Shown here: positions 1-64,000 of the stretch, piece by piece
How the letters are laid out: the number at the start of each line of letters is the position of its first letter
How positions within the stretch are numbered: the stretch's first letter is position 1
Source: an uncultured Acidobacteriota bacterium
Lineage (GTDB): Bacteria > Acidobacteriota > Blastocatellia > RBC074
Direction of reading: 5' to 3'
DNA length: 64,000 nt
Assembly: GCA_963743425.1 (NCBI GenBank)
Contig: CAVUPU010000001.1
Coordinates: 32,150 to 96,149 of the forward strand
Translations under genes and position numbers: made by a program
Notes under the pieces: model-generated
The model's database searches: none
What the model saw: only the letters and a program-made list of their open reading frames with translations
What the model was told of the DNA's origin: nothing

Positions 1-148
1 ATGAGCGTTCCGACGGCGATGGTCGGCACGCTGCGCGGCGACCGGTCGCCGGGGATTTACGGCGAACTGGGCGTGGCGCCGCGAATGATCCCGGTCGAGA
101 TCAATCTGAAGACCAGCCGGGGCGAGGATCGCAAATATCAAGTTCGAT

Positions 149-928
149 GTGGTCGCCGACCGTTTTCTGACCCCGCTTCTGATGCAGATGACCATGCTAT
201 CGACCATCGCCTCGACCGAACGCACCATCGGCGATTCGACTCTGCAGATTCGCGGACGGATCAAGATCAAAGGGCTGCCGGATGTGGAGCTTGAGAACCG
301 CCTGTCGTCCTCCTTCAATGCCCCGCTGGCCGCGGCGTTCGCCACGTCGCAACCGATCAGCGCCATTTTCAACAGCGGCTTCAAAGACCTGCAGTTCGAG
401 AAGCTGGTTTACGACATAACATCGCGCGACTCGCGCAGCACGGGCCAGCTCGACCATCTGTGGATCAACAGCACGGACGTCAGGCCCGGCGAGAAGATAG
501 AGATTCAGGCCTTCGCCCGAACCGAGGGCGGCGGCGAATATGTCGAGCGCATCCCGTTGGAGATCCCGAAGGACGCGCCCATCGGACAGTTGCAGATCAT
601 CGTCGGCGACGGCGGCTCGATTCAGGCCCTGGAGCCTCGCGCCGGGTTGACGCCGAAATCGCTCGATCAACTGGTGCGCGAGATGAATAAGATTCGCAAA
701 TCGGACCGGCTCTACGTCCGGCTGGCCCGCGCCGAGAGCGGCGCCGTCATCAAGAATGAAGAGATGCCGAGCCTCCCGCCGTCAGTCCTGGCGACGCTCG
801 GTTCCGACCGCACCATCGGCGGTTACTCGCTGACGCGTTCGGCCACGATCTTTGAAAAAGAGATCGCGCCGGCGGAGTTCGTGATCTCCGGACAAAAAAC
901 ACTGACGGTCAATGTAGTCAATCCATAA
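149..928 (+). CDS. hypothetical protein, C-terminal part. Probably continuous with the frame-1 ORF 1..~145 that enters from upstream, via a frameshift near 140-150.
   Basis: 259-aa ORF with coding-like composition and no recognisable motifs. The frame-1 ORF at 1..294 overlaps it, which suggests a frameshifted or artifactually split gene. Confidence 0.4.
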   Translation: MVADRFLTPLLMQMTMLSTIASTERTIGDSTLQIRGRIKIKGLPDVELENRLSSSFNAPLAAAFATSQPISAIFNSGFKDLQFEKLVYDITSRDSRSTGQLDHLWINSTDVRPGEKIEIQAFARTEGGGEYVERIPLEIPKDAPIGQLQIIVGDGGSIQALEPRAGLTPKSLDQLVREMNKIRKSDRLYVRLARAESGAVIKNEEMPSLPPSVLATLGSDRTIGGYSLTRSATIFEKEIAPAEFVISGQKTLTVNVVNP

Positions 929-942
929 GGCGCCGACGCATA

Positions 943-1089
943 ATGGAAACGATTTGGGATGCGCTGACGCCGGCTCAGGTTTTCGATGCGCTGGCTTATT
1001 ATCACGATCATCGTGAGGATATAGATCGGCTGCGCTGGGAAAATAGTTACGAATATTGGAAAGAACATCAAGCTGATGCCGCAGCCTGA
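943..1089 (+). CDS. small ORF (48 aa) with a DUF433-like C-terminal motif (LTPAQVFDALAYYHDHREDIDR)
   Basis: Read by eye. The ...ALAYYxxHxEEID... motif matches my recollection of DUF433 C-termini. The N-terminal half of the domain is missing. It is below the 60-aa cutoff of the ORF track. Confidence 0.25.
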   Translation: METIWDALTPAQVFDALAYYHDHREDIDRLRWENSYEYWKEHQADAAA

Positions 1090-1204
1090 TATTACAAAAC
1101 TTCATCCGACGGCTGTTGAAACTTCTGCAAACGATTCCTGCTCACCAACTCAAGAATCAAGTTCGCTGGCTCAACGACTTCAATTAACGGTAAGTTTAAA
1201 AATC

Positions 1205-3414
1205 ATGCGTAAAACTTTCCTCTTAGTAATCTCACTCTGCATTATTTCATTCTGGATCGTTTCGGCTTCTGCAGGCGGCCCGGTCTTCTGGCGCGTCAAC
1301 ACCCGCGCCGAGATCGAAAGAGGCGACGCCCGCGGCGTTTCGATCGCCGACAATGGCTCGCTCACGCTGGCGCCCGCGCTGATCGAAGTCTTCGACACCA
1401 AACAGGCTTACATCTGGTCGGTCGCCGCCGACAAGGCTGGCAATATCTATCTGGGCACCGGGCACGAAGGGCGCGTCTTCAAGGTCGATCCGTCGGGCAA
1501 GGGGACGCTGCTCTATAAAACTTCCGAGCTTGACGTGATGTCGCTGGCTGTTGACGCGCAGGGCAATGTTTACGCGGGCACGTCGCCGGACGGCAAGATA
1601 TACCGCATCGCGCCCAGCGGCGAAGCGAAGGTCTTCTTCGAGCCGAACACGAAATACATCTGGTCGCTGGCCTTCGACGGTCAGGGACGATTGCTTGTGG
1701 GGACGGGTGACAAGGGCGTGATCTACCGTGTCAACGCCGACGGGACCGGCGCGCCGTTCGTGCGCCACTTCGCAAACCAATATCACCGCGCTGCGGGTCG
1801 CTCCATCAGGCGCCATCATCGCCGGGACCGATCCCGGCGGGCTGGTGATGCGGATTTCGCCCGAAGGCAAGGTCTTCACGCTCTTCGATTCGTCACAACG
1901 CGAGATACGCGACCTGGCGCTGGGGCGCAACGATGAAATATACGCGCTGGCCCTGGCCGAATCGGCCGGGAGTGGCGCGATGAACACCGCTCCGGCAGCC
2001 GCTCCAGTCGCGCCCACGACGCTCCCGCCGAACTCCGGCGAGGATGGCAGCGTGACCATCACGATCAGCGACATACAGGTGATTGACGCTTCGAGCTCGA
2101 CGCCTTCGGCCTCTTCATCCATCGGCAGCCAATCGAAGAGCGCCGTCTACCGGCTCGACGCCAACGGATTGAGCGATTTGATCTGGGATTCCAGAGAGGC
2201 CGTGGCGTTCGCGCTCAGCCGCCGACGGCGACGGACGGGTGCTGGTCGGCACTGGGCAGAAAGGTCGAATCTACCAGGCGGCGGCGGGCGAGAAGCCGAC
2301 GCTGATAGCCCAAACTTCCGAGGCGCAGACTTCGCGGCTCATTCGCGCGGGCGCCGGAGGGGATCAGCTCTTCGCCGCGGCGTCGAATCTGGGCAAGCTA
2401 TTCAGACTGTCGAACGAAACAGCGGCGAGCGGGACTTACACTTCATCCGTGCGCGACGCTCAGACCTCCGCGACCTGGGGGCGAGTGTCGTGGGTGGGTG
2501 AAGGCTCGATCGAATTGCAGACTCGCAGCGGCAATATCAGCAATCCGGATTCGACCTGGAGCGACTGGTCGGCGCCGATCACGGTCACGGACGGCGACTC
2601 GATCAAAAGCCCTCCGGCGCGCTTCATTCAATGGCGCGCCACGTTGAAGAAGACTCCCAACTCCCCTTCGCCGCGTCTGCGCGAAGTCACAGTCTCATAC
2701 CTGCCGCGAAATCTCGCGCCGAAGATCAACTCGATCAACGCCCTGCCGGCGGGAGTGTCGCTGCAGGCCCTGCCGCAACAGCAACCCGACGGCGGCGCCG
2801 ATCAGGCCGGACTCGACCCTTCGATTCTCGGCGCAATGGCGCAGATTCCGCCCCGCCGGGTCTTTCAGCGCGGAGCGATCTCGCTGCAATGGCAGGCCGA
2901 GGACAGGAACGGCGATACGATCGAATATTCGGTCTACTATCGCGACGCTTCGAACATCGGCGGCGAATTCTATCCGCTCAAGACCGGCTTGCGCGATAAC
3001 TATTACACCATTGACCCCAATGCGCTGCCCGACGGACGATATGTATTCAAAATCGTCGCGTCGGATGAGGCGTCGAACCCAGCCGCACAATCGCTCAAGG
3101 ACGAACAGGAGACCGAGCCGATCGAGGTGGACAACCTGCCGCCCGCCGTTGCCGCCGACGCCCCGCGCGCCAACGGCTCGAACGTCGAGATCGTGTTCCG
3201 GGCCGCCGACGCGACCTCGATCATCCGCAGGGCGGAATACCAGATCGACGGCGGCCCGTGGAAGACGGTCTTTCCGGTTGACGGCATCGCCGATTCGAAG
3301 CGCGAGGAATTCCGCGTGGCGCTGGTATTGGCCGATAAGAAACCGCACGTCGTCGCCTTGCGCGCGTTCGACGCGAACGCGAATGTCGGGAGCGCGCAGG
3401 CGACTGTAAAATGA
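1205..3414 (+). CDS. secreted beta-propeller repeat protein (Reg_prop-like blades N-terminally, Y_Y_Y/Ig-like C-terminus), split into three ORFs by two apparent +1 frameshifts near 1750 and 2235
   Basis: ATG at 1205 followed by a signal peptide (MRKTFLLVISLCIISFWIVSASA). Repeated blades of the form GNIYLGT...GRVFKVDPSG / GNVYAGTSPDGKIYRI / GRLLVGTGDKGVIYRV continue across ORFs 1076-1936, 1728-2501 and 2239-3414 in frames 2, 0 and 1. The C-terminus has DGRYVFKIVASDEASNPA. Confidence 0.6.
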
Positions 3415-3500
3415 CTCTCGACTGAAACAGCGCCGCTAAACCGCGTTTAAGATGGAGGTTGGACGCCGGTTGTTGTTTTGCCATGCGGGTGTCTTTTTAA

Positions 3501-3692
3501 TTTACCGCCTTAGCACTAGATGTAACGCATGCTTTAGAGACCGGAGAGATTCTGCGCGCGCCGGAATGGGACGGCGAAAATGGCAGATGGAAGTACCGGG
3601 TCGAGGGAAAAGACCTGGAAGGCGACGGGTTGACGGCGATTACAGTGATTATCGAAGCAACCTCGACGCTGCTCATAGTCACTGTTTTCTAA
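3501..3692 (+). pseudogene. DUF4258-like toxin ORF with no ATG/GTG/TTG start; putative toxin partner of the downstream MqsA-like antitoxin
   Basis: Hand translation of frame 0: FTALALDVTHALETGEILRAPEWDGENGRWKYRVEGKDLEGDGLTAITVIIEATSTLLIVTVF*. The HAlE...GR..VVv....e...iVTVy pattern is DUF4258-like. It is bounded upstream by TAA at 3498-3500 and its stop at 3690-3692 lies 13 nt before the antitoxin ATG. A T5 run at 3494-3498 sits at the frame break. Confidence 0.35.
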
Positions 3693-3705
3693 AAGGAGGC
3701 TGAAC

Positions 3706-4236
3706 ATGAAGTGCGGGCGATGCGGGGGCAAGACGATAATCAAAAGAGGTGACTATAAGTACGTCGAAAGCGGTCTTGATAATGTGTACCTCAAGAATAT
3801 CGAGTTGCGCGTTTGCGAGTCCTGCAACGCTGTGACGCCCCGCATCAGTCGGATAAACGAATTGCATGCCATTATTGGACGCGCCATCGCTTTGAAGACT
3901 GAGCCCTTGTCCGGGGCTGAAGCCAGGTATTTGCGCAAGCATCTCGGCCTTAGGGGGAGAGAGTGGGCCTCGTTGTTGCACGTAGACGTGGCGACACTTT
4001 CGCGCTGGGAGGGAGAGCAACAGGAAATCGGCTCGCAATCAGATCTCTTGATGCGGGCATTCTATTTCATCGTGCTTGCCGAGCGACAAGGGAAGCCGTT
4101 GCCGGAGCGCATTATGGAGAGAATTGCAGCCATCGCTCAGCGCGAAGAAGACGAACTAGCGGTGATCATCAATCCGGAGAATCCGCCATCATACCTGTAT
4201 CGCCCGCAATCCGAGATGGTGGCCGCTTCCTGTTAG
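3706..4236 (+). CDS. type II antitoxin, MqsA/YgiT family (N-terminal CxxC...CxxC zinc ribbon plus XRE HTH)
   Basis: MKCGRCGGKT...CESCNAV zinc-ribbon, then GAEARYLRKHLGLRGREWASLLHVDVATLSRWE HTH. RBS AAGGAGG at 3693-3699. Confidence 0.75.
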   Translation: MKCGRCGGKTIIKRGDYKYVESGLDNVYLKNIELRVCESCNAVTPRISRINELHAIIGRAIALKTEPLSGAEARYLRKHLGLRGREWASLLHVDVATLSRWEGEQQEIGSQSDLLMRAFYFIVLAERQGKPLPERIMERIAAIAQREEDELAVIINPENPPSYLYRPQSEMVAASC

Positions 4237-4564
4237 CCTTATCAGCTTGTGTGTATCGAAAGCCTGCCAGTATCGCTTGGCGGGCTTTTTCATATTCTAC
4301 GCCGCGCTCGACCTGCTGTGGGATTGGGACGAAAAAGTAGTGACACTACGCCTAATTGGCTAATACCGTCTGAAGCGTACAGAACGTGCGCTAATCCCAT
4401 TCCCATTATCAAGTTAATGATCTATTTTCCTAATCTGTTAATGTAGATTGCTCTGGCCTTGGATAGTTCTTCTCGTGGCCAATGGTGAATTCATTTCCTG
4501 ACCTACTAACTCCAAACTATTTAAAGATCAAAACGGCAAACTTGAAATTTTTTCGACAAGATTC

Positions 4565-4593
4565 TTGACAATAGAAGACTCAGGTTTTATATT
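4565..4593 (+). promoter_or_regulatory. sigma70-like promoter of hsp20 (TTGACA-17 nt-TATATT)
   Basis: -35 TTGACA at 4565-4570, -10 TATATT at 4588-4593 with a 17-nt spacer, about 110 nt upstream of the hsp20 ATG. Confidence 0.5.
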
Positions 4594-4596
4594 GCG

Positions 4597-4621
4597 TCTG
4601 TCCTCAAGGCTTGAGGACAGA
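4597..4621. promoter_or_regulatory. perfect palindrome TCTGTCCTCAAGG/CTTGAGGACAGA just downstream of the -10; candidate repressor operator of hsp20
   Basis: 25-bp perfect inverted repeat overlapping the predicted transcription start. It contains CTTGAGG/CCTCAAG half-sites. It resembles HspR HAIR half-sites (CTTGAGT) only loosely, with a different arrangement. It is not CIRCE. Confidence 0.45.
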
Positions 4622-4701
4622 TACAATGGAATCAGGCAAAGAGTAAGGAAAGTGAGAACGATCAACCATAACCAACGTGACTAACAAGGAGGAATTAGTG
4701 T

Positions 4702-5187
4702 ATGTCATGGATGATCAAACGTGATCCGTTTAGCGAATTGCGAAACATTCAGGAGGATTTCAATCGAATCTTCAGTTCGACATTGCCACGGTTTTTCAGT
4801 GGCGAGGAAGGTTTGTTAGGCGGGAATTGGGCGCCGAACGTGGACATTTACGAGGACCAGAACTCGATCACGCTCGAAGCCGACCTGCCGGGGCTGAAGC
4901 CGGGCGATTTCAATCTTTCCATTGAAAACTACAGGCTCACTCTGAGTGGCGAGCGCAAGTACGATAAGGAGAAGAAAGGCGACAACTGGCGCCGGGTCGA
5001 GCGCAGCTACGGCAGCTTCACCCGCGCGTTCAGCCTGCCTTCGACGGTCAACGTCGACGCGGTTAACGCCGAGTTCAAAGACGGCGTGCTGCGCGTGACG
5101 CTGCCGAAGAAGGAGGAGGTCAAGGCCCGCCAGATTCAGGTGACAAGCGCCGACGCGAAGGGCGCGAAGGCGGCCGAAGCCAAATAA
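4702..5187 (+). CDS. Hsp20/alpha-crystallin family small heat-shock protein
   Basis: ACD-like sequence ([25 protein letters not shown]...GVLRVTLPK). RBS AAGGAGG 9 nt upstream of the ATG. Confidence 0.9.
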
Positions 5188-5200
5188 TCAGCGTCCATAA

Positions 5201-5317
5201 CCGCCAAGACGCCAAGGACGCCAAGGACGCCAAGAAAAAGCGAGATGAAAGGGTGAAGGGCCAATTCCTTTATCTTTTATCTTTTATCTTTTCTTGGCGA
5301 TCTTGGCGTCTTGGCGG
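5201..5317. repeat. inverted tandem-repeat array: (CGCCAAGR)x4 ... (CTTTTAT)x3 ... (CTTGGCG)x3, between hsp20 and clpB
   Basis: Direct reading. Left arm CGCCAAGA CGCCAAGGA CGCCAAGGA CGCCAAG. Right arm CTTGGCGAT CTTGGCGT CTTGGCGG, the reverse complement of the left. The listed clpB ORF (5253) starts artifactually inside it. Confidence 0.8.
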
Positions 5318-5333
5318 TTTACACGAGGAAGAG

Positions 5334-7928
<2,595 letters not shown>

Positions 7929-7931
<3 letters not shown>

Positions 7932-8075
7932 GGATTGCGGATTGCGGATTGCGGATTTATTGATTCCGAGAATCCTGTTTTCACTGCGTCGCCTCTTGCG
8001 CGAGATAGACCAATGACTATCAATCCGCAATCCGCAATCCGCAATCCGCAATCCGCAATCCGCAATCCGCAATCC
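7929..8075. repeat. inverted heptamer arrays (GGATTGC)x3 ... (CAATCCG)x7, between clpB and grpE
   Basis: Direct reading. The left arm is at 7932-7957 and the right arm at about 8021-8075, separated by roughly 60 nt. The arms differ in copy number. Confidence 0.8.
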
Positions 8076-8119
8076 GCAATCCCACTCCCGTTCATTGCAA
8101 CATCCTTATTGCGATGATA

Positions 8120-8135
8120 GATTGACCTGACCATC
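8120..8135. promoter_or_regulatory. short perfect palindrome TGACCATCCGTGGTCA upstream of grpE
   Basis: 6-4-6 inverted repeat that overlaps the GTG start of the listed 8137 ORF. It may be an operator, or it may be incidental. Confidence 0.25.
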
Positions 8136-8181
8136 CGTGGTCATCAAGCTTGGCGATAATGAAAGGTTTTTACGTAGTGTT

Positions 8182-8913
8182 ATGAATTCCAATTTGGGTA
8201 ATCAGGAGCAGGGTCACAGCGCGGCCGAAGCGCATGAAGCCGAGACTCAGCCCACGGAGAGAACGACGGATCAGGGAGTCGAACCGGAATTGATAATGAC
8301 TGATAAACGCCGTGTCACGCCTGATGGGGAGGCCATCGAGCGCGAGCAGGATTTTCAGAAGGACTTGACGACCGAGCAGGTCGAAGCCCCATCCGAGGTC
8401 GAACAACTTCGAGCAAGATTGAAAGAGGTCGACGAGAAGCGCATCGAGGCCGAACGTCAGGTGCGCGATTTCGCGGATCGCTTCCGCCACGCGCAGGCGC
8501 AATTGAGGGCCGAGACCGACGAGCAGCGCGCTCGTCTGCAACGGACTTTCGACCAGAAGCTGGAAGCTGCGCGCGGTGATATTGTGGCAGGGCTGCTCGA
8601 TACTCTGGACAATCTCAAGCGCGCGGTCGCGGCGGCTGAAAAGAGCGACAATAAGAATTCCGACTTCATTGCGCTGTTGGATGGCGTGCGCGCCACGGCC
8701 AATATGTTCGAAGCCAAGATGCAGAGCCTGGGGTTGAGCGCGGTGCCCTCCACGGGAGAAGATTTCGACCCCGAAGTTCACGAAGCGGTGGAAATAGTCC
8801 CGGTTGCGAAAGACGAAGACAACCGGGTGATCGAAGAGTTCCAAACAGGATACAGGTTCGGCTCCCGCCTGCTGCGTCCGGCGCGCGTGCGCGTGGGCCG
8901 GGCGAATGAATAG
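8182..8913 (+). CDS. grpE: GrpE nucleotide exchange factor (start uncertain; candidates GTG 8137, ATG 8182, ATG 8296)
   Basis: Coiled-coil region followed by a GrpE C-terminal domain (...VEIVPVAKDEDNRVIEEFQTGYRFGSRLLRPARVRV). No dnaK or dnaJ nearby. Confidence 0.8.
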   Translation: MNSNLGNQEQGHSAAEAHEAETQPTERTTDQGVEPELIMTDKRRVTPDGEAIEREQDFQKDLTTEQVEAPSEVEQLRARLKEVDEKRIEAERQVRDFADRFRHAQAQLRAETDEQRARLQRTFDQKLEAARGDIVAGLLDTLDNLKRAVAAAEKSDNKNSDFIALLDGVRATANMFEAKMQSLGLSAVPSTGEDFDPEVHEAVEIVPVAKDEDNRVIEEFQTGYRFGSRLLRPARVRVGRANE

Positions 8914-8933
8914 CAAAGTGGATGAATGATAGA

Positions 8934-8989
8934 TGAATGGGACTTATAGGACTTATAGGACCTCCTATAAGTCCTATAAGTCCCATTCA
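8934..8989. repeat. 56-bp perfect palindrome (TGAATGGGACTTATAGGACTTATAGGAC|CTCCTATAAGTCCTATAAGTCCCATTCA) upstream of groEL
   Basis: Direct reading. Each arm carries a tandem 10-mer GACTTATAGG x2. It is preceded by GATGAATG x2. It is not a CIRCE element. Confidence 0.85.
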
Positions 8990-8992
8990 TGA

Positions 8993-10624
<1,632 letters not shown>

Positions 10625-10820
10625 GGCGCCTTGACATGACGATGACGCTCCGATAGCTTAGACACTCTGAGATCAATTCTCTCGAAGTTTTCCGGCGCCG
10701 CGGAGAAAAATGGGCGCCGGAACTGGGGCGTGGAAGTCAGCCTGATCAATTTAAGATAAGAGCAGACGTCGGCCCATCAAGCCGTGATTTGAAGAAGTAT
10801 CTAAATTGGAGTGAAAGACC

Positions 10821-13082
<2,262 letters not shown>

Positions 13083-13252
13083 TTTTGGAAATAAACGTAT
13101 TGGTTTTGCAAGAGGGTTCCGACTGATGATTGTTGGAACCCTTTCCGTTTTCATGAACCTTATGGCGGTTAGCAAATGCGTTTAAGGGACGGCAAGCGGT
13201 ACAGTACCGAAGGTCGCGCCACTTTCTATCGGTCCCGGGTTTTAGATCACCT

Positions 13253-14428
<1,176 letters not shown>

Positions 14429-14580
14429 GCTGCAGGCCATGCGATGAGGAGACAGTTTAATTTTTATATAAAGTTTACGCCGTGCCAGGTAACTTTCCGA
14501 CCATCATCAAACTGCCCATCATCTTTTGTGTGCGATCAACTCAATAATGAACAACAATGCGAGGAGCATTACTCACATAG

Positions 14581-15015
14581 CTAAGGTTTTTTCTGTTGAA
14601 CTTTCGGCTTTACTTCCTGCTTCGGCTCATCCTTCTTCTCCGTATCCTTCTTCTGATCATTTTCGCGCGAGGCCAACCGGTCAATATCTTTCTTCAATTC
14701 GAGCATCTGCTTTTGCATCGTCAGGAGCTGTTGGGCCAGCGAAAACTGTTGCTGCTGCAATTCGAGCAGCGCCTGCGTCGAGACGTTAGATGAACCGGTG
14801 TTGCTCAGCGCCTGGCTTTGAAACGCCCGTTCGACCGCATCGACACGGATCTGCAACTGATCCAACTTGCGCTCGATATTCATCAGGCGGAAGGTCTGGT
14901 CCTGGGCGTTGTTGCCAGTGGTCGTCGCCGACGCCAGACTTGCCACCAGCAGAACGATTGCCGCAAATATCGCGGCGCTTTTGAGCGGTTTGAATAAGAA
15001 TTGATTTGTTCGCAT
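14581..15015 (-). CDS. secreted coiled-coil protein, hypothetical
   Basis: Signal peptide, Q/L-rich coiled coil and a lysine-rich tail. No identifiable domain. Confidence 0.5.
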   Translation of the reverse strand: MRTNQFLFKPLKSAAIFAAIVLLVASLASATTTGNNAQDQTFRLMNIERKLDQLQIRVDAVERAFQSQALSNTGSSNVSTQALLELQQQQFSLAQQLLTMQKQMLELKKDIDRLASRENDQKKDTEKKDEPKQEVKPKVQQKKP

Positions 15016-15025
15016 TGTTTCCCCT

Positions 15026-15805
15026 TCAGAGCAATTGGAAATTCGAGATCAACTGCCCGCCTTCCAGCGGAATGACGCAGCCCGTCATCAAATCGGGGCC
15101 GGTGATGATGTTGATGATCGCCATCGCGACGTCTTCAGGCTCGCAGACCCCGCGCAAGATCACGCTCTCCTCGGTTCTCTTCTTCGCCTTATCGTAAACA
15201 TCTTCTCCCAATCCTTCCTTCAGCCAGCGCGTGGTGATGAATCCCGGCGCGACGGCGTTGACGCGCACCTTCGGCGCGAAGACGCGGGCGAGCGTGACGG
15301 TCATGTTGTTGAGCGCCGCTTTCGACGCGCAGTAGGGAATCGAGCTGCCGATCCCGGCCAGCCCGGAGACGCTCGAAACGTTGACGATCTCTCCGTCGCC
15401 CGAAGCCGTCAACGCGTCTTTAGCCGCGCGCGCGCATTGAAACGCGCCGATCACATTGACCGACAGTATGCGCATCCAGTCTTCGGTCCGCACGGCCTCC
15501 AAATCCGAATGCCGGATGAACGCGGTTGTCGCGGCGTTGTTGACCAGGACGTCCAATCGCCCGAACTCGCGCACGGCGGTCTCGATCATCTTCCGGCAGG
15601 CGGCGTCATCGGCGACATCGGCCTCGACGGCGATTCCTTTGACGCCGAGCGCGGCGATCTCCGCGGCCGTCTCTTCGGCTTCATTTTTCGACCGGCTGTA
15701 ATTGATCAGAACCGAACATCCGCGCCGCGCAAGCTCCAACGCGGTCGCGCGGCCAACGCCAGTTCCGCCTCCGGTGACCACGGCGGCTTTGCCTTCGATT
15801 TGCAT
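15026..15805 (-). CDS. SDR family oxidoreductase (3-oxoacyl-ACP reductase-like)
   Basis: TGGGTGVGRATALELARRG Rossmann motif, NAG and YxxxK. The start was moved to the internal ATG 15805 (MQIEGKAAVVTGG) with RBS AGAGGAAAG. The listed ORF runs on into the hairpin repeat. Confidence 0.85.
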   Translation of the reverse strand: MQIEGKAAVVTGGGTGVGRATALELARRGCSVLINYSRSKNEAEETAAEIAALGVKGIAVEADVADDAACRKMIETAVREFGRLDVLVNNAATTAFIRHSDLEAVRTEDWMRILSVNVIGAFQCARAAKDALTASGDGEIVNVSSVSGLAGIGSSIPYCASKAALNNMTVTLARVFAPKVRVNAVAPGFITTRWLKEGLGEDVYDKAKKRTEESVILRGVCEPEDVAMAIINIITGPDLMTGCVIPLEGGQLISNFQLL

Positions 15806-15832
15806 CAGGTCTTTCCTCTTTCGTGTTGCGAT

Positions 15833-15902
15833 GTACAGTACCGCGCGTAAGCAAGCGGTTACCTGCGGGTCAGCCGCTTGCTTACACACGCGGTACTGTA
15901 CC
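15833..15902. repeat. GTAC-terminated perfect hairpin element (GTACAGTACCGCGCGTAAGC...GCTTACACACGCGGTACTGTACC) flanked by ~20-bp direct repeats
   Basis: Direct reading. The flanks CTTTCGTGTTGCGATGTACAG and CTTTCGTGTTGGGATGTGACA match at 19 of 21 positions. It belongs to a hairpin family seen at five other loci in the window. Confidence 0.8.
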
Positions 15903-15976
15903 AAGCTTTCGTGTTGGGATGTGACAAACGAACGCAGCCATCTTCGCATCGCGACAGGCTTCTAGCAAGAAAAGAT

Positions 15977-16090
15977 AGGTGTCAGGTGTCAGGTGTCAGG
16001 TGTCAGGTGTCAGGTGTCAGTAAAAGAATGACTACATGGATTCCTACTTGAAAACCTGAAACCTGAAACCTGAAACCTGAAACCTGACAC
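15977..16090. repeat. inverted heptamer arrays (GTGTCAG)x5 ... (CCTGAAA)x4-CCTGACAC abutting the ADOP stop codon
   Basis: Direct reading. On the ADOP coding strand, the stop TAG is followed directly by GTGTCAG (GTTTCAG)x4, about 35 nt of spacer, then (CTGACAC)x5. Confidence 0.85.
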
Positions 16091-18529
16091 CTATTCACAT
16101 CTGAGAGCGACCATCGGATCGACCTTCGCCGCGCGCCGGGCGGGAAGATAGCAGGCGATCAACACCACCAGCCCTAACAGCAGCGTCACGCTGGCGAACG
16201 TTACGATGTCGGTGGCGCTCACACCGTAGAGCACGCTCGACATCAGCCTCGTCAAAACCAGCGCGCCCGCCAGGCCTATCGCCAGCCCAGTGAGCGCCAG
16301 CCACATTCCCTGCTTCACGACAAGCCTCATAACGTCGCTCGACTCAGCGCCGAGCGCCATCCTTACGCCGATCTCGCGAGTCCGCTGGCTGGCGGCATAG
16401 GCCATCACGCCGTAAATGCCCAGCCCCGCGAGCAGAAGCGCCAGCAGCGCGAAACTGCCCGCCACCCACGCGCCCGCCTGCAGCGGGAGGAGCGAAAACC
16501 GCATGTGCTCGCTCATCGTCTTGACATCGTAAAGGGGCAGGTTCGCGTCGAGCCGCTCCACCTCGCGCCGAATCGTGTTGATTATGCTCTGCGGTTCGAC
16601 GCCGGTGTGGACGACGAGAGACATGTTTTCGTCGTACTCTCGCGCTATCGGGTAATAGACGAATGGCTGCGGGTCTTCGCCGAGAGTCCAGTACTTGCCG
16701 TCTTTCACGACGCCGACGACCTCGAAGCGCGGGTTGTCAGGTCCGCCTCGGCTCAGGCGCTTGCCGATTGGATTCTGCCCAGGCCAGAAGCGTCGCGCGA
16801 AAGTTTCGTTGACGATCACGACGCGCGACTCCTCTTTGTCCTCCTGCATCGTGAAATCGCGTCCTTCGAGCAATGGAATACCCATCGTCTCGAAATAACG
16901 CGGCCAGACAAGGCCGTATTGCACAGTGGGCAAATCGGAAGCGCGTGTGAACGGCTGGCCTTCGGCATAAATAATGCCGCCATTGAAATCAAGATTGAGT
17001 GGCAGAGAGTCAAGGTATGAGGCGGCGCGCACGCCTGGCAGCGATTCGACGCTCGTAATGAGTTGCTTGTAGAACTCGCGCCCGCGCGCCTCGTCATAGC
17101 CTTGCAGGCCCAGGTCAACCGACATCGTGATCCTGTTTTCGACCTCGAATCCCGGCCCGATCATTTGTACCTGTTGCAGACTGCGCACGATCAGCCCGGC
17201 GGCAATGAGCAAAAGAAGCGAAAGCGCCACCTGCGCGACGACCAATCCGTTGCGGAAACGCGAACGACGATAACCGCCAAGGCCGGCTTCATCCTTCAAT
17301 GCCGGGATCAGATCAACCTTGCTCGACTGCAGAGCCGGCGCCAGGCCGAAGAGCGCGCCGGTAATGAACGAAACGATCAGCGTGAAGGCCATCACGCGCC
17401 AATCGGGTCGCAGATCGATCAAGAGATTGAAATCTACCGGCGGCTTGAAGGCCGCGACCAGATCGATCATCCAGAGCGCGACCAACCAGCCCACGACTCC
17501 GCCGGCGAGCGATAGCGCCACGCTTTCAGTGAGCAACTGCCGTACGATTCTCAAACGCCCCGCGCCGAGCGACAAACGTATGGCGATTTCCCTGCGCCGC
17601 TGAGCCGCTCTCGCCAGCGACAAATTGGCCAGGTTCACGCAGGCGATCAGCAACACCAGCCCCACAGTCGCCATCAACACTCCCGCGAATCCCAATGTCC
17701 CATAACGGATTAACGGAACCGCCAGACCGGGCGGAGTGACGCTGAACGTCGTTTCACCGAGGCCCTGGTCCTCGCGCGCAAACTGCGCCAGCAACAGGGT
17801 GAGCGATTCACGCGCCTGTGTCGCGGTCACGCCCCGTTTCAGGCGACCAAACGCGAGGATCCCGCCGTTACCGCGATTTTCAAACCAACTCGATTCTCCC
17901 GGCGCGATTTGCTTCACCATCATCATTGGCGTGTAGAAATCCGGCTCGAAGATCAACACCGTTCCGCGAAACTCTTCGGGCGCGACGCCGATGATCGTGA
18001 AGTCGTGGCCATTGAGCTTGATCGTCTTGCCTACCAGGTTCGGATCGCCGCCGAAGCGACGCTGCCAACAGCCGTAGCTCACAACCGCGAGAGGATGCGC
18101 GCCCGGGACACGGTCTTCTTCCTGCGTGAACATTCGGCCTTTGAAGGCGCGCACGCCGAGCGTATCAAAATAATTACCCGAAGCCAGATAGCCAAAGACG
18201 CGCTCATTGACGCCGTTCTGACTCAGATTCATCGGCACAGGGATATATGCCGCCAGCCCGTCAAAGACTTCGTTCTTGTCGCGAAAATCTTTGTAGGTAG
18301 GATAAGAGTAAGCCCCGATGCTGGCGTCCTTCCTCAACGGAGTGACTTCGACGATCCGCTCCGGCTCCGCAATGGGCAGCGGCCGAAGCGCCACCGTGTT
18401 GACCAAACTGAAAATGGCTGTGTTCGCGCCGATTCCCAGGCCGAGCGTGATGATGGCGATTAATGTAAAGCCAGGCTTCCTCAACAACGTTCGCGCGCCG
18501 TAGCGCAGGTCTTGAAATAAAGTGTTCAT
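16091..18529 (-). CDS. ADOP-family ABC transporter permease (MacB-like, two FtsX modules with large periplasmic domains)
   Basis: N-terminal leader [22 protein letters not shown]. About 810 aa. Ends MVALRCE. The start was moved to ATG 18529, which has RBS GGAGGAAGG. Confidence 0.85.
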
Positions 18530-18545
18530 CGTCCTTCCTCCTTGT

Positions 18546-19908
18546 TTATTCGTTTTTCCCCAACGTGTAATCACCTTTGCGTTCACCGGGAATGAGCGTC
18601 CAGCCCGCGTTCAACTCCAGCGTCCAGCCATCGCCCTGAATCGGTTTGGGGGCCGGATCACGCGGAGCGGGGACCCGGATTTGAGAAAAGGCAGGGTTCA
18701 TCAACGCGCCCTCTGAAACAGTCAGTATTCCCCATACATCCACGATCCTGATGTTGGGATAAACCGTGCCGAGATCATCGAGCGGCTGGAGATTGTTCGG
18801 GTCGAACTGCATATTCATTTGGCGGAGCGGGACCACCAGAGCAGGCCCGTCAACCAAACGCGCGCGCCAGGCGGCGATGCGACGCCGGCGATCATTTTCA
18901 CGCTCAGTCTCCGAGGCGCGGAGCGCGTCTGAGGCGTAACGCCGGGCGGCTTCGGCTATTGCCTGTCCGATGTTCGGAGGCGGTTTCAGGGCCATCGCTC
19001 GTTGCAGCAGGAGTCCGAAATCGCTCTCCGGTCTCAATCCCTTTCTCCATTCCTTTCCGGCTTCATCAAGCAACAGCCCATAAGCAGGGCCGGACGCATA
19101 AGCGAACGAGCGCGTAAAAGATCGGCTGCGCTCCGCTTCCTTGAGCTGGCGCGCGGCGAATTGAACACCCGGCCTGCCGCTCAATCTGACGCCGGAGTAC
19201 TCAGCCAGGCCTTCGTGCATTTCCAACGCCCGCTCTTCCTGCTCGGCTTTTGGAAAGAGCGTCCTTCGATAGGCGCGAAAGATCAAGGCGTCGCTGACTG
19301 CCTGCCGGCGCTGCTTCCCTCGCCGCTTCAACCCCAACTCGAGCGCGCGCCATTCAAGTTGCAGCCAGACACGCCCCTCCATCGAATCCAGATGGCTATT
19401 GGACGGCATTGAGCCAGGTAAGCCGAGCTGATCCTGAATGCGATGCCACAATTCATGGATACATGAATCCTGCTCGATCGAATTGATCGGCGGGCAAAGG
19501 CCAGATCATCGTCGCCCACTTCACCCCCGCCCATTCAACGGCAGTATTGGCAATGTTCATCTGATTGGGGAGCTTCCCGACAAAGACCTCGCCGGAGCTT
19601 TTCAATCGCCCTTCACGGTCGCCTTGATTGGCCACCACCGCGCGCGTTTTCGCATCGACGAAAAGCATCGGCCCGCATAGCGAAACGCCCCAGAGCTTGC
19701 CGTTGTCCCGCCGGCATGATGCCTCCGCCTCACTGAAATATTGGCGCGCCATAGAAAGGTCAATTGGCGAATCTTGCGCCGCCACGTCGAAGATCGCCGC
19801 GCCGGCGCCCATGCCGAGCGCCAGCGTGGCGCCAGCAGTCCAAGTGAAAACACATCGCTTCAACAACGTTCGCGCGCCGTACCGCAGGCCTTGCCACAGT
19901 GTTTGCAT
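18546..19908 (-). CDS. chimeric or frameshifted gene: ADOP-type leader ([17 protein letters not shown] plus a TM segment) fused to an unrelated soluble domain; frame break at ~19452
   Basis: ORFs 19453-19908 and 18546-19451 are adjacent on the minus strand in different frames. Only the first ~45 residues resemble ADOP proteins. Confidence 0.45.
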
Positions 19909-19924
19909 AATTCCTCCAAGAGAA

Positions 19925-20015
19925 GATGCCAGATGCTGGATGTCAGATGTCAGTGAGAGAGCATTGCCGCCACTCTTCTACCAACATCGAACATCTGACA
20001 TCTGATATCTGACAT
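19925..20015. repeat. inverted heptamer arrays (GATGYYR)x4 ... (ACATCTG / ATATCTG)x4 abutting the ADOP stop codon
   Basis: Direct reading. The coding-strand stop TAG is followed by ATGTCAG ATATCAG ATGTCAG ATGTTCG... The units resemble the terminal codons of the ADOP gene (...AGATGCGAATAG). Confidence 0.8.
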
Positions 20016-22514
20016 CTATTCGCATCTGAGCGCGATCATCGGATCCACCTTCGTCGCCCGTCGCGCCGGAACGAGCGCGGCGAGCAACGCTACTCCCACC
20101 AGCAACAACGCGACACCGGCAAAAGTCGCCGGATCGGTGGCGCTCACGCCGAAGAGCAGGCTCGCGAGCAGCCGCGTCAACAACAACGAGCCGATGACGC
20201 CGATCGTCGCGCCGGCGGCGATCAGCATTCCGCCCTGCCCCATCACCAGCCTCAGAACGTCTCCGGCCGTCGCGCCTAAAGCCATCCTGACGCCGATCTC
20301 CTTTGTCCGCTCTGCGACCGCGTAAGCCATCACGCCGTAGACGCCCATCACAGCGAGGGCGAGCGCGACGGCGGCGAAGACCGAGAAGATGACCAGGCTG
20401 AAGCGGCGTTGGTCGAGCGAGGAGGAGAAGATTTGTTGAATCGTGCGGAAACTGACAGGCAATTCCGGGTTGAGCGCGCGCGTCGTCCGGCTCATAGCGG
20501 CAGTGAGCGTCGCCGGGTCGGCCTGCGCCCGCACGACGATTGAGATCTGCGAAAGCGGTGGGCGCTGGAGCGCATTGCCATAGACCGTCGGCTGCGCGTC
20601 AGCATCCAGTCCGTCGGCGCGCACATCGCCGACGACGCCGACAATGTGCAACAGGCGCAGATCAGTGTCCATGTTCCCGAACTGAATGCGCTTGCCTATC
20701 GGGTCTTCATTCGGCCAGTACTTCCGGGCGAGCGACTGGCTGATGACCGCTACGTGTTGGCCTTCGAGCCTGTCGCCCTCGTCGAAGACGCGGCCCTTCA
20801 CAAGCGGGATACCCGCCGCGGCGAAGTAGCCCACGCTCGCAACGCGGTAATCGGCGTAGCCTATCTTCGCCGGGTTATTGTCAATCCAGAATGTTCCGTC
20901 GCCGCGATCGCCGTCCATTGGCACGCCGTTGACGCCGCCGATCGCGACGACGCCGGGCAGGTTTCTGAGACCGTCGAGCAACTGCCGATAAAACAGCGTC
21001 TGCCGCCACCGATACTCTACATATTCGTCCGGCTCGGGCAGGCTCTCCGGCATGCCGCCTCCCTCCATCATCCGCTCGAAGGCTCGCACGACTTGCTGTT
21101 CGTGCCGTCCGCGATCCGGGCCGGTGTAATCCGGCAATGACAGATCCATAACGATGGCGCTCTCGGCGCGGAAGCCGGGATCAACCTGAAGCAGCCGGTA
21201 AAAACTCTTGCCGAGCAGCCCCGCCCCCGTCAGCAGCGCGAGCGTCAAAGCCACCTGCGCCACGACGAGCGCGCTCCGCAGCCGGTTGCTCGTAGCTTGC
21301 CCCGCCTGGCCGCGCCCGCCGTCCTTCAGGTTGTCGTGCAGTTCGTTTTGCGAGAGTCGCGCGACCGGCGCGAGGCCGAGCGCGACCGCGATGAACAACG
21401 CGAGGCCGAGCGTAAAACCGAGCGCCCGCATGTCCACTCCGATCTCATCTGCGCGCGGCACACTGCCAGGATTCAATCCGATTAGCAGGTCCACGCCCCA
21501 GAGCGCAAATAGCGCGCCGAGCGCCCCGGCGATCAGAGCCAGCAGCGCATTCTCCGTCACGAACTGCGCCGCAAGTCTCCGCCTCGTCGCCCCGAGCGCA
21601 GCGCGCACGGCAAGCTCTTTCTGCCGCGCCGTCATTTGCGCGAGCAACAGGTTCGCCACGTTCGCGCAAGCCACCATCAACAGAAATCCGACGGCGGCGA
21701 GGACGATCAGCAACAGGTTCTTCGTGTCGCCGACTATGAACTCGTGGATCGGGATCGCGGCAATGTCCACGGCGTCTACGTCCTTGCCGTGTTCCTGCTT
21801 GATCTGCCTGGCGATGGCGCTCAGGTCGGAGCGGGCCTGCTCGATCGTTACGCCGCTCTTGAGCCGCGCAAACACGCTCCAGTTGTGCGCCGAGCGTGAG
21901 GTCTCTGGCGGAAGTAGCTCGCGCGGCGCCCACACATCGAATCCCTGTGGGAAACTGAAGCCCGGCGGCATCACGCCGACCACATCGAAGACCCGATCGC
22001 TGATCAGCAGTCTCACTCCGGCCAGATCAGCGCGCCCGCCGAGTCCCCTCTGCCAGAAGCCGTGGCTGACTACGGCTATCTGCTTGCCGCCGTCTTTAGC
22101 ATCTTCAGGCAGGAACGCTCGACCGGCGAGCGGCGCGACACCCAACACGCGGAAGAAATCATTCGTCGCGAAGAGTACTCGCGCACGCAACGGCTCGCTG
22201 CCGCCCGTTACCGTCTCCATCCCACCGGCGTACTCGGCGACGGCTTCGAGGCTGCGGTTGCGCTTGCGCACATCGCGGAAGTTCGGGTCGGTGAAGGCCA
22301 CCGGGCGGCCCTTCTCGTTCACCTCGCGCATCTGCACGACACGGTCAGCCCCAGGATAAGGCAGCGAACGTAGCAGCGCCGCGTCCACGATGCTGAAGAT
22401 GGCCGTGCAGGCGCCAATGCCCAGCGCCAATGTCAGTACGGCGATCGAGGTAAAGCCGGGCTTCTTCAGCAACATTCGCGCGCCGTAGCGCAGGTCTTGT
22501 AAGAGTGTTTGCAT
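20016..22514 (-). CDS. ADOP-family ABC transporter permease (MacB-like)
   Basis: [22 protein letters not shown] leader. 832 aa. Ends MIALRCE. Confidence 0.85.
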
Positions 22515-22777
22515 GAATTCCTCCCGTTGATCGCCAGTTCACAGTTAGCGAAAGACACGCCTTCTCGCGCGTTGCATTGCCAAAGCTGTGCCAATGCGGC
22601 TGTGAAGCTAATTGGCAAAATCGTTTGGTTTAGCCGGGTTTATTAGGCTGTGCGCTCTTGCCGGGTGTGCGTTTTTGGGAATTGCGAGTCCCAGAATCGA
22701 AAACGCCGCAGCACGCGGAAATAGCAGAACACATAATAGGCAAAGAAACGGCGGAAAAATTGACAGCGCAAAAAAGC

Positions 22778-22813
22778 GACCGTAAACTTACCGCTCGGTA
22801 AGTTTACGGTCAC
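22778..22813. promoter_or_regulatory. 34-bp perfect palindrome GACCGTAAACTTACCG-CT-CGGTAAGTTTACGGTC about 265 bp upstream of the ADOP gene; putative operator. A near-copy lies at 33222-33250.
   Basis: Direct reading. The site at 33222 matches at 23 of 24 positions over CGTAAACTTACCGNTCGGTAAGT. Confidence 0.5.
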
Positions 22814-23139
22814 AACCAGGCAATCATAGCGCGAACTGTCGAGCTAAAGTTTCTACAGATGTCTTTGCGCCAGAGGCGCAGCGGATATTAGCCGGTGGTG
22901 GAGCGAAGCGTAACCACCGGAACCGGTGGAGTGATCTATTCCAGCCCCGGAGGGGCGACAGACCGAGCCTCAGTCTGTCGCCCCTCCGGGGCTGGGTTGA
23001 TGATCTCGATCGCATCCGGTGGTTTCTCCACCGGCTAATATCCGGCGTCCCTCCGGGACGAAGAGTAATCCCGGATTTGTATAGAAACTTTAGCTGCCGA
23101 GTTTGCGCCGCTTCCGCAACTGAGCGTGTAAATTTCGAT

Positions 23140-23427
23140 ATGCAACAACCTATCTGGAACTTCGAGCAGAAACCGACGGATGAGCAGTTGGATGAAACCG
23201 GCGTCAATCTGCGCGCCTATTTCGACCGAATGGATGATGAGAAGATGCGGCAGTACGATCCGCCCTGGAGCGACGAACAGGTCGTCGAGTGGGACGGCAA
23301 CTTCCGCGACGACGGAAATCTGATGATGTTTTGCTGTGAACGCGATGTCGAGGTGGATGAATACCGTCGCGTGCTGGAAGAATGCATTGAGTATCGCAAC
23401 AGGGTCAGGGAAAAACTGCTCGGTTGA
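23140..23427 (+). CDS. hypothetical acidic protein
   Basis: ORF with coding-like composition. A start at the internal Met (MQQPIWNF) is the more plausible one. No motifs. Confidence 0.35.
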
Positions 23428-23432
23428 GATCT

Positions 23433-23531
23433 CATTTTCCATTTTCCATTTTAGATTTGTCATTTGTCATTGACTGAGAGGAACTGAGCGCAATGACAAA
23501 TGACAAATCTAAAATGGAAAATGGAAAATGG
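23433..23531. repeat. hairpin element built from heptamer repeats (CCATTTT)x3, (GTCATTT)x2, a 20-nt loop, then (AATGACA)x2, (AAATGGA)x3
   Basis: Direct reading. It has perfect 33-bp arms and lies between convergent genes. It shares motifs with the element at 54886-54996. Confidence 0.8.
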
Positions 23532-23558
23532 TTTGTGGTCGCAGATCCTTTTCGCTCA

Positions 23559-24590
23559 TCAATACTCACACAGCGGGCTGTGGACCTCGTACCGTTTGAC
23601 GTCCTTGAAGCCTTCGCCCTGATGGCAATCCGCGCAGATCGGCGCCCGTAAGACGCGGCGGTGTTTGAAGCTCGAATTGGCGTGGACCTGATGGCAGCTC
23701 AGACAGGTGATTGATTCATTGCCGTATAGCGCGACGTCACGCGCGTTGCGCCAGACGTGGCGGTCTCCCGCGTTCAGCTTCTGATCATCGGCCTTGGCCC
23801 AATCCACTTCCAAATCCTGAAACAGATTGTCGCCCGCCACGAAATTGTTTTGGTAGGGCAGACCCGTTGACCGCGATTTCGATTCGCGCAGGTGGCATTG
23901 CGCGCAGATCGAGGTAATCGCCCTGGCGTCATTGCGCCGCTTTTTCGACAACAGGACCAGCGATGTGTCATTGGTGTGATTGAGGTCAACGGGGCCGTGG
24001 CAGGTGTAGCAATCCAGCCCGAACGCGCTGAAGGCTCTGGTCTCGGGATCAACCGCTGTCGTGTGACAGCCCGCGCACCGGTTGGCGAACTTTTCTTTGT
24101 CCCACGCGAGCTTCTCGTGATCAATCAACGTAGCAGGTTGGCCGTTCGCGCCGAGCGCGGCCTGCGCATTGAGCATAGTGAATTTGCCGTAGCCCTCTTT
24201 CTTCAGAAAGCGCACGCGGCGCCGGCTGCCGATGAAGTATTCGATTTGCTTCGCGGCGTCTGCAAGAGCCGGCAAGGATTCAAGCATTTTGGTCAATTCC
24301 GGCGCATCTTCGCGCTGCCGCACCGTAACGCCGTGCGCGTTCTTCTGCCACGAGGGGCCGATGTCGTTACGATGGCAGAAGAGGCATTCGTCGCCGTGCA
24401 CGAATTCCGGGATCGGTTTGCCGACGTGATTGCCGCCCCATGCTTTCGGATCAACCGGCTTCTGCTCCGGCTTGTTCTGATCCTGTCCGCTCGCGGCGCC
24501 GTTGAAGCATAGAGCGAAAAGCGCGAACGCGCAAACAACCAGCGACTTTGCGATGGCGGTTGGCCGCGTGATTTTGCTTCTCGAACGCAT
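23559..24590 (-). CDS. hexaheme c-type cytochrome (six CxxCH motifs), secreted
   Basis: CLFCH, CAGCH, CYTCH, CAQCH, CLSCH and CADCH. Signal peptide follows the internal Met (MRSRSKITRPTAIAKSLVVCAFALFA). Start set at 24590. Confidence 0.8.
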   Translation of the reverse strand: MRSRSKITRPTAIAKSLVVCAFALFALCFNGAASGQDQNKPEQKPVDPKAWGGNHVGKPIPEFVHGDECLFCHRNDIGPSWQKNAHGVTVRQREDAPELTKMLESLPALADAAKQIEYFIGSRRRVRFLKKEGYGKFTMLNAQAALGANGQPATLIDHEKLAWDKEKFANRCAGCHTTAVDPETRAFSAFGLDCYTCHGPVDLNHTNDTSLVLLSKKRRNDARAITSICAQCHLRESKSRSTGLPYQNNFVAGDNLFQDLEVDWAKADDQKLNAGDRHVWRNARDVALYGNESITCLSCHQVHANSSFKHRRVLRAPICADCHQGEGFKDVKRYEVHSPLCEY

Positions 24591-24607
24591 GAGGCTATTG
24601 AAGATCG

Positions 24608-24700
24608 CCCCTGGGTACGCATCGCTTCCAGCGTGCGAGGCTCCGATCAAAGACCGAGTAATGGAAGCCTCGCACGCTGGAAGCGATGCGTACCCAGGGG
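24608..24700. repeat. GTAC-type perfect hairpin (34-bp arms CCCCTGGGTACGCATCGCTTCCAGCGTGCGAGGC, 25-nt loop)
   Basis: Direct reading. It sits between two co-directional genes. Confidence 0.8.
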
Positions 24701-24703
24701 ATT

Positions 24704-25252
24704 TTATGACTTCGGCTTTTTGATCGCGCCTTCGACCGGGCTTTTCGCCCCCTCGGCGTATTTCGCGCCAATCAGCGCGTAGGTCTTCTCCGCGCGCAGT
24801 TTCAGTTGTTCAAGACCTTTCTGAAAATCCTCTTCCTTGAAATTCTCGTCACAGAACGCGCAGCAGCTTTCAAAAGTCAGACCGAGCCGCTTCCACTGCA
24901 GCATCCCGCCGGGCGCGACCTGATCGGTCACCGGGCACCAGATCACGCTCATCGCGCGCATGAAGTTGTTGATGAATCGTTGGCGCTCAGCCGCTTTGGC
25001 GTATTTGTCCGGGTCTTTCAAAAACTTCTCCTGCGCGTCCGCCTTACTCCCGCGATAGGTCACGCCTTTGTAATCCCATATGGGCAGCTTCGGATCGGAT
25101 GGTTCCAGATAGACCGGGCAGAGATCTACAGATTTCTGCGCTTCGGAGATTTTGACCTTCTCGAGCGTCACCGCGTCGGCGGGTAGTTGGGCGAAAGCGG
25201 CGCCCGCCGTCGCAAGGAGTATGAAAACTATCAATGCCAATCGTCGCAACAT
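24704..25252 (-). CDS. secreted hypothetical protein (possible accessory subunit of the redox cluster)
   Basis: Signal peptide MLRRLALIVFILLATAGAAFA. Conserved Cys residues (CPV, WCPV, CCAFC). No assignable domain. Confidence 0.5.
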   Translation of the reverse strand: MLRRLALIVFILLATAGAAFAQLPADAVTLEKVKISEAQKSVDLCPVYLEPSDPKLPIWDYKGVTYRGSKADAQEKFLKDPDKYAKAAERQRFINNFMRAMSVIWCPVTDQVAPGGMLQWKRLGLTFESCCAFCDENFKEEDFQKGLEQLKLRAEKTYALIGAKYAEGAKSPVEGAIKKPKS

Positions 25253-25299
25253 ATTTCATTTCCTCTATACCTGAGCGCATACGACTCGTAATTCCTTGT

Positions 25300-27305
<2,006 letters not shown>

Positions 27306-27309
<4 letters not shown>

Positions 27310-28733
27310 TATCCTCTCTTCAGGTCTTCATTGAGCGAGTTCAAGAACGCGACAAGCGGAGCGATCTCCGCCGCGCCGATCCTGATCTTCGCCAACTCCT
27401 CATCGCCTTCGCGGACGCGACCCGCGCGGGCCATATCGCTTAAACGAATTATCTCTCCCAAAGTTTCTTCCAGCGTTTGAATAGAGCCGTTGTGAAAATA
27501 GGGATGCGTGTAAGCCAGATTGCGCAGCGTTGGCGTTTTGAACGTGGCGATCATCCTTCGCAGGAAAATGTCATCACTCTCTCCGGCGCGGCGCAGCGGC
27601 GATGTTTTCAGATCAACGAAATTCCAGAAGCCCAGGTCAGTCTCGCCCGGCTTCTCCTTCGACGGATTTTCGCGGAACTGCGCCGACGGGCGGCGCGCCG
27701 ACGCGGCGTCAGGAATCGCCAGCGCCGCGAATTTGCCTTCGCCACCATCACTATGGACGCGATCGTAATCAACCTGGCTGACACCCTTGTTGTGAAATGA
27801 AAAATCGGTGAAGAGCGGCGGCGTATGGCAGGTCGCGCAATTGCCAGCTTTCGTGTCGAAGAATATCTTCAGCCCTTTGAGCGCCGCCGCGTTGAAATCC
27901 CTCGTGAGCTTGATCGCGCCTTTCGACTCGATCGAATCGATCCCGGCCAGCAGCCGTCGCGCGAAGGCGTTGCCGTCTTCGCCCGGCGCGGGTTTGCTCT
28001 CCAACCGGTTGGCTTCGATGAATTTGTCGTAGGGAGAATCTTTGCGCGTGTTGAGCGTGCGGATGAAGCCGGCCAGGGCTTTGGCTATCAGTTCGACTAC
28101 TTCGTCGCGGCCGAGTTTTTCAACGTCAACGTTGAACGCCGCTTTGAACTGATTTCGATACGACTCCGCGCCGTCGTCATTCGATATGACGGCGCGCGCG
28201 CGTTCGAAGGCCTGGGCCTCTTCGCCCGGCAGCCATCCCATCGGACGCCCCGAGATGGTGCCTCTGACCAGTTCTTCCAGCGAGCCGAATTCGCCGTCGT
28301 GATGCAGCCGGGGCATTTCAGCCACGTCGAAGATCGTCGGCGAATTTCGCAACCCGAGCCGGCGGCGGTCCTGCGCGCGCGACGAGACCCAGCTTCGGTT
28401 GAAGAAATCGGCGTAGGCGCGCAAGCCCTGCGGGTCCTGGTTGAACAGATGGCAATTGCTGCAACTCGCGGGCAGGTCTCCCTCGGGAGTCGAGAACCGG
28501 TCGTCGTTGAACAAACGCTCGCCTAGATGGATTACGGCTGATCTTTCCTGTTTCTGTTGAGATTGGCCGAGCGCGGGTCGAGTGAGATCGCCTGTTAAGC
28601 GTGAAAGCGCCAGACAAAAAAATGTCAGACAGAAAAACAGGAAGCGGGGAATGGGGAATGGGGAATGGGGAATGGGGGGCTTTTCCTCTGTTCCCACTCC
28701 CCACTCCCCACTCCCCGTCTTTCTGTCTGACAT
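27306..28733 (-). CDS. di-heme cytochrome c peroxidase (CCP/MauG family)
   Basis: Two CxxCH motifs (CSNCH, CATCH) with CCP-like spacing. It overlaps the PQQ-DH start by 4 bp. Its N-terminal region is encoded through the repeat array at 28609-28749, so the start is uncertain (28733 or 28754). Confidence 0.8.
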
Positions 28734-28749
28734 TTTTCTGTCTCCTCTT
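28609..28749. repeat. composite palindrome: outer 18-bp arms AAAAATGTCAGACAGAAA/TTTCTGTCTGACATTTTT enclosing (GGGGAAT)x4 ... (CCCCACT)x3
   Basis: Direct reading. It overlaps the 5' end of the CCP ORF. Confidence 0.8.
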
Positions 28750-28779
28750 CCCATGTTCGCTTGCCGGCTTACAGCCCAT

Positions 28780-29754
28780 TCACTCCTTGATCGGATGGCC
28801 TTCGATCAATTCGATGCGAATTTTATCCGGCCCTTCGATGAATGCGAATTTGATCTTGCCGCCGGCGACCGAACGAATCTCATCTGTCACTTTGACGCCG
28901 TCTTTGCGCAGCTTCTCCAAAGCTTCAGGCAGATTCGCGACGCTGAATCCGACGTGGTCAACGACGCGGCCCTTGGTCGATTCAAGCTCGGTCTTGCCTT
29001 TCCAATGCTCAGGATAAGCCTTCTTCGGGTACTCGACCGGATAGATGATGATGTTGACGTTGTCCATCGCGAGCGACATCGAAGGGCCGATCTGGTAGCT
29101 GCGATAAAAACGGGGTTCGCGCGACGGCGCGCGAGTCCCGCGACGTTTGGCGCCGAAATACTTCTCATACCATTCGCCGGCCGCCACCGGGTCGGCGCTG
29201 AACATGTGCAGGTGGCCGAAGTGATGATGCCCCGCCGTGTTGATCTCGATCAGAGCTTTGTCCGGGCTTTCGATGTAGGCGTAAAAGAACCGCCCTGTGG
29301 CGCCGGTATTGCCGCCGATGTCGCTGATGTCCGTCAACGGCGTGAAGAACTTCGTGCCCGCGGCCACATGCTTTTCATAAGTCGCCTTCATATCCTCCGC
29401 GCCCCAGCCGAAATGCCATATCGCCGAAGTCAATTCCCAGGGCGGGGCCTTTTCGACTTTGGTGAACAGCAACCAGGATTTCTGCGCCCAGACCGCGTCG
29501 AGCATTCCAGCGAACTTCGCCTTCTCGCAATCGAATTTCGAGGTGTAGAAATCAATCGCGCCTTTCGGGTCGAGGGTATTCAGGTGCAGGTGATGGAAAT
29601 GGGCTTCGGGAAACTGCGCCTCGGCGGGTTTGTTTTCCGCAGTCGGCGGCTTCGTCTCCTGCGCGTTGAAGCCGGATACGCACAACGCCAACGCCGCTAA
29701 AAAGAGAAGAAAGCTGACTGGTACAGGCCATAGCCAATTTTTTTTCCTAAGCAT
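28780..29754 (-). CDS. VOC-family protein (glyoxalase/bleomycin-resistance/extradiol dioxygenase fold, two modules), secreted
   Basis: Signal peptide. Paired beta-alpha-beta-beta-beta modules with His/Glu metal ligands (HFHHLHL..., HVGFSV). Confidence 0.7.
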
Positions 29755-29771
29755 GGAGATTTCTCCGTAAT

Positions 29772-29854
29772 GTAGGGGCAGACCTGCGTGTCTGCCCCGG
29801 TTTCAGGAAGGCGCGCCTCATCACACCGGGACAGACACACAGGTCTGCCCCTAC
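29772..29854. repeat. hairpin element GTAGGGGCAGACCTGCGTGTCTGCCCCGG ... CCGGGACAGACACACAGGTCTGCCCCTAC; each arm is itself a hairpin
   Basis: Direct reading. There are two mismatches between the arms. Confidence 0.75.
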
Positions 29855-29944
29855 GTTGTCGCAATTAACGCGGCCAAAAATGGGCGCCCCAACGCGCCGG
29901 ATTGCGCATCAGACCGCCCATTCATCGCTTGCCGCGGGAGCGGT

Positions 29945-31492
<1,548 letters not shown>

Positions 31493-31516
31493 ATGATGAC
31501 TCCTTGGGGAAAGGTT

Positions 31517-31577
31517 CGTAGTACCGCCTTCAGGCGGAAGCGGAATCCTTCCGCTTCCGCCTGAAGGCGGTACTACG
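31517..31577. repeat. GTAC-type perfect hairpin CGTAGTACCGCCTTCAGGCGGAAGCGGAATCC|TTCCGCTTCCGCCTGAAGGCGGTACTACG
   Basis: Direct reading. Confidence 0.8.
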
Positions 31578-31587
31578 AACGCAATAT

Positions 31588-32988
31588 CTACTTATTCGAA
31601 GCGGTCTGTGTCTGTCCCTGCGCGCGCAGGTTCTGACTGTCAATCGTGTAATCCATCCATCCGATCATCATCTCTTCCCAGGTCTGGTCGCCCCAGCGGA
31701 CGGTGATGGTCGGGTCGGGATTGAATTTGTTGGCGGCTGAATTGTCGTGGTGCGCCAGGCATTCGATGCGACTGCCTTTGGGAACGGCGATCGGCTCTTT
31801 GACGAAGTAATTCAATTGCCAGTTGAAATCGTACTTCGGAACGCGCAGCAGAATCTTCTCCTTGCCGTCGGGGTAAACCAGCTTGTACTCGAAATCCTTG
31901 CCCCGGACGTGCATATGCGGCATGAAAGAGTGGATGTGCGCGTCTTCGGTGAAGGTGAGTGACGAGCGCGATTCGAAGTTCGCATCCCCCGGCGGGATCT
32001 CCAGTTTGCGCGGATCGGTCGAGACGCCCCTGGTGATGACGCGCTTTTCGATCGGCTCTTTGGCGAACCAGAATCCCACGCTGGTGCGATCTTTGGCCGC
32101 GACGCCGTTGGTCGTGTAATGCATCTGGAAGATCAGAACCGAGCCTTTCTTGACGAGCTTGGCCTGGCCGGGCTTGAGCGTGAGCGGACTCATTCCCGGC
32201 GCCCAGCCGACGATCATGCGGTCGGGATTCATACCGCGAGGCCGGTTGTTCTGCGCCTGCTGCGGATCGCGCGCGGCTTCGGGATTGACCCGCTGCTGAT
32301 CCCTCCTGATCTCGCCAGCGGGTGGAAGCGGGCCCTGGTCAGGCTCGCGCACGCTGACTATGACATGATGCACGACGCTCGGCTCGCCGCGTTTGATCTG
32401 GGCGAATTGAATGTATTTGTCTTCGGTGAAGTTGGTCGGGACGGCCCAATAACGGTACGGCACCGTGCCGTCGGCGGGGATCGATGCCTCTTCGGTCAAT
32501 GAGAAGACTGCGTCGGGCTGGCCGAATTTCCATCCAACGTCATTGAATTTCGGCGCCGGAGGCAAATCCTTCGCGTCGCCCTCCTTCGATCCGCCGTCAA
32601 CCCAGGCGCGGATCGTTGCGATCTGCTGCTCGGTCAATCGCGGATCGTTGAGGAATTCACCATGATTCGGATCGGCGTACCAGGGTGGCATCTCCCGGCT
32701 TATGACTCTTTCGCGGATCGATTTGGCCCACGGGCGGACATCTTTGTACGCTAGAAGCGACATCGGCGCCATCTCGCCGGGGCGGTGGCAGGTGGCGCAT
32801 TTGTCGTGAAGAATCGGCGCGACATCTTTATTGAATGTCACAACCGCGTTGCTCGTTCCGCTCGCGTCGCCCTGTCGTTGTGATACGAAGAAGGCCACGA
32901 GCGCTAAAGCGAGGACCATGCAAATAGCGGCGTTGCGTCTCATAAACTCATCCCTCCGATACATCCACGAAGTCACGCGAAGAAACAC
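31588..32988 (-). CDS. monoheme cytochrome c domain fused to a large domain with a His/Met arrangement like PHM/DBH copper monooxygenases
   Basis: N-terminal [12 protein letters not shown]...MPPWYADP (PSCyt-like). Downstream are [19 protein letters not shown] and MMIGWM, which recall the CuH/CuM ligand sets of copper type II monooxygenases. This is an inference. Confidence 0.55.
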
Positions 32989-33221
32989 GAAGAAAAAAGG
33001 GAAAATCTTCGCGCCCCTTCGTGTGACTTAGTGGATGGTTTTCATCTTGTCGAAAGCCACCGTTCGCGAATGCGAATCGGGCGACGCGGGTTCTGTTTTG
33101 AAATACGATTGGACCGGAGCTTTTGTTACGACTCTTCTGAAATCAAGACGATAAAAACCGACGGCTGGTCACTTCCATTTCATCGCCGGTCAGACCGGAA
33201 TTACCCATTCCGATCAACCGG

Positions 33222-33250
33222 ACGTAAACTTACCGGTCGGTAAGTAGAAT
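33222..33250. promoter_or_regulatory. second copy of the CGTAAACTTACCG-N-TCGGTAAGT motif (half-palindrome) in the divergent region upstream of the FG-GAP gene
   Basis: Direct reading. See 22778-22813. Confidence 0.45.
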
Positions 33251-33358
33251 GTCAAGCATAGGAAAAATGATGGAAGAAAATGTCTCTCGTCACCGTCTAA
33301 AGCTGAGAACGAAGGGACCGTCCGGCCCTGTCACAGTCAACAAATGAGGTGAAAGTCT

Positions 33359-34130
33359 ATGATCCGAATTCTTGTCCTGATAGCGTTAGTCGGGGCTGTT
33401 CAAGCTCAATCACAAAGTCCGCTGTTTAACCCCTCTCCCGGCTCGCCTGTCGAAGTTGGAGAAGGTTCGGGGAAGTTGATCCTCGCGGATGTCAATGGCG
33501 ACGGCCGGCTCGATATGGTGACCAGTCATTTGCTAAGACGCCTGGTGACGGTGCAGATTGGCGATGGAACTGGGCGGTTCGCCGCCGCCGCCGGTAGTCC
33601 AATGGTCCTGGGCTACCTGCCGGGAGACATCAAGCTCGGAGACGTCAACAACGATGGAATCCTCGACCTCGGCGTCACGAACAGCGACCGGGATAACGTC
33701 GATATTTTCCTCGGCAACGGCAAGGGCGGTTTCAGCCTGGCCCCCGGATCGCCTTTCACTGCGAGCGCAGCGGTCGAATTCTACACGCGCAGCCTTCATC
33801 TTGTGGACCTCAATGGAGATGGGAAACTGGACATCGTCACTGCGAATCATCGTCGGAACAGCTTCGCCACGATGTTTGGAAACGGTCGCGGCGGATTCAC
33901 GCCAGGGCCGACCACGACCTTCCATTCAGGCCAGGATAATTATGCGTTCGCCTTTGGCGACATTGACGGAGATGGACGCCTCGATATCGTAGTCGCGAGT
34001 GGCGAGATGGGTGATAGCGCCGACCCTGGCAGGGTGGAACTGCAGCGTGGCGATGGAAAATGATGGCAAACTCGATATTGCGGCATCCAGCTTTGAAGGC
34101 AATGCTGTGACCGTGCTGCTGGGGCGATAA
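33359..34130 (+). CDS. FG-GAP repeat (integrin-alpha-like / VCBS) secreted protein; apparent +1 frameshift at ~34055 (A4 run)
   Basis: Four DxNGDGxLD-type repeats ([50 protein letters not shown]). After the shift the sequence continues ...[24 protein letters not shown], and that stop overlaps the ADOP ATG. Confidence 0.6.
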
Positions 34131-34131
34131 C

Positions 34132-36585
34132 ATGCAAACACTGTTGCAAGACCTGCGCTACGGCGCGCGAATGTTGCTTAAGAAACCCGGTTTTACGTTA
34201 ATTGCCGTCATCACGCTTGCGCTGGGCATCGGAGCGAACACGGCGATCTTTACTGTAGTCAATGGTGTGCTGCTGCGCCCGCTGCCTTACGACGAGCCGG
34301 ATCGGTTGGTGATGCTCTGGGAGAGCGATCCGCGCCGGAATATCGAGCGGCAGCGGGTTGCGCCGCCGAACCTGGTTGAGTGGCGGGAGCAGAGTCGCTC
34401 TTTTGAAGACATCGCGTACTGGACGGGCAATGGCGAGTTCAATCTGGTAACGGCCGATGGCATCGAAAAGGCAATGTGCGCTTACGTCACGTCGAGTCTC
34501 TTCTCGACCTTGCGCGTCAGGCCGCATCTGGGCCGCGCGTTCCTGCCGGAAGAGGATCAGCTCGAAGGCAATCGCGTCGCGCTTCTCAGTTACGAATACT
34601 GGCAGCGGCGCTTTGCCGCGGACCCGCAGGTGATTGGCAGGACGCTGACAATGGATACGTTTGGCCGGCGCGATTACACCGTCGTCGGCGTAATGCAGCC
34701 TGGGTTCCGCTTCCCCAATCAGACGGAAATCTGGTTGCCGGTGGGATGGGACGGCATTCCCAGAGCGCGCCGCGGCAATTGGCTATCAGTGATCGCGCGG
34801 CTCAAGGACGGCGCGTCATTAACGCAAGCCCAGGCCGAAATGAACCTGATCCAGTCGCGCATCGAACAGCGACACCGCGAGGCCAGTCCGAGCGTCGTCA
34901 TTATCCCGCTGCTCGAACAGACGCTGGGCGCGAGGTTGAGTTCGGCGTTGCTGATTTTGTGGGGCGTCGTCGCGTGCGTTTTGTTGATTGCGTGCGCGAA
35001 TGTCGCCAACCTGCTGCTGGCACGCGCCGCCGACCGGCACAAAGAGATCGCCATCCGGCTGGCGTTGGGCGGAAGCCGATGGCGGATGGTCCGGCAGTTG
35101 CTGACTGAATGCATGTCGCTGGCGTTCCTGGGCGGCGCCTTCGGCGCGCTGCTGGCCGGTTGGAGTCTCAAGCTGTTGATCGCCTTCAACGCCGACCACA
35201 TCCCGCGACTAGGTGAGACACGATTGGATGGTCGGTCGCTGGCTTTCACGACGTTGGCCACCTGCCTGACCGGCTTGCTCTTCGGCCTCGCGTCCGCCTG
35301 GCAAACGACGAAGCCTGATTTGAACGTCGCGCTGAAAGACAGCGGCGGAGGCGCGACCGGTGGTTTGCGGCGCAACCGGTTGCGCGCACTTTTGATCGTC
35401 GCCGAGGTCGCGCTGTCAATGTTGTTGTTGATCGGGGCGGGCTTGATGATCCGTAGCTTCGCGCAGATGACGCGCGTTGATCGCGGCTTTCGACCGGATC
35501 ACCTGTTGACCGCGAAACTCGATTTCTCAGTCTCTGGCTTCACCACCTGGGTCAGGCCGACCGAGACGCGACCGCAGGTAACGATACGCGAATTGATAGA
35601 GCGCCTGAAGAATCAGCCCGGCGCGCAAGCGGTCGGCGCCACGAGCGACAAGGCGGGCTTCCAGATCACAGTCGAAAACCGCCAGACCGGCGTGGAAGAA
35701 GATTATCCGCGCACAAGTTTTCAGGGCGTTACATCGGACTACTTCCGCGCGATGGGCGTTCCGATGCTGCAAGGCCGCACATTCAACGAGGCCGACTCCT
35801 TGGAAGCGCCGCGCGTCGCCATCCTCAGCGAAGCGCTGGCGAAGCGATGTTTCCCCAACGAGAATCCCATCGGCAAACGGATTTATCTCGGCCGCTTGAA
35901 CCCCGGCCAGGTTGGCGAGCTTGATCGATGGACGAACGTGACGTTGTGGGCAGAGATTGTCGGCGTCGTGGCGGATGTGAAGAGCATGAGCCTCGACCCG
36001 CAGGTCGAATCTAATGTCTACGTTCCTTACTTGCAGTGGCCGATGCAAACGCCGACGCTCTTCGTGCGGACGGCGGGGAACCCGGCCAACTTCGCGGCGG
36101 CGCTCTACAGCGAAGTCAAAGCCTTGAACAAAAACCTGCCCACGCCGAAAGTTCAGACGATGAACGAGCGGCTCTCCGACGTAGTTGCGGAGCCACGCTT
36201 TCAAACCTTGTTGCTTGGCTTGTTCGGTCTCGTGGCGCTGGTCCTTGTCAGCGCTGGCATCTACGGCGTCGTCTCGTATTCGGTCGCGCAGCGCACACAA
36301 GAGATCGGCATACGCATGGCGCTTGGCGCAGGCGCGCGCGATGTCTTGCGGCTCGTGATCGGGCAGGGTATGAAGCTTGTGTTGATCGGCCTCGCCATCG
36401 GCTTGGCTGGAGCATTGGCGCTGACTCGTTTGATGAAGACTTTGTTGTTCGGCGTGAGCGCCAGCGATCCGCTGACGTTCGGCTCGATTACGCTGCTGCT
36501 TGCGCTCGTCGCGCTGCTGGCGTGCTGGATTCCGGCTCGCCGCGCTATCAGGGTCAATCCAATAGTGGCGTTGCGGCGCGAATGA
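34132..36585 (+). CDS. ADOP-family ABC transporter permease (MacB-like)
   Basis: [22 protein letters not shown] leader. 817 aa. Ends IVALRRE. Confidence 0.85.
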
Positions 36586-36680
36586 GGCGCGCAATTTTAT
36601 ATCGTCCTGCCGGATGCGATGCGTTATTATCCCGCCTCCCATATGCCGATTTGTCTGCCCCATCGCGCTGCGAGGTTTCT

Positions 36681-37052
36681 ATGAGATTTGCAGACATTAT
36701 TTCCGAGGCGACCAAGCTGGCTCGCCCAATCGTTCCAAGCGAGGAATGCTCTGCGGCCAGCGTCGCATCCGTCATCATCTCCGGTTTGGGGAATACCTAT
36801 ACCGGCGTGTGCGTGGATTTCGACTGTGGAATAGGGTTCTGCGCTGAACACGCCGCCGTCGCCGAGATGTTGAAGCGCCGCGAATCCAAAATTTCAATGG
36901 TCGTGGCGGTCAATGATCGCGGCGAAGTTCTGCCGCCGTGTGGCCGTTGTCGTGAGATGATGTGGCAACTCGATCCGGCAAATAGAGAGGCTCTGGTTGT
37001 CCTTGGCGGTGATTGGGCGCTGCCGCTGCGCGAACTATTGCCATACAGGTGA
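36681..37052 (+). CDS. cytidine/deoxycytidylate deaminase-family zinc-binding protein (CDA-like, ~124 aa)
   Basis: CAEHAA ... PCGRCRE zinc-ligand motifs. The listed 36036-37052 ORF is a spurious 5' extension. ATG at 36681. Confidence 0.6.
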   Translation: MRFADIISEATKLARPIVPSEECSAASVASVIISGLGNTYTGVCVDFDCGIGFCAEHAAVAEMLKRRESKISMVVAVNDRGEVLPPCGRCREMMWQLDPANREALVVLGGDWALPLRELLPYR

Positions 37053-37220
37053 CGTTTATTGTCAGAGCATCACTATACAGTCGCATTATGTTCGCGCTGG
37101 CTCGAAAGTTGGGATTCGCTATCCTGACCAACGCCGCTGACTCTGGATTCACGTTATGCAATGCGACGGCCACGATTGTGCTCAGTCATTTTCTGCTCCA
37201 ACCCTAGAGGAGATTGGCTA

Positions 37221-38505
37221 ATGGAAACTTTATGGCAAGACATTCGCTTCGGATTCAGGATATTGTTCAAGAGTCCCGCTTTTACCCTTGTCGCGGCGCT
37301 CTCTCTGGCGCTCGGCATCGGCGCGAACACGGCGGTCTTCAGCATCATCAACGCATCATTGTTGAAACCGTTGCCGGTCGAAGAGCCTGAGCGGCTGGTG
37401 TCGTTCTTCACGACGGACGCCAAGAATCCGGGCAACCTTCCGACCCGAAGGTTTCACCGGAACCGATCTTGGGCCTGGCCCCGACCTGTGGGTTCCGATG
37501 ATGATGCACGATCAGTCGCAGCCGGGGTTCGACTGGTACAACGGGCGACGCGGCCTCTTTCTCAATCTGATCGGCCGCCTCAAACCGGGCGTAAGCGTCG
37601 AGCAAGCGCAGGCTTCACTCAAAAATTTCGCCGGCCAGTTGGCGCAATCCTATCCCAAAGACAACGAGGGGCGCAGCGCGAAAGTCATTCCGCTGCTCCA
37701 GGCCGGAATTGACCCTGATGGCTCGGGCCAACTGCTGCTCGCTTCGGGAGTGATGATGGCGGTCGTCGCTCTGGTCTTGTTGATCGCCTGCGCCAATATC
37801 GCCAATCTGCTGCTGGCGCGCGCTTCCGCCCGTCGCAAGGAGATCGCAATGCGGCTCGCGCTGGGAGCCGGACGCGCGCGGTTGATCAGACAGCTCCTGA
37901 CCGAAAGCCTCGTCCTTTCATTGGTGGGCGGCGTGGTCGGATTTCTGGTAGCGTTCTGGGCGAAAGACCTGTTGCGCTTCTTCGATCCGGTTGGCGGCGA
38001 GCCGAACGCTCCGCCGGTCGCAACGTTGAATTTCCGCGTGCTCGGCTTCACCTTGCTGGTCTCGCTCCTGAGCGGAATCATCTTCGGACTGGCGCCCGCG
38101 CTGCAAGCCTCCAAACCGGATCTGGTGTTAACGCTGAAAGGCGAAACGTCCGCGCCGGCTCGCCGTGCTTTCGGCTTCAATCTCCGCAAGGCTCTGGTGG
38201 TGATTCAGGTCGCGCTCTCGCTGGTCGCGCTGATCAGCGCGGGACTGTTTGTGCGGAGCCTGCGCAACGCGCAAGCCGTCAATCCCGGCTTCATCACCGA
38301 CAACATCCTGCTCGCCGGCTTCAATCTGGGTCGCGAGGGAATGGCCAAACCGCAGGGCGTCAACTTCCAGCGACAATTGGTGGAGCGCGTCGCCGCGCTG
38401 CCAGGCGCGCAATCTGTGATGATCGCGAGCAGTCGCCCCTTCGGCGGCGGGTTTCTCCGCAGCGTCTTTCTCGAAGGGCAGGCGCCCAGTGAGCGAGGCG
38501 TGTTG
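37221..38505 (+). pseudogene. truncated and frameshifted ADOP permease remnant (leader, shortened periplasmic domain, first FtsX module), ending at a heptamer array
   Basis: [22 protein letters not shown] leader. Frame break at ~37440. The second FtsX half is absent. The reading frame runs into (GACATCY)x3 at 38510-38533 and then into the 3' end of the convergent gdh. Confidence 0.6.
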
Positions 38506-38539
38506 GTGCATGACATCCGACATCTGACATCTGCCCTTA

Positions 38540-41500
38540 TCAAGCGAGGTGGCGCAGTTCACGCAGCGCGACCGAGATCATTGAGACGTCCATCGTGGGC
38601 GCGTTCTTGAGTTCGGCCAGCAGTTGCTGGGTGCGTTCGATCGCGCGCTGATTTCGCGCCCGCCACGAGCCGACCAATGCGTCGGAGGAGACGGTCTCAT
38701 CGAAGCCGTTGATCGCTTCGCCCGTGATGGCGCTTTGCAGTCCCGCGAGGTCGTCGAGCATCGCGTTACGGGCCATCGCCTGCCAGTGCTGGTTGGCAGG
38801 CAGGGCGTTGATCTGCTCGCGCAGCTCCGGCAGTCCGAGTTGGGTGGCGAGATCGAAGTAGACTCCCGCCACGCGTTCAACCTTCTGATGGGAGACGCCG
38901 GCCACTTCGACGATGTCCAACGCCGCAAACAACGCGTCGAGGCTGGATGCGCGCATTGCCGTGGATTCGGGCACGCCACTCTCCCTCAACTTCGCGGCGA
39001 GCGATTGCATCCGCTCGCGGTCCGCCTCGTCTAGCACGCCGGGTAATTGCCGCGCGAGCGCTTCCACTCCTTGACTGAAATGAGCGATTGTGCTCGCCAT
39101 ATCCTCGGCGAGTCGCCGCGAACGAAGGAACCACGCGGTCGCGCGCACAATCAGGAGGTCGGCCTCGATCACCATTTCGGCCTGAACGCTGTCCTCAACC
39201 TTGTTGTCGAGCGCCTCGATCTCTTTCCAGTGCGGCACAAGGCCGAAGACCTCGCGCGTGAGCAGATAGGCCCGCACGATCTCAGCCGGGCTGAAGCCGG
39301 TGATCTCCATCAGGTAATGGACGAAGGTACCGCCCACGCGGTTGAGCATGCTGTTGGTGACGTGGGTGGCGATGATCTCGCGCTTCAGCGGGTGGCGCGA
39401 CATGTAGCCGGAATAACGCTCGCGCAGCGCCTGCGGGAAGTATCTGACGAGCGCCGATTCCACCCACGAATCGTCGGGAAGCGTCGAGGCGAGCAATTCG
39501 TCGAAGAGCCAGATCTTGCTGTATGCGAGCAGGACCGCGTTTTCGGGGTTGGTCAATCCTGTCTGCCTGGCGCGCCGTTCTGCGATCTCTTCGTCCGAGG
39601 GGAGAAATTCGATCTGGCGATTGAGCCGCCCCTTTTTTTCCAGGAACCGGATGAAACGCTGCTGCGGGTCGATCAGTAGAGACGCCATGTGGCCCGAGAC
39701 CGAGAGCCACTGCGTTTGTGAGTAATTGTCGCGCAGCGCGAGCGCGGCCACCTCGTCGGTCATCTGCGCCAGCAGCGCGTTGCGTTGTTTCTCGGTCAGC
39801 TCACCGTCGGCCATGACCATTCCGAGCAGGATCTTGATGTTGACCTCGTGATCGGACGTGCTCACGCCGGCGGAGTTGTCAATCGCGTCGGTGTTGATGC
39901 GCCCGCCGGCGAGCGCGTATTCGACGCGGCCCAGTTGCGTGAAGCCGAGGTTGCCGCCTTCGGCCACCGCCTTGCAGCGCAGGTCTGCGCCGTTGACGCG
40001 CACGGCGTCGTTGGCGCGGTCGCCGACCTCGGCGTTCCTCTCCTGGCCCGACTTGACGTAGGTTCCGATGCCGCCGTTGTAGAGCAAATCGACCGGGGCC
40101 TTGAGAATCGCGCTGATCAGTTCGTTGGGCGTCATCTCGTCGGCCTCCACGCCGAGCGCCCGCCGCGCCTCCGGCGAGACCGCGATGGATTTGGCCGTGC
40201 GGGGATAGACGCCGCCGCCGGTCGAAATCAGGTTGGCGCCGTAATCGGCCCACGACGAGCGCGGGAGATTGAAGAGCCTTTCGCGCTCCTTGAAGCTCGC
40301 TTCCGTGTCGGGATCGGGGTCGAGAAAGATATGACGATGATCGAATGCGGCGACGAGCTTGATGTGACGCGAGAGCAGAATCCCATTGCCGAAGACGTCG
40401 CCAGACATGTCGCCGATCCCGGCCACCGTGAAATCAGTGGTCTGCGTGTTGACGCCCATCTCGCGGAAGTGTCGTTTGACCGACTCCCACGCGCCGCGCG
40501 CCGTGATAGCCATCGCCTTGTGGTCGTAGCCGGCTGAGCCGCCTGAGGCGAACGCGTCGCTCAGCCAGAAATCGTATTCCTTGCTGATCGCGTTGGCGTA
40601 ATCGGAGAAGGTGGCCGTGCCCTTGTCGGCGGCGACGACCAGATAGGGATCGTCCTCGTCGTGGCGTCGAACCTGTGGCGGCGGCTCGATCCGGTTCTGT
40701 ACGCGGTTGTCTGTTATGTCGAGCAGTCCGCGCAGATAGTCCTGATAACATTCCACGCCCTCTTTCAGGTAAGCCTCGCGGTCGGCGGGCGAGGGCGCGC
40801 GCTTGAGCACGAAGCCGCCCTTCGATCCGACGGGCACGATGACGGTGTTCTTGACCATCTGCGCCTTGACCAGTCCCAGTATCTCGGTGCGGAAATCTTC
40901 GGGACGATCCGACCATCGCAAGCCTCCGCGAGCTACACGGCCGCCGCGCAAGTGCACGCCCTCGAAGCGCGGCGAGTAGACGAAGATTTCGAACATCGGT
41001 TTTGGTTCTGGCAGCGCCGGAATCTTCGCCGGATCGAACTTGAATGAGAGGAATGATCGCCGTCGCCCCGCGTCGTCCGCGCGCCAGAAGTTGGTCCGCG
41101 TAGTGGCGCGGATGAGGGCCAGGATTTGCCGCAGCACGCGGTCTTCGTTCAGATTCTGCACGCGGTCGAGCGACGCCTTGATCTCCTTGATCGTCTCGGC
41201 CTCGGCCTCTGCGTCGTTCGGGAGAGAAGGATCGAAGCGCAGCTTGAAGAGTTCGATAAGTTGGCGCGCGACGCCGGCGTTGTTGGTGAGCGTGGCTTCG
41301 ATGAATCTGAGCGGGAGCGGGAATCCGATCTGCCGCAGATATTTCGAGTAGGCGCGGAGGATGACGATTTCTTCGGCGGGCAAGCGCGCGGTGATCACAA
41401 GGCGGTTGAAATCGTCTTTCTCGATTTCGCGTCGGAAGAGGCGTCCGAAGGCGCCCTCGAAGATCGCCTGCAGCTCGTCAACCTCCATGTCGATGTCGGC

Positions 41501-43346
41501 GCTCTCGCTCATCAATCCGAAATCGTGAATCCAGACCGGCTCGGTTTCCTCGATTTCGAGATGATAGGGACGTTCGTCCAGCACTTTCAGCCCCATGCAT
41601 TCGAGCATCGGCAGGCTGTCGGAGAGCATGACAGGCTTGCCCTTGTGAACGAGCTTGAAGCGGAGCGTGCGCGGCGCGGCTTCGAGCGGACGATAGAGCG
41701 AGAGCGCGAACGGCTCGCCCGCCACCACGCGCTCGGCGCGTTCGCAATCGGGCACGGCGCTGCGCGCCGCGAAGTCCTCGCGGTAGGCGGCGGGGAAGGC
41801 CGCCCCGAAGCTATGGAAAAGCTCGTTGCCACGCGCTTCGCCTAGCGCCTCAACCAACGCCCGCCTCAGGTCGTCCTCCCACCGGCGCGCCGACGCGATC
41901 AGACGCCGCTCGATGTCGGCCACGTCGAATTCCGGAATGCCGCCGGGCCTGGCGCGGACCGTGATCAGGATGCGGACCAGCAGAGATTCGGAGAAGAAGA
42001 CATTGAAGTCGGAGCTGACGCCGTTGAACGCCTCTTCGAGTAGCTTCCGCCACCGCTGTCGCAACTCGGTCGTGTAATTTTCGCGCGGTGAGTAGATCAG
42101 GCAGGAGATGAAGCGGTCGAACGGATCGCGCCGCACGAAGAGACGGAACCGCTGCCGCGCGCCCAGATGCAGGATTCCCATCACCGTCTCCAGCAGCTCC
42201 GTCTCGCCGATCTGGAACAGCTCGTCGCGCGGGTAGGTCTCGATGATATCGAGCAGCGTCTTGCCGGTGTGGCCGCCGGGCGGAATGCCGGTGCGATGGA
42301 TGACATTGGCCGTCTTTCGCCGCAGCAGCGGAATCTCTGACGGTTTGGCGCTATAGGCGGTCGAAGTGAACAACCCGAGAAAGCGATGCTCTCCGCAAAC
42401 CTCGCCACGCTCGTTGAAGCGTTTGACGCCGATGTAATCGAGGTAGCCGGGGCGGTGCACGGTCGAGCGCGAGTTGGCCTTGGTGATGTAGAGGAGCCTC
42501 GGTAGACGGGCGAAGGCTCGCACATTCGACGGCAGCACCGAGGCGCTCGGAACCGCCGCTTTTCCGTCTACCTCGCGCAGGATGCCCAGCCCGGAGTTCT
42601 GCACGACGCGCAGCGCCTCTTCGCCCTCGACCCCGGTCAGGTCATAGCAGCGGTAGCCGAGGAAAGTGAAATGATGGTCGGCGAGCCATCGCAGAAACGC
42701 CTTGCCTTCGAGCAGTTCATCGGGGGATAAAGGAGGGCGCGTCCGTTCGATCTCGACGATCGCATGCTTCGACCTGCGCCAGCATCTTTTTCCAGTCGGT
42801 CACGGCGCGCCGCACGTCTCTCAGCACTCGCGTCAGATCGGTGGTGAGCGCCGCGATCTTATCCGGCGAGACGACCCGATCAATCTCGACGTGCATAAGC
42901 GACTCAGGGCTGACTCCCTCCTCGGCCGCCGCAGGTATCTCCACGATCTCTCCATCGTCCTGCCGGCGCGCCATCATAATCGGATGGATGATCAGGTGAA
43001 GCGTCAGCCCGTGCCTGTTCACCTCCATCGTCACCGAATCAACCAGGAACGGCATGTCGTCGTTGACGACCTCGATCACCGTGTGCGTCGATTGCCAGCC
43101 GTGCTCTTCGACCGTCGGGTTGAAGACGCGCAGCTTCGACTTGCCAGTCTCACGCTTGCGCGCGAAATTCCAGTGCGAGAGCGCGGCGCCGTAAAGGTCG
43201 TCCACCCGCCGCTCCATTAAATCCTCCGGGGCGACCTGCCGGAAATACGCGTTCACGAATCGCTCAATGGCGTCGCGCTTTTCGGGCGCCGCCTTCGCGC
43301 GCACCAGCGCGAGAACCTCTTCCATTCTTTCGGCTTTCTCCATCAT
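38540..43346 (-). CDS. gdh: NAD-specific glutamate dehydrogenase, large (~1600-aa) Bac_GDH family; frame break between 42605 and 42716
   Basis: ORFs 42717-43346 (N-terminus, MMEKAERMEEVLALV...) and 38540-42604 together make ~1602 aa. The sequence runs through the family's catalytic core. Confidence 0.85.
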
Positions 43347-43685
43347 CGTGTCTACTCCTCATATGACTATACCGCTAACGATCATAAATTGAGCTATCCC
43401 GGATGACTTTGTAGGCTTCCCTTTGTCTCCATAAAAGTCGGCCCATAAGGACATCCTGAAAAACTCAATTTGCGCCCATGTGAGGTTTTTGCGCACCCTA
43501 CATAAATCCGCGCCGCGTATTGTCCATTGAATGATCCGATGGTAAAAGGTCAATTGAAAAAATTCGCTCCCCCTTTCAACGAATTTAGCCGGTATTGACG
43601 CTCTGATAAAAATAGATCGAAACCTTCCCTCAGCTCGTATCACATACCGGCCAGGTAGTATTGCGAATTCTGAAGACCGGTCAAT

Positions 43686-46130
43686 ATGCGAGTTATACTG
43701 CTTTTCCTGTTTTTACCTTTCGGTCCGCTTGTCGCGGCGCAGGATGCGCCTTTGCCCACGCCTTTAAAAGACGGCGCGAAACCTTCCGTCGGGAAGCGCG
43801 AGGTCGCGCTGCCGCCCGAGAAGGCGACGCCAGTTCGCATCGCACGCTTCGCCTCGGCGCCAACGATTGATGGCCGGCTCGATGATGCGGTTTGGAAGGA
43901 GGCCGCCGTCCTCAAGGATTTCTACCAGGTCGAGCCCGGCGACAACATCGCCCCATCTAAACCCTGCGAGGTTCTGCTCGGCTATGACGCCAGGCATTTT
44001 TATATCGGATTTCGCGCGCCCGACGAGCCGGGCCAAGTGCGCGCGACCGTGGCCAAACGCGATCAAATCTGGGAAGACGACAGGGTCGGCGTCTATCTGG
44101 ACACGTTCAACGACCGGCGACGGGCCTATGCGCTCTTCTTCAACCCGCTCGGCGTGCAAGCCGATGGCGTCCTCACTGAAGGCAGGGGAGAGGATTACAG
44201 CATTGACATCGTGATGGAATCGAAGGGCGTGGTTACGGACGAAGGCTACACGGTCGAGGTCGCCATCCCGTTCAAATCGCTGCGCTACGAGGCGGGCAAG
44301 GGGAAGCTGTGGGGCGCGCATTTCATACGCCAGATCAAACGGCTCAACAACGAGGTGAATTCGTGGATGCCGATCTCGCGCGATAAATCCGGCAGGCTCA
44401 ACCAGACCGGACATCTGACCGGCCTGGAAGATATCTCCACCGAGCGCACGCTCGAACTGATTCCGAGCCTGGCGCTCTCGGAAACCGGCAGGCGTGTGCG
44501 GGCGCTTCCTCTCGCGCCGCCCGATGTTCCAACGCCACTCGATCCCGGCCGCCTGGTCAATCAACCAGTGCAACTCGATCCCGGATTGACGATGAAGTTC
44601 TCTCTGACGCCGGCCATCACGCTCGACGCCGCGATCAATCCCGACTTCGCGCAGGTCGAAGCCGACCAGACGGTGGTCACGGCCAACCAACGCTTCCCGA
44701 TATTTTTTGAAGAGAAGCGGCCATTCTTTTTTGAAGGCGCGGATATTTTTCAAACGCGGCTGCAAGCCATCCACACGCGTTCGATTGTTGATCCCGATTA
44801 CGCGCTCAAGCTGACGGGGCGTCGCGGGCGCAACACTTTCGGGATGCTGCTGGCTTCGGACAACGCGCCAGGCAATTTCAGCGAGGACGAACGTCGTGAT
44901 CCGAACAACGAGAAGTTTCTGGACAAGAACGCTTACGTCGGCATCCTGCGCCTCAAGCGCGACATCGGCAGTGAATCGAACATCGGATTGATCGCCACCA
45001 GCTACAACTTCATCGAGAAGCGCAACCAGTTGGGAGGCTTTGATGGCCGGTTCCGGCTCGATCCTAAGACGACCTTCAGCTTTGAGGTCCTCGGCTCGCA
45101 TTCGCGGAAAATCTTCTTCGATCCGGATCAGGGAAAAGACCTCTACCGGACAGGCAATGGGTTTGGTTACGACTTGAACCTGGATATGTCGGGACGGCAT
45201 TTCGGCTATTTTCTTTTCTCGACAGGCAGGACACGGGATTACCGCGCGGACCTCGGTTTCACGCGCCGTACCAACACCAACCAATCGGGCTTGTTTGCCC
45301 GCTACAATTCCGAGCCGAAGCCGAAAGCCAAGCTCATCTCCTGGCGTGTGTCCCAATTCAGCGGCGCGAATTACGACTTCCAGGGGCGGTTGCAGAGTTG
45401 GAACATCGAGCCTTCCGCCGGATTGCAGTTCAAACGCCAGACTTTTTGGGGCTTCGGTAGCTTCGCGGGTTATGAACGAATCTTTGAAGAAGAGTTCGGA
45501 GCGAAGCGCGCGGTAGACCGTCCGGGAGCTTTCTCCGGCCCCGACCCCGAGCGTTCGACTTATAACAAAGGGCTCTTCAGTTTCATCGAAATGGAACCAA
45601 GCAAGAAATTTTCGATCTTCATGTTCGGCGTCTATCGCTGGAACGAATTCGATTTCGACTTCGGCGCGGGCAAACGATATCCGCGAGTCAGCCCTGCGGC
45701 TCTCGCCGACCCCGACGCCCCGCTCGATCCCGGTCCCGGAACCGGGATGACTGTGGAAGGGAATTTCATTTACAAGCCGACCGCTGCGCTGCGGCTTTCG
45801 CTCAACTATACGAAGAGCCGTTTGCGGCGCAATGACACTGGGCGCGTGGCCTTCAACGATAACATCTATTCGTGGCGGACGACCTATCAATTCACGCGGT
45901 TCCTGTTCGCGCGGGCAAGAGTTGATTACTCCACATTGAGATCGAATGTTAGCGGACAGTTCCTGCTCGGATGGGCGCCGAATCCGGGCACGTCATTCTA
46001 CGTCGGCTACAACGACGATCTGACTCGCAACGGACACAGCCCGTTCACCGGCCAATTCGAACCCGGCTTCAGGCGCAACGGCCGCACATTCTTCATCAAA
46101 ATGTCCTACCTCATCCGGCGCAGCTTTTGA
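43686..46130 (+). CDS. DUF5916/CBM9-like domain outer-membrane protein
   Basis: Signal peptide. TIDGRLDDAVWKEAAVLKDFYQVEP (CBM9-like). Long beta-rich C-terminus ending in ...IRRSF with a terminal Phe. Confidence 0.6.
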   Translation: MRVILLFLFLPFGPLVAAQDAPLPTPLKDGAKPSVGKREVALPPEKATPVRIARFASAPTIDGRLDDAVWKEAAVLKDFYQVEPGDNIAPSKPCEVLLGYDARHFYIGFRAPDEPGQVRATVAKRDQIWEDDRVGVYLDTFNDRRRAYALFFNPLGVQADGVLTEGRGEDYSIDIVMESKGVVTDEGYTVEVAIPFKSLRYEAGKGKLWGAHFIRQIKRLNNEVNSWMPISRDKSGRLNQTGHLTGLEDISTERTLELIPSLALSETGRRVRALPLAPPDVPTPLDPGRLVNQPVQLDPGLTMKFSLTPAITLDAAINPDFAQVEADQTVVTANQRFPIFFEEKRPFFFEGADIFQTRLQAIHTRSIVDPDYALKLTGRRGRNTFGMLLASDNAPGNFSEDERRDPNNEKFLDKNAYVGILRLKRDIGSESNIGLIATSYNFIEKRNQLGGFDGRFRLDPKTTFSFEVLGSHSRKIFFDPDQGKDLYRTGNGFGYDLNLDMSGRHFGYFLFSTGRTRDYRADLGFTRRTNTNQSGLFARYNSEPKPKAKLISWRVSQFSGANYDFQGRLQSWNIEPSAGLQFKRQTFWGFGSFAGYERIFEEEFGAKRAVDRPGAFSGPDPERSTYNKGLFSFIEMEPSKKFSIFMFGVYRWNEFDFDFGAGKRYPRVSPAALADPDAPLDPGPGTGMTVEGNFIYKPTAALRLSLNYTKSRLRRNDTGRVAFNDNIYSWRTTYQFTRFLFARARVDYSTLRSNVSGQFLLGWAPNPGTSFYVGYNDDLTRNGHSPFTGQFEPGFRRNGRTFFIKMSYLIRRSF

Positions 46131-46132
46131 GC

Positions 46133-46211
46133 CAGTACCGCGAGCGGTAGCGAGCGAGGCTGCCCGAGTAATCATTAGCGGGAGCCTCGCTCGCTACCGC
46201 TCGCGGTACTG
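46133..46211. terminator. GTAC-type perfect hairpin (CCAGTACCGCGAGCGGTAGCGAGCGAGGCTCCCGC...) between convergent genes; probable bidirectional terminator
   Basis: Direct reading. No U-tract. Confidence 0.6.
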
Positions 46212-46212
46212 A

Positions 46213-48150
46213 TTAGGGACGAGAAGGTTTAGCGAACCGGGCGTCGTCAATCTCCGCGTTGGTCTTCACCTCGGTGATTTTGATGATCGTCTCGCCCACC
46301 GGCGTCTTTTGCGTCCATTGAAACGCGGTCTTCACGCCGTCAACCTCGCGGTAATCCGTGTAGAGAGTCTCGGTGGGAATTTTTCCCTGTGGCCCTTCAT
46401 CAACCGCATCGGCGCGCAGCAGCAGAAACGTCGCGGCGTCATAATATCTGGTCACGGATGTCCCATCCTTGCCCGTCAGTCGAATGACGTAAGCATCCCG
46501 CTCGCCGACTTTCTCCCTTCCCGTCAGTTCCGCCTTGATAAACAACTCGCGCCACTTCAGTTCGGGATTGAAAACGGATTGGTATTTGATCTTTTCCAAT
46601 TCATCGCCTTCGAGCGTGCGCAGCCCCTGATACGGGTCCTGGATCCATCCGGTTTTGCCATCGAAGCCCTGTTTGATCACGCCGACTTTATCGATGGTTG
46701 TGACAGTCAGCAGCTTGTCCGGCGCTTTGCCGCAGACTTCGAGAGCGCCTTGAACGTTTCGCCCCTGCATTTCGAGAGTCGCTTTGAGGCAATAGCTTGC
46801 GCCCTTCTCAATCGCCTTGCGCCCGCCGATGGCTGCGATGTTCTTCTCCAAAATCTCTTCAGCCGTGATCTGTTGTCGTTGCGCTTGAATCATCGAAACG
46901 GCTTTTTCGATGACCGGGTCGCGCCCCGCGAGCAAATCGCGGCGTGTGATTTCAACGGGCGCGTCGGGCTGCGCGCCACGGCCTTCGAGGACGAAACCTT
47001 TGGGCGTGCGGTATTCCCCAATGGCGTATTGCAGTCGAGCGCCGGTCGGGAGCTTTTCAATCACGGACGGCAGCGCCGCGCCGATGGTTGGACGCCCGAC
47101 GATCTTCGCCTTGCCATTCTCCTGCATTGCGGCGGCGAAGGTTTCAGCGGCGCTCAATGTGCCTTCGTCAGTGAGGATGACCAGCGGGCCGGTGTAGACT
47201 TCGGGGCTGGGAAAGACCGGGCGGTAGAGTTCGCCATGTCGCAGTCTGGTTACGCCCAGCGAGGAGCGCTCGGTGTAGAACAACCCGGCCATCGCTGTTG
47301 TTACTGGGATCTCGCCGCCGGAGGCGCCTCGCAGATCGAGGATGATTCCGGGCGCGTCCTGAAAGGACTTCACCGCCTGGCGAAGCTGATCCAGCATCGG
47401 CAGGAGAAACAGGTTGAAGCGTAGATAGCCGATTGCGCCCGCGAGGCGTCCGGTCTCGATCCGGCCGAGAGGAGTCGGGAGATCGCCAAACTTGATGACC
47501 TGGCCATCGGGCATTCGGCGGACCAGAGTCGTCGCGCGAGGCGCGTCATTCTCGTCCAGATAACGCAGGCTAACGGTTGTCCCGGCTTCTCCCCGCAAGC
47601 GCGACCGTGTAGCCCGCAATAACAGTGATTGTTCCATGACCGGGCGCTCTTTGCGGGCTGCGATCTTCCGCTGCAAATCGTCCAGCGATTCGGCGTCGAT
47701 GTGCGTGACAATGAAGCCCGGACGGAGTCCGGCGGCGAATGCGGTTGAATCGCGTTCCACTCTTGTGATTGTCGGGCGACCTTCGATCATCTGCGCCGTG
47801 ACGCCCACTTCCGCGCGTGATGATTTGCCGTCGCCTTTCTCGTCAAGCGCGAAGAAAGACGGCGGGATGACTGCGAAGTGCGATTGCTTCAACTCGCCCA
47901 GCATGGCGTTGAGCAGTTTGTAGAATTCATCGTCGCTTCCCGCATCCGCGACGCGCGGCGCGTACCGCCGGCGCACGGCCTCCCAATCCACGCCGTTGAG
48001 TTTCGGGTCAAAGTGCTTCTGCTTCACCGTGCCCCACACGATTTCAAAGGTCTGCCGCCGCAGTTCGACGATTGGCTGCTGCGCAAGCGCAACCTGAGCG
48101 AACAGCGCCAGCGTGGCGAATGCGTGAAGAAATCTGTCATGAATTTTCAT
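46213..48150 (-). CDS. S41-family peptidase (C-terminal processing/tricorn-core-like) with a C-terminal extra domain, secreted
   Basis: Signal peptide. PDZ-like region. DLRGASGGE catalytic Ser motif region. Confidence 0.75.
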   Translation of the reverse strand: MKIHDRFLHAFATLALFAQVALAQQPIVELRRQTFEIVWGTVKQKHFDPKLNGVDWEAVRRRYAPRVADAGSDDEFYKLLNAMLGELKQSHFAVIPPSFFALDEKGDGKSSRAEVGVTAQMIEGRPTITRVERDSTAFAAGLRPGFIVTHIDAESLDDLQRKIAARKERPVMEQSLLLRATRSRLRGEAGTTVSLRYLDENDAPRATTLVRRMPDGQVIKFGDLPTPLGRIETGRLAGAIGYLRFNLFLLPMLDQLRQAVKSFQDAPGIILDLRGASGGEIPVTTAMAGLFYTERSSLGVTRLRHGELYRPVFPSPEVYTGPLVILTDEGTLSAAETFAAAMQENGKAKIVGRPTIGAALPSVIEKLPTGARLQYAIGEYRTPKGFVLEGRGAQPDAPVEITRRDLLAGRDPVIEKAVSMIQAQRQQITAEEILEKNIAAIGGRKAIEKGASYCLKATLEMQGRNVQGALEVCGKAPDKLLTVTTIDKVGVIKQGFDGKTGWIQDPYQGLRTLEGDELEKIKYQSVFNPELKWRELFIKAELTGREKVGERDAYVIRLTGKDGTSVTRYYDAATFLLLRADAVDEGPQGKIPTETLYTDYREVDGVKTAFQWTQKTPVGETIIKITEVKTNAEIDDARFAKPSRP

Positions 48151-48282
48151 AAGTTGAATCTCCCGGCCTGCCTGTATTCGAGACAGACCTCTCCTGCGCA
48201 GGAGCGCAATTGATTGCGGCCCCTGCCGGAGATATGTTGCTATTTTGGGGATTGCCCGGTTGCGATTATTGTCGATGCAACG

Positions 48283-48501
48283 TTAGCCGCTGTCGCCGGG
48301 CGCTTCGTCTTCGTCGAGTGTAAAGATGTCTTCGATCCTCATGTTGACCAGCCGCGCGATCTTGAAGGCCAGCGGCAGGCTCGGATCGTATTTTTCGGTC
48401 TCGACGGCATTGATGGTCTGCCGCGACACGCCGAGCTTTTCGGCCAGATCAGCTTGCGACCAATTGCGTTCGGCGCGGATCACGCGAAGCCGGTTTTTCA
48501 T
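48283..48501 (-). CDS. XRE-family HTH transcriptional regulator (~72 aa)
   Basis: MKNRLRVIRAERNWSQADLAEKLGVSRQTINAVE. Its start overlaps the upstream gene's stop (ATGA). Confidence 0.7.
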   Translation of the reverse strand: MKNRLRVIRAERNWSQADLAEKLGVSRQTINAVETEKYDPSLPLAFKIARLVNMRIEDIFTLDEDEAPGDSG

Positions 48502-48884
48502 CGATAGCGCCTCCACGCAATGGCGAAGCCGAGTGGCCATAAGATCATCATCATCATCAGAACGTAATCGGGCTTGAGCATCGAGATAAAACCGGCCTTG
48601 CGCAGATACTCACACGCGAAAATCGCCACCGCCAGCCCGGAAAAGGCAAAGGCCAGCGCTTCCAGGTGAATGCGCCTCTGCAATTCATCGAGCTGTTGAA
48701 TCAATCGGAAGTAGGTGATGAGGGTGAAGATCCAGGCGGCCACCGGCGCCAACGCCAGAGCGAGTCGCGAGGCCGGGCCAAGCTCCTGCGTCTCCAATAG
48801 CCACGAAACGACGATAATGCTAAGGATCAAAGCGATCACGGCAACTAAAACATTTGTGCCTGGATTGACTGATTTCTGTGACAT
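48498..48884 (-). CDS. small membrane protein (4 predicted TM helices), translationally coupled to the XRE regulator
   Basis: Hydrophobic segments. ATGA overlap with the XRE gene. Confidence 0.5.
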   Translation of the reverse strand: MSQKSVNPGTNVLVAVIALILSIIVVSWLLETQELGPASRLALALAPVAAWIFTLITYFRLIQQLDELQRRIHLEALAFAFSGLAVAIFACEYLRKAGFISMLKPDYVLMMMMILWPLGFAIAWRRYR

Positions 48885-49204
48885 AACGCGCTCCTCTCAT
48901 ATTCGATTACGAATTCAATTTTCCTCTAACTCAACCTGATGGCAAGTGTACGGAGTCATTGTCGTGATGTCAAGTATATTTTACAAATAGTATGGTGTGC
49001 TTGATAGAAAATCAATGATATTTGACAGTTTTTGGAGAACTAGCGAACTCCCGGCCTTCGCGAATGATCGCGACGCTGTTGGGCGCCTTCGTTCTGCTTG
49101 GTCTTGCGCTGGCGTCGGTCGGGATTTATGGCGTGGTGTCGTACTCGGTCACGCGGCGCACGTATGAGATCGGTGTACGTCCTGAACGACTCCTAAATCT
49201 TTAG

Positions 49205-49250
49205 TTGACACTTCCTCCTCAATCGCCATATACTCCTAACAACTTAGGAG
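49205..49250 (+). promoter_or_regulatory. blaI promoter (TTGACA-18 nt-TATACT) with operator-like palindrome CTCCTAA-CAAC-TTAGGAG overlapping the -10 and RBS
   Basis: -35 at 49205-49210, -10 at 49229-49234, inverted repeat at 49233-49250. Confidence 0.5.
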
Positions 49251-49257
49251 GGAACTT

Positions 49258-49650
49258 ATGACCCGACGTAAAACCGAGCGACTGACTCCCCTGGAGCTTG
49301 AAATCATGCAAGTCCTCTGGGAAACGGGCGCAGCCAATGTGCAGACCGTACAGCAGCAGCTCAAACGGGAATTGGCTTACACCACAGTGCAGACCATGCT
49401 CAACATCCTGCACCGCAAGGGGAAGGTCAAACGCGCGCTGAAAGACCGCGCTTATTTCTACAGGCCGGCTGTCAGCCGCAAGCAGGTTGTCAGACATGCC
49501 GTCAACGACCTGGTTGAGCATCTCTTCGGAGGTTCGGTGGAAAGTCTGGTGATGAGCCTGGTGGAAACCAGGCATCTCACTCCCGAGAAAATGAACCGGC
49601 TGAATACGCTCTTGAAAGAGGCCGAGGAGGAGAGCGATGCGGACAATTAG
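49258..49650 (+). CDS. BlaI/MecI/CopY-family winged-helix repressor
   Basis: LTPLELEIMQVLWETGAANVQTV...TVQTMLNILHRKG. 130 aa. Overlaps the downstream M56 gene. Confidence 0.85.
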   Translation: MTRRKTERLTPLELEIMQVLWETGAANVQTVQQQLKRELAYTTVQTMLNILHRKGKVKRALKDRAYFYRPAVSRKQVVRHAVNDLVEHLFGGSVESLVMSLVETRHLTPEKMNRLNTLLKEAEEESDADN

Positions 49651-51337
49651 TCAGCTACTGTTGACCTTTCTATTGAACGCCTGCTGGCAGATCGCCCTGA
49701 TCACAGCAATCGCCGCCTTCTGCGCCTGGTTGCTGCGCGTGACGACGGCCCGCTATCAGCACCTGCTCTGGGTGGGCGCTTTAGCCTTCTCTATTGGCCT
49801 GCCAGTTCTGACCTGTTTATCTCTATCAGGCGGCGACGATTCCTCTGAACCGCCGCTGACAATAGTTCAACCAGCCCGTGGAGAGTTCATACCTTCGCCT
49901 CAACTGATCCCGGACATGGCGTCATCGGCGCCTTCATCGCCGCCGACAACTCTGAATGATGCAGCCCCGTTCATCCTGATCAATAGGAATGTGGCTGCCT
50001 TCGTAATCGTCCTTTACCTGCTGTTTCTGTTGTATCGAAGCGGCAAACTATTCATGGCCTGGAGAAGGGCGAGAAGCTTGAAACGTAGCGCCTGCCTGAT
50101 TGATCTCCCAGAGCCCGTCCGGACGGCCATCCGTGAGTGTCAAACGACTCTAGTAGCGCCACGGGTTCGCATTCTGTGCTCGACCTCGATCACCGTCCCG
50201 ATCGCTGTCGGCAGTCTCAAACCGCTGATTATTCTGCCTGAGCCGTTGTTGCGGGAGACTGATCGAAGCGTCCTGACCGCTGCCATCGGACACGAACTCG
50301 TCCACATCAAACGGCGCGACTACTTGCTGAACCTGATCTACGAACTCATTTCTCTGCCGCTCTCGTTTCATCCGGCGACGGCGCTGGTGAAACGCCGGAT
50401 CAGGGAGAGCCGGGAACTGAGCTGTGACGAGCTGGTCACCGAAAAATTGCTGGACGCCGCAGTCTATGCCCGTTCGCTCGTCCATCTGGCCAGTTCGGCA
50501 GTCAATATGAGTCGTCCCAGTACAACCATCACCGTAGGCATCGCCGATGCCGATATTTTGGAGGAACGTGTTATGACCATACTTAGAAGACCAAAGACGA
50601 ATACTCGCCGAAAGAACTTGTTGCTGGTCGCAACTGCGCTCATTTTTGTCGTACCGTGCGTGGCCGCCGCGCCATTCGCCTTCCGCATCGGCGTCAACCC
50701 ACAGCCCCCCGCCGTGTCGCCGGACGACTCCGTCGTGGCGCCGCATGCATCTGTCGTGACAGTTCAACAGGGAGCCAGCCAGAAGGCTAAACAGGATGAG
50801 CGCGCGCGTGAAGACTTGAAGAAGAGGCAGATCAGACAGTTAGAACAGTTAGAGAGGTTGAAGCGCCAAGAAGCGGAGTTGGAACGGCAACTCCTGGAGA
50901 AGATCCCCGACATAAAACAAGAACTGGAAGCCGAACAGAAGGAAGCGCGTCTAATGCAAGAACGTCTAACACAAGAACTGGAAGCCAAACAGAAGCGAGC
51001 GCGTCTAATGCAAGAACGTCTAACACAAGAACTAGAAGCCAAACAGAAAGTAGCGGAAACGCGTGAACAGAAAGAAGCGCGAGAGCGTCTGGTGGCCAAA
51101 CAACAAGCCGAACTGGCCAAAAAGGCGAACATCACGATGCATCAAGCGATTCAGATCGCCGTGAGTAAACAGGCCGGGACGGTGATAGAATGCCATCTGA
51201 TCGAACGGCAGATAGGCGACAAGGATCAGGTCTTTTACAATCTCATAATAGTTTCCGGTGATGAACCGGAGAGCGCCTCGACCCATATGCTAATCAGCGC
51301 AGTGGATGGCCGCGTCGTCGCGACCCGGAAATATTAG
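49637..51337 (+). CDS. BlaR1-like M56 metallopeptidase signal transducer with a coiled-coil linker and a C-terminal PepSY-like domain (no PBP/beta-lactam sensor)
   Basis: HELVHIKRRD (HExxH) within a 4-TM M56 module. Lys/Glu-rich coiled coil. C-terminus MHQAIQIAVSKQAGTVIECHLIERQIGDKDQVFYNLII...DGRVV is PepSY-like. Confidence 0.75.
   Translation: MRTISQLLLTFLLNACWQIALITAIAAFCAWLLRVTTARYQHLLWVGALAFSIGLPVLTCLSLSGGDDSSEPPLTIVQPARGEFIPSPQLIPDMASSAPSSPPTTLNDAAPFILINRNVAAFVIVLYLLFLLYRSGKLFMAWRRARSLKRSACLIDLPEPVRTAIRECQTTLVAPRVRILCSTSITVPIAVGSLKPLIILPEPLLRETDRSVLTAAIGHELVHIKRRDYLLNLIYELISLPLSFHPATALVKRRIRESRELSCDELVTEKLLDAAVYARSLVHLASSAVNMSRPSTTITVGIADADILEERVMTILRRPKTNTRRKNLLLVATALIFVVPCVAAAPFAFRIGVNPQPPAVSPDDSVVAPHASVVTVQQGASQKAKQDERAREDLKKRQIRQLEQLERLKRQEAELERQLLEKIPDIKQELEAEQKEARLMQERLTQELEAKQKRARLMQERLTQELEAKQKVAETREQKEARERLVAKQQAELAKKANITMHQAIQIAVSKQAGTVIECHLIERQIGDKDQVFYNLIIVSGDEPESASTHMLISAVDGRVVATRKY
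50921..51048 (+). repeat. 54-bp in-frame tandem duplication inside the coiled-coil region of the M56 gene
   Basis: Units 50941-50994 and 50995-51048 differ at a few positions. They encode EARLMQERLTQELEAKQK twice. Confidence 0.8.
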
Positions 51338-51439
51338 AAGTGAAGAGCGCATTTCTTGTAACGGCCGGAAGGCGAGCGGTAGCCTTTGGGGCGCGGCGCT
51401 TTGACGCGCTCCAAAGACTTCTCGAAGTTCGATGGGTAT

Positions 51440-52891
51440 CTATGACAGCCGATAACTGATTTTTTGCCAGTCGCGCTCAAACTTCCTTCCTGCAAAATGG
51501 AGTGAGCCGAGATAAGCAAGGGTCGTCAATGATAGGACGGCGACGAACTTGGCGGCCAGCAGATTCGAGTTGAATCGAGTCAGGTAGATGATCACGACGC
51601 CTGGCAACGAACATAACACCATGCCGGCCAATCCGACAATCAGGGAACCGCCCGACGTCGTGTGATAGAACCGCATTTTGAAGGGCACGCTTACCGAGAC
51701 CAGGTTCCCCCACGCCAGATAGGCCAAAGACAACGCCGCCGCTTCAATCAAGCCGAAGGAGACTTCCCGCCAGCCCAATCTCCAGAATGCGAAAGGCAGC
51801 GTCACGGAGAGTTGAACCGCGACGATGGCCGCGAATCCCAGATTTTTGCCGAGCAGAATGTCTCTTCCCCTGAGCGGGAAAAGCAGGTAACGGTTGATCT
51901 CCGACGGCGTGTCCAGTCCGAAACTATTCCACGATGGTCCCGTGTTCATTGTGAACAGGATCAAAATGATTGCCTGGTAAGTGAGCGGATGAGGCGTGAC
52001 GAGCCAGAAGACTTGACTGTAGGCCAGCGTGAACAACAAACCCATCCAGGAACCGGGCAGTTTGCGAAAGTAACTCTGCTCTTTGCGGACGAGGCTGCCA
52101 AATCTGCCGGGTAACCTGAAAAGACTGGCGGTGTGGTTGGCGGGAGGCCGAATGACTTCCTCATCGGAGAGGCTGCGACGGAAGCTCCAGCGGAGCAGCA
52201 GGAGCGCGAGCGCGACGCAACCCGTGAGCGACATCGTTGAGATCAAAGCTGTCCTGTAGTCCATCGCAACAGCAGCCCTGGTAACCAGGTGAATGGGCGT
52301 GAACTGAACCACTGACGCCAGCCGCTGCGCCGCCTCTTTGCCGCCAGTGAACAATGCGGCTCCGAGCAGAATAATGACGACCGGCGCTGCAATCATCAGT
52401 CTTCTTCTCAGCGCGGCGCTGCTCATCATGTGAGACAAACTCAGCCCCAGGCTCGCGGCCAGCGTGAAGAAAAGGATTGCGGCTACGATTCCGATGAATG
52501 GGCGCGGCGACGCAAGGAGCGACATGGCGGTCAGCAGCGAGGCAACCGTTAAGATCATCGCCGCCGGCCCCATGAAAAACGAAACGATTCTGATCCGGAG
52601 CATAGAGTTGGCGCCAAGAGGAAACCTGATCAGGTTTTTGGGACGGATGCTGATGCGCGAATCCTCGACCAGCGGGTAGTGCCAGGCAATAGCAAGCGCG
52701 AACAGGAGTAGCTCCATGCCGGCGGCTCGGCCGACTGCCAGCTCGCGCGCGGCCTGCGGCAGCTTTAAGATGAACAGGGCGCCGAACAGCAACAGAAGAA
52801 GCGCATCGAGTTCCGCCAGTTGACCTCCGCGGATATAGCGCCGCCAATAAGCCTTCCACTGGTATTTGAGGATGAGCCTTACCCCAGCCAC
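51440..52891 (-). CDS. ABC-2-type transporter permease (polytopic membrane protein)
   Basis: About 10 hydrophobic helices. 13-bp overlap with the upstream ATPase gene. Confidence 0.6.
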   Translation of the reverse strand: MAGVRLILKYQWKAYWRRYIRGGQLAELDALLLLLFGALFILKLPQAARELAVGRAAGMELLLFALAIAWHYPLVEDSRISIRPKNLIRFPLGANSMLRIRIVSFFMGPAAMILTVASLLTAMSLLASPRPFIGIVAAILFFTLAASLGLSLSHMMSSAALRRRLMIAAPVVIILLGAALFTGGKEAAQRLASVVQFTPIHLVTRAAVAMDYRTALISTMSLTGCVALALLLLRWSFRRSLSDEEVIRPPANHTASLFRLPGRFGSLVRKEQSYFRKLPGSWMGLLFTLAYSQVFWLVTPHPLTYQAIILILFTMNTGPSWNSFGLDTPSEINRYLLFPLRGRDILLGKNLGFAAIVAVQLSVTLPFAFWRLGWREVSFGLIEAAALSLAYLAWGNLVSVSVPFKMRFYHTTSGGSLIVGLAGMVLCSLPGVVIIYLTRFNSNLLAAKFVAVLSLTTLAYLGSLHFAGRKFERDWQKISYRLS

Positions 52892-53661
52892 GCCATCTCC
52901 TCCGGCGCCGGACGGCCCGCAAACTGAAAATAGACGTCTTCGAGCGTCCGGCCCGCGCCGATGGTCTCTTCGACTGTTTGCTGGCAGACGATCTCGCCGT
53001 CAATGATGATGGCGTACTGGCCGACCAGCCGCTCCACGACTTCGAGGATGTGAGAGGTCAGAAAGATCGTGACGCCTTTCTGCGCCAGCATCAGCAGCAG
53101 GTCTTTGATGTTGCGCGACGATCCCGGATCAATGCCTTCGAACGGCTCGTCCAGGAACAGGACTCGCGGGTTGTGAAGCAGCGCCATCGCCAACGCGCAC
53201 TTCTTGCGCATCCCGAATGAAGCCTGCTCGACGTAAGTCCCGCGCTCTTGCCACAGGTCCAGATGCCGAAGGAGCTGTGTCGCCCTCGCTTCAGTCTCTT
53301 CGGGCTTCAACCCGTAAAGCGGCCCGCTCATCTCCAGGTGCTCCCAGATCGTCAGCGCGCGAAAGAGCGCATCGTCTTCAAGTAGCGCGCCGATCTTGCT
53401 TTTGAGCGAGACGTTCTCAACGGCTACAGGCTCGCCGGCGATCAGAATCTCTCCCGCCGTCGGCGTGAGCAAGCCGGTCAGCAGCTTCACGGTGGTTGAT
53501 TTGCCCGAACCGTTCGGCCCCAGAAAGCCGAAGATCGTCCCGCGCGGTACCCGGAGATTCAGATCGCGCACCGCAGTGAAGGAGCCGAACTTTTTTGTCA
53601 GCCCACGCGCTTCAATGTCCCAAGCTTCCATCTTTAGATTCTTTCTGCATTTTGTGATCAT
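52879..53661 (-). CDS. ABC transporter ATP-binding protein
   Basis: Walker A GPNGSGKST. Degenerate signature SFGMRKK. Walker B LFLDEPFEGID. Confidence 0.85.
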   Translation of the reverse strand: MITKCRKNLKMEAWDIEARGLTKKFGSFTAVRDLNLRVPRGTIFGFLGPNGSGKSTTVKLLTGLLTPTAGEILIAGEPVAVENVSLKSKIGALLEDDALFRALTIWEHLEMSGPLYGLKPEETEARATQLLRHLDLWQERGTYVEQASFGMRKKCALAMALLHNPRVLFLDEPFEGIDPGSSRNIKDLLLMLAQKGVTIFLTSHILEVVERLVGQYAIIIDGEIVCQQTVEETIGAGRTLEDVYFQFAGRPAPEEMAWLG

Positions 53662-53850
53662 CGCCTCGGCGCTCGCTGCGTGCGCGGCAGGATAACAGAC
53701 CAGCCATCTTCATTGAACAGTGGTGATACGATGTGTAAGGCGCGCCTTTCACGCCGAGCAACCTGTTGTTCAGCTTGGCGGCGGCAATGAGCGCGCATTC
53801 TCGTTGGCCTTGACAACCTTCGCCTGCAGCGCCCCCTAGGAAGTTGCAGG

Positions 53851-53941
53851 TGGTACAGTACGGGGAGCGTAAGCGACCTGAGCCCCGGTCAATAGGCCCA
53901 TTGATCGGGGCTCAGGTCGCTTATGCTCCCCGTACTGTACC
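53851..53941. repeat. GTAC-type perfect hairpin (GGTACAGTACGGGGAGCGTAAGCGACCTGAGCCCCG...) in a divergent promoter region
   Basis: Direct reading. It shares GTACAGTAC...GCGTAAGC with the element at 15833. Confidence 0.8.
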
Positions 53942-54066
53942 GATTTTTTTCTGTCCGGTCTTCTTGCTTTCTGCGACGCTGTCAGCAAAGATCAGCGGCG
54001 CGAAAACATAATAAAGACCGATATTCACCGGTTATGGAGGGGGAGGCGAGGCCGTGGCATTGAACT

Positions 54067-54825
54067 ATGTCGGCCTCTACTTCAAACAAAAAATCTGTCC
54101 ACGCGGCGGCTGGCTGCTTCACTTCGACGCAATGGAGTCTGGTGCTGGCCGCCGGGCGGCGTTCGACGCCCGAAGCCGAGCAGGCTTTGGCGGAATTGTG
54201 CGGCGCCTACTGGCCGCCGATATACGCCTATCTGCGGCGGAGAGGCTACCCGGCGCCGGAGGCCGAAGACCTGACGCAGAGCTTCTTCGTCCGGCTCCTG
54301 GAGAAGAACTATCTGCGTGACGCCAGGCGCGAGCGCGGTAAGTTCCGCTCGTTCCTGCTGACCTCGCTCAAACATTTCCTCGCCAACGAATGGGACCGCG
54401 CGCAGGCTCGGAAGCGCGGCGGCCAGCTTCAATTCATCAGCCTGGAAGAGATCGCCTCGCAAGAGAGCATGCGCCCGCTCGATCCGCAGACGCTGACCCC
54501 GGAAGAACAATTCGAACGGCAATGGGCGCTGACGGCGCTCAACCGGGTGATTGCGCGATTGGGAGAGGAGTATAAGGACGCGGGCAAAGCGCGTCTTTTC
54601 GAGAATCTGAAAGACTTTCTGATCGGAGCCGACGGCCTGCCTTACCAACAAGTGGCCGCCGCTCTGGAGATGAGCGAGGGAGCGGTCAAAACGGCTGTTC
54701 ACCGCTTGCGCAGTCGCTTCCGCAAACTGTTGCGCGCAGAGATCGCAGAGACTCTCCCTCGTCCCGATGATCCGGCTGAGGTTGATGGAGAGATTCGCTA
54801 CCTCCTCAAAACGCTCGGTGCGTAA
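54067..54825 (+). CDS. ECF-type sigma-70 family sigma factor (kinase-associated ECF group, long C-terminus)
   Basis: TSTQWSLVLAA region-2-like N-terminus. Region-4 HTH (QQVAAALEMSEGAVKTAVHRLR). Followed by a Ser/Thr kinase gene. Confidence 0.7.
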   Translation: MSASTSNKKSVHAAAGCFTSTQWSLVLAAGRRSTPEAEQALAELCGAYWPPIYAYLRRRGYPAPEAEDLTQSFFVRLLEKNYLRDARRERGKFRSFLLTSLKHFLANEWDRAQARKRGGQLQFISLEEIASQESMRPLDPQTLTPEEQFERQWALTALNRVIARLGEEYKDAGKARLFENLKDFLIGADGLPYQQVAAALEMSEGAVKTAVHRLRSRFRKLLRAEIAETLPRPDDPAEVDGEIRYLLKTLGA

Positions 54826-54885
54826 AATTTTTCCTCGTTGACCTGTAACCTTTCGCCCCGTTTGCTTCAGTAAGAAGTGTAATCG

Positions 54886-54996
54886 TTTTCTCTTTTCCAT
54901 TTTCCGCTTGTCATTATTCCATTTGTCATTGTGTATCGGCGCAACCCGGCAATGGCGCCTGAAAAATGGCAAGTGGAAAATGGAAAATGAACAAGG
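54886..54996. repeat. imperfect palindrome of heptamer repeats (TTTCCAT / TTGTCATT ... AATGGCA / GGAAAAT) upstream of the kinase gene
   Basis: Direct reading. It is related in motif content to the element at 23433-23531. Confidence 0.7.
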
Positions 54997-55007
54997 AGGG
55001 CCGTCCG

Positions 55008-56504
55008 ATGACCGAATCCGGTCTTTGCCCACGCTGCCAGGTTGCATTAACCGCCGACGCCCCCGCCGGTTTGTGTCCGAAATGTCTGATGGGAATGGCG
55101 CTCGATCTCTCGGCCGAGCCTTCTGAAGGCTTGCCAGACGGGGGTTCTGTCGCGGACGCGCCGATTCCCGAGAGCGACCGCTCCTTCGGCGATTACGAGT
55201 TGTTGGGGCGGATCGCGCGCGGCGGGATGGGGGTTATCTACAAGGCGCGTCAGATCTGCCTCAACCGCGTTGTCGCGGTCAAGATGATGTTGCCCGGGCT
55301 GCTCTTTTCCGAAGCCGAAGCGAGTCGCTTCCAGACCGAGGCCGAGGTCATCGCCAACCTGCGCCATCCCAATATCGTGGCTGTTCACGAAGTGGGCGCG
55401 CACGACGGCCAGCGATATTACTCGATGGACTATGTCGAGGGTCAGAGCCTGGCCGCGGTCGTCAGAGATCACCCGCTTCCGGCGCGGACTGCGGCGCGCT
55501 ATGTCAAGGTGATCGCAGATGCCATTCATTACGCGCACCAGCAGGGCATTCTGCACCGCGATTTGAAGCCGTCGAACGTGCTGTTGGACAAAGCCGGGAA
55601 TCCGCGCATCACCGACTTCGGTCTGGCCAAGCGGTTGGGGAGCGATTCGCGACTGACCGCCACCGGAACGGTGCTGGGCACGCCGAGTTATATGCCGCCG
55701 GAACAGGCCGACGGCAAAAGCAGACGCCTCGGCCCGGCCAGCGATGTCTATTCGATCGGCGCGATCCTTTACGAATTGCTGACGGGCCGCCCGCCGTTTC
55801 AAGCGGCGACCCCGCTCGACACCGTCCTGCTCGTCATCAACACGGAACCGATCGCGCCGCGAATGCTCAATCCGAAGCTCTCCCGCGATCTGCAGACGAT
55901 CTGTTTGAAGTGTTTGGATAAGGACCCGCGCTGGCGCTATCAAACGGCGCAGGAGCTGGCTGACGATCTCGACCGCTACCTGAAGCGTGAGCCGATCAAG
56001 GCGCGGCCCATCAACCTCTTGTACCGAGGCTGGCGCTGGTGCCGGCGCAATCCATGGCCGACGACGGCCGCCGCCGCCCTGATCCTTGCGATATTGATGA
56101 CGTCGCTCTGGGCCATCGGGTGGCGACGGATGAAGGCGATGACCGAGCAGCGAGCCTGGCAATCGTTGTTTGAACAGGTCTGGTCGGGACGGGTTGCAAA
56201 CAATCTCGCGGAATCGCTCAAGGCGCCGGCCCAGGCGCCGCTTATCAAAAGCCCTGATGGCCGCCTGCTCGCTTCGAGCGCTGAAGATCATCGCGCAATC
56301 CGACTGCTGGAAGTCTCGACCGGGCGCGAATTGGCCCGATGGGAGGCGCACCAGGTCGGCGTTACCGCCCTGGCCTTCAGCCCGGATGGCCGCACGCTCG
56401 CCTCCGGTAGCGCAGACGGGACGATGAAGCTGTGGGACCTCTCTTCCGTCCGCGAATTGGCAGGAGTCGTTCAGGTCGTCCGTGACGACGATCTGAAAAA
56501 ATGA
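55008..56504 (+). CDS. Ser/Thr protein kinase with a TM segment and a truncated WD40 tail (only ~2 blades)
   Basis: Hanks motifs: GxGxxG-like GRIARGGMGVIYKA, HRDLKPSNVLL, DFGLAK, APE-type PPE. The C-terminus has two WD repeats (LASGSADGTMKLWDL). Start reset to ATG 55008 with RBS AGGAGGG. Confidence 0.85.
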   Translation: MTESGLCPRCQVALTADAPAGLCPKCLMGMALDLSAEPSEGLPDGGSVADAPIPESDRSFGDYELLGRIARGGMGVIYKARQICLNRVVAVKMMLPGLLFSEAEASRFQTEAEVIANLRHPNIVAVHEVGAHDGQRYYSMDYVEGQSLAAVVRDHPLPARTAARYVKVIADAIHYAHQQGILHRDLKPSNVLLDKAGNPRITDFGLAKRLGSDSRLTATGTVLGTPSYMPPEQADGKSRRLGPASDVYSIGAILYELLTGRPPFQAATPLDTVLLVINTEPIAPRMLNPKLSRDLQTICLKCLDKDPRWRYQTAQELADDLDRYLKREPIKARPINLLYRGWRWCRRNPWPTTAAAALILAILMTSLWAIGWRRMKAMTEQRAWQSLFEQVWSGRVANNLAESLKAPAQAPLIKSPDGRLLASSAEDHRAIRLLEVSTGRELARWEAHQVGVTALAFSPDGRTLASGSADGTMKLWDLSSVRELAGVVQVVRDDDLKK

Positions 56505-56549
56505 AAACGGCGCTAGAGGAAATTCCAATACCTTTACAGGAGAGAATTT

Positions 56550-57122
56550 ATGCGAAAAATGTTGTTCTTCGTTCTGGCCGCGGCGGCTTTGTTGTTGATG
56601 GTTCCGGCGCAAAATGCGCAGGCGCAATCGGAGACGCCGAAGGTCGAAATTGGCGCGCATTACACACATTTGCGCCTGCCCGATTTCGAGACCGGCGATC
56701 ACGGAGTGGGATTACGCCTCACCTTGAATGTCACGGACAGCTTCGGGATCGAGGGCGAGTTCAGTTCCTTCCCCAGGGGGCGCGACAATTTAGCCGCTCC
56801 CACCGGTTTCAGTGGCGTCAGCCAAAGAACGCTGGCTCTGTTCGGTATGAAGTACGGGATGCGCTCCGAGAGGGCAGGCATCTTCGGCAAAATCAGACCC
56901 GGATTCATGCATTTCGGCGAAAACTCGCTAGACATTCCGTTCACTCCGCCGATACCAACCACAACCGAATTCGCGCTCGATATCGGCGGAGTTTTTGAAT
57001 TATATCCTTCGCGGCGCGTCGCATTTCGCTTTGACGTAGGCGATACAATCATCCGCTTCGGCGGACTGGGTTTTACCTCACATAATCTGCAAATCACCAC
57101 CGGCATCGCGGTGCGATTCTGA
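56550..57122 (+). CDS. outer-membrane beta-barrel protein (OmpW/OmpA-barrel-like)
   Basis: Signal peptide. Alternating amphipathic strands. C-terminal ...GIAVRF with a terminal Phe. Confidence 0.7.
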   Translation: MRKMLFFVLAAAALLLMVPAQNAQAQSETPKVEIGAHYTHLRLPDFETGDHGVGLRLTLNVTDSFGIEGEFSSFPRGRDNLAAPTGFSGVSQRTLALFGMKYGMRSERAGIFGKIRPGFMHFGENSLDIPFTPPIPTTTEFALDIGGVFELYPSRRVAFRFDVGDTIIRFGGLGFTSHNLQITTGIAVRF

Positions 57123-57245
57123 AGCTGAAAAAGACCGTCGCAACCGTGGTCCTCCGGCGGCCCCTTTCCGGCTTAGCCTGTGCGCGTCAAATTCCCGATT
57201 ATTGAAACGTTCACCCCGTATCACAACCGTAACAAAGGAGAATAA

Positions 57246-57837
57246 ATGAAGAAATTGTCGCTCTTAGCCTTACTAATGGTTCTCTCGCTTCCACTGATGG
57301 CGTCAGCGCAGGAGGAGGCGCCCAAAGCCGAGATTTTCGGCGGCTACTCGTTTCTGCGGGTCAATCTCGGCGAGGGATTTGATAGCGTCACCGGGCATGG
57401 ATTTAACTTATCGGTCGCCGGGAATATCACCAAAAACATTGGCATCGTCGGCGAATTCGCCCGGTACAGCAAATCGGATGCGCTCGGTGATGTTTTTAAC
57501 GACCCGAGTCTAAACCTGATCGAACGTTGATGCCAGCGTCCAAACCTACCTTTTCGGACCACGCTTTACTGTTCGCACAGGAAAGGCGGAGCCATTTTTT
57601 CACGGCCTGGTCGGCGCGGTGCGCGCCAGCGCGGAGGCTTCGACCATCGGGGTGACGGAGCAGGCGTCGGGCTACGCTTTCGCTTACGCGCTGGGAGGCG
57701 GAGTCAACGTCAAGGTGCATGACAATTTCGCCATTCGCATCGCCCAACTGGATTACCTGCAAGCCAGGGTCGATGGTGAAGGGATAAACAGCTTACGGTA
57801 CTCGGTCGGGGTCGTCATCCGTCTGGGCAAGCGGTGA
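57246..57837 (+). CDS. second outer-membrane beta-barrel paralog with an apparent +1 frame break at ~57525
   Basis: ORF 57246-57530 (signal peptide, EIFGGYSFLRV) continues in frame 1 as ...DASVQTYLFGPRFTVRTGKAEPFFHGLVGAVRA... to 57837. Confidence 0.55.
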
Positions 57838-58030
57838 CTCTCGATGGTCGAGGATCGCGTCATTTGGAAATCGCGCTGCCCGTTTGTATCAACAAGCGTG
57901 AGACACCCGGACAAGCCCGTGGCATCTCACGCCGTGTGGCCTGATTTAATTCTCAAAGGCCATATGTTGCACTGCCCCCGCCATTGGCCTGACTTTTCGC
58001 TGATTCTACTTATTCAGTTTAACGGCCTTG

Positions 58031-58205
58031 ATCATCGTTTCGGCCACTGGCGAGATTGGAACAGCAGGAACCGCGGATTTTCACGGATGCCACGGATTGT
58101 CACGGATAATCCGCATTGATCCGTCGCATCCGTGAAAATCCGCGGTTGCTCATCGTCCTGATGTGGCCGGCTCTGATTTGGATAAGTGGCCGAAACGATG
58201 ATCAA
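58031..58205. repeat. nested inverted-repeat element: outer 19-bp IR TGATCATCGTTTCGGCCAC / GTGGCCGAAACGATGATCA enclosing a hairpin with 20-bp perfect arms and internal CACGGAT repeats
   Basis: Direct reading. It is MITE-like. It lies immediately upstream of the BNR gene and overlaps that gene's listed 5' extension. Confidence 0.75.
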
Positions 58206-58230
58206 CGCCAGTTTAACCAAAGGAACGACT

Positions 58231-59301
58231 ATGAAAGAGCGAAGACGGATTTTCCTATTAACACTTCTCTCGATCGTGTTTTTGTGGCCTGACCAGAAAC
58301 TAACAGCCTCCACTAGCCAGGCCGAAGCTCAGTCATCTGCGCCAGTCCGCATTAGCGACGATAACGGCGACGACGAAGATCCATCGGTCATGCTCGCCCG
58401 GGATGGACGGTTTTACGTGGCCTGGTCGTCGAAGCGGCAAAACGGAGTCAATATTTACATCAAGAGTTCAGAGGATGGCCGGACCTGGTCCACTGAGGAG
58501 CAAGTGACATTCGGTCCTGGCGAAGACTACTATACCTCCCTTGCGCAGACCAGGGATGGGACGTTTCACATCGCATGGTTCCGGCTCGAACGAGAGCAGG
58601 CAGACATTGACATTTGGTATTCGCGCTCGCAGGATGCGCGAACCTGGACGACCCCGGTACAAATTGCCGGTAGTCCGAAAGTGGAATGGGCGCCCAGCAT
58701 CCACGTGGATTCGCGCGACGCTCTCCGCATCGTCTGGTCTTCAGGCAAGACTGGCAATCGGGAGCTGTACGTATCCAGGTCTGATGATGGCGGCCGCCAG
58801 TGGTCTTGCGAGCGGCAGATCACGCAGAGCGACGAGGAGGACGATTTCCCTCATATGATCGAAACCTCCAAAGGGGAATGGATTCTGGCCTGGACGCGGT
58901 ACCGGAAAGGATCGCCTCTGCTCGACTACATCAAGGACGCCTCGGCTGAGATTGTGATCGCGCGATCGCGGGACTCCTTGAACTGGTCCGTTCCTGAAGT
59001 GTCGGCGCCGAAGGATGAAAATGGGCGCCATATGGATTTGCTGCCGTTTGTCTTCGAAGACGCCGCCAGCGGGCAGTTGTATCTCAGTTGGACCTCCTCG
59101 CGATCCAATCTCTGGGGCAATATTCTTCTGCGCAACCTGGCGTCGGAAGCGTCGGCTTACCGCCTTCTCACCACCGAGCAGACGCGCGACTACGACGCGA
59201 AGATCGCGCCGACTAAAATCCCCGGTCAATATCTTATGGTGTGGGTCTCGGACCGCGATGGAAAGAATGAAATCTATTCCCGGACTTTCCATCTACAGTA
59301 G
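58231..59301 (+). CDS. BNR/Asp-box repeat protein (sialidase-like beta-propeller), secreted
   Basis: Signal peptide. Four Asp-box motifs SxDxGxTW: SEDGRTWS, SQDARTWT, SDDGGRQWS, SRDSLNWS. Confidence 0.7.
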   Translation: MKERRRIFLLTLLSIVFLWPDQKLTASTSQAEAQSSAPVRISDDNGDDEDPSVMLARDGRFYVAWSSKRQNGVNIYIKSSEDGRTWSTEEQVTFGPGEDYYTSLAQTRDGTFHIAWFRLEREQADIDIWYSRSQDARTWTTPVQIAGSPKVEWAPSIHVDSRDALRIVWSSGKTGNRELYVSRSDDGGRQWSCERQITQSDEEDDFPHMIETSKGEWILAWTRYRKGSPLLDYIKDASAEIVIARSRDSLNWSVPEVSAPKDENGRHMDLLPFVFEDAASGQLYLSWTSSRSNLWGNILLRNLASEASAYRLLTTEQTRDYDAKIAPTKIPGQYLMVWVSDRDGKNEIYSRTFHLQ

Positions 59302-59370
59302 CGCCCGATGCGTTTTGGCGCATTCAGGGTAACTGAATACTTTTCCCGCCCCCCAAAACTGGAGGAACAT

Positions 59371-60918
59371 ATGCAAGACACCCGACGCTTTGCGAAACTC
59401 AGGCGCGCTCTCGGTTTGAGAGCGACTACCTGCCGCTTTTTGATCGCAGCCCTGGTCTTCACACTGCTGATACCGCTCACGGATTGCAAGGTGACAAAGA
59501 CTGTTCGATTGGATCCGTCAGTTGTGAAGGAACCCGGAAAAGAGAAAATCGTCGGGGTCACGACCGCCGATGGCCAGGACGTTCGCTTCGATCAGAGCGG
59601 AGCTACGGTGAGAGGCGACACTCTCCTGGCATCCGTCAATGGAGCGCCATATCAGATCACCCTCGACCGGGTGCAGCGGTACTGGGTTGAACGAAAAGAA
59701 ACGTCGAAGGCGCGCACGATCGGTCTGATCGCCGGCGTGACCGTCGGCGTCCTTGTCGCGGGCGTGGCCATCGCGCTGGCCACCAAGCAGTCCTGCCCCT
59801 TCATCTACTCCTGGAACGGCTCGGAGTTCGTCTTCGACGGCGAGCCATACGGCGGCGCGATCACGCGCGGTCTGGAGCGAGACGATTATTCCGAACTCGA
59901 AAACCTTCGCGCGGAGAATGGTCTCTATCGTTTGATGGTCACAAATGAAGTGCCGGAAACTCAGTACACCAACCTGATGGAACTGCAGGTGGTTGACCAT
60001 CCGGCGGCGACGAGGGTGGTAGCCGACGAGTGGGGCGGATTTCACGTCCTGGCCGCGCCCCAACGCCTGGCCTCGGCCAGAGACAATCAGGGACGCGATA
60101 TGCTGCCCTGGTTGGCGACGACCGATCGGGCCGTCTGGGAAGCTCCTCCGGTTCCGGACGCCAATGGCGGCGTGCGGCAGGAGATCGTCCTGACTTTTCC
60201 GAAGCCGAAGGGAGCGACGCGCGCCAGGCTGGTGGCGAATGTGGCCACCGGCTTGTGGGGATCGGGTATGATCAAAGAGATGCTCATACTTCGAGGCCGC
60301 GATCTGGAGTCCTGGTACGCCACGATGGACGGCGATCGGACGCAATCCGCCGCGCTCTTCGCCTGGATACTCAGAGAAGAGCTGTTCGCGCTCAAGCTCG
60401 AAGTCGAAGAACCCGACGGATGGAAACATCGCGGGACGCTGCCCGGCGGAGGGCCGTTCATCTCTGAAGATCGAGTCGTCGTTCTCGACGTGAGCCGGGC
60501 GACGGGTGATCAACTGCGCGTAAGAATCCGCCCGCCAGTCGGCTTCTGGGCGCTCAACTCTTTCGCCGTCGATTACGGGGCCGATCAAACGCCGATCGTG
60601 GAGAAGGCAAGCCCGATAAAGGCCTGGGATGATGGAAATCGGGATCTGCTGGCCAATTTGTTGAAGACGGATGACGCTTACTACGCCATGCCTAAGGTGG
60701 GCGACCAGGCCTGGGTAAACTTTCCAGCCCCGGCGCCGCGTCCGGGAATGGAACGGACCATCTTTCTGCACAGCCGAGGTTATTATCGGCTCCATCTGAC
60801 CGGCAGCGGAAACCCCGACATTGCCACCCTGGAACAAATCGGCAGTGTCCCTGACGCCGCGGCGCGCTTCGCCATCAAGCGTTACAACGAATGGCGCGTC
60901 GCGCAGGCGTCGAAGTGA
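59371..60918 (+). CDS. hypothetical membrane-anchored/lipoprotein-like protein
   Basis: RBS GGAGG. N-terminal hydrophobic segment with LTDC. One internal TM. No identifiable domain. Confidence 0.5.
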   Translation: MQDTRRFAKLRRALGLRATTCRFLIAALVFTLLIPLTDCKVTKTVRLDPSVVKEPGKEKIVGVTTADGQDVRFDQSGATVRGDTLLASVNGAPYQITLDRVQRYWVERKETSKARTIGLIAGVTVGVLVAGVAIALATKQSCPFIYSWNGSEFVFDGEPYGGAITRGLERDDYSELENLRAENGLYRLMVTNEVPETQYTNLMELQVVDHPAATRVVADEWGGFHVLAAPQRLASARDNQGRDMLPWLATTDRAVWEAPPVPDANGGVRQEIVLTFPKPKGATRARLVANVATGLWGSGMIKEMLILRGRDLESWYATMDGDRTQSAALFAWILREELFALKLEVEEPDGWKHRGTLPGGGPFISEDRVVVLDVSRATGDQLRVRIRPPVGFWALNSFAVDYGADQTPIVEKASPIKAWDDGNRDLLANLLKTDDAYYAMPKVGDQAWVNFPAPAPRPGMERTIFLHSRGYYRLHLTGSGNPDIATLEQIGSVPDAAARFAIKRYNEWRVAQASK

Positions 60919-61295
60919 TGGATGTTCCCATACGCCAGATCTCATTAGATCGATTTGCAAATGCGCGTACGGGGTGTGGCGCGAGTTGTTTACTCGCGCC
61001 TGTTTCCCGATTGGACAAAGCCACAAATAGGGCGATTAAACAAATCGCCCCACACTGTACAAGCATTTGCAAGCCGCCATAGGAAGGGGAACGAGCCTTC
61101 TCGTTCCCCAATCAACAGGCGATGCCGTCATAACCTTATCGGCCATTACGGTTGTGTTGCAAAAAATGAATAGAGACGTAAAAAGTCCGAGCTGCACTCC
61201 AATCTATGCGGCAATCCCGAAGAGATTCGACACGAACTTCACCTGCCTTTGAATCTCACCTCTGCCTATTCCTGCAATTTGCCCCTTCCGAATCA

Positions 61296-61374
61296 AGTTG
61301 TCGGGTAAGGCGATGATGTTGCCATCATCTCCTCCCCTAAGAACGCGCCGTGCGAGTTTCCCCGCAGCACGCTC
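61296..61374 (-). ncRNA. group II intron 3' remnant: domain V (GAGCGUGCUGCGGG-GAAA-CUCGCACGGCGCGUUC) and a probable domain VI hairpin with a bulged A
   Basis: Hand-folded. 14/16-nt strands with a GAAA tetraloop, a 2-nt bulge, an AGC triad and a GUUC end match the domain V consensus. A GAUGAUG-GCAA-CAUCAUC hairpin with a bulged A follows. Confidence 0.5.
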
Positions 61375-61381
61375 AGGCCTT

Positions 61382-61631
61382 TTAAACGCCCTCGATGGAG
61401 GACGCGGTACAACAGCAAGGGCACTCTGCTCGTTTGATCTGCGCGTGCAATTGCCTATGACAGTTTGGATGCATCAAGGTCAAGTTGGCCATTGAGTCAC
61501 ACCCGCCGTTGACCAACCAGACACGATGATGCAAGTGCCAGCCGGTTTCCCGGGTTATCTTTTGGTCGCATTGCGGGCATAAGCCACTTTGATTGAACCA
61601 CAGTTTTAGGAGCTTATCGTACCCGCAGAGA
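61382..61631 (-). pseudogene. C-terminal (HNH/En domain) fragment of a group II intron-encoded protein, interrupted by the IS1-like element
   Basis: CPQCDQKITRETGWHLHHRVWLVNGGCDSMANLTLMHPNCHRQLH is the HNH motif typical of intron RT/maturase C-termini. There is no upstream RT domain. It lies 8 nt from domain V. Confidence 0.5.
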
Positions 61632-62770
61632 TTATTTTCCAGGTACTCCCTACGTGATCTTTGAAGTGATAGCAGCATTGAAGGTTAGCAGTTCTCTGAG
61701 CGTCCAGGGATGATCAGTTAGCCCGGCAGCTTGTGCAGGCGTCTTGCCTTTCAATGAACCGTGCTCCCGGCACAGATTGTAGTAGCTCTTGAAGAGCTGC
61801 GCCTGCGTGTCAATCGCTGTCCGGCGCTTGGCGAAACTGCGTGTCTTACGATGCAGCGGCACGACGTGTTGGCGAACCGTCCCGTTGAGCCGTTCCAAGA
61901 GCGAGGTCGAGATTTGCTTGAGTGGAATCAACTCCGCTACACCGAAGACCACCCGACGGGTCACTGATAGCAGACGCCGCCCCGCGCGCTGTTTGATAAC
62001 TTGCCCGTAACGCACTCGCGGGTCAGGCACGACCTGTGACTCTTTCGGACGGCCTGGCCTCTTGCCCTTGATGAAGTGAATCAAGACAGCAAAGACCACT
62101 GTCAGCGCAAACAGGTATGGCTCCCATCCATCGCTTGACCACAAGGGCCAGCAATCAGGAGCCAGCCTGCGGGCTGCGCCTTCGACCAATTTCGTCGCCG
62201 ATTCTTGCGTGCGTGGGCCGACGACGACTTCGAGCATCAGGCGCGATTCGCGCGCCATGGCGATGTGCGTCCAATGTTGGCCGACCTCTTCCAGGTTGCC
62301 CTCTTGCTCATCAGGATGCTTCTCGCCGGCGAAGCCGTGAAGTTCATCCAGTTCGACATTGTCTGTCGAGACATTGGTGATGACCTTCTTATCGGCAGAG
62401 CGGGCCTGATCACGGCCTCGCTCCACCCACCGCTGTACGGTTGTGGGATGGACGCCTTCAATGCGAGCCACCGCCTCGGGGCACAAGCCTTCAAGCTCCT
62501 GATGGATGGCGCGTTGGACTTTCTCTTCCGGAGTTTTCAGGTCGTAGAAAGCCGTGCCGTAACGATCGCAGAAGGTTCCCTTGTGCTGCTTGCATCGGAT
62601 GACCCACACCACCTGACCGCTCTTGAGTGTATAGCGGCTATGATAAGCTAGCCGCTCGGCAGGCGCTCCACAATGTGGGCACTGCCCGGTAAGGGGTTTT
62701 GTTTGGATCATGTCAACCCGAACTTACCCTTTACCGCTCAATCATTTCAAAGATCAGCTACGGAGTACCG
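61632..62770 (-). mobile_element. IS1-family-like insertion sequence (~1.14 kb) with 23-bp terminal inverted repeats GGTACTCCSTASSTGATCTTTGA
   Basis: The terminal repeats at 61632-61654 and 62748-62770 match at 20 of 23 positions. It has a single transposase ORF. Confidence 0.7.
61650..62711 (-). CDS. DDE transposase, IS1-family-like (zinc-finger/HTH N-terminus)
   Basis: CPHCGA zinc ribbon. HTH (HPTTVQRWV). DELHGF...WTHIAMARESRLML...GPRT...SSDGWEPY catalytic region. C-terminal ...KGKTPAQAAGLTDHPWTLREL. Confidence 0.65.
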   Translation of the reverse strand: MIQTKPLTGQCPHCGAPAERLAYHSRYTLKSGQVVWVIRCKQHKGTFCDRYGTAFYDLKTPEEKVQRAIHQELEGLCPEAVARIEGVHPTTVQRWVERGRDQARSADKKVITNVSTDNVELDELHGFAGEKHPDEQEGNLEEVGQHWTHIAMARESRLMLEVVVGPRTQESATKLVEGAARRLAPDCWPLWSSDGWEPYLFALTVVFAVLIHFIKGKRPGRPKESQVVPDPRVRYGQVIKQRAGRRLLSVTRRVVFGVAELIPLKQISTSLLERLNGTVRQHVVPLHRKTRSFAKRRTAIDTQAQLFKSYYNLCREHGSLKGKTPAQAAGLTDHPWTLRELLTFNAAITSKIT

Positions 62771-63305
62771 ATGAACCGATGGTCCTGCTCGATGAGGTTG
62801 TTGAGATATTTACATCGTCGCAGTTGAGTGCGGCTGGGGAGGTTTCCTTCTTCCTTCAATAGCTCGACCGCCGGCGGATAGGCTGGATTCTTATCGACGT
62901 TGATCACTCGCGGAGATGAGTGCGATGCGGCCTTGAGCATCTTGCGGAAGAACCGTTTGGCGGCCCTCGCATCTCTTTTCGCGCTCAACATGAAATCGAT
63001 CGTTTGCCCCCTCGAATGACGGCGCGGTAGAGATACTTCCACTCACCTTTGATTTTGACGTAGGTCTCATCGACGCGGTAGGAGTCGTTGGTCGGCCGCA
63101 GGTGAGGACGAATTCTTTTCTCTAACTCCGGAGCATAAGCCTGAACCCACCGGTAAATCGTCGTGTGATCAACTGATAGGCCGCGTTCATTCATCATTTC
63201 TTCGAGGTCGCGATAGCTGAGGGCGTAGCGCAGATACCAGCGCACGCAGAGAAGGATGATCTCGGACTCATAGTGACGCCACTTGAAGAGATCGGTTTCG
63301 GCCAC
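62771..63305 (-). pseudogene. IS6-family (IS26-like) transposase, frameshifted at ~63000 and truncated C-terminally by the IS1-like insertion
   Basis: WRHYESEIILLCVRWYLRYALSYRDLEEMMNERGLSVDHTTIYRWVQAYAPELEKR...DETYVKIKGEWKYLYRAV, then ...VINVDKNPAYPPAV...NNLIEQDHRFI in a second frame. Confidence 0.75.
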
Positions 63306-63348
63306 AGGCAGACCTCCGAGGAAGATTCAGGATCGGGACAGTCTACCA

Positions 63349-63747
63349 TCATTGATGCGAGACATACGTTTTTTGCAACACAACCTTTATCCGCGCCGCA
63401 AGTTGCCGCGCCACTTCCGCGAGCGTTCGCCCCGCTTTGAGCTCCAACCAGTAATGATCCGCGCCCCGAACGAAGACCGCGCCCGCGTATCCGGTGTTGC
63501 GCCCTTCAAACTCCAACGGCATAATCCCCACGTAGACGTTGTAATTCGGTTTGGACGACACGAGCGCCACGTTTCTGAAGCGCCGCAATTCCGCCTTGAC
63601 CAGCCTGTGAAATTCCGCCGACACGTCGGTTTGTTGATCCTTTTCCGTAACAATTCGCACCTTGACCAACTCCACCACCGCTGGCCTATCCTGCGCCATC
63701 ACCGACGCAGGCAGAATCAAAAACAAAATCAGTAACATGGTTTTCAT
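63349..63747 (-). CDS. small secreted hypothetical protein whose last codons are supplied by the IS6 terminal repeat (3' end probably disrupted by the insertion)
   Basis: Signal peptide MKTMLLILFLILPASVMA. The stop lies inside or adjacent to the IS6 inverted repeat at 63369-63385. Confidence 0.45.
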   Translation of the reverse strand: MKTMLLILFLILPASVMAQDRPAVVELVKVRIVTEKDQQTDVSAEFHRLVKAELRRFRNVALVSSKPNYNVYVGIMPLEFEGRNTGYAGAVFVRGADHYWLELKAGRTLAEVARQLAARIKVVLQKTYVSHQ

Positions 63748-64000
63748 AGTTATTTCCTCCTTCTCTGCTATCTGCGCACGCTTTCTGTCCCTATCGGTGA
63801 GGCGGATTATTATAGGGACAGAAAGCGTGCGCAGAAAATTGTGATAAGCTCACCCATTCACGCGGATAAGCCCAGGCAGCTACACATAGTTCCGTACCAG
63901 CACAGCAATTTTGTCTAACGATATTCTCCTTGCTGTCCATACGCCGTAAAAAATGTTATTGAGCGCGCCGCCTCGGTATACGGTCACCGCGAGATCTGTC

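Follow-up and report, generated by a model that had tools for sequence, protein, structure and literature searches.

About one-quarter of the intergenic gaps in a Blastocatellia soil acidobacterium contain a long hairpin whose arms are tandem repeats of 7 to 9 bases. What these structures are, and why they lie where they do, is the question raised by the 64,000-nt stretch of DNA analyzed here, referred to below as the window. A previous examination of the same letters (the sequence-only reading) had proposed that many of its intergenic loci share one geometry, and this was borne out by TRF, by direct reading, and by comparison with shuffled sequences. TRF and direct reading agree that units of 7 to 10 nt are repeated in tandem and then followed by their own reverse complement. 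The window contains 17 period-7 arrays, against a mean of 1.3 and a maximum of 5 in 30 dinucleotide-preserving shuffles, and 7 strict inverted array pairs (TRF arrays that pass a reverse-complement rotation test), against 0 in each of the 30 shuffles. Reading and folding together gave nine hairpin loci (Table 1), or about 1 per 7 kb. The long hairpin potential that had been claimed for such loci was upheld by RNA folding: the nine have energies of -42 to -97 kcal/mol, with z scores of -4.0 to -12.9, and at none of them did any of 200 shuffles match the native energy. Stem lengths are 25 to 53 bp.

Table 1. Array hairpins and a lone array in the window, with their settings, repeat units, and predicted folding.
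Feature	Coordinates	Strand	Setting	Repeat anatomy	Fold (kcal/mol)	z
Hairpin A	5199..5319	+	Intercistronic, hsp20 (4702-5187) / clpB (5334-7931)	Arms (CGCCAAGGA)x3.8 at 5202-5234 and (TCTTGGCGA)x2.9 at 5292-5316; loop region with a one-sided inner (TTTATCT)x3.4 array at 5269-5292	-68.4	-9.4
Hairpin B	7905..8088	+	Start within last clpB codons	Outer array (GGGAATG)x3.6 at 7910-7934; inner arrays (GGATTGC)x3.7 at 7932-7957 and (CAATCCG)x8.9 at 8021-8082	-90.1	-7.4
Hairpin C	8933..8990	+	Intercistronic, grpE (8137-8913) / groEL (9017-10624)	Perfect 28-nt arms of GGACTTATA 9-mers; loop 2-4 nt	-46.3	-12.0
Hairpin D	15975..16094	-	MacB/FtsX permease gene (16091-18586) / SDR gene	Sense (-) strand TAG-GTGTCAG-(GTTTCAG)x4 ... 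(CTGACAC)x6	-67	-9.0
Hairpin E	19924..20017	-	Starts at TAG stop of second MacB/FtsX permease gene (20016-22514)	(ATGTCAG)n / (CTGACAT)n	-42.1	-4.0
Hairpin F	23433..23531		Multiheme cytochrome gene (23559-24650, -) / doubtful + strand ORF, apparently convergent	Perfect 40-nt arms with two nested units, outer CCATTTT x3 and inner GTCATTT x2.4	-62.2	-12.9
Hairpin G	28612..28743	-	Glyoxalase gene (28780-29754, -) / cytochrome c peroxidase gene	Sense strand: inner (GGGGAGU)n/(CCCCAUU)n core; nonrepetitive outer arms, A-rich and U-rich	-96.9	-12.6
Hairpin H	54886..54996	+	ECF sigma factor gene (54067-54825) / Ser/Thr kinase gene	Arms as the Hairpin F composite (CCATTTT + GTCATT)	-47.4	-6.9
Hairpin I	58066..58150	+	5' of BNR-repeat gene (58186-59301)	Units of 9-10 nt with CGGAT core; variable spacers mirrored in the opposite arm	-59.8	-11.3
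Lone array	38511..38533			(TGACATC)x3.3, the Hairpin E unit		+1.5

Eight of the nine inverted arrays listed by the sequence-only reading were confirmed, with repeats spanning 5202-5316, 7910-8082, and 15977-16092 in Hairpins A, B, and D and the Table 1 coordinates in the other five. The ninth, at 38505-38535, is a lone array that has no inverted partner and forms no hairpin by folding (z +1.5). The inverted locus at 8933-8990 had been overlooked. The statement that the unit differs at each locus was partly correct: there are several unit types, but GRTGTCA is common to the arrays at 15977, 19924, and 38511, composite arms of CCATTTT and GTCATTT are common to 23433 and 54886, and a GGGRAAT-like outer unit is found at both 7910 and 28646. 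Hairpins D and E are paralogous, which is explained by duplication of the adjoining macB gene. The arrays are not an assembly artifact, because their sequences are identical in independent assemblies that come from different samples and pipelines (L165 and L166, L162 and L163, and L170 and L171; L numbers are our own labels); in a further pair of independent assemblies, L168 and L169, the array sequences are 1 SNP apart.

The position of 26 array hairpins, from the window and 16 related loci, was determined relative to genes. Twenty lie in codirectional gaps, 4 in convergent gaps, and 1 in a divergent gap, the numbers of gaps available being 148, 25, and 23, respectively. Measured from the stop codon of the upstream gene, the array starts at a median of about 0 to 2 nt; its end lies about 30 nt ahead of the next start codon. 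The sequence-only reading had suggested testing whether the arrays are associated with gene 3' ends, and this test is positive. The stop codon is often inside the array itself, as with TAG in clpB (7929-7931, within a Hairpin B repeat unit) and in both macB genes. Arrays reach into the 3' ends of genes, and the C-terminal tail of ClpB is encoded by repeat units. Hairpin D starts at the MacB/FtsX permease stop codon and extends to 26 nt short of the SDR start (15949). Between Hairpin B and grpE there is a promoter-like block, TTGCAA-N17-TAGATT (8096-8124), that is conserved in all compared relatives. Hairpins A and C leave just 15 to 26 nt ahead of the next start codon, and because this leaves no room for a promoter, these two hairpins must be located inside transcripts.

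Relatives were found via GrpE homologs, with 84 to 91% GrpE identity, and eight genomes were compared at the chaperone gene junctions; a metagenome scan with ClpB found no relative above 75% identity. All eight genomes harbor a hairpin at hsp20-clpB, at clpB-grpE, and at grpE-groEL. The unit varies between genomes at the first two junctions and is kept at the third, where the 9-mer core of Hairpin C is found in seven relatives and the unit contains a -10-like hexamer, TATAAG. At hsp20-clpB, the units CGCCAAGGA, GGGAGTG, GGGTAGT, GATCGRG, and CAGTTTT are found across genomes, and L162 has a plain, nonrepetitive GC hairpin. Our results show that the position of the hairpins is conserved while their units turn over, up to complete replacement between genomes whose flanking genes are about 90% identical. 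The comparison within the Blastocatellia thereby separates "structure matters" from "sequence matters," as the same boundaries keep a hairpin whose unit has been swapped.

The arms of a hairpin can also differ in copy number. This had been pointed out for 7929-8075, and the inequality is real, but the figures are 3.7 versus 8.9 and not 3 versus 7. Copy number changes over evolutionary time, as the GGATTGC arrays 3' of clpB have 5.6 and 2.7 copies in L001 and about 2 and 4.6 in L167, against the 3.7 and 8.9 of the window; the arms in L005 have 17.6 and 7.9. The "active slippage" that had been suggested from such figures was not seen: array length is unchanged in four strain pairs that cover arrays and are 99.9 to 100% identical, which makes them too similar to give much power. 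A fifth near-identical pair has as its sole length difference an 18-nt tandem duplication beside Hairpin C. Array turnover is therefore apparent on an evolutionary time scale.

The two arms usually match each other better than the units within an arm do. In 11 of 13 hairpins, in-register arm complementarity (0.86 to 1.00) exceeds within-arm unit identity (0.45 to 0.91); the values for Hairpin I are 0.97 and 0.45. Unit variants are mirrored from arm to arm in L161 and L167. The hairpins are also oriented: when the sense strand is read, the G-rich arm comes 5' in 26 of 32 of them, or in about 14 versus 4 when independent unit families are counted. Single-linkage clustering of the heptamer units chained unrelated units and was left out.

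We tentatively favor, with somewhat less than even confidence, the possibility that these palindromic minisatellites are stem-loops at transcript 3' ends or between cistrons that grow by slippage. A role in the transcript is suggested by the stop-codon position, the retention of the site despite the swapped unit, the arm symmetry, the G-first orientation, a weak trend toward G.U pairs on the sense strand, the lack of promoter room at Hairpins A and C, the stability of the folds, and the positional parallel with Xanthomonas described below. Hairpin G has 53 sense-strand pairs, including G.U, with 7 G.U pairs on the sense strand and 2 on the antisense strand. From this evidence, we infer RNA as the functional form, a role for that RNA, and the mutational mechanism. 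By analogy with the REP/BIME elements of Escherichia coli, the stem-loops would act in the transcript as a block to 3' exonucleases, as partial terminators, or as RNase III-type processing sites. They would punctuate operons such as hsp20-clpB and grpE-groEL and would set clpB apart from the grpE promoter. The sequence of the arms would be free to drift while the arms still pair, growth and turnover would come from slippage of an arm's units during replication, and mirror symmetry might reflect selection for pairing or, alternatively, template switching between the arms.

Some observations count against a role in the transcript. G.U pairs identified by arm alignment number 43 on the sense strand and 30 on the antisense strand (p 0.16; 13 versus 5 hairpins), and G.U and A.C counts based on MFE structures are nearly equal (73 versus 76, as per-hairpin sums); the sense-strand excess is not significant. 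For Hairpin B of L170, the antisense fold is much the better one. The stems are far longer than a terminator or REP needs, and no U-tract follows them (on average, 2.25 of the next 12 nt are T). Canonical terminators with T-runs are found elsewhere in the window (22813-22776 and 13111-13144), and the hairpins are thus not the sole 3'-end signal. Perfect pairing is not strictly maintained, because the U.C mismatch that occurs once per heptad in Hairpin D is kept in two genomes, the second being that of L168. As for the dominance of 7-nt units, nothing in a model of slippage and stem-loops accounts for it. Two further folding measures were set aside and weigh on neither side. Across 57 loci, the best local MFE 3' of clpB did not separate the Blastocatellia lineage from others, but uncorrected MFE follows GC content, and the more distant Pyrinomonadaceae differ in synteny; per-nucleotide folding energy of 3' intergenic regions against coding controls was too noisy as a statistic.

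A serious rival to stem-loop function is that the arrays are a nonadaptive by-product of mutation, which we consider possible but on balance somewhat unlikely. Frequent short tandem duplications, most often of 7 nt, together with a high rate of formation and correction of palindromes by intrastrand template switching, would fill the unconstrained DNA after stop codons with self-renewing, functionless inverted arrays. The full replacement of units between closely related genomes, the unequal arms in the window and in L005, and the nonsignificant G.U strand bias are all consistent with this, as are the fresh 18-nt duplication beside Hairpin C and the spread of a variant unit along one arm of locus D without compensation. 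Tandem arrays of all periods pooled are 3.5-fold over shuffles in the window, with the genic arrays having periods that are multiples of 3, and within a gap, the end next to the stop codon is the less constrained one. However, a hairpin is kept at three of three junctions in eight of eight genomes even where its unit is replaced, and one genome keeps a plain nonrepetitive stem. A strand-symmetric process would not predict that the G-rich arm comes first with respect to transcription, and mirrored variants hold the arms at 0.86 to 1.00 complementarity while units within an arm fall to 0.45 to 0.8. Functional arrays would represent a new mode of operon punctuation in a major soil phylum, and functionless ones would be the visible signature of a peculiar mutational regime of slippage and template switching. 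Inverted arrays break short-read assemblies and are liable to mislead predictors of terminators and small RNAs.

The stem-loop reading can be extended to a bolder form, which we regard as unlikely: the stems at stop codons would be a selected, lineage-wide marking of gene ends in Blastocatellia, for example for RNase III-type processing or a process coupled to ribosome release. Selection would act only on pairing and G-first polarity, with heptamer slippage building and renewing the stems. In that case, the same unrecognized process would also have produced the heptamers of Xanthomonas, cyanobacteria, and Beggiatoaceae.

It is doubtful, to a slightly greater degree, that the arrays act at the level of DNA, as cruciforms, as pairs of a G-quadruplex and an i-motif, or as site arrays for a nucleoid or regulatory protein, and thereby affect supercoiling, replication, or promoter activity. 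The G-rich units GGGAATG, GGGGAAT, and GGGAGTG do resemble the G-quadruplex-forming GGGAATC of Xanthomonas (PMC4692102), but most units, such as GTGTCAG, CCATTTT, GGACTTATA, and CAGTTTT, are incapable of forming this structure. Loci with 9-mers have the look of binding-site arrays, with a conserved core and a variable spacer (TAGGAC-NNN, CGGAT-NNNN, and CACAGAG-NN), and the grpE-groEL unit with its TATAAG is conserved across genomes; against a sequence-specific binder, units vary by locus and, at the same locus, by genome. A period of 7 bp, moreover, does not keep phase with the helix. G.U strand symmetry is compatible with the data (p 0.16), whereas the orientation bias and the close association with stop codons point to the transcript.

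Two further explanations have little to recommend them. In the first, which is improbable, nonautonomous mobile elements of the MITE or REPIN type, with arms that are incidentally repetitive, have spread to many intergenic sites. Shared arms would fit this: F and H, 31 kb apart, have composite arms in common, GRTGTCA arrays occur at three loci, at least three CACAGAG-NN hairpins lie within 8 kb of L013 and others in the unrelated L002, and one unit occupies about 185 sites in Xanthomonas (PMC4692102). However, F and H have no target-site duplications or flanking direct repeats, their loops and flanks are unrelated, and D and E are accounted for by the macB duplication. Orthologous positions in eight genomes with differing units are the opposite of recent insertion, the arms have no common head motif (including the REP-type GTAG), and no RAYT-type transposase was found among 30 window ORFs scanned against Pfam. 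In the second, equally improbable, the hairpins are canonical Rho-independent terminators. They are stable stem-loops directly 3' of stop codons, also in convergent gaps, Hairpin B lies ahead of the conserved promoter-like block, and the T-rich stretch TCTTTTCTT follows the stem of locus D. Against this, the 32 hairpins have no general U-tract after the stem, with the mean T content given above, their stems of 25 to 53 bp are several times the known terminator length, and a terminator scan misses them while its total count equals that of shuffles. Were termination efficient at A and C, which lie 15 to 26 nt ahead of essential chaperone genes and leave no room for a promoter, clpB and groEL would be silenced. 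No hairpin matched Rfam 15 at gathering score, the sole match in the window being a group II intron domain (61300-61376).

Four other candidates were rejected: an RNA thermometer for the heat shock genes, as the Shine-Dalgarno sequences are not part of the stems, which at -46 to -90 kcal/mol would be too stable to melt; a CIRCE/HrcA operator at groEL, as the 9-mer matches the CIRCE half-site at 4 of 9 positions; CsrA-type GGA sites, as the motifs are buried in stems; and CRISPR, as unique spacers separating direct repeats are absent.

How, then, do stem-loops of this kind compare with known systems? REP sequences occur in hundreds of copies with one consensus and a GTAG head and are mobilized by RAYT; REP/BIME elements stabilize the mRNA that precedes them and attenuate transcription, and those located very near a stop codon also affect the termination of translation. 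The hairpins described here resemble the REP, BIME, and REPIN elements of Enterobacteria and Pseudomonas in being intergenic, often just 3' of stop codons, and within operons. They differ from REPs in having their own unit at each locus, arms made of tandem arrays, no GTAG head, and stems that are 2 to 4 times longer. A dispersed consensus palindrome of the REP type is absent from the window, where arms are shared only by F and H and by D and E. Hairpin terminators without a U-tract have been proposed for Actinobacteria. Intrinsic terminators are likewise stem-loops 3' of genes, also in convergent gaps, whereas our hairpins have no U-tract, have stems of 25 to 53 bp, and in several cases precede genes that need cotranscription.

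To our knowledge, among the long simple repeats of many bacterial genomes, tandem heptamers are the most overrepresented. The TAACTGA repeats of Beggiatoaceae and the STRR heptamers of cyanobacteria are abundant in intergenic regions and have been proposed to act posttranscriptionally (MacGregor 2015, PMC4679880). Cyanobacterial genomes contain several STRR unit types each, and the Beggiatoa genome has 169 direct sets versus 1 indirect set, with arrays just 5' of start codons (PMC4679880). The abundance of intergenic tandem heptamers is thus common to both, but those are almost all direct arrays near starts and ours are inverted pairs at stops. The phase-variable promoter heptamers of Haemophilus influenzae hmw1A and hmw2A shift in copy number by slippage (PMC8262952 and PMC12721329). 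These are also 7-nt tandem units in noncoding DNA; they are single, direct, in the promoter or 5' untranslated region, and variable among isolates, whereas the arrays here are paired, inverted, at 3' ends, and identical in the near-identical pairs examined.

Our literature search found no description of inverted heptamer hairpins in Acidobacteria. The sequence-only reading did not recognize the elements as a described class, but inverted GGGAATC pairs that obey the same positional rules have been described in Xanthomonas (PMC4692102). These are the closest described relative, which the present arrays closely resemble. Xanthomonas campestris and Xanthomonas axonopodis harbor 70 to 75 convergent pairs of GGGAATC heptamer arrays per genome that are capable of forming stem-loops (Rehm et al. 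2015, PLoS One, PMC4692102). The arrays typically have about 4 units, 89 to 93% are intergenic, 7 to 8% lie between divergent genes, and their mean distance is 28 nt to the upstream ORF but 160 nt to the downstream one (PMC4692102). Their position is usually kept between species while their length is variable, and a single G-rich unit dominates, which the authors read as a G-quadruplex former (PMC4692102). The likeness extends to paired convergent tandem arrays of at least 2 copies that are intergenic, nearer to the upstream ORF, and rarely between divergent genes, and to a position that is kept across related genomes (eight here) while array length varies. In contrast to one dominant unit, there are at least 6 unrelated unit types in 64 kb, most of them not capable of forming a G-quadruplex: GGGRAAT-like arrays occur only at 7910-7934 and 28646-28677, and the others are CGCCAAGGA, GGATTGC, GGACTTATA, GRTGTCA, CCATTTT, GTCATTT, and CGGAT-N4. 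Unlike in Xanthomonas, units are replaced at orthologous sites, arrays are often nested composites, the phylum is Acidobacteriota, and the density is about 1 hairpin per 7 kb versus about 1 array per 27 kb.

Short units arranged head to tail, a spacer, and the reverse complements of those units, as claimed in the sequence-only reading, are borne out by direct reading of the sequence. In the 64-kb window, TRF detected 17 period-7 arrays, compared with a mean of 1.3 and a maximum of 5 in 30 dinucleotide-preserving shuffles, and strict inverted pairs (two arrays at most 150 nt apart with consensus units that, allowing one mismatch, are reverse-complement rotations of each other) numbered 7, versus 0 in every shuffle. 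All nine loci listed below fold into one long stem-loop each (folding z of -4.0 to -12.9), including hairpin C, which was absent from the earlier list; the array at 38505-38535, listed there as a family member, has no partner and no fold (z +1.5). The same arrays, identical in sequence, are present in independently produced assemblies of different samples (JGI, Logan, and NCBI MAG) and are therefore not assembly artifacts. We conclude that the inverted-array hairpins are real, abundant, and lineage-wide. The statement that the unit differs at each locus stands in that there are many unit types, but GRTGTCA is common to the arrays at 15977, 19924, and 38511, and a single two-unit composite makes up the arms at both 23433 and 54886.

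Hairpins and long palindromes of the window, with neighboring genes assigned by Pfam
Feature	Position	Neighboring genes	Units and structure
Hairpin A	5199-5319	hsp20, clpB	CGCCAAG(G)A units at 5202-5234; TCTTGGCG(A) units at 5292-5316; one-sided TTTATCT array inside loop region
Hairpin B	7905-8088	clpB, grpE	outer GGGAATG, inner GGATTGC
Hairpin C	8933-8990	grpE, groEL	
Hairpin D	15975-16094	3' of one of two paralogous MacB/FtsX permease genes	
Hairpin E	19924-20017	3' of the other MacB/FtsX permease gene	
Hairpin F	23433-23531	multihaem cytochrome gene (-), doubtful ORF (+); gap apparently convergent	outer CCATTTT, inner GTCATTT
Hairpin G	28612-28743	glyoxalase gene, cytochrome c peroxidase gene	outer arms nonrepetitive
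Hairpin H	54886-54996	ECF sigma factor gene, Ser/Thr kinase gene	outer CCATTTT, inner GTCATTT
Hairpin I	58066-58150	upstream of BNR-repeat gene	
Second-class palindrome	22941-22995		nested in 22862-23064
Second-class palindrome	24608-24700		
Second-class palindrome	29769-29857		
Second-class palindrome	31514-31580		
Second-class palindrome	46133-46211		
Second-class palindrome	53852-53941	between divergent genes	

The arrays are associated with gene 3' ends, a point that had been raised for checking. In the window and 16 related loci, arrays start a median of approximately 0 to 2 nt from the upstream stop codon, and the gaps holding 26 array hairpins are mostly co-directional (20, with 4 convergent and 1 divergent). 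The stop codon is often inside a repeat unit; the end of clpB reads ...GGGAATAGGGATT, and in both macB genes the stop runs into the array (TAG-GTGTCAG and TAG-ATGTCAG). The distal end lies approximately 30 nt before the next start, with space for a Shine-Dalgarno sequence only. On a rough gene map of the window, such a hairpin occupies approximately 9 of the approximately 33 intergenic gaps that reach 60 nt or more, and nested composites are common. The last 7 to 9 ClpB codons consist of the outer units GGGAATG or GGGAGTG (window 7905-7931; 8815-8841 and approximately 3385-3410 in L161 and L167, contigs of related genomes), and the clpB TAG stop is a variant repeat unit; the array therefore extends into the clpB reading frame and determines a C-terminal tail that is variable and rich in Gly and Ser. 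Overlapping ORFs at 36036-38610, of which an FtsX-domain ORF (37498-38610) enters the convergent NAD-glutamate dehydrogenase gene (38540-42604) by 70 nt, may represent a MacB-type permease gene that has decayed or undergone a frameshift, and the lone GATGTCA array at 38511-38533 would then be explained by the former 3' end of that gene.

The ClpB protein of the window (5334-7931) is 84% identical to that of an Acidobacteria MAG and 72 to 73% identical to those of Pyrinomonadaceae MAGs, and GrpE homologs at 84 to 91% identity come from "Blastocatellia bacterium" sources. Among 160 clpB loci across bacteria, inverted arrays were clustered in the acidobacterial relatives, with few other contigs, and the density of period-7 arrays was 10.4 per 100 kb in Blastocatellia-like loci (317 kb) versus 0.8 per 100 kb in the others (2.1 Mb). 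Hairpins of a CACAGAG-NN 9-mer occur in a Thermodesulfobacteriota MAG (L013, several within 8 kb: 13486-13565, 16692-16788, and 17586-17664) and in a Pyrinomonadaceae MAG (L002, 21973-22060); one unit family therefore spans distant phyla.

Side-by-side comparison of the chaperone-cluster junctions in syntenic contigs from seven related genomes (L001, L161, L162, L165, L167, L168, and L170) is the most informative result. A hairpin is present at all three junctions in every genome, and it is an inverted array except at hsp20-clpB of L162, a plain GC hairpin without repeats. The hsp20-clpB units vary by genome (CGCCAAGGA, GGGAGTG, GGGTAGT, GATCGRG, and CAGTTTT), and at least six unit types occur at clpB-grpE, where GGATTGC is common to the window, L001, and L167 (3.7/8.9, 5.6/2.7, and approximately 2/4.6 copies per arm). 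At grpE-groEL, all genomes except L001 carry a 9-mer with a TAGGAC core, in 2 to 4 copies per arm, whose variable positions are mirrored in the opposite arm, as in L161 (GGACTTATA GGACGTATA GGAACTATG / ...CATAGTTCC TATACGTCC TATAAGTCC). The flanking genes of the window are 85 to 92% identical in DNA to those of the relatives (71 to 78% for L001), yet units have been replaced; the arrays therefore evolve far more rapidly than the neighboring DNA but retain their architecture. Directly 3' of the clpB-grpE hairpin, all genomes keep a strongly conserved, noncoding block (window 8096-8160, matched in L161 to L171) with TTGCAA-N17-TAGATT and an inverted repeat, TGACC-N6-GGTCA. The block is probably the grpE-groEL heat-shock promoter with operator and is not CIRCE-like.

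In 11 of 13 hairpins, in-register complementarity between arms (0.86 to 1.00) exceeds identity between successive units within an arm (0.45 to 0.91), so the palindrome is better conserved than the tandem repeat. This symmetry is not absolute: the 5' arm of D has been overrun by the variant GTTTCAG in the window and L168, giving one U.C mismatch per heptad, whereas pairing of GTGTCAG with CTGACAC is still perfect in L162. Units are certainly gained and lost, as copy numbers of one unit differ between species and between the two arms of one locus. As for the further suggestion of active slippage, hypervariability of the phase-variation type was not seen: no array differed in length in four array-covering strain pairs of 99.9 to 100% identity, a similarity that leaves little power. 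In a fifth pair, L164 and L162, near-identical strains from different samples, the sole length difference is a recent 18-nt tandem duplication (CATGATATTTCCATAGGA twice; L164 approximately 858-893, L162 approximately 10826-10843) immediately 3' of hairpin C, ahead of the groEL ribosome-binding site. Short tandem duplication is evidently ongoing in the intergenic DNA of this lineage.

We tentatively favor, at somewhat short of even probability, the reading that the hairpins are transcript-level stem-loops at gene ends and between cistrons. Hairpins A and C end only 15 to 26 nt short of clpB and groEL, too close to accommodate a promoter; from this and an hsp20 promoter match at 4565-4593, we infer that both lie within hsp20-clpB and grpE-groEL transcripts. 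On the transcribed strand, the G-rich arm is the 5' arm in 26 of 32 hairpins (roughly 14 versus 4 by independently arisen unit families). A transition mismatch between arms reads as G.U on one of the strands and as A.C on its complement; such mismatches show a trend only toward G.U on the sense strand (43 versus 30 on the antisense strand, P = 0.16; 13 versus 5 by hairpin, P = 0.10), and hairpin B of L170 is strongly opposite. Such stem-loops could act in a REP/BIME-like manner, by impeding exonucleases, by attenuation, or by serving as processing sites. Constraint would fall on pairing and polarity only, slippage of approximately 7-nt units would supply the material, and mirror symmetry could be maintained through selection or intrastrand template switching, which is known for quasi-palindromes.

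The main rival, possible but on balance doubtful, is that the mutational regime of this lineage simply yields such arrays where each intergenic gap is under least constraint. It would fit the turnover of units, the inequality of the arms, the spread of a variant at D with no compensating change, and the weakness of the G.U trend; against it, every genome keeps a hairpin at each of the junctions, the polarity is G-rich first, and unit variants are mirrored between arms. DNA-level structures or binding arrays are less likely, the polarity being contrary to a strand-symmetric DNA structure, which predicts none, and so are mobile elements. Canonical intrinsic terminators are also less likely because no U-tract follows the stem (mean of 2.25 T in the 12 nt 3' of it); canonical terminators with T-runs are present elsewhere in the window, and an Rfam search of the window gave no match at the hairpin loci.

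REPs are dispersed palindromes of a single consensus, whereas the window hairpins use many unit types. Resembling REP doublets (REPIN-like) is a second class in the window, very long GC-rich intergenic palindromes without tandem repeats (arms of 27 to 45 nt, 85 to 100% complementary). Within an arm there is often a further small palindrome, as well as a motif resembling GTAC close to the base; GCGAGGCT occurs in two of these palindromes. Elsewhere, a 54-nt tandem repeat at 50913-51055 (2.6 copies, 91% match) is in frame, at 18 codons per unit, inside the ORF at 49637-51337. Group II intron domains V/VI were matched in Rfam at 61300-61376 (-) (49.5 bits, E = 1e-6). On the RNA, the preceding ORF (61650-62711, -) has only a weak match, to IS1 transposase rather than reverse transcriptase. 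The intron itself may be degraded or may lack an ORF.

The literature search gave no account of such elements in Acidobacteria. Cyanobacterial STRRs and Beggiatoaceae TAACTGA repeats are direct arrays beside start codons (PMC4679880), whereas the window arrays are inverted and at stop codons. The sequence-only reading recognized no described element class; the nearest description is that of Xanthomonas, whose genomes hold approximately 185 GGGAATC heptamer arrays and, in 70 to 75 cases, two that converge and can fold into a stem-loop (Rehm et al. 2015, PMC4692102). Those arrays are intergenic in 89 to 93% of cases, sit closer to the upstream ORF (28 nt) than to the downstream one (160 nt), are rare between divergent genes, and keep their position but vary in length between species; the emphasis was on G-quadruplex formation, and function was left open (PMC4692102). 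The window hairpins follow the same positional rules but use many unrelated units, most of them unable to form G4. Three features were encountered neither in Rehm et al. 2015 nor in the literature searched: the unit is exchanged at orthologous sites, the arms usually complement each other better than successive units resemble one another, and the polarity is linked to transcription. The window hairpins belong to a known but unexplained kind, as a new form with a putative function; they overturn nothing but open to sharp testing the long-standing question of what purpose heptamer repeats serve in bacteria.

Follow-up and report, generated by a model that had tools for sequence, protein, structure and literature searches.

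A dispersed palindromic repeat family at the grpE-groEL junction of a Blastocatellia bacterium

The heat-shock gene cluster and its palindrome

The window analysed here, a 64,000-nucleotide stretch of DNA from an uncultured Acidobacteriota bacterium, carries a same-strand heat-shock cluster that was assigned with Pfam and comprises hsp20, clpB, grpE, groEL and a clpA/C-like gene. By the relatives of its GrpE the window belongs to Blastocatellia, in the phylum Acidobacteriota, with which the ADOP permease genes it carries agree. The gene order grpE-groEL is kept in 9 of the 9 closest genome hits. The genes of the cluster, its putative promoters and the palindrome between grpE and groEL are the following:

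4565-4593, + strand: putative hsp20 promoter TTGACA-17-TATATT, overlapping a HAIR-like CTTGACA-N7-ACTCAGG (4564-4584)
4591-4627, + strand: inverted repeat after the putative hsp20 promoter, with a CCTCAAG-g-CTTGAGG core
4702-5187, cluster strand: hsp20 (Pfam)
5253-7931, cluster strand: clpB (Pfam)
8095-8123, + strand: promoter-like block upstream of grpE, TTGCAA-17-TAGATT preceded by TG, the only match of at least 8/12 in the clpB-grpE spacer
8182-8913 (alternative start 8137), + strand: grpE (Pfam GrpE; 243 aa from ATG 8182, homologues 243 aa)
8921-8939, + strand: directly duplicated terminus at the left border of the palindrome, GATGAATG twice, 11 nt apart
8933-8990, no strand assigned: palindromic element with arms of 28 nt each, a CC centre and the termini ATGAATGGGAC and GTCCCATTCAT
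8940-8961, + strand: left-arm tandem 9-mer GGACTTATA, 2.4 copies (Tandem Repeats Finder, period 9, 100% matches)
8963-8983, + strand: right-arm tandem 9-mer TCCTATAAG, 2.3 copies (Tandem Repeats Finder), the reverse complement of the left unit
9017-10624, + strand: groEL (Pfam; Cpn60, 535 aa, GTG start), with no groES upstream
10821-13082, cluster strand: clpA/C-like gene (Pfam)

The palindrome lies directly upstream of groEL, as the original prediction held, starting 19 nt past the grpE stop (8913) and ending 26 nt ahead of the groEL GTG (9017). It is also the AT-rich element in a GC-rich background that had been described: its GC content is 38%, against ~58% in the surrounding region. Its geometry needed some correction. 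What had been read as a perfect 28+28 repeat without a loop at 8934-8989 is indeed a long and perfect inverted repeat, but the central C:C (C8961 and C8962) is unpaired, and that interval is one base short at each end. The element consists of 27+27 nt around CC, extended by one base at each end that forms an A:T pair, so that arms 8933-8960 and 8963-8990 are 100% complementary and the total length is 58 bp. The internal tandem unit, taken for a 10-mer, has 9 nt and is present in 2.4 copies of GGACTTATA and 2.3 of its complement. The 13-mer core does not occur in the window outside the element, which makes this the single copy of the unit there.

The calculated folding energy of the palindrome is -51.1 kcal/mol as RNA (z = -9.1) and -28.1 kcal/mol as DNA (z = -11.9). 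None of 200 shuffles was equally stable in either case, so the structure is real and chance is excluded. The predicted RNA contains a perfect 27-bp helix; RNase III substrates are characterized by at least ~20 bp of uninterrupted double-stranded RNA within a transcript. A mini-ORF within the palindrome (ATG 8933 to TGA 8992, 19 codons) is probably coincidental, since its frame and stop are lost in other copies of the element (L088, L128).

An RNA thermometer of the ROSE or fourU type, whose structure would mask the Shine-Dalgarno sequence or start codon until it opened at heat-shock temperature, was considered and rejected: the Shine-Dalgarno-like GGAAAGGA (9003-9010) and the GTG start of groEL are outside the hairpin, which ends at 8990, and a hairpin of -51 kcal/mol is much too stable to open. 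In the predicted minimum-energy fold, the GTG at 9017 is left unpaired. A small stem, UUUCC-AGA-GGAAA (8995-9007), overlaps the groEL Shine-Dalgarno region and is also predicted in L140, L143 and L144; as a modelled structure that might modulate translation, it is a weak candidate.

The palindrome had been proposed as a groEL control element in the place normally taken by CIRCE. Such operators are arranged in the order promoter, operator, chaperone gene, and are conserved in sequence; the palindrome shows neither property, its sequence being unconserved among orthologous spacers. The CIRCE consensus (TTAGCACTC-N9-GAGTGCTAA) has no match with up to 3 mismatches in the whole window and is unrelated to the sequence of the palindrome, which also lacks half-sites of HAIR (CTTGAGT-N7-ACTCAAG). 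Scanning of 8500-9017 detected no sigma-70-like promoter, neither in the final 500 nt of grpE nor in the grpE-groEL spacer. A sigma-32-type promoter reading of GTCCCATTCAT was rejected by eye, as no CTTGAAA is found at the proper distance. The intrinsic-terminator scan did not call the palindrome either: canonical Rho-independent terminators have a G+C-rich stem, a loop of 3-8 nt and a U-tract after it, and the palindrome has 38% GC, a stem of 27-28 bp and a 3' tail, GACAUUUCC, without a U-tract. A search of 4000-14000 against Rfam at a permissive E-value returned sub-threshold matches alone, to generic long hairpins (a plant miRNA precursor, an HIV stem-loop), which are meaningless. The tested features exclude a CIRCE/HrcA or HAIR/HspR operator, a canonical terminator and an RNA thermometer, and annotating the palindrome as a chaperonin operator is unwarranted.

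The places to seek heat-shock control in this cluster are the HAIR-like hsp20 promoter and the promoter-like block upstream of grpE. The former contains the best conserved HAIR match in the window (4564-4584) and has a CTTGAAA box upstream of it; the whole block (4541-4627) is kept in 9 of 9 Blastocatellia relatives and is therefore likely to be a real heat-shock control region, possibly of the HspR type. The grpE block is followed by a TGACC..GGTCA inverted repeat (region 8095-8145) and has stayed conserved in relatives with GrpE identities as low as 58%; directly upstream of it, the repeat hairpin is hypervariable. Its conservation makes it the likely origin of the transcript that would carry the palindrome: since the grpE 3' end and the spacer hold no promoter-like site and this block is conserved, we infer that groEL is co-transcribed with grpE.

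Dispersal and turnover of the repeat family

Searches of metagenome contigs returned at least 120 that contain the exact 20-mer core of the palindrome. In low-GC contigs the matches are coding (GLIGLIG signal/transmembrane segments or collagen-like repeats) and were set aside, and in contigs of 55-65% GC the 20-mer is non-coding and occurs as direct arrays or hairpins. About 35 of the non-coding sites among the matches listed are true hairpins, many with the termini of the window's palindrome; self-complementary TATAGG/CCTATA direct arrays were left out of this count. The family has the structure ATGAATRGGAC-(TTATAGGAC)n...(GTCCTATAA)n-GTCCYATTCAT and element sizes of 58-115 bp. As in MITEs, terminal inverted repeats, here (C)ATGAATRGGAC / GTCCYATTCAT(G), are common to copies at unrelated loci. 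The element also has the properties of SSR/STRR-type repeats, which are non-coding head-to-tail arrays of 5-11 nt units: a period of 9, 2.4 copies per arm, a varying copy number and recurrence of GGACTTATA in at least 120 contigs. The copy on L088 is almost identical to that in the window.

The genes adjoining the copies (GH57, NAGidase/SIS, DUF4331/TPR, FtsK/PrfB, MacB, arginase/Ddl) are unrelated to chaperones, and none of the 20-mer contigs listed holds a grpE-groEL locus. The Ddl protein beside one copy is closest to Blastocatellales and Blastocatellia proteins. Dispersal within one contig was seen once among the matches listed, as two copies 4.5 kb apart on L081. No consistent direct repeat indicative of target-site duplication was found around the inspected copies, whose palindromic ends make it hard to judge. 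The idea of a dedicated groEL element, which occurrence of the palindrome at many unrelated loci had been said to refute, does not survive these results: by its sequence, the palindrome is one copy of a dispersed repeat family rather than a dedicated groEL switch.

In L145 (1696-1760), grpE is followed by the left arm only (AATGAATAGGACTTATAGGACTTATAG) and then by unrelated DNA without groEL, and the region upstream of grpE is non-syntenic. This is either a rearrangement broken at the palindrome centre or an assembly chimera.

At the orthologous grpE-groEL junctions, a strong hairpin (z between -4 and -14) is present in 13 of 15 spacers and is weak in those of L008 and L009. The repeat units that form it differ and include GGACTTATA variants, GGATCGA/CCACGAAG, CAGTTCG and AGGTGTT. 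Close relatives keep GGACTTATA-type units, in 2-5 copies and with different loops. L002 has GGATCGA heptamers in a CCACGAAG stem, though it falls inside the GGACTTATA clade in a rough neighbour-joining tree, and the spacers of L005, L006 and L007 contain other repeat families. In both L002 and L005 the GGACTTATA element is replaced by a family with ATCCACGAAG...CTTCGTGGAT stems. The only parts of the grpE-groEL spacer conserved among relatives are TAGCAAA and the GAAAGGAYAACAAGTG ribosome-binding site. The more distant L006 and L007 have in common one more small conserved hairpin between the two genes, with GACGCCCTGAAACAAT as its end; the window's clade lacks it.

The two arms change together. 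In a hand-anchored alignment of the outer 24 pairs of the orthologous grpE-groEL hairpins, 7 pairs have both partners changed and pairing holds in 99.2% of cells, a result reached by 0 of 500 shuffles (slid controls, 0-1). Variant units are matched across the arms (GGATTTATA with TATAAATCC, GGACGTATA with TATACGTCC, GAACTTATA with TATAAGTTC), and in L001 and L003 an insertion of 1 nt in one arm has its counterpart in the other. Unequal arms also occur, both in L004 and in the clpB-grpE spacer of the window (3.7 vs 8.9 units).

The junction between arginase and ddl is empty in L148 and L149, contains another, REP-like element in L150-L153 and has a GGACTTATA hairpin in L088, L095 and L128. Filled and empty orthologous sites, as known for MITEs, are thus present at this junction, and the grpE-groEL spacer of L002 represents a family swap. 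The filled, empty and swapped junctions indicate that elements are gained, lost and exchanged while the pairing of their arms is kept. Because the element is absent or weak at some orthologous junctions, any function it has must be dispensable there.

The window contains many other long intergenic hairpins, several of which have short tandem-repeat arms of differing units:

5200-5316, + strand: hsp20-clpB spacer element, GACGCCAAG x3.8 opposed by CTTGGCG arrays, with TTTATCT x3.4 in the loop; other units in relatives
7910-8100, + strand: clpB-grpE spacer element, GGGAATG and GGATTGC x3.7 on the left, CAATCCG x8.9 on the right; other units in relatives
15975-16094: hairpin with AGGTGTC units
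19924-20017: hairpin with CAGATGT units
23427-23536: hairpin with CATTTTC and ATTTGTC units
28645-28717: hairpin with GGGGAAT units, in G-rich arrays
58063-58153: hairpin with CACGGAT units

The dominant period of the tandem repeats elsewhere is 7, and the units GGATCGA, CAGATGT, GGATTGC, GGGCAGT, GGATAGT and GGGGAGT are common to the window and other contigs.

Several further repeats were observed. The 3' end of the clpB ORF enters a GGGAATG heptamer array (7910-7934) with the clpB stop codon inside the repeats, and relatives have other units here, so variable repeats specify the final residues of ClpB. The hsp20-clpB spacers of L004, L005, L006 and L009 share, 3' of hsp20, a conserved, canonical terminator-like hairpin, GGCTTCGGGYTGAAAARCYCGRAGCC, with a T-run behind it; at this place the window and its closest relatives have repeat hairpins only. 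A GC-rich, REP-like palindrome with TACGCATCGCTTCCAGCGTGCG is found in the window (24604-24704) and at the arginase-ddl junction of L150-L153, near 2962, and a second GC-rich family (GTACAGTACCGCG...) in the window at 15833-15901, 46130-46214, 53852-53941 and near 13200. The ATCCACGAAG...CTTCGTGGAT family, which has CACGAAG-like units, is dispersed as well (window 32962-33037; L004 1168-1216; grpE-groEL spacers of L002 and L005). A 54-nt tandem repeat (2.6 copies, 91% matches; 50913-51055) lies inside the ORF 49637-51337.

Turnover of this kind could be that of a selfish or neutral by-product without function, produced by slippage together with intrastrand template switching (quasi-palindrome correction), or by transposition or gene conversion. 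The elements would then be merely tolerated past stop codons, and the perfection of the arms would reflect a mutational mechanism instead of selection. The presence, absence or replacement of elements at orthologous junctions, at some of which they are dispensable, fits such an origin, as do the unstable copy numbers, the unequal arms and the indels mirrored in both arms. The dominance of heptamers does too, being expected of slippage-prone units (Mrazek 2007, as summarised in PMC4679880). However, a hairpin persists at grpE-groEL in 13 of 15 relatives even where its sequence has been replaced, and local slippage alone does not account for the conserved ATGAATRGGAC termini.

Position and strand preference of the hairpins

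The 20-mer hairpins fill tight spacers, and among the matches listed 20 of the ~26 with both flanking genes called lie between co-directional genes. The wider class was surveyed in 634 kb of related contigs by counting hairpins whose arms measure 14 nt or more, with the spacers picked by the search pattern left out. With the crude gene calls used for metagenome contigs (longest ORFs, filtered by third-position GC content), hairpins are present in 33% of the spacers between co-directional genes, in 46% of those between convergent genes and in 17% of those between divergent genes (Fisher p = 0.011). The median distance is 11 nt from the stop codon to the hairpin and 32 nt from the hairpin to the next start. 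This is the position known for REP/BIME elements, which are short dispersed extragenic palindromes near gene 3' ends. It also bears on the by-product explanation, as the enrichment at gene 3'-end spacers over divergent ones speaks against it.

The palindrome had alternatively been proposed to be a grpE terminator or an RNA-processing site. Either role is plausible, but only as a feature common to the genome-wide class of stop-proximal hairpins; a canonical intrinsic terminator is not, given the absence of a U-tract. A U-tract-less ('I-shaped') terminator or attenuator of grpE would leave groEL to be expressed by read-through or from an unrecognised promoter. The palindrome is suitably placed, 19 nt past the grpE stop, and very stable; the canonical hairpin and T-run in the hsp20-clpB spacer of distant relatives puts repeat hairpins in terminator-like positions; the grpE-groEL hairpin of L007 is followed by TTTTTT; and inverted repeats past stop codons are generally ascribed to termination (PMC13155455). 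However, only 4% of the hairpins have a T-rich tail (5 T or more among the first 8 nt 3' of the stem); the palindrome's own tail, GACAUUUCC, has no U-tract, and the terminator scan did not call it. Furthermore, a strong stop 26 nt ahead of a promoter-less groEL would shut off a major chaperonin, and the cluster does have a canonical terminator with a T tail elsewhere, 3' of the clpA/C-like gene (13111-13144; terminator scan). We regard termination of this type as very unlikely. The literature on terminators and inverted repeats that we examined contains no Acidobacteria-specific data.

Imperfect hairpins show a strand preference. Their mismatches, read on the sense strand, are G:T in 93 cases vs A:C in 62 (p = 0.016), and in 49 hairpins the sense RNA has the more stable fold, against 35 with the reverse (p = 0.045), the difference being large in L140, L004 and L002. 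This provides modest evidence that the sense RNA is the relevant form of the hairpin. A transcription-associated C-to-T mutation bias could generate the sense-strand G:U excess without selection, and a mutational asymmetry of this sort would suit the elements as by-products; the pairing of imperfect copies mainly via sense-strand G:U, as in L140, is otherwise a point against them being such. Weighing this with the evidence from turnover and position, we find a purely selfish or neutral origin rather unlikely.

The strand preference also bears on the possibility that the palindrome acts as DNA, whether as a cruciform, as a site for a repeat-binding, nucleoid-associated or topoisomerase-type protein, or as a groEL-specific heat-shock operator. 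A perfect 28-bp palindrome with a 2-nt centre could, in principle, extrude as a cruciform under negative supercoiling, and its units are periodic. However, periods of 7 and 9 bp keep no constant helical phase, and a cruciform would not favour the better pairing of imperfect copies as sense RNA than as the opposite strand. The sequence is unconserved at grpE-groEL and present at unrelated genes, and the element contains no CIRCE or HAIR; conserved operator-like motifs are found upstream of hsp20 and grpE instead. The dispersal of the family to unrelated genes refutes the operator version, and action at the DNA level as a whole appears highly improbable.

A repeat hairpin in a probable grpE-groEL transcript and its relation to known elements

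We think it probable that the palindrome is a dispersed REP/MITE-like repeat within the grpE-groEL mRNA, with a generic post-transcriptional effect, and that it is not a heat-shock operator. It belongs to a family that evolves rapidly in Blastocatellia, with conserved termini (ATGAATRGGAC...GTCCYATTCAT) and arms of variable-number tandem 9-mers (TTATAGGAC), and this family is in turn part of a wider class of hairpins with tandem 7-/9-mer arms, located in short spacers just past stop codons. The grpE-groEL transcript probably starts at the promoter-like block upstream of grpE and carries the element, which as RNA would form a hairpin of ~27 bp and leave the groEL ribosome-binding site free. By analogy with REP and Correia/ERIC elements, such a hairpin may be a barrier that protects the grpE segment from 3'-to-5' exonucleases, a processing site for a double-strand-specific (RNase III-type) enzyme, or a leaky, partial attenuator that would let the grpE and groEL parts of the transcript fare differently.

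REP/BIME elements of enterobacteria and pseudomonads are short dispersed extragenic palindromes, typically found 3' of a stop codon, either where an operon ends or between genes transcribed together. Folded in the mRNA, they act as 3'-exonuclease barriers or weak attenuators, and they form lineage-specific families. REPs are imperfect palindromes of 20-40 nt with a GTAG-type head and are linked to RAYT transposases, and BIMEs bind IHF and gyrase. The palindrome family resembles them in being short, extragenic, dispersed and near gene 3' ends, but its ATGAATRGGAC termini lack GTAG and its arms are tandem repeats of variable copy number. The Correia/NEMIS elements of Neisseria, ERIC and RUP carry inverted repeats at their termini, and an orthologous intergenic site may be filled in one genome and empty in another; they are transcribed together with the genes beside them and give long RNA hairpins that are cut by RNase III or RNase E, which alters mRNA stability. 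Conserved terminal inverted repeats and filled and empty sites are shared by the palindrome family, whereas its body consists of tandem 9-mers instead of unique sequence and its 58-115 bp are at the small end of the range. CIRCE/HrcA and HAIR/HspR operators are short conserved inverted repeats with a fixed spacer of 9 or 7 nt, located between promoter and gene. Like them, the palindrome is an inverted repeat upstream of a chaperone gene; unlike them, it matches neither consensus, is unconserved and has no promoter.

The STRR heptamers of cyanobacteria were reportedly described by Mazel in 1990 and by Jackman and Mulligan in 1995. The closest described repeats are the intergenic heptamers GGGAATC of Xanthomonas and GGGGA(C/T)T of Nostoc (Rehm et al. 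2015, PMC4692102). These favour co-directional ORFs, at distances of ~50 bp or less from the stop codon, and are under-represented where ORFs diverge; some form pairs called 'tandemly inverted repeats', most are transcribed, and their length and sequence vary widely at one locus between close relatives (PMC4692102). The TAACTGA repeats of Beggiatoaceae are a further example (PMC4679880). After such heptamers, REP and MITE families show the greatest resemblance. The repeats studied here are likewise intergenic tandem units near stops, and the window even has G-rich GGGGAAT arrays. Unlike the Xanthomonas and Nostoc heptamers, the arrays are usually inverted pairs that give long, near-perfect hairpins, and many units coexist; the palindrome itself differs in its 9-mer unit without G-quadruplex potential, its conserved non-repeat termini and its Acidobacteriota host. 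Our search of a library of open-access papers found no report of the palindrome's repeat sequence or of heptamer/STRR-type repeats in Acidobacteriota.

A bolder interpretation is that Blastocatellia have an as yet undescribed system of interchangeable 'repeat-hairpin cassettes', which a dedicated mechanism actively generates, copies or swaps and which serve as the main U-tract-independent transcript-end or processing signals. A limited vocabulary of 7-/9-nt units may be used in it, in inverted arrays with defined termini at stop-codon-proximal sites. We consider this distinctly unlikely.

The palindrome is thus ordinary with regard to groEL control, and moderately interesting as a member of a repeat class that has not been described, from a phylum, Acidobacteriota, that is abundant in soil and little studied. 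If hairpins with tandem 7-/9-mer arms do follow about a third to half of the genes, with hardly ever a U-tract, they will escape terminator predictors trained on model bacteria, and short-read assemblies may break or form chimeras at them. Hairpins that common would also provide a natural system for studying how palindromes keep their arms matched during sequence turnover.

Follow-up and report, generated by a model that had tools for sequence, protein, structure and literature searches.

Intergenic hairpins in a Blastocatellia genome include probable REPIN-like doublets of a class-3-type Y1 transposase family

Three intergenic hairpins in the 64-kb stretch of Blastocatellia DNA analysed here (the whole of it, 64,000 nt, is called the window below), those at positions 15833, 46133 and 53852, are most probably REPIN-like, non-autonomous REP doublets of a class-3-type Y1 family that occurs in Blastocatellia and in some Planctomycetota; we would put the probability of this reading at roughly 85%. 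Mobile repeats of this kind are already known from bacteria, and the three hairpins are a new example of them, not an element of a new type. The first-pass annotation had described these hairpins, together with three others, as mobile REP-like elements rather than ordinary terminators. This description could be upheld for the three copies named above, which belong to a large conserved family whose units flank a Y1 gene, and one of which, the 15833 copy, has a site that is empty in relatives.

All six hairpins reported earlier are present in the window, at positions that proved exact or at most 3 nt off, and their folding energies range from -51 to -90 kcal/mol, with z-scores between -6.9 and -16.2 (RNA folding compared with dinucleotide shuffles). 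When the window was scanned for long hairpins, defined by a score of at least 12, we obtained 15 of them, while ten dinucleotide-preserving shuffles gave 0. A search of Rfam at the gathering threshold returned no match to any of the six. Features are listed in Table 1; the flanking genes were assigned from the list of open reading frames and from Pfam.

Table 1. Hairpins, neighbouring genes and direct repeats in the window (a dot means that no strand is assigned)
Feature	Position	Strand	Basis or remark
Probable REP doublet (REPIN-like hairpin), subtype C (taCAGTACCGCGCGCGTAAGCAAGCGG)	15833..15902	.	-50.9 kcal/mol, z -6.9
Probable REP doublet, subtype A (CAGTACCGCGAGCGGTAGCGAGCG)	46133..46211	.	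R1 covariance model matches, folding
Probable REP doublet, divergent subtype (GGTACAGTACGGGGAGCGTAAGCGACC)	53852..53941	.	R1 covariance model matches, folding
Separate palindrome family, inverted doublet of GTTCGTAGTACCGCC-ttca-GGCGG	31514..31580	.	No R1 match
Separate palindrome type (CCCCTGGGTACGCATCGCTTCCAGCGTGCGAGGCT)	24608..24700	.	No R1 match
Separate palindrome type (GTAGGGGCAGAC-ctgcgt-GTCTGCCCC, doubled)	29772..29854	.	No R1 match
SDR gene, with the 15833 hairpin in its 5' region	15026..15806	-	ORF list, Pfam
Upstream duplicated FtsX/MacB-type permease	16091..18586	-	Pfam families of the orthologue
Direct repeat copy, SDR side (CTTTCGTGTTGCGATGT)	15818..15834	.	Overlaps the first 2 nt of the hairpin
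Direct repeat copy, permease side (CTTTCGTGTTGGGATGT)	15906..15922	.	16/17 match to the other copy

It had been proposed that the six hairpins form a single family with shared termini and a shared internal motif. Both kinds of similarity are indeed found in the 15833, 46133 and 53852 copies. CAGTACC and its complement occur at 15836/15892 and at 46133/46205, GTACAGTAC occurs at 15833/15893 and at 53853/53932, and the internal motif GCGTAAGC, which corresponds to the conserved loop of the repeat unit described below, occurs unchanged in 15833 and 53852 and as the variant GCGGTAGC in 46133. They are absent from the remaining three: the 31514 copy has the head GTAGTACC, and the 24608 and 29772 copies have no more in common than the tetranucleotide GTAC or GTAG. 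When a covariance model built for the unit (R1) was run on the window without filters and up to E = 10, it recognised only 46133 (46129-46162(+), 35.9 bits, E 2.2e-6; 46182-46215(-), 40 bits, E 2.6e-7), 15833 (15832-15863(+), 22.0 bits, E 0.0032; 15869-15902(-), 27.6 bits, E 1.7e-4) and 53852 (53852-53885(+), 21.3 bits, E 0.0046; 53908-53941(-), 12.7 bits, E 0.42), and it reported nothing at 24608, 29772 or 31514. The single-family reading was rejected on the basis of these three missing matches.

The hairpins at 24608, 29772 and 31514 are thus other palindrome families of a similar build, in which a GTAC or GTAG head is followed by a small stem and the whole is doubled. The unit of the 31514 hairpin (GTTCGTAGTnCCGCCTnnAGGCGG) is GTAG-headed with a small stem of its own, and doublets and a singlet of it occur in L024, L037, L084 and L091 (numbers with L denote fetched loci of other genomes). 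The 24608 arm has relatives in L068 and L084, and the 29772 type has none among the fetched loci. Both 31514 and 29772 resemble the GTAG-tagged palindromic repeats (Di Nocera et al. 2013, PMC3733652), in which GTAG is likewise followed by a small GC-rich palindrome, but unlike those repeats, neither was found to be associated with a transposase. A transposase between the pair of 31514-type doublets in L084 was considered and dropped, as the ORF located there encodes an ordinary protein of 428 aa without transposase-like features.

The repeat unit of the R1 family is about 30 nt long. It begins with a foot, (G)TCAG[T/A]A, which is followed by a CCNNN/NNNGG stem (CCNNN pairing with N'N'N'GG) enclosing the loop GCG[G/T][T/A]AGCG, and each long hairpin consists of two such units in inverted orientation with a variable spacer between them. 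An alignment of 60 diverse units (A1) gave the consensus nnGTCAGTACCGCnnGCGGTAGCGnGCGGGT, with CAG.AC and GCG..AGC invariant. In these 60 units, 80.9% of the cells of the 5-bp stem (columns 10-16 with 27-31) are paired, in comparison to 68.7% in shuffles; none of 500 shuffles reached the observed value, and slid partners gave 34-44%. From one lineage to another, the variable positions of the stem change in a compensatory manner (e.g. GCC/GGC, ACC/GGT, ATC/GAT), and at pair 12-29 there are 31 units with GC, 17 with AU and 5 with GU, which amounts to double changes. As for the foot, CAGT is the commoner form overall, with CAGA present in a large part of the units, for instance in CAGAACCGCCTGCGGTAGCGGGCGG, the commonest string.

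The arms of 108 copies fall into a few conserved subtypes (AGCGGTAGCGAGCG, ACCGGTAGGGAGCG, CGCGTAAGCAAGCG, AACGGTAGTGAGCG), and the loops vary in both sequence and length. The 46133 copy belongs to the first of these subtypes and is 89% identical over 80 nt to a copy in L093, while the 15833 copy belongs to the third and has a 2-nt deletion in its left arm, which produces a bulge. The arms of the 53852 copy have relatives in L047, L100 and L001. We also found at least 11 occurrences of mixed doublets, which combine the arms of two unit subtypes (ACCGGTAGGr with CGCGGTAGCA) and have mismatches in the long hairpin; they occur in L013, L023, L041, L052, L062, L068, L069, L092 and others. An isolated GGTACAGTACCG in an intergenic region of the window (13198-13243) could be the decayed remains of one unit; its match to the unit model is weak (11.6 bits, E 0.79).

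Clustering by terminal sequence across genomes had been suggested as a check, and it did reveal further members of the family. Scanning one genome per GTDB species with the pattern CAGTACCGCG-N30-60-CGCGGTACTG, we found at least 107 matching stretches, whereas by our own estimate about 17 would be expected by chance in the whole collection. Most of the matches listed come from Blastocatellia and Pyrinomonadaceae MAGs, several of which have 5-8 contigs each with exact termini. Among the first 80 matches listed, the label is Acidobacteriota, Blastocatellia or Pyrinomonadaceae for 54, another 4 come from Planctomycetota and have family-like arms, and 5 are probable chance matches. The Planctomycetota doublets (CAGTACCGCGACCGTsAGGGAGCGGC...) were found in L003/L040 (Planctomycetaceae) and in L032 and L039 (Phycisphaerales), which agrees with the distribution of class 3 Y1 proteins as published (PMC6006769). 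A further 17 of the 80 belong to MAGs that bear the title 'uncultured Heliomicrobium sp.', although Heliomicrobium is a genus of Firmicutes, and contain typical family copies (L002, L013, L016, L017, L021, L023, L025, L041, L044, L052, L060, L061, L067-L070, L076); this label may be wrong. The genome studied here has three doublets in 64 kb. Outside the matches by which loci were ascertained, unit density in the fetched genome loci is low, at least 9 per Mb, a figure to be read as a lower bound because both the strict regular expression and the short nhmmer profile under-detect units.

The family is linked to a transposase through a locus of a Pyrinomonadaceae MAG (L079), where a 167-aa ORF (5263-5766) is located between two family copies (5192-5255 and 5771-5834) that are 515 nt apart. 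Its product matches Pfam Y1_Tnp with 34.7 bits against a cut-off of 23, and the same match is present in all 25 aligned homologues (161-167 aa), in which N98-H-V-H101 (N98, H99, V100 and H101), Y160 and Q165 (Y....Q) are invariant. The L079 protein stays under the NCBIfam cut-offs, with 25 bits versus 80 for REP_Tyr_transpos and 30 versus 55 for IS200. A metagenome scan with this protein confirmed at least 528 relatives, and we retained 80 loci. In 58 of 76 loci a forward unit is located no more than 200 nt upstream of the transposase gene, and in 53 of 75 a reverse unit no more than 200 nt downstream; altogether, 65 forward and 8 reverse units were counted upstream, versus 62 reverse and 12 forward units downstream. 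R1 detected 281 units in 230 kb of transposase loci, often several in tandem beside one gene; it needs to be added that R1 was built in part from these loci, and that the orientation of units relative to the gene is independent of this. Searches of solved structures with the L079-type transposase alone and with the 25-sequence profile gave no meaningful match at the sequence level. The 64-kb window itself contains no Y1 transposase gene detectable by tblastn, and the link is seen only in related genomes.

One might suppose that the hairpins are the fused ends of autonomous IS200/IS605-type insertion sequences, i.e. palindrome-associated transposable elements, and not a REP/REPIN population dependent on a resident single-copy gene. 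The protein does score slightly better on the IS200 model than on the REP transposase model, its relatives are numerous in soil metagenomes, and class 3 is likened both to IS and to REPtrons, with three related genes in one genome, by Quentin et al. (PMC6006769). On the other hand, units of identical sequence are inverted around the gene in the numbers given above, which is the arrangement of a REPtron, whereas in an IS608-type element, as is well established, the hairpins of the two ends differ from each other and are on one strand (background in PMC6006769). The tandem units that often flank one gene, as well as the presence of one gene copy in 769 kb of family-bearing genome loci, also speak against autonomous insertion sequences, and we consider this alternative improbable.

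The reading of the three hairpins as REP doublets places them beside a described class of enzymes. According to Quentin, Siguier, Chandler and Fichant (2018, PMC6006769), class 3 TnpA-Y1 proteins carry the motifs NHVH and Y----Q, are about 155-178 aa long and are found mainly in Planctomycetes, Acidobacteria and Proteobacteria, and the structures flanking their genes reach high copy numbers, with some 600 in the case of Solibacter usitatus. Compared with this description in motifs, length and hosts, the proteins and units reported here appear to fit class 3. In both cases the gene is accompanied by several small hairpins with a conserved 5' foot (termed 'atypical secondary structures' in PMC6006769), and these are multi-copy. 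The foot was given there, from manual inspection, as CnGA; in our units CAGA is present, but CAGT is commoner. The passages of that account considered here do not mention the doublets, the subtypes, the mixed-subtype doublets or the distribution in Blastocatellia.

The resemblance to the REP/REPIN-RAYT systems of Enterobacteria and Pseudomonas (Nunvar 2010; Bertels and Rainey 2011, PMC3116915; for E. coli TnpA-REP, Ton-Hoang 2012) extends to the unit of about 30 nt, composed of a conserved 5' tetranucleotide and an imperfect palindrome, to the inverted doublets that fold into hairpins outside genes, and to the Y1 gene placed between inverted units; the mixed-subtype doublets recall the Y/Z pairs of E. 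coli BIMEs. There are also clear differences. The foot is CAG[T/A] here and GT[AG]G in those systems, with GTAG appearing only in the unrelated 29772 and 31514 hairpins; the spacer is short (about 10-25 nt), so that a nearly continuous hairpin is formed; and the protein, with 25 bits against the REP_Tyr_transpos cut-off of 80, is of a different Y1 class. In a full-text literature search we found no paper that joins Blastocatellia and 'repetitive extragenic palindromic'.

As to the mechanism, the repeat unit would serve as cognate DNA for a small HUH/Y1 transposase of about 165 aa, which acts on single-stranded DNA and is of the class 3 TnpA-Y1 type; the gene of this protein, bracketed by forward units upstream and reverse units downstream, has the geometry of a REPtron. 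By homology to IS608 TnpA and E. coli TnpA-REP, the enzyme is predicted to bind the unit hairpin in single-stranded DNA, to cleave beside the foot through a 5'-phosphotyrosine intermediate and to rejoin the strand. Such cleavage and rejoining could lead to excision of doublets and to their insertion in extragenic DNA.

The gene context of the hairpins bears on a second alternative, namely that they are ordinary terminators or mRNA-stabilising stem-loops which evolved in place and resemble each other by convergence. They were said to occur in every gene orientation, and they do: between tandem genes (15833, 24608, 29772, 31514), between convergent genes (46133) and between divergent ones (53852). 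All of them fold very stably, T-rich stretches follow 53852 and 24608, and the 46133 hairpin fills exactly the space between two convergent stop codons (46130 and 46213), from which it is 2 nt and 1 nt away. REPs of E. coli are known to affect termination and mRNA stability, as stated in the background of PMC6006769. The other two doublets are not located at 3' ends of genes, as 53852 lies between the divergent starts of an ABC-ATPase gene and an ECF-sigma gene, and 15833 lies between the duplicated FtsX/MacB-type permease gene and the SDR gene, 27 nt 5' of the start codon of the latter. Moreover, a terminator scan of positions 14000-33000 lists 0 of the four hairpins present there, and terminator-like sites are not enriched in this interval (18 found versus 21.9 expected). 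The arms are conserved across unrelated loci and many genomes and keep a fixed geometry around the transposase gene, which convergence does not explain. We regard terminators evolved in place as highly unlikely, although a secondary effect of the REP doublet on transcripts at 46133, similar to that of E. coli REPs, would be plausible.

The 15833 hairpin deserves separate treatment, as it is bracketed by a direct repeat. The repeat had been described as matching at 19 of 21 positions. We found that it is real, with a 16/17 ungapped match (CTTTCGTGTTGsGATGT, 15818-15834 and 15906-15922), while the longer figure needs a 1-nt gap in the last four bases. We compared the regions upstream of orthologous SDR genes in relatives, reading them in the sense direction of SDR. 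MAGs labelled Blastocatellia, Pyrinomonadaceae, Chloracidobacterium or Acidobacteria contain proteins with 90-96% identity to the SDR protein of the window. An inspection of related strains for empty sites had been proposed, and such sites exist: the hairpin is absent and the repeated sequence is present in a single copy in L204 (...TGTCACATCCCAAC|ACTGGAGAGGAAA), in L200-203 (...TTAGATCCCGTT|ACGAAAGAGGAAA) and in L118. The site is filled, with an 8-nt flanking repeat, in L108-110 and L199 (...ATCCCAAC|AGTACC...CTGTAC|ATCCCAAy|(AC)GAAAGAGG), and a remnant with an internal deletion is found in L111-117 (CAGTACCGC/TCGCTTACGCGCGCGGCGCTGTAT). The 15833 site is therefore polymorphic among relatives for the presence or absence of the element, by insertion or excision.

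At the filled orthologous sites the flanking repeat comprises the 8-nt part only, GTTGGGAT (ATCCCAAC on the SDR sense strand). The 15 nt next to the permease-side repeat in the window (ACGAAAGCTTGGTAC, minus strand) have no counterpart in the filled L108, L111 and L199; with them, the repeat reaches 17 nt and the GTAC end of the palindrome is complete. These 15 nt were either lost in the relatives, an AC microhomology being present at both ends, or gained in the window. Since empty sites hold a single copy and filled ones an 8-nt repeat, what has been duplicated is the insertion site, and the repeat does not stem from an unrelated tandem duplication. The SDR gene tree is star-like, with filled and empty sites interspersed, and for this reason insertion and excision are not distinguishable; insertion, precise loss between the repeats and recombination are all possible events at this site. 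A different long hairpin (CCCTGGGAGCGCAGTGCGTCCTCGCCTGC...GCAGGCGAGGACGCACTGCGCTCCCAGG) lies some 120 nt before the SDR start in L205-L207 (gene at 1501), positioned between the conserved upstream block and the ribosome-binding site, which means that the site was hit independently by another palindrome type.

The earlier suggestion of a MITE-like element with target duplication is correct for the duplication at 15833 but could not be generalised. MITEs would be deletion derivatives of DDE-type insertion sequences with terminal inverted repeats, the target being duplicated by staggered cuts, and in their favour one may quote the 17-nt repeat at 15833, the 8-nt repeat at filled orthologous sites compared with one copy at empty ones, and flanking repeats of 8-9 nt at L054 and L063. 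A duplication of fixed length is, however, not a property of the family: the longest flanking direct repeats of 106 family copies have the same distribution as randomly re-paired flanks, by which systematic target duplication is rejected, and the window copies 46133 and 53852 have no flanking direct repeat. In addition, the associated gene encodes a Y1 HUH enzyme and not a DDE transposase, and the unit is composed of a foot and a small covarying hairpin instead of a plain terminal inverted repeat. A MITE origin has, in our opinion, only a very slight chance of being correct.

In the framework of REP doublets, the flanking repeat at 15833 would be a target duplication that arose at or after that particular insertion, and not a regular by-product of the mechanism. 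Transposition by HUH/Y1 enzymes is not expected to duplicate the target, and the flanking repeat of 8-17 nt at 15833 thus speaks against the reading as a REP doublet. It seems improbable that insertion of a doublet by the class-3 HUH enzyme can itself duplicate 8-17 bp of target, with 15833, and perhaps L054 and L063, as examples; if true, a single-strand Y1 system would here resolve insertion by a route that is staggered or involves repair synthesis, in contrast to the 'peel and paste' of IS200/IS605, which leaves no duplication. When all fetched loci were compared with one another, no further doublet with a filled/empty polymorphism came to light.

Several other observations were made around the SDR gene. 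Its reading frame is open through the 15833 hairpin, and the mechanical ORF (15026-15949, minus strand) thus reaches 307 aa. Public gene calls for SDR orthologues (P0002, P0004, P0006) are 273-308 aa long versus the expected 259 aa, and these over-long calls are an annotation artefact of the hairpin insertion. A block at 15925-15965 of the window (minus strand), TTTCTTGyCAGrAGCC....CGATGCGAAGATG, is found upstream of SDR in every relative, whatever lies farther up, and it may be a promoter (TTGCCA, 17 nt, GAAGAT) or a leader element; a consensus promoter scan gave no call at this block. If it is a promoter, the 15833 hairpin would be transcribed as a part of the 5' UTR. Behind the SDR stop codon, L111-L117 have an insertion of 43 nt that contains a small hairpin (GGGACAGAC-taaa-GTCTGTCCC, then a T-run) and is lacking in the window (15024/15025). 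The spacer between the following two genes is 155-166 nt longer in the window (14418-14585) than in L111 and L200.

Intergenic palindromes of a second class are also present in the window. Their arms consist of short units, in most cases 7 nt long, arranged in tandem, for example AGGTGTC repeated 6.3 times facing AAACCTG repeated 5.9 times. They are located at 7905-8088, 15975-16094, 23433-23530, 28612-28743, 5199-5319, 8933-8990 and 58066-58150, and none of them matches the REP unit model. The array at 15975-16094, built of heptamers, follows the permease gene on the minus strand, and similar arrays with other units and copy numbers occupy the orthologous site after the permease stop codon in L111, L118, L199 and L200. 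Elsewhere, Rfam reported a Group II catalytic intron (RF00029) at 61300-61376 on the minus strand (49.5 bits, E 1.1e-6), which is adjoined by an ORF on the same strand (61650-62711).

For those who annotate these genomes, our results contain a warning, as gene callers read through the hairpins and the palindromes are a mixture of families. What has been gained is a defined repeat unit, with its foot, covarying stem and conserved loop, a model with which it can be searched, and a polymorphic site observed in the empty, filled and degraded states. Work on REPIN-RAYT systems has been confined almost entirely to Proteobacteria, and the family described here is a well-populated example from Blastocatellia, which are abundant and little-studied soil bacteria. 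The system is tied to class 3, the least understood class of Y1 enzymes, which Quentin et al. (PMC6006769) present as a possible intermediate between insertion sequences and REPtrons.

Follow-up and report, generated by a model that had tools for sequence, protein, structure and literature searches.

Inverted heptamer arrays and their hairpins at gene 3' ends in a Blastocatellia lineage

Two full-length genes of the ADOP family of duplicated permeases, ADOP1 and ADOP2, lie in the window (the whole 64-kb stretch of DNA analysed here), and each is followed by tandem heptamers, which raises the question of how such arrays arise and whether they belong to the permease genes at all. The coding strand of ADOP1 ends in ...CTC AGA TGT GAA TAG GTGTCAG (GTTTCAG)x5, and that of ADOP2, which shares just 36% identity with ADOP1 and for which an exact-protein look-up returned no record, ends in ...CTC AGA TGC GAA TAG ATGTCAG ATATCAG ATGTCAG ATGTTCG ATGTTGG. 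The original prediction that the arrays directly follow the TAG of both genes is borne out by these sequences. The units belong to one family, (G/A)T(G/T)TCAG, whose first, degenerate member takes in the stop codon itself (TAGGTGT against CAGGTGT in ADOP1), and the predicted stem of the ADOP1 RNA fold begins at AUAG. The array may start exactly at the stop codon because coding constraint ends there. The interval 15977-16090 consists of two inverted arrays, (CTGACAC)x6.3 and (GTTTCAG)x5.9 on the gene strand, flanking the 31-nt loop, and the distal arm carries one mismatch to the proximal arm in every unit. The ADOP2 hairpin has its inverted arrays at 19925-19953 and 19981-20015, and its distal arm ends ~16 nt before the GGAGGAATT-ATG of the next ORF, an ADOP N-terminal fragment. 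In both cases the inverted partner lies ~30 nt from the array and the hairpin extends from the stop codon in the direction of the following gene. Hairpin formation, which had been proposed, is supported by RNA folding, with minimum free energies (MFE) of -67 and -43.9 kcal/mol and z-scores of -10.2 and -4.5 for ADOP1 and ADOP2, respectively; no shuffle folds equally well.

We searched the window for arrays by TRF and exact-run scans, with 100 Markov simulations as the null. At period 7, exact arrays with 2.4 copies or more numbered 13, against a simulated mean of 0.35 and maximum of 2, and at period 9 there were three against 0.01 expected, while the counts at periods 5, 6, 8, 10, and 11 equalled expectation. 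Twelve of the 13 exact arrays are members of inverted pairs, and the RNA folds of the array hairpins reach z-scores of -4.5 to -15.7, unmatched by any shuffle. Seven gene 3' ends bear such hairpins, and the supposed link to ADOP genes fails on five of them, since the same architecture, built from other 7- to 9-nt units, follows the genes for Hsp20, ClpB, GrpE, a cytochrome c, and a glyoxalase (Table 1). The stop codon TAG of ClpB (7929-7931) lies inside the array, which also encodes the last residues of the protein. In the cytochrome c hairpin, nested (CATTTTC)x3 (ATTTGTC)x2.4 and their complements produce 40-nt perfect arms, and in the glyoxalase hairpin (GGGGAAT)x4.6 and (CCCACTC)x3.4 are set within a non-repetitive outer stem. 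Units of the CGGAT type, similar to those of the hairpin at 58066, occur 3' of an ADOP gene in the relative L002. At least five unrelated clusters of units are present in the window, with G-tracts only in GGGGAAT/GGGAATG, and an Rfam scan of the window found no family at any array, its sole match being a group II intron domain at 61300-61376.

Table 1. Positions of the genes, hairpins and arrays discussed in the text.
Feature	Positions	Strand	Sequence, fold or context
Hsp20-to-ClpB hairpin	5199..5319	+	8/9-mer arms (CGCCAAGGA)n, (TCTTGGCG)n; inner stem (TTTATCT)x3.4; MFE -68.4, z -10.3
ClpB-to-GrpE hairpin	7905..8092	+	(GGGAATG)x3 (GGATTGC)x3.7, loop, (CAATCCG)x8.9 CAATCCCACTCCC; MFE -92.2, z -7.5
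GrpE-to-GroEL hairpin	8933..8990	+	perfect 28-bp stem, 9-mers GGACTTATA and TCCTATAAG; z -12
Pyrimidine-rich tail, immediately beyond ADOP1 hairpin	15966..15976	-	CUAUCUUUUCUUG
ADOP1 hairpin distal arm	15977..16020	-	gene strand: (CTGACAC)x6.3
ADOP1 hairpin loop	16021..16051	-	31 nt
ADOP1 hairpin proximal arm	16052..16093	-	gene strand: TAG GTGTCAG (GTTTCAG)x5
ADOP1 stop codon	16091-16093	-	TAG
ADOP1, full-length ADOP-family duplicated permease gene	16091..18586	-	NCBIfam TIGR03434, E=4e-296, profile positions 1-803
ADOP2 hairpin distal arm	19925..19953	-	CTGACAT CTGACAT CCAGCAT CTGGCAT
ADOP2 hairpin loop	19954..19980	-	
ADOP2 hairpin proximal arm	19981..20018	-	TAG ATGTCAG ATATCAG ATGTCAG ATGTTCG ATGTTGG
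ADOP2 stop codon	20016-20018	-	TAG
ADOP2, full-length ADOP permease gene	20016..22514	-	TIGR03434, E=8e-267
Hairpin 3' of cytochrome c gene	23433..23531	-	gene at 23559-24650; z -15.7
Hairpin 3' of glyoxalase gene	28612..28743	-	gene at 28780-29754; MFE -96.9, z -12.8
Truncated ADOP remnant	37197-38510		
Solitary array, distal-arm orientation	38511..38533	+	(GACATCY)x3; at homology end of truncated ADOP remnant
CATTTTC/CATTTGT composite hairpin, second copy	54900..54990	+	between ECF sigma factor and Ser/Thr kinase genes
Hairpin with ~10-nt repeat arms	58066..58150	+	(CACGGATNNN)

Arrays in the window start 0-60 nt past stop codons, none stands in a divergent promoter region, and all lie at 3' ends or between cistrons. 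Such hypermutable arrays, one of which holds the stop codon and tail of ClpB, could be phase-variation (contingency) repeats that switch expression; however, they are found at 3' ends and not at promoters or in 5' coding regions, and they follow housekeeping and chaperone genes, and we consider this role extremely unlikely. The density of arrays is 24 per 100 kb in 12 sequences of the close Blastocatellia clade against 1.3 in 91 other Acidobacteriota loci, and the clade sequences hold 43 period-7 arrays against 0-2 at every other period. Other Blastocatellia are array-poor, and in contig CAWDRU010000002.1, for example, the 22 kb scanned yielded no array. Array hairpins mark out a single Blastocatellia lineage, and in this soil acidobacterium they follow many unrelated genes. 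The original prediction had named the lack of arrays at most ADOP paralogues as a refutation, and this is what is seen family-wide (193 of 210 ADOP 3' ends have none), but within the close clade most have one.

According to the original prediction, slippage at the terminal codons of a gene seeded the array next to it, and the unit of the array echoes those codons. We compared units and gene ends in a narrow test (the last 24 coding nt) and a broad test (30 nt, both flanks, both orientations). The echo is exact only in ADOP2, where the unit rotation TCAGATG occurs in ...CTCAGATGC... (p ~0.007 narrow, 0.03 broad); the ADOP1 unit matches at 6/7, the unit downstream of the Hsp20 gene, GACGCCAAG, is similar to the tail codons GACGCGAAG of that gene, and the GrpE and cytochrome c genes show no echo. 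The narrow test over six loci gave p ~0.02 (Fisher combination by hand), but the broad test over seven hairpins gave p = 0.18-0.23, and the echo is overall not significant. Seeding is possible in principle: in L112 (GATTGCG)x3 stands in phase with the conserved GATTGCGATGATAG (GATTGCG), and in L111 and L114 inserts lie between duplicates of the GroEL terminal codons. However, the coding TCAGATG of ADOP2 is out of phase with its array by 3 nt, and the unit does not follow changes of the terminal codons in relatives. The unit family stays constant despite differing terminal codons in L031_4358, L029_3518, L003_12446, and L003_7329, the ADOP ends ...CTCCGATTCGAA, ...CTCAAATTCGAA, and ...CTGCGATGCGAT all being followed by the same family, while the similar ends ...CTCAGATGTGAA (L001_7093) and ...CTCCGGTGTGAA (L002_4504) are followed by unrelated CACGAAG units after TAA. 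Seeding from the gene's own codons is thus improbable, to a marked degree.

Slippage-type expansion, the other part of that claim, fares better. Across the 16 ADOP hairpins of the clade, the number of copies and the variants of the unit differ throughout (orthologous hairpins have, for instance, 3.3 and 7.6, 3.3 and 8.3, or 6.3 and 5.9 copies), and such change between relatives fits replication slippage. Recombination at the arrays, which had also been suggested, is supported by several junctions. Loops homologous to that of ADOP1 occur in L001 and L002, and L030 has it inverted; the ADOP2 loop lies in the opposite orientation in the orthologous L007 hairpin, where a 14-nt exact match (TGCCGCCACTCTTC) is present and the alignment score is 35-41 with one loop inverted and 9-10 without inversion. 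Loops are thereby flipped between orthologues in two cases (the window and L007; L002 and L030), and an inter-arm segment found in both orientations fits recombination between the arms. The same loop stands at two different paralogue ends in L003 (L003_7329 and L003_12446, score 49), and the ADOP2 orthologue of L030 bears an ADOP1-type hairpin; whole hairpins are common to the junctions of deeply diverged ADOP paralogues, which share only 36-41% identity. Array sequences also coincide with deletion end points. The third array was confirmed at the place where the truncated ADOP remnant stops: homology of the remnant to the L012 gene ends at 38510 (blastn) and that to ADOP1 ~30 nt earlier (tblastn), and the junction of remnant and array shows the microhomology ACATC(G/C)GAC. 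From this arrangement of the sequence, a deletion probably fused the middle of the gene with what had been the distal arm of a 3' hairpin.

On balance we think it probable that the array hairpins are hypervariable stem-loops at 3' ends or between cistrons, driven by slippage and recombination and built of inverted arrays of 7-nt, sometimes 8-10-nt, units. The hairpins stand directly 3' of the stop codon and several end near the ribosome-binding site of the next gene, and the transcript would fold there into a very stable 3'-end or intercistronic structure. Any RNA-level role is putative; the structure may serve as a partial terminator, an attenuator, or an exonuclease barrier, and its tandem-repeat make-up would be a mutational by-product and not a selected code.

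Like Rho-independent terminators, the array hairpins follow directly after the stop codon, are stable, have a pyrimidine-rich tail in some cases, and occupy the same position at orthologous sites. At the 3' end of the ClpA-like gene, the window, L109, and L111 have a canonical terminator (GGGTTCC...GGAACCC and a T-tract), while L003, L025, and L115 have array hairpins; at the Hsp20 3' end, L111 and L115 have a canonical terminator and the window, L109, L113, and L114 array hairpins. An array hairpin can stand at an orthologous site where other genomes have a canonical terminator or nothing, and the terminator sites are indirect evidence that transcripts may end at the hairpins. The pyrimidine-rich tail of the ADOP1 hairpin is kept in L025, L031, and L047, and a U-rich tract follows the ADOP1, ADOP2, and glyoxalase hairpins but none follows those of ClpB, GrpE, and cytochrome c. 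Unlike Rho-independent terminators, however, the array hairpins have stems of 30-50 nt with periodic mismatches and loops of up to ~80 nt, several lack a U-tract, and some abut the next ribosome-binding site. The typical form of a short GC-rich stem with a 3-8 nt loop and a U-tract was not found among them, their loops being mostly 18-80 nt. A terminator consensus scan of the window found canonical sites at 13111-13144 and 22813-22776, and the inner Hsp20|ClpB stem at 5248-5278 was its sole match among the array hairpins. In tandem ADOP operons, moreover, the hairpin ends 15-18 nt upstream of the next ATG, where a strong terminator would silence the downstream gene.

Alternatively, the hairpins could be functionless, a neutral by-product of a lineage-specific bias towards slippage and template switching, tolerated because a self-folding insert leaves the effective spacing of the flanking signals unchanged. 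Rapid turnover with unrelated units at orthologous sites agrees with this, as do the sister lineages entirely without arrays and the presence or absence that differs between close relatives; the hairpin is absent between ClpB and GrpE in L003 (z ~0) and at the GroEL 3' end in the window (z -1.5), so hairpins are dispensable at such sites. In about half of the ADOP hairpins a non-wobble mismatch (U-C or G-A) recurs systematically in each unit, which implies that perfect pairing is not strongly selected, and no function has been found for the analogous repeats of Xanthomonas and Nostoc (PMC4692102). In contrast, neutrality does not account readily for array hairpins at the canonical-terminator sites of other genomes, for the tight placement between stop codon and ribosome-binding site at 16 ADOP junctions, or for the 9-mer family of the GrpE|GroEL hairpin, which recurs in L109, L111, L112, and L114 and is thereby kept in five genomes. 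Taken together, we see a lack of function as possible, though not the probable case.

The hairpins could also be small mobile or copy-and-paste elements of several families, similar to REPs or MITEs, that insert at gene 3' ends. The composite (CATTTTC)n(CATTTGT)n hairpin occurs at both 23433 and 54900 with unrelated flanks, and in-situ slippage alone does not explain identical composite hairpins at unrelated loci. GGGGAAT/CCCACTC units occupy two sites in the window and a third in L113, and GGATTGC and GAGGATC units lie at different sites in different genomes. At the GroEL 3' end the window has GGCGCC once, and the inserts of L003 and L115 have it at either edge; GGCGCC is its own reverse complement and hence cannot separate target duplication from stem extension. 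Like REP/BIME and REPIN sequences, for which mRNA stabilisation or transcription termination has been proposed, the hairpins are palindromes scattered over intergenic sequence, often in 3' UTRs or between cistrons, and strain-variable; unlike the hairpins, REPs have a conserved sequence, a RAYT transposase, and non-tandem stems (PMC3333891, PMC3116915). Some unit families recur at unrelated sites and the stems vary, 64 kb being too short a stretch for a judgement of copy number; no RAYT (Y1 transposase) gene was noticed among the ORFs scanned, and no transposase was tied to the hairpins. By inspection, no direct repeats flank the window hairpins, nor is there a consistent target duplication or terminal motif, and at the ADOP junctions copying is explicable by flanking gene homology alone. 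Mobility of this kind is unlikely in our view. A bolder proposal, which we rate no higher, is that an active process in this Blastocatellia lineage builds, copies, and replaces gene-end hairpins from tandem 7-9-mers and spreads them between unrelated loci. It might work by template-switch or fold-back synthesis or through an unrecognised hairpin-mobilising enzyme, and the elements would supply stop or last codons, flip via inter-arm recombination, and displace canonical terminators. If so, they would form a class of self-renewing, mobile, terminator-like elements and not passive microsatellites.

Two other uses of the hairpin sequences, as promoter and as PadR operator, were considered and set aside. 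Promoter-like matches were flagged within the ADOP1 distal arm (CTGACA-N16-TATCTT) and within the 23433 hairpin (ATGACA-N18-GAAAAT); their number did not exceed that in shuffles (9 against 5.1 +/- 2.6), and the tandem ADOP junctions leave no room for a promoter. The operator pattern of PadR is ATGT-N8-ACAT; this spacing never occurs in the arrays, and the ORFs scanned revealed no PadR gene. A strand test based on G-U versus A-C mismatches was uninformative, its signs being in conflict: the glyoxalase hairpin points to the sense strand and the ClpB outer stem to the antisense strand, with U-C/G-A mismatches in ADOP. An apparent trend for the G-rich arm to be the gene-proximal one likewise carries no information, since both strands of a hairpin read alike.

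Among known systems, the closest case is that of the inverted GGGAATC heptamer pairs of Xanthomonas. Of these repeats, 89-93% are intergenic, at a mean of 28 nt from the upstream ORF; in each genome 70-75 of them form inverted pairs that converge, and species differ in how long the repeats are (Rehm et al. 2015, PMC4692102). Like GGGAATC and the GGGGA(C/T)T repeats of Nostoc, the arrays described here consist of tandem 7-nt units, are strongly intergenic and near the end of the upstream ORF, often form two convergent arrays able to make a stem-loop, and vary in length and sequence among close relatives (PMC4692102); the window also has GGGAATG and GGGGAAT units. The present arrays differ from those repeats in that a single genome contains many unit families, G-quadruplexes are beyond the reach of most units, one family goes with paralogous genes and incorporates their stop codon, periods of 8-10 nt are also present, and the phylum is Acidobacteriota. 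The window arrays share the general features of heptameric simple sequence repeats (7-nt tandem units, period-7 excess, intergenic position near the upstream ORF end, inverted pairs, and variation), but no single G-rich, G-quadruplex-capable consensus unit was found in the window, a feature that defines the Xanthomonas sub-type and not the general class. The regulatory role proposed for the Xanthomonas and Nostoc repeats, through G-quadruplexes or another DNA structure, would suit (GGGGAAT)x4.6 at 28646-28677, a canonical four-tract motif, and GGGAATG at 7910, which is close to GGGAATC; most units, such as GGTGTCA, GATGTCA, CATTTTC, GGACTTATA, and CGCCAAGGA, however, have no G-tracts, and this role is very unlikely for the arrays described here. 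An excess of heptanucleotide repeats in prokaryotes, with 7 as the favoured period of long simple repeats and slippage as the proposed cause, was reported by Mrazek (2007), and the STRR of Calothrix comprise three different tandemly repeated heptanucleotides (both via PMC4679880, PMC4692102). Systematic hairpin pairing, loop inversion, and exchange between paralogue junctions set the present arrays apart from those reports as they are summarised there. The TAACTGA repeats of marine Beggiatoaceae and cyanobacteria are likewise abundant intergenic heptamer arrays of patchy phylogenetic distribution with no known spreading mechanism, but they are direct repeats just upstream of start codons, with 1/170 inverted (MacGregor 2015, PMC4679880), whereas the arrays here are inverted pairs at or near stop codons.

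Heptamer repeats are the commonest long simple repeats in bacteria, and their origin and role are unexplained. With its many unit families, its graded relatives, and its orthologous sites at which hairpins were clearly gained, lost, replaced, or inverted, the Blastocatellia lineage allows the birth and turnover of hairpins to be traced and their relation to terminators to be tested. For annotation, the arrays are a warning that repeats can shape the 3' ends of genes, their stop codons, and short C-terminal tails, as in the ClpB tail and a 157-residue Hsp20 variant, and that tandem ADOP clusters recombine at hairpin junctions.

The window holds 13 exact arrays of period 7 (at least 2.4 copies), compared with 0-4 for each of the other periods from 2 to 15 and a simulated expectation of 0.35 (maximum 2) in first-order Markov simulations. 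Inverted pairs take in 12 of the 13, and the genes adjoining the arrays are mostly not ADOP. When the 140 nt after every gene were folded, array hairpins were found at seven 3' ends, and other 3' ends carry either long unique palindromes or short canonical terminators. The fold predictions for the non-ADOP array hairpins gave z from -7.5 to -15.7. In sequence and predicted fold, each element is a pair of inverted arrays with 7-10-nt units, making a very stable hairpin, and the class is specific to one lineage.

Array hairpins, associated genes and other elements in the window
Feature	Position	Strand	Remarks
ADOP1, full-length ADOP-family duplicated permease ORF	16091-18586	minus	TIGR03434, E=4e-296
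ADOP2 permease ORF	20016-22514	minus	E=8e-267
Third intact ADOP gene (ADOP3)	34132-36585		Without array
Third array, (GACATCY)x3	38511-38533		After ADOP remnant spanning profile positions 199-521 only
9-mer and heptamer hairpin			Between Hsp20 and ClpB
(GGGAATG)(GGATTGC) / (CAATCCG) hairpin			Between ClpB and GrpE; ClpB TAG stop inside array
Perfect 28-bp hairpin of 9-mers			Between GrpE and GroEL
Nested (CATTTTC)(ATTTGTC) hairpin			3' of cytochrome c gene
(GGGGAAT) / (CCCACTC) hairpin			3' of glyoxalase gene
Second CATTTTC/CATTTGT hairpin			Between ECF sigma factor gene and kinase gene
(GGGGAAT)x4.6 then GGGGGG	28646-28677		Textbook G-quadruplex motif
ClpB C-terminus	7896-7931		Exceeds the L003 protein (...MVFVEG*) by five residues; extra codons and TAG supplied by (GGGAATG)n array
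TTGCAACATCC-N3-ATTGCGATGATAGATTGAC	8094-8130		Upstream of grpE
GGCGCC-TTGACATGA	10625-10645		Past groEL stop
Degenerate ADOP gene-end copy, GTCGCGATGCGAAGATGG	15938-15955	minus	Cf. GTCGC...GATGYGAATAG; ~25 nt beyond ADOP1 hairpin
ADOP N-terminus starting the ORF after the ADOP2 hairpin	19762-19908	minus	54-67% identical to paralogue residues 1-56
Rest of that ORF	18546-19760	minus	~1.2 kb without Pfam match
Second intergenic palindrome family	15836-15905, 53852-53941, 46133-46211; fragment 13187-13200		No tandem repeats; outer ends GGTACAGTAC...GTACTGTACC, arms of at most 45 nt, one copy without loop
Very long unique palindromes directly 3' of genes	24608-24700, 29769-29857, 31514-31580, 22941-22995		152-nt folds with MFE -78 to -95 kcal/mol
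Group II catalytic intron domain	61300-61376	minus	Rfam RF00029, 49.5 bits, E=1e-6; shortly after the end of ORF 61650-62711, same strand
54-nt tandem repeat	50913-51055		2.6 copies, 91% matches; in-frame coding repeat in ORF 49637-51337

As originally noted, the TAG stops of ADOP1 and ADOP2 run straight into heptamers, and the third array adjoins the truncated ADOP gene. The coding strand of ADOP1 ends ...GCT CTC AGA TGT GAA TAG and continues directly into GTGTCAG (GTTTCAG)x5; after a 31-nt loop comes a near-complementary second array, (CTGACAC)x6.3, and then the pyrimidine-rich CTATCTTTTCTTG. This 132-nt stretch is predicted to fold into a single RNA hairpin of -67 kcal/mol (shuffle mean -30.5, z -10.2), with AUAG of the stop codon in the predicted stem base. 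In ADOP2, the gene end and proximal arm read ...CTC AGA TGC GAA TAG ATGTCAG ATATCAG ATGTCAG ATGTTCG ATGTTGG, the distal arm beyond the loop reads CTGACAT CTGACAT CCAGCAT CTGGCAT, and the predicted fold reaches -43.9 kcal/mol (z -4.5). The pairwise identity of ADOP1, ADOP2 and ADOP3 is only 36-41%, yet the hairpins are one family. In the relative's locus L003 an ADOP1 orthologue lies directly behind the hairpin; the window site, where only an ADOP N-terminus follows ADOP2, has therefore had its ADOP gene either disrupted or replaced. The degenerate gene-end copy beyond the ADOP1 hairpin is conserved in L025, L031 and L047, and could be what is left of an ADOP gene once present downstream, or of a gene end that was duplicated.

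The closest ADOP1 relatives, at 81-91% identity, are in Blastocatellia (Acidobacteriota) metagenome-assembled genomes. The 12 sequences of the close clade contain 43 period-7 arrays in 178 kb (24 per 100 kb), compared with 1.3 per 100 kb in 91 loci of other Acidobacteriota, and both groups are almost devoid of arrays with other periods. Among the 210 ADOP 3' ends having enough downstream sequence, only 17 possess an exact array no more than 40 nt away from the stop codon. Fifteen of these come from the close clade (window, L001-L003, L007, L025, L029-L032 and L047), all with TAG followed by (G/A)T(G/T)TCAG units, and the other two are L004 (TGA, GATTTCA units) and L056 (TAA, GAATTGC units). 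The arrays, taken at first for an ADOP-family feature, are thus a trait of the lineage.

The unit had also been thought to echo the terminal codons of its gene. For the two ADOP genes this holds in part: the ADOP2 unit, rotated to TCAGATG, has an exact match within its last codons, which is out of phase with the array by 3 nt, and the ADOP1 unit matches its own codons at 6 of 7 positions. A narrow test, confined to the final 24 coding nt of each locus, gave p of 0.007 for ADOP2, 0.085 for glyoxalase, 0.09 for ClpB, 0.17 for Hsp20 and 0.83-0.84 for GrpE and cytochrome c (~0.02 when combined by hand with Fisher's method), and a broad test using 30 nt of each flank in both orientations gave 0.18-0.23. 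As a rule the echo fails, since the unit family is unchanged although ADOP genes end CTCCGATTCGAA, CTCAAATTCGAA, CTGCGATGCGAT or CTCAAGTGTGAA. In the ADOP genes ending CTCAGATGTGAA (L001) and CTCCGGTGTGAA (L002), the stop is TAA and the repeats behind it are of an unrelated CACGAAG type. The Hsp20 tail is conserved in most homologues among the 120 listed and is therefore not array-derived. In L112, (GATTGCG)x3 directly adjoins the conserved GATTGCGATGATAGATTGAC upstream of grpE and keeps its phase; local seeding of an array from neighbouring sequence could conceivably occur.

Every orthologue differs in copy number and unit variants, e.g., the ADOP1 hairpin arms hold 5.9 + 6.3 copies in the window, 4.4 + 7.6 in L001 and 6.3 + 9.6 in L025. 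Slippage-type expansion agrees with this variation; its general seeding by terminal codons does not survive. In L007 the ADOP2 hairpin has its loop flipped (alignment score 35-41 inverted versus 9-10 direct, including an exact match of 14 nt) and the degenerate inner units travel with it. L030 carries the ADOP1-type loop in the orientation opposite to that of L002, the window and L001. Flips of this kind are the outcome expected from recombination between inverted arms. Two different paralogue ends of L003 have one loop in common (score 49), and the ADOP2 orthologue of L030 bears an ADOP1-type loop and units; shared loops across paralogues this divergent imply that hairpins are exchanged between paralogue junctions. 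Compared with the intact gene of L012, homology of the ADOP remnant stops at 38510, adjoining the array, with the microhomology ACATC(G/C)GAC, and L112 lacks the whole interval from the proximal GATTGCG array to the conserved GATTGCG; at the sequence level, arrays fall at deletion end points. The flipped loops, the shared loops and the remnant break favor the proposal that arrays serve as recombination sites among ADOP paralogues. Across these comparisons, the elements change through copy number, loop inversion and exchange between junctions. Alternatively, the hairpins may originate by copy-and-paste, as suggested by identical composite hairpins at 23433 and 54900 with unrelated flanks, or their origin may be purely neutral. 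About half of the ADOP hairpins retain one non-wobble mismatch per unit, and some others are perfectly mirror-symmetric (e.g., L047_4195).

L003 and the window share gene order over window positions 6024-28426, with nucleotide identity of 82-92%, and the Hsp20-ClpB-GrpE-GroEL-ClpA-like cluster was compared in L109-L116; relatives are unlike one another at each intergenic site. The ClpA-like 3' end has a canonical terminator (GGGTTCC...GGAACCC then a T-tract) in the window, L109 and L111, 8-mer hairpins in L003 and L025, and a 9-mer hairpin in L115. The Hsp20 3' end has a canonical terminator in L111 and L115 and array hairpins of four different units in the window, L109, L113 and L114, the last beginning at TAG with the loss of the last four codons. 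At the GrpE/GroEL site, a 9-mer family (ATAGGACNN) of 2-4 copies is kept in the window, L109, L111, L112 and L114, and L003 and L115 have other sequences. The GroEL 3' end is empty in the window (TGA GGCGCC TTGACATG), and four different hairpins occupy it in L003, L109, L114 and L115. Strong folds are missing at ClpB/GrpE in L003 (z about 0) and at the GroEL 3' end in the window (z -1.5); such sites, together with the differing hairpins, show the hairpins to be dispensable and replaceable. Array hairpins share their position with the terminators of other genomes. In L111 (16003-16050) and L114 (10270-10400), an insert is flanked by two copies of the final 9-18 nt of groEL, stop codon included, so that hairpin gain at a gene end can duplicate terminal codons. 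The four GroEL hairpins sit just before a conserved GGCGCC element, GGCGCC lies on both sides of two of them, and the TTGACA there resembles a -35 promoter box of the ClpA-like gene. Most relatives examined retain the element upstream of grpE amid sequence that turns over; the heptamer GATTGCG within this element is the array unit of the adjoining hairpin, and the element is probably a promoter or operator.

At the RNA level, the hairpins would serve as 3'-end or intercistronic structures. In the tandem ADOP operons, the stop codon lies in the stem base and the next ribosome-binding site follows closely on the hairpin (GGAGGAATT-ATG begins ~16 nt beyond the ADOP2 hairpin), so an intercistronic stabiliser or attenuator fits better than a full terminator. 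That arrays begin right at the stop may reflect the end of coding constraint at this point; where a gene can do without its tail, as would hold for ClpB and the Hsp20 variant, the array extends into the coding sequence.

An excess of heptamer repeats in prokaryotic intergenic DNA was reported in 2007, with polymerase slippage as the proposed cause, according to later accounts (PMC4679880, PMC4692102). The closest match to the window arrays is the Xanthomonas GGGAATC repeats (Rehm et al. 2015, PMC4692102), with 183-186 sites per genome, 89-93% of them intergenic and lying on average 28 nt past the upstream ORF and 160 nt ahead of the following one, 70 to 75 of them forming convergent inverted pairs, lengths varying between species and no function found. 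The architecture is the same, here in a new phylum, and our literature search found no description of such repeats in Acidobacteria. Unlike Xanthomonas, the window lineage has many unit families, mostly non-G4, one of which is linked to a gene family and takes in the stop codon; the added value over known heptamer repeats lies in the evolutionary detail. The GGGGAAT unit of the G-quadruplex motif is near-identical to the Nostoc GGGGATT and Xanthomonas GGGAATC repeats. The second palindrome family looks like REP- or MITE-like dispersed hairpins, and the window genome seems to favor unusually long 3' hairpins in general.
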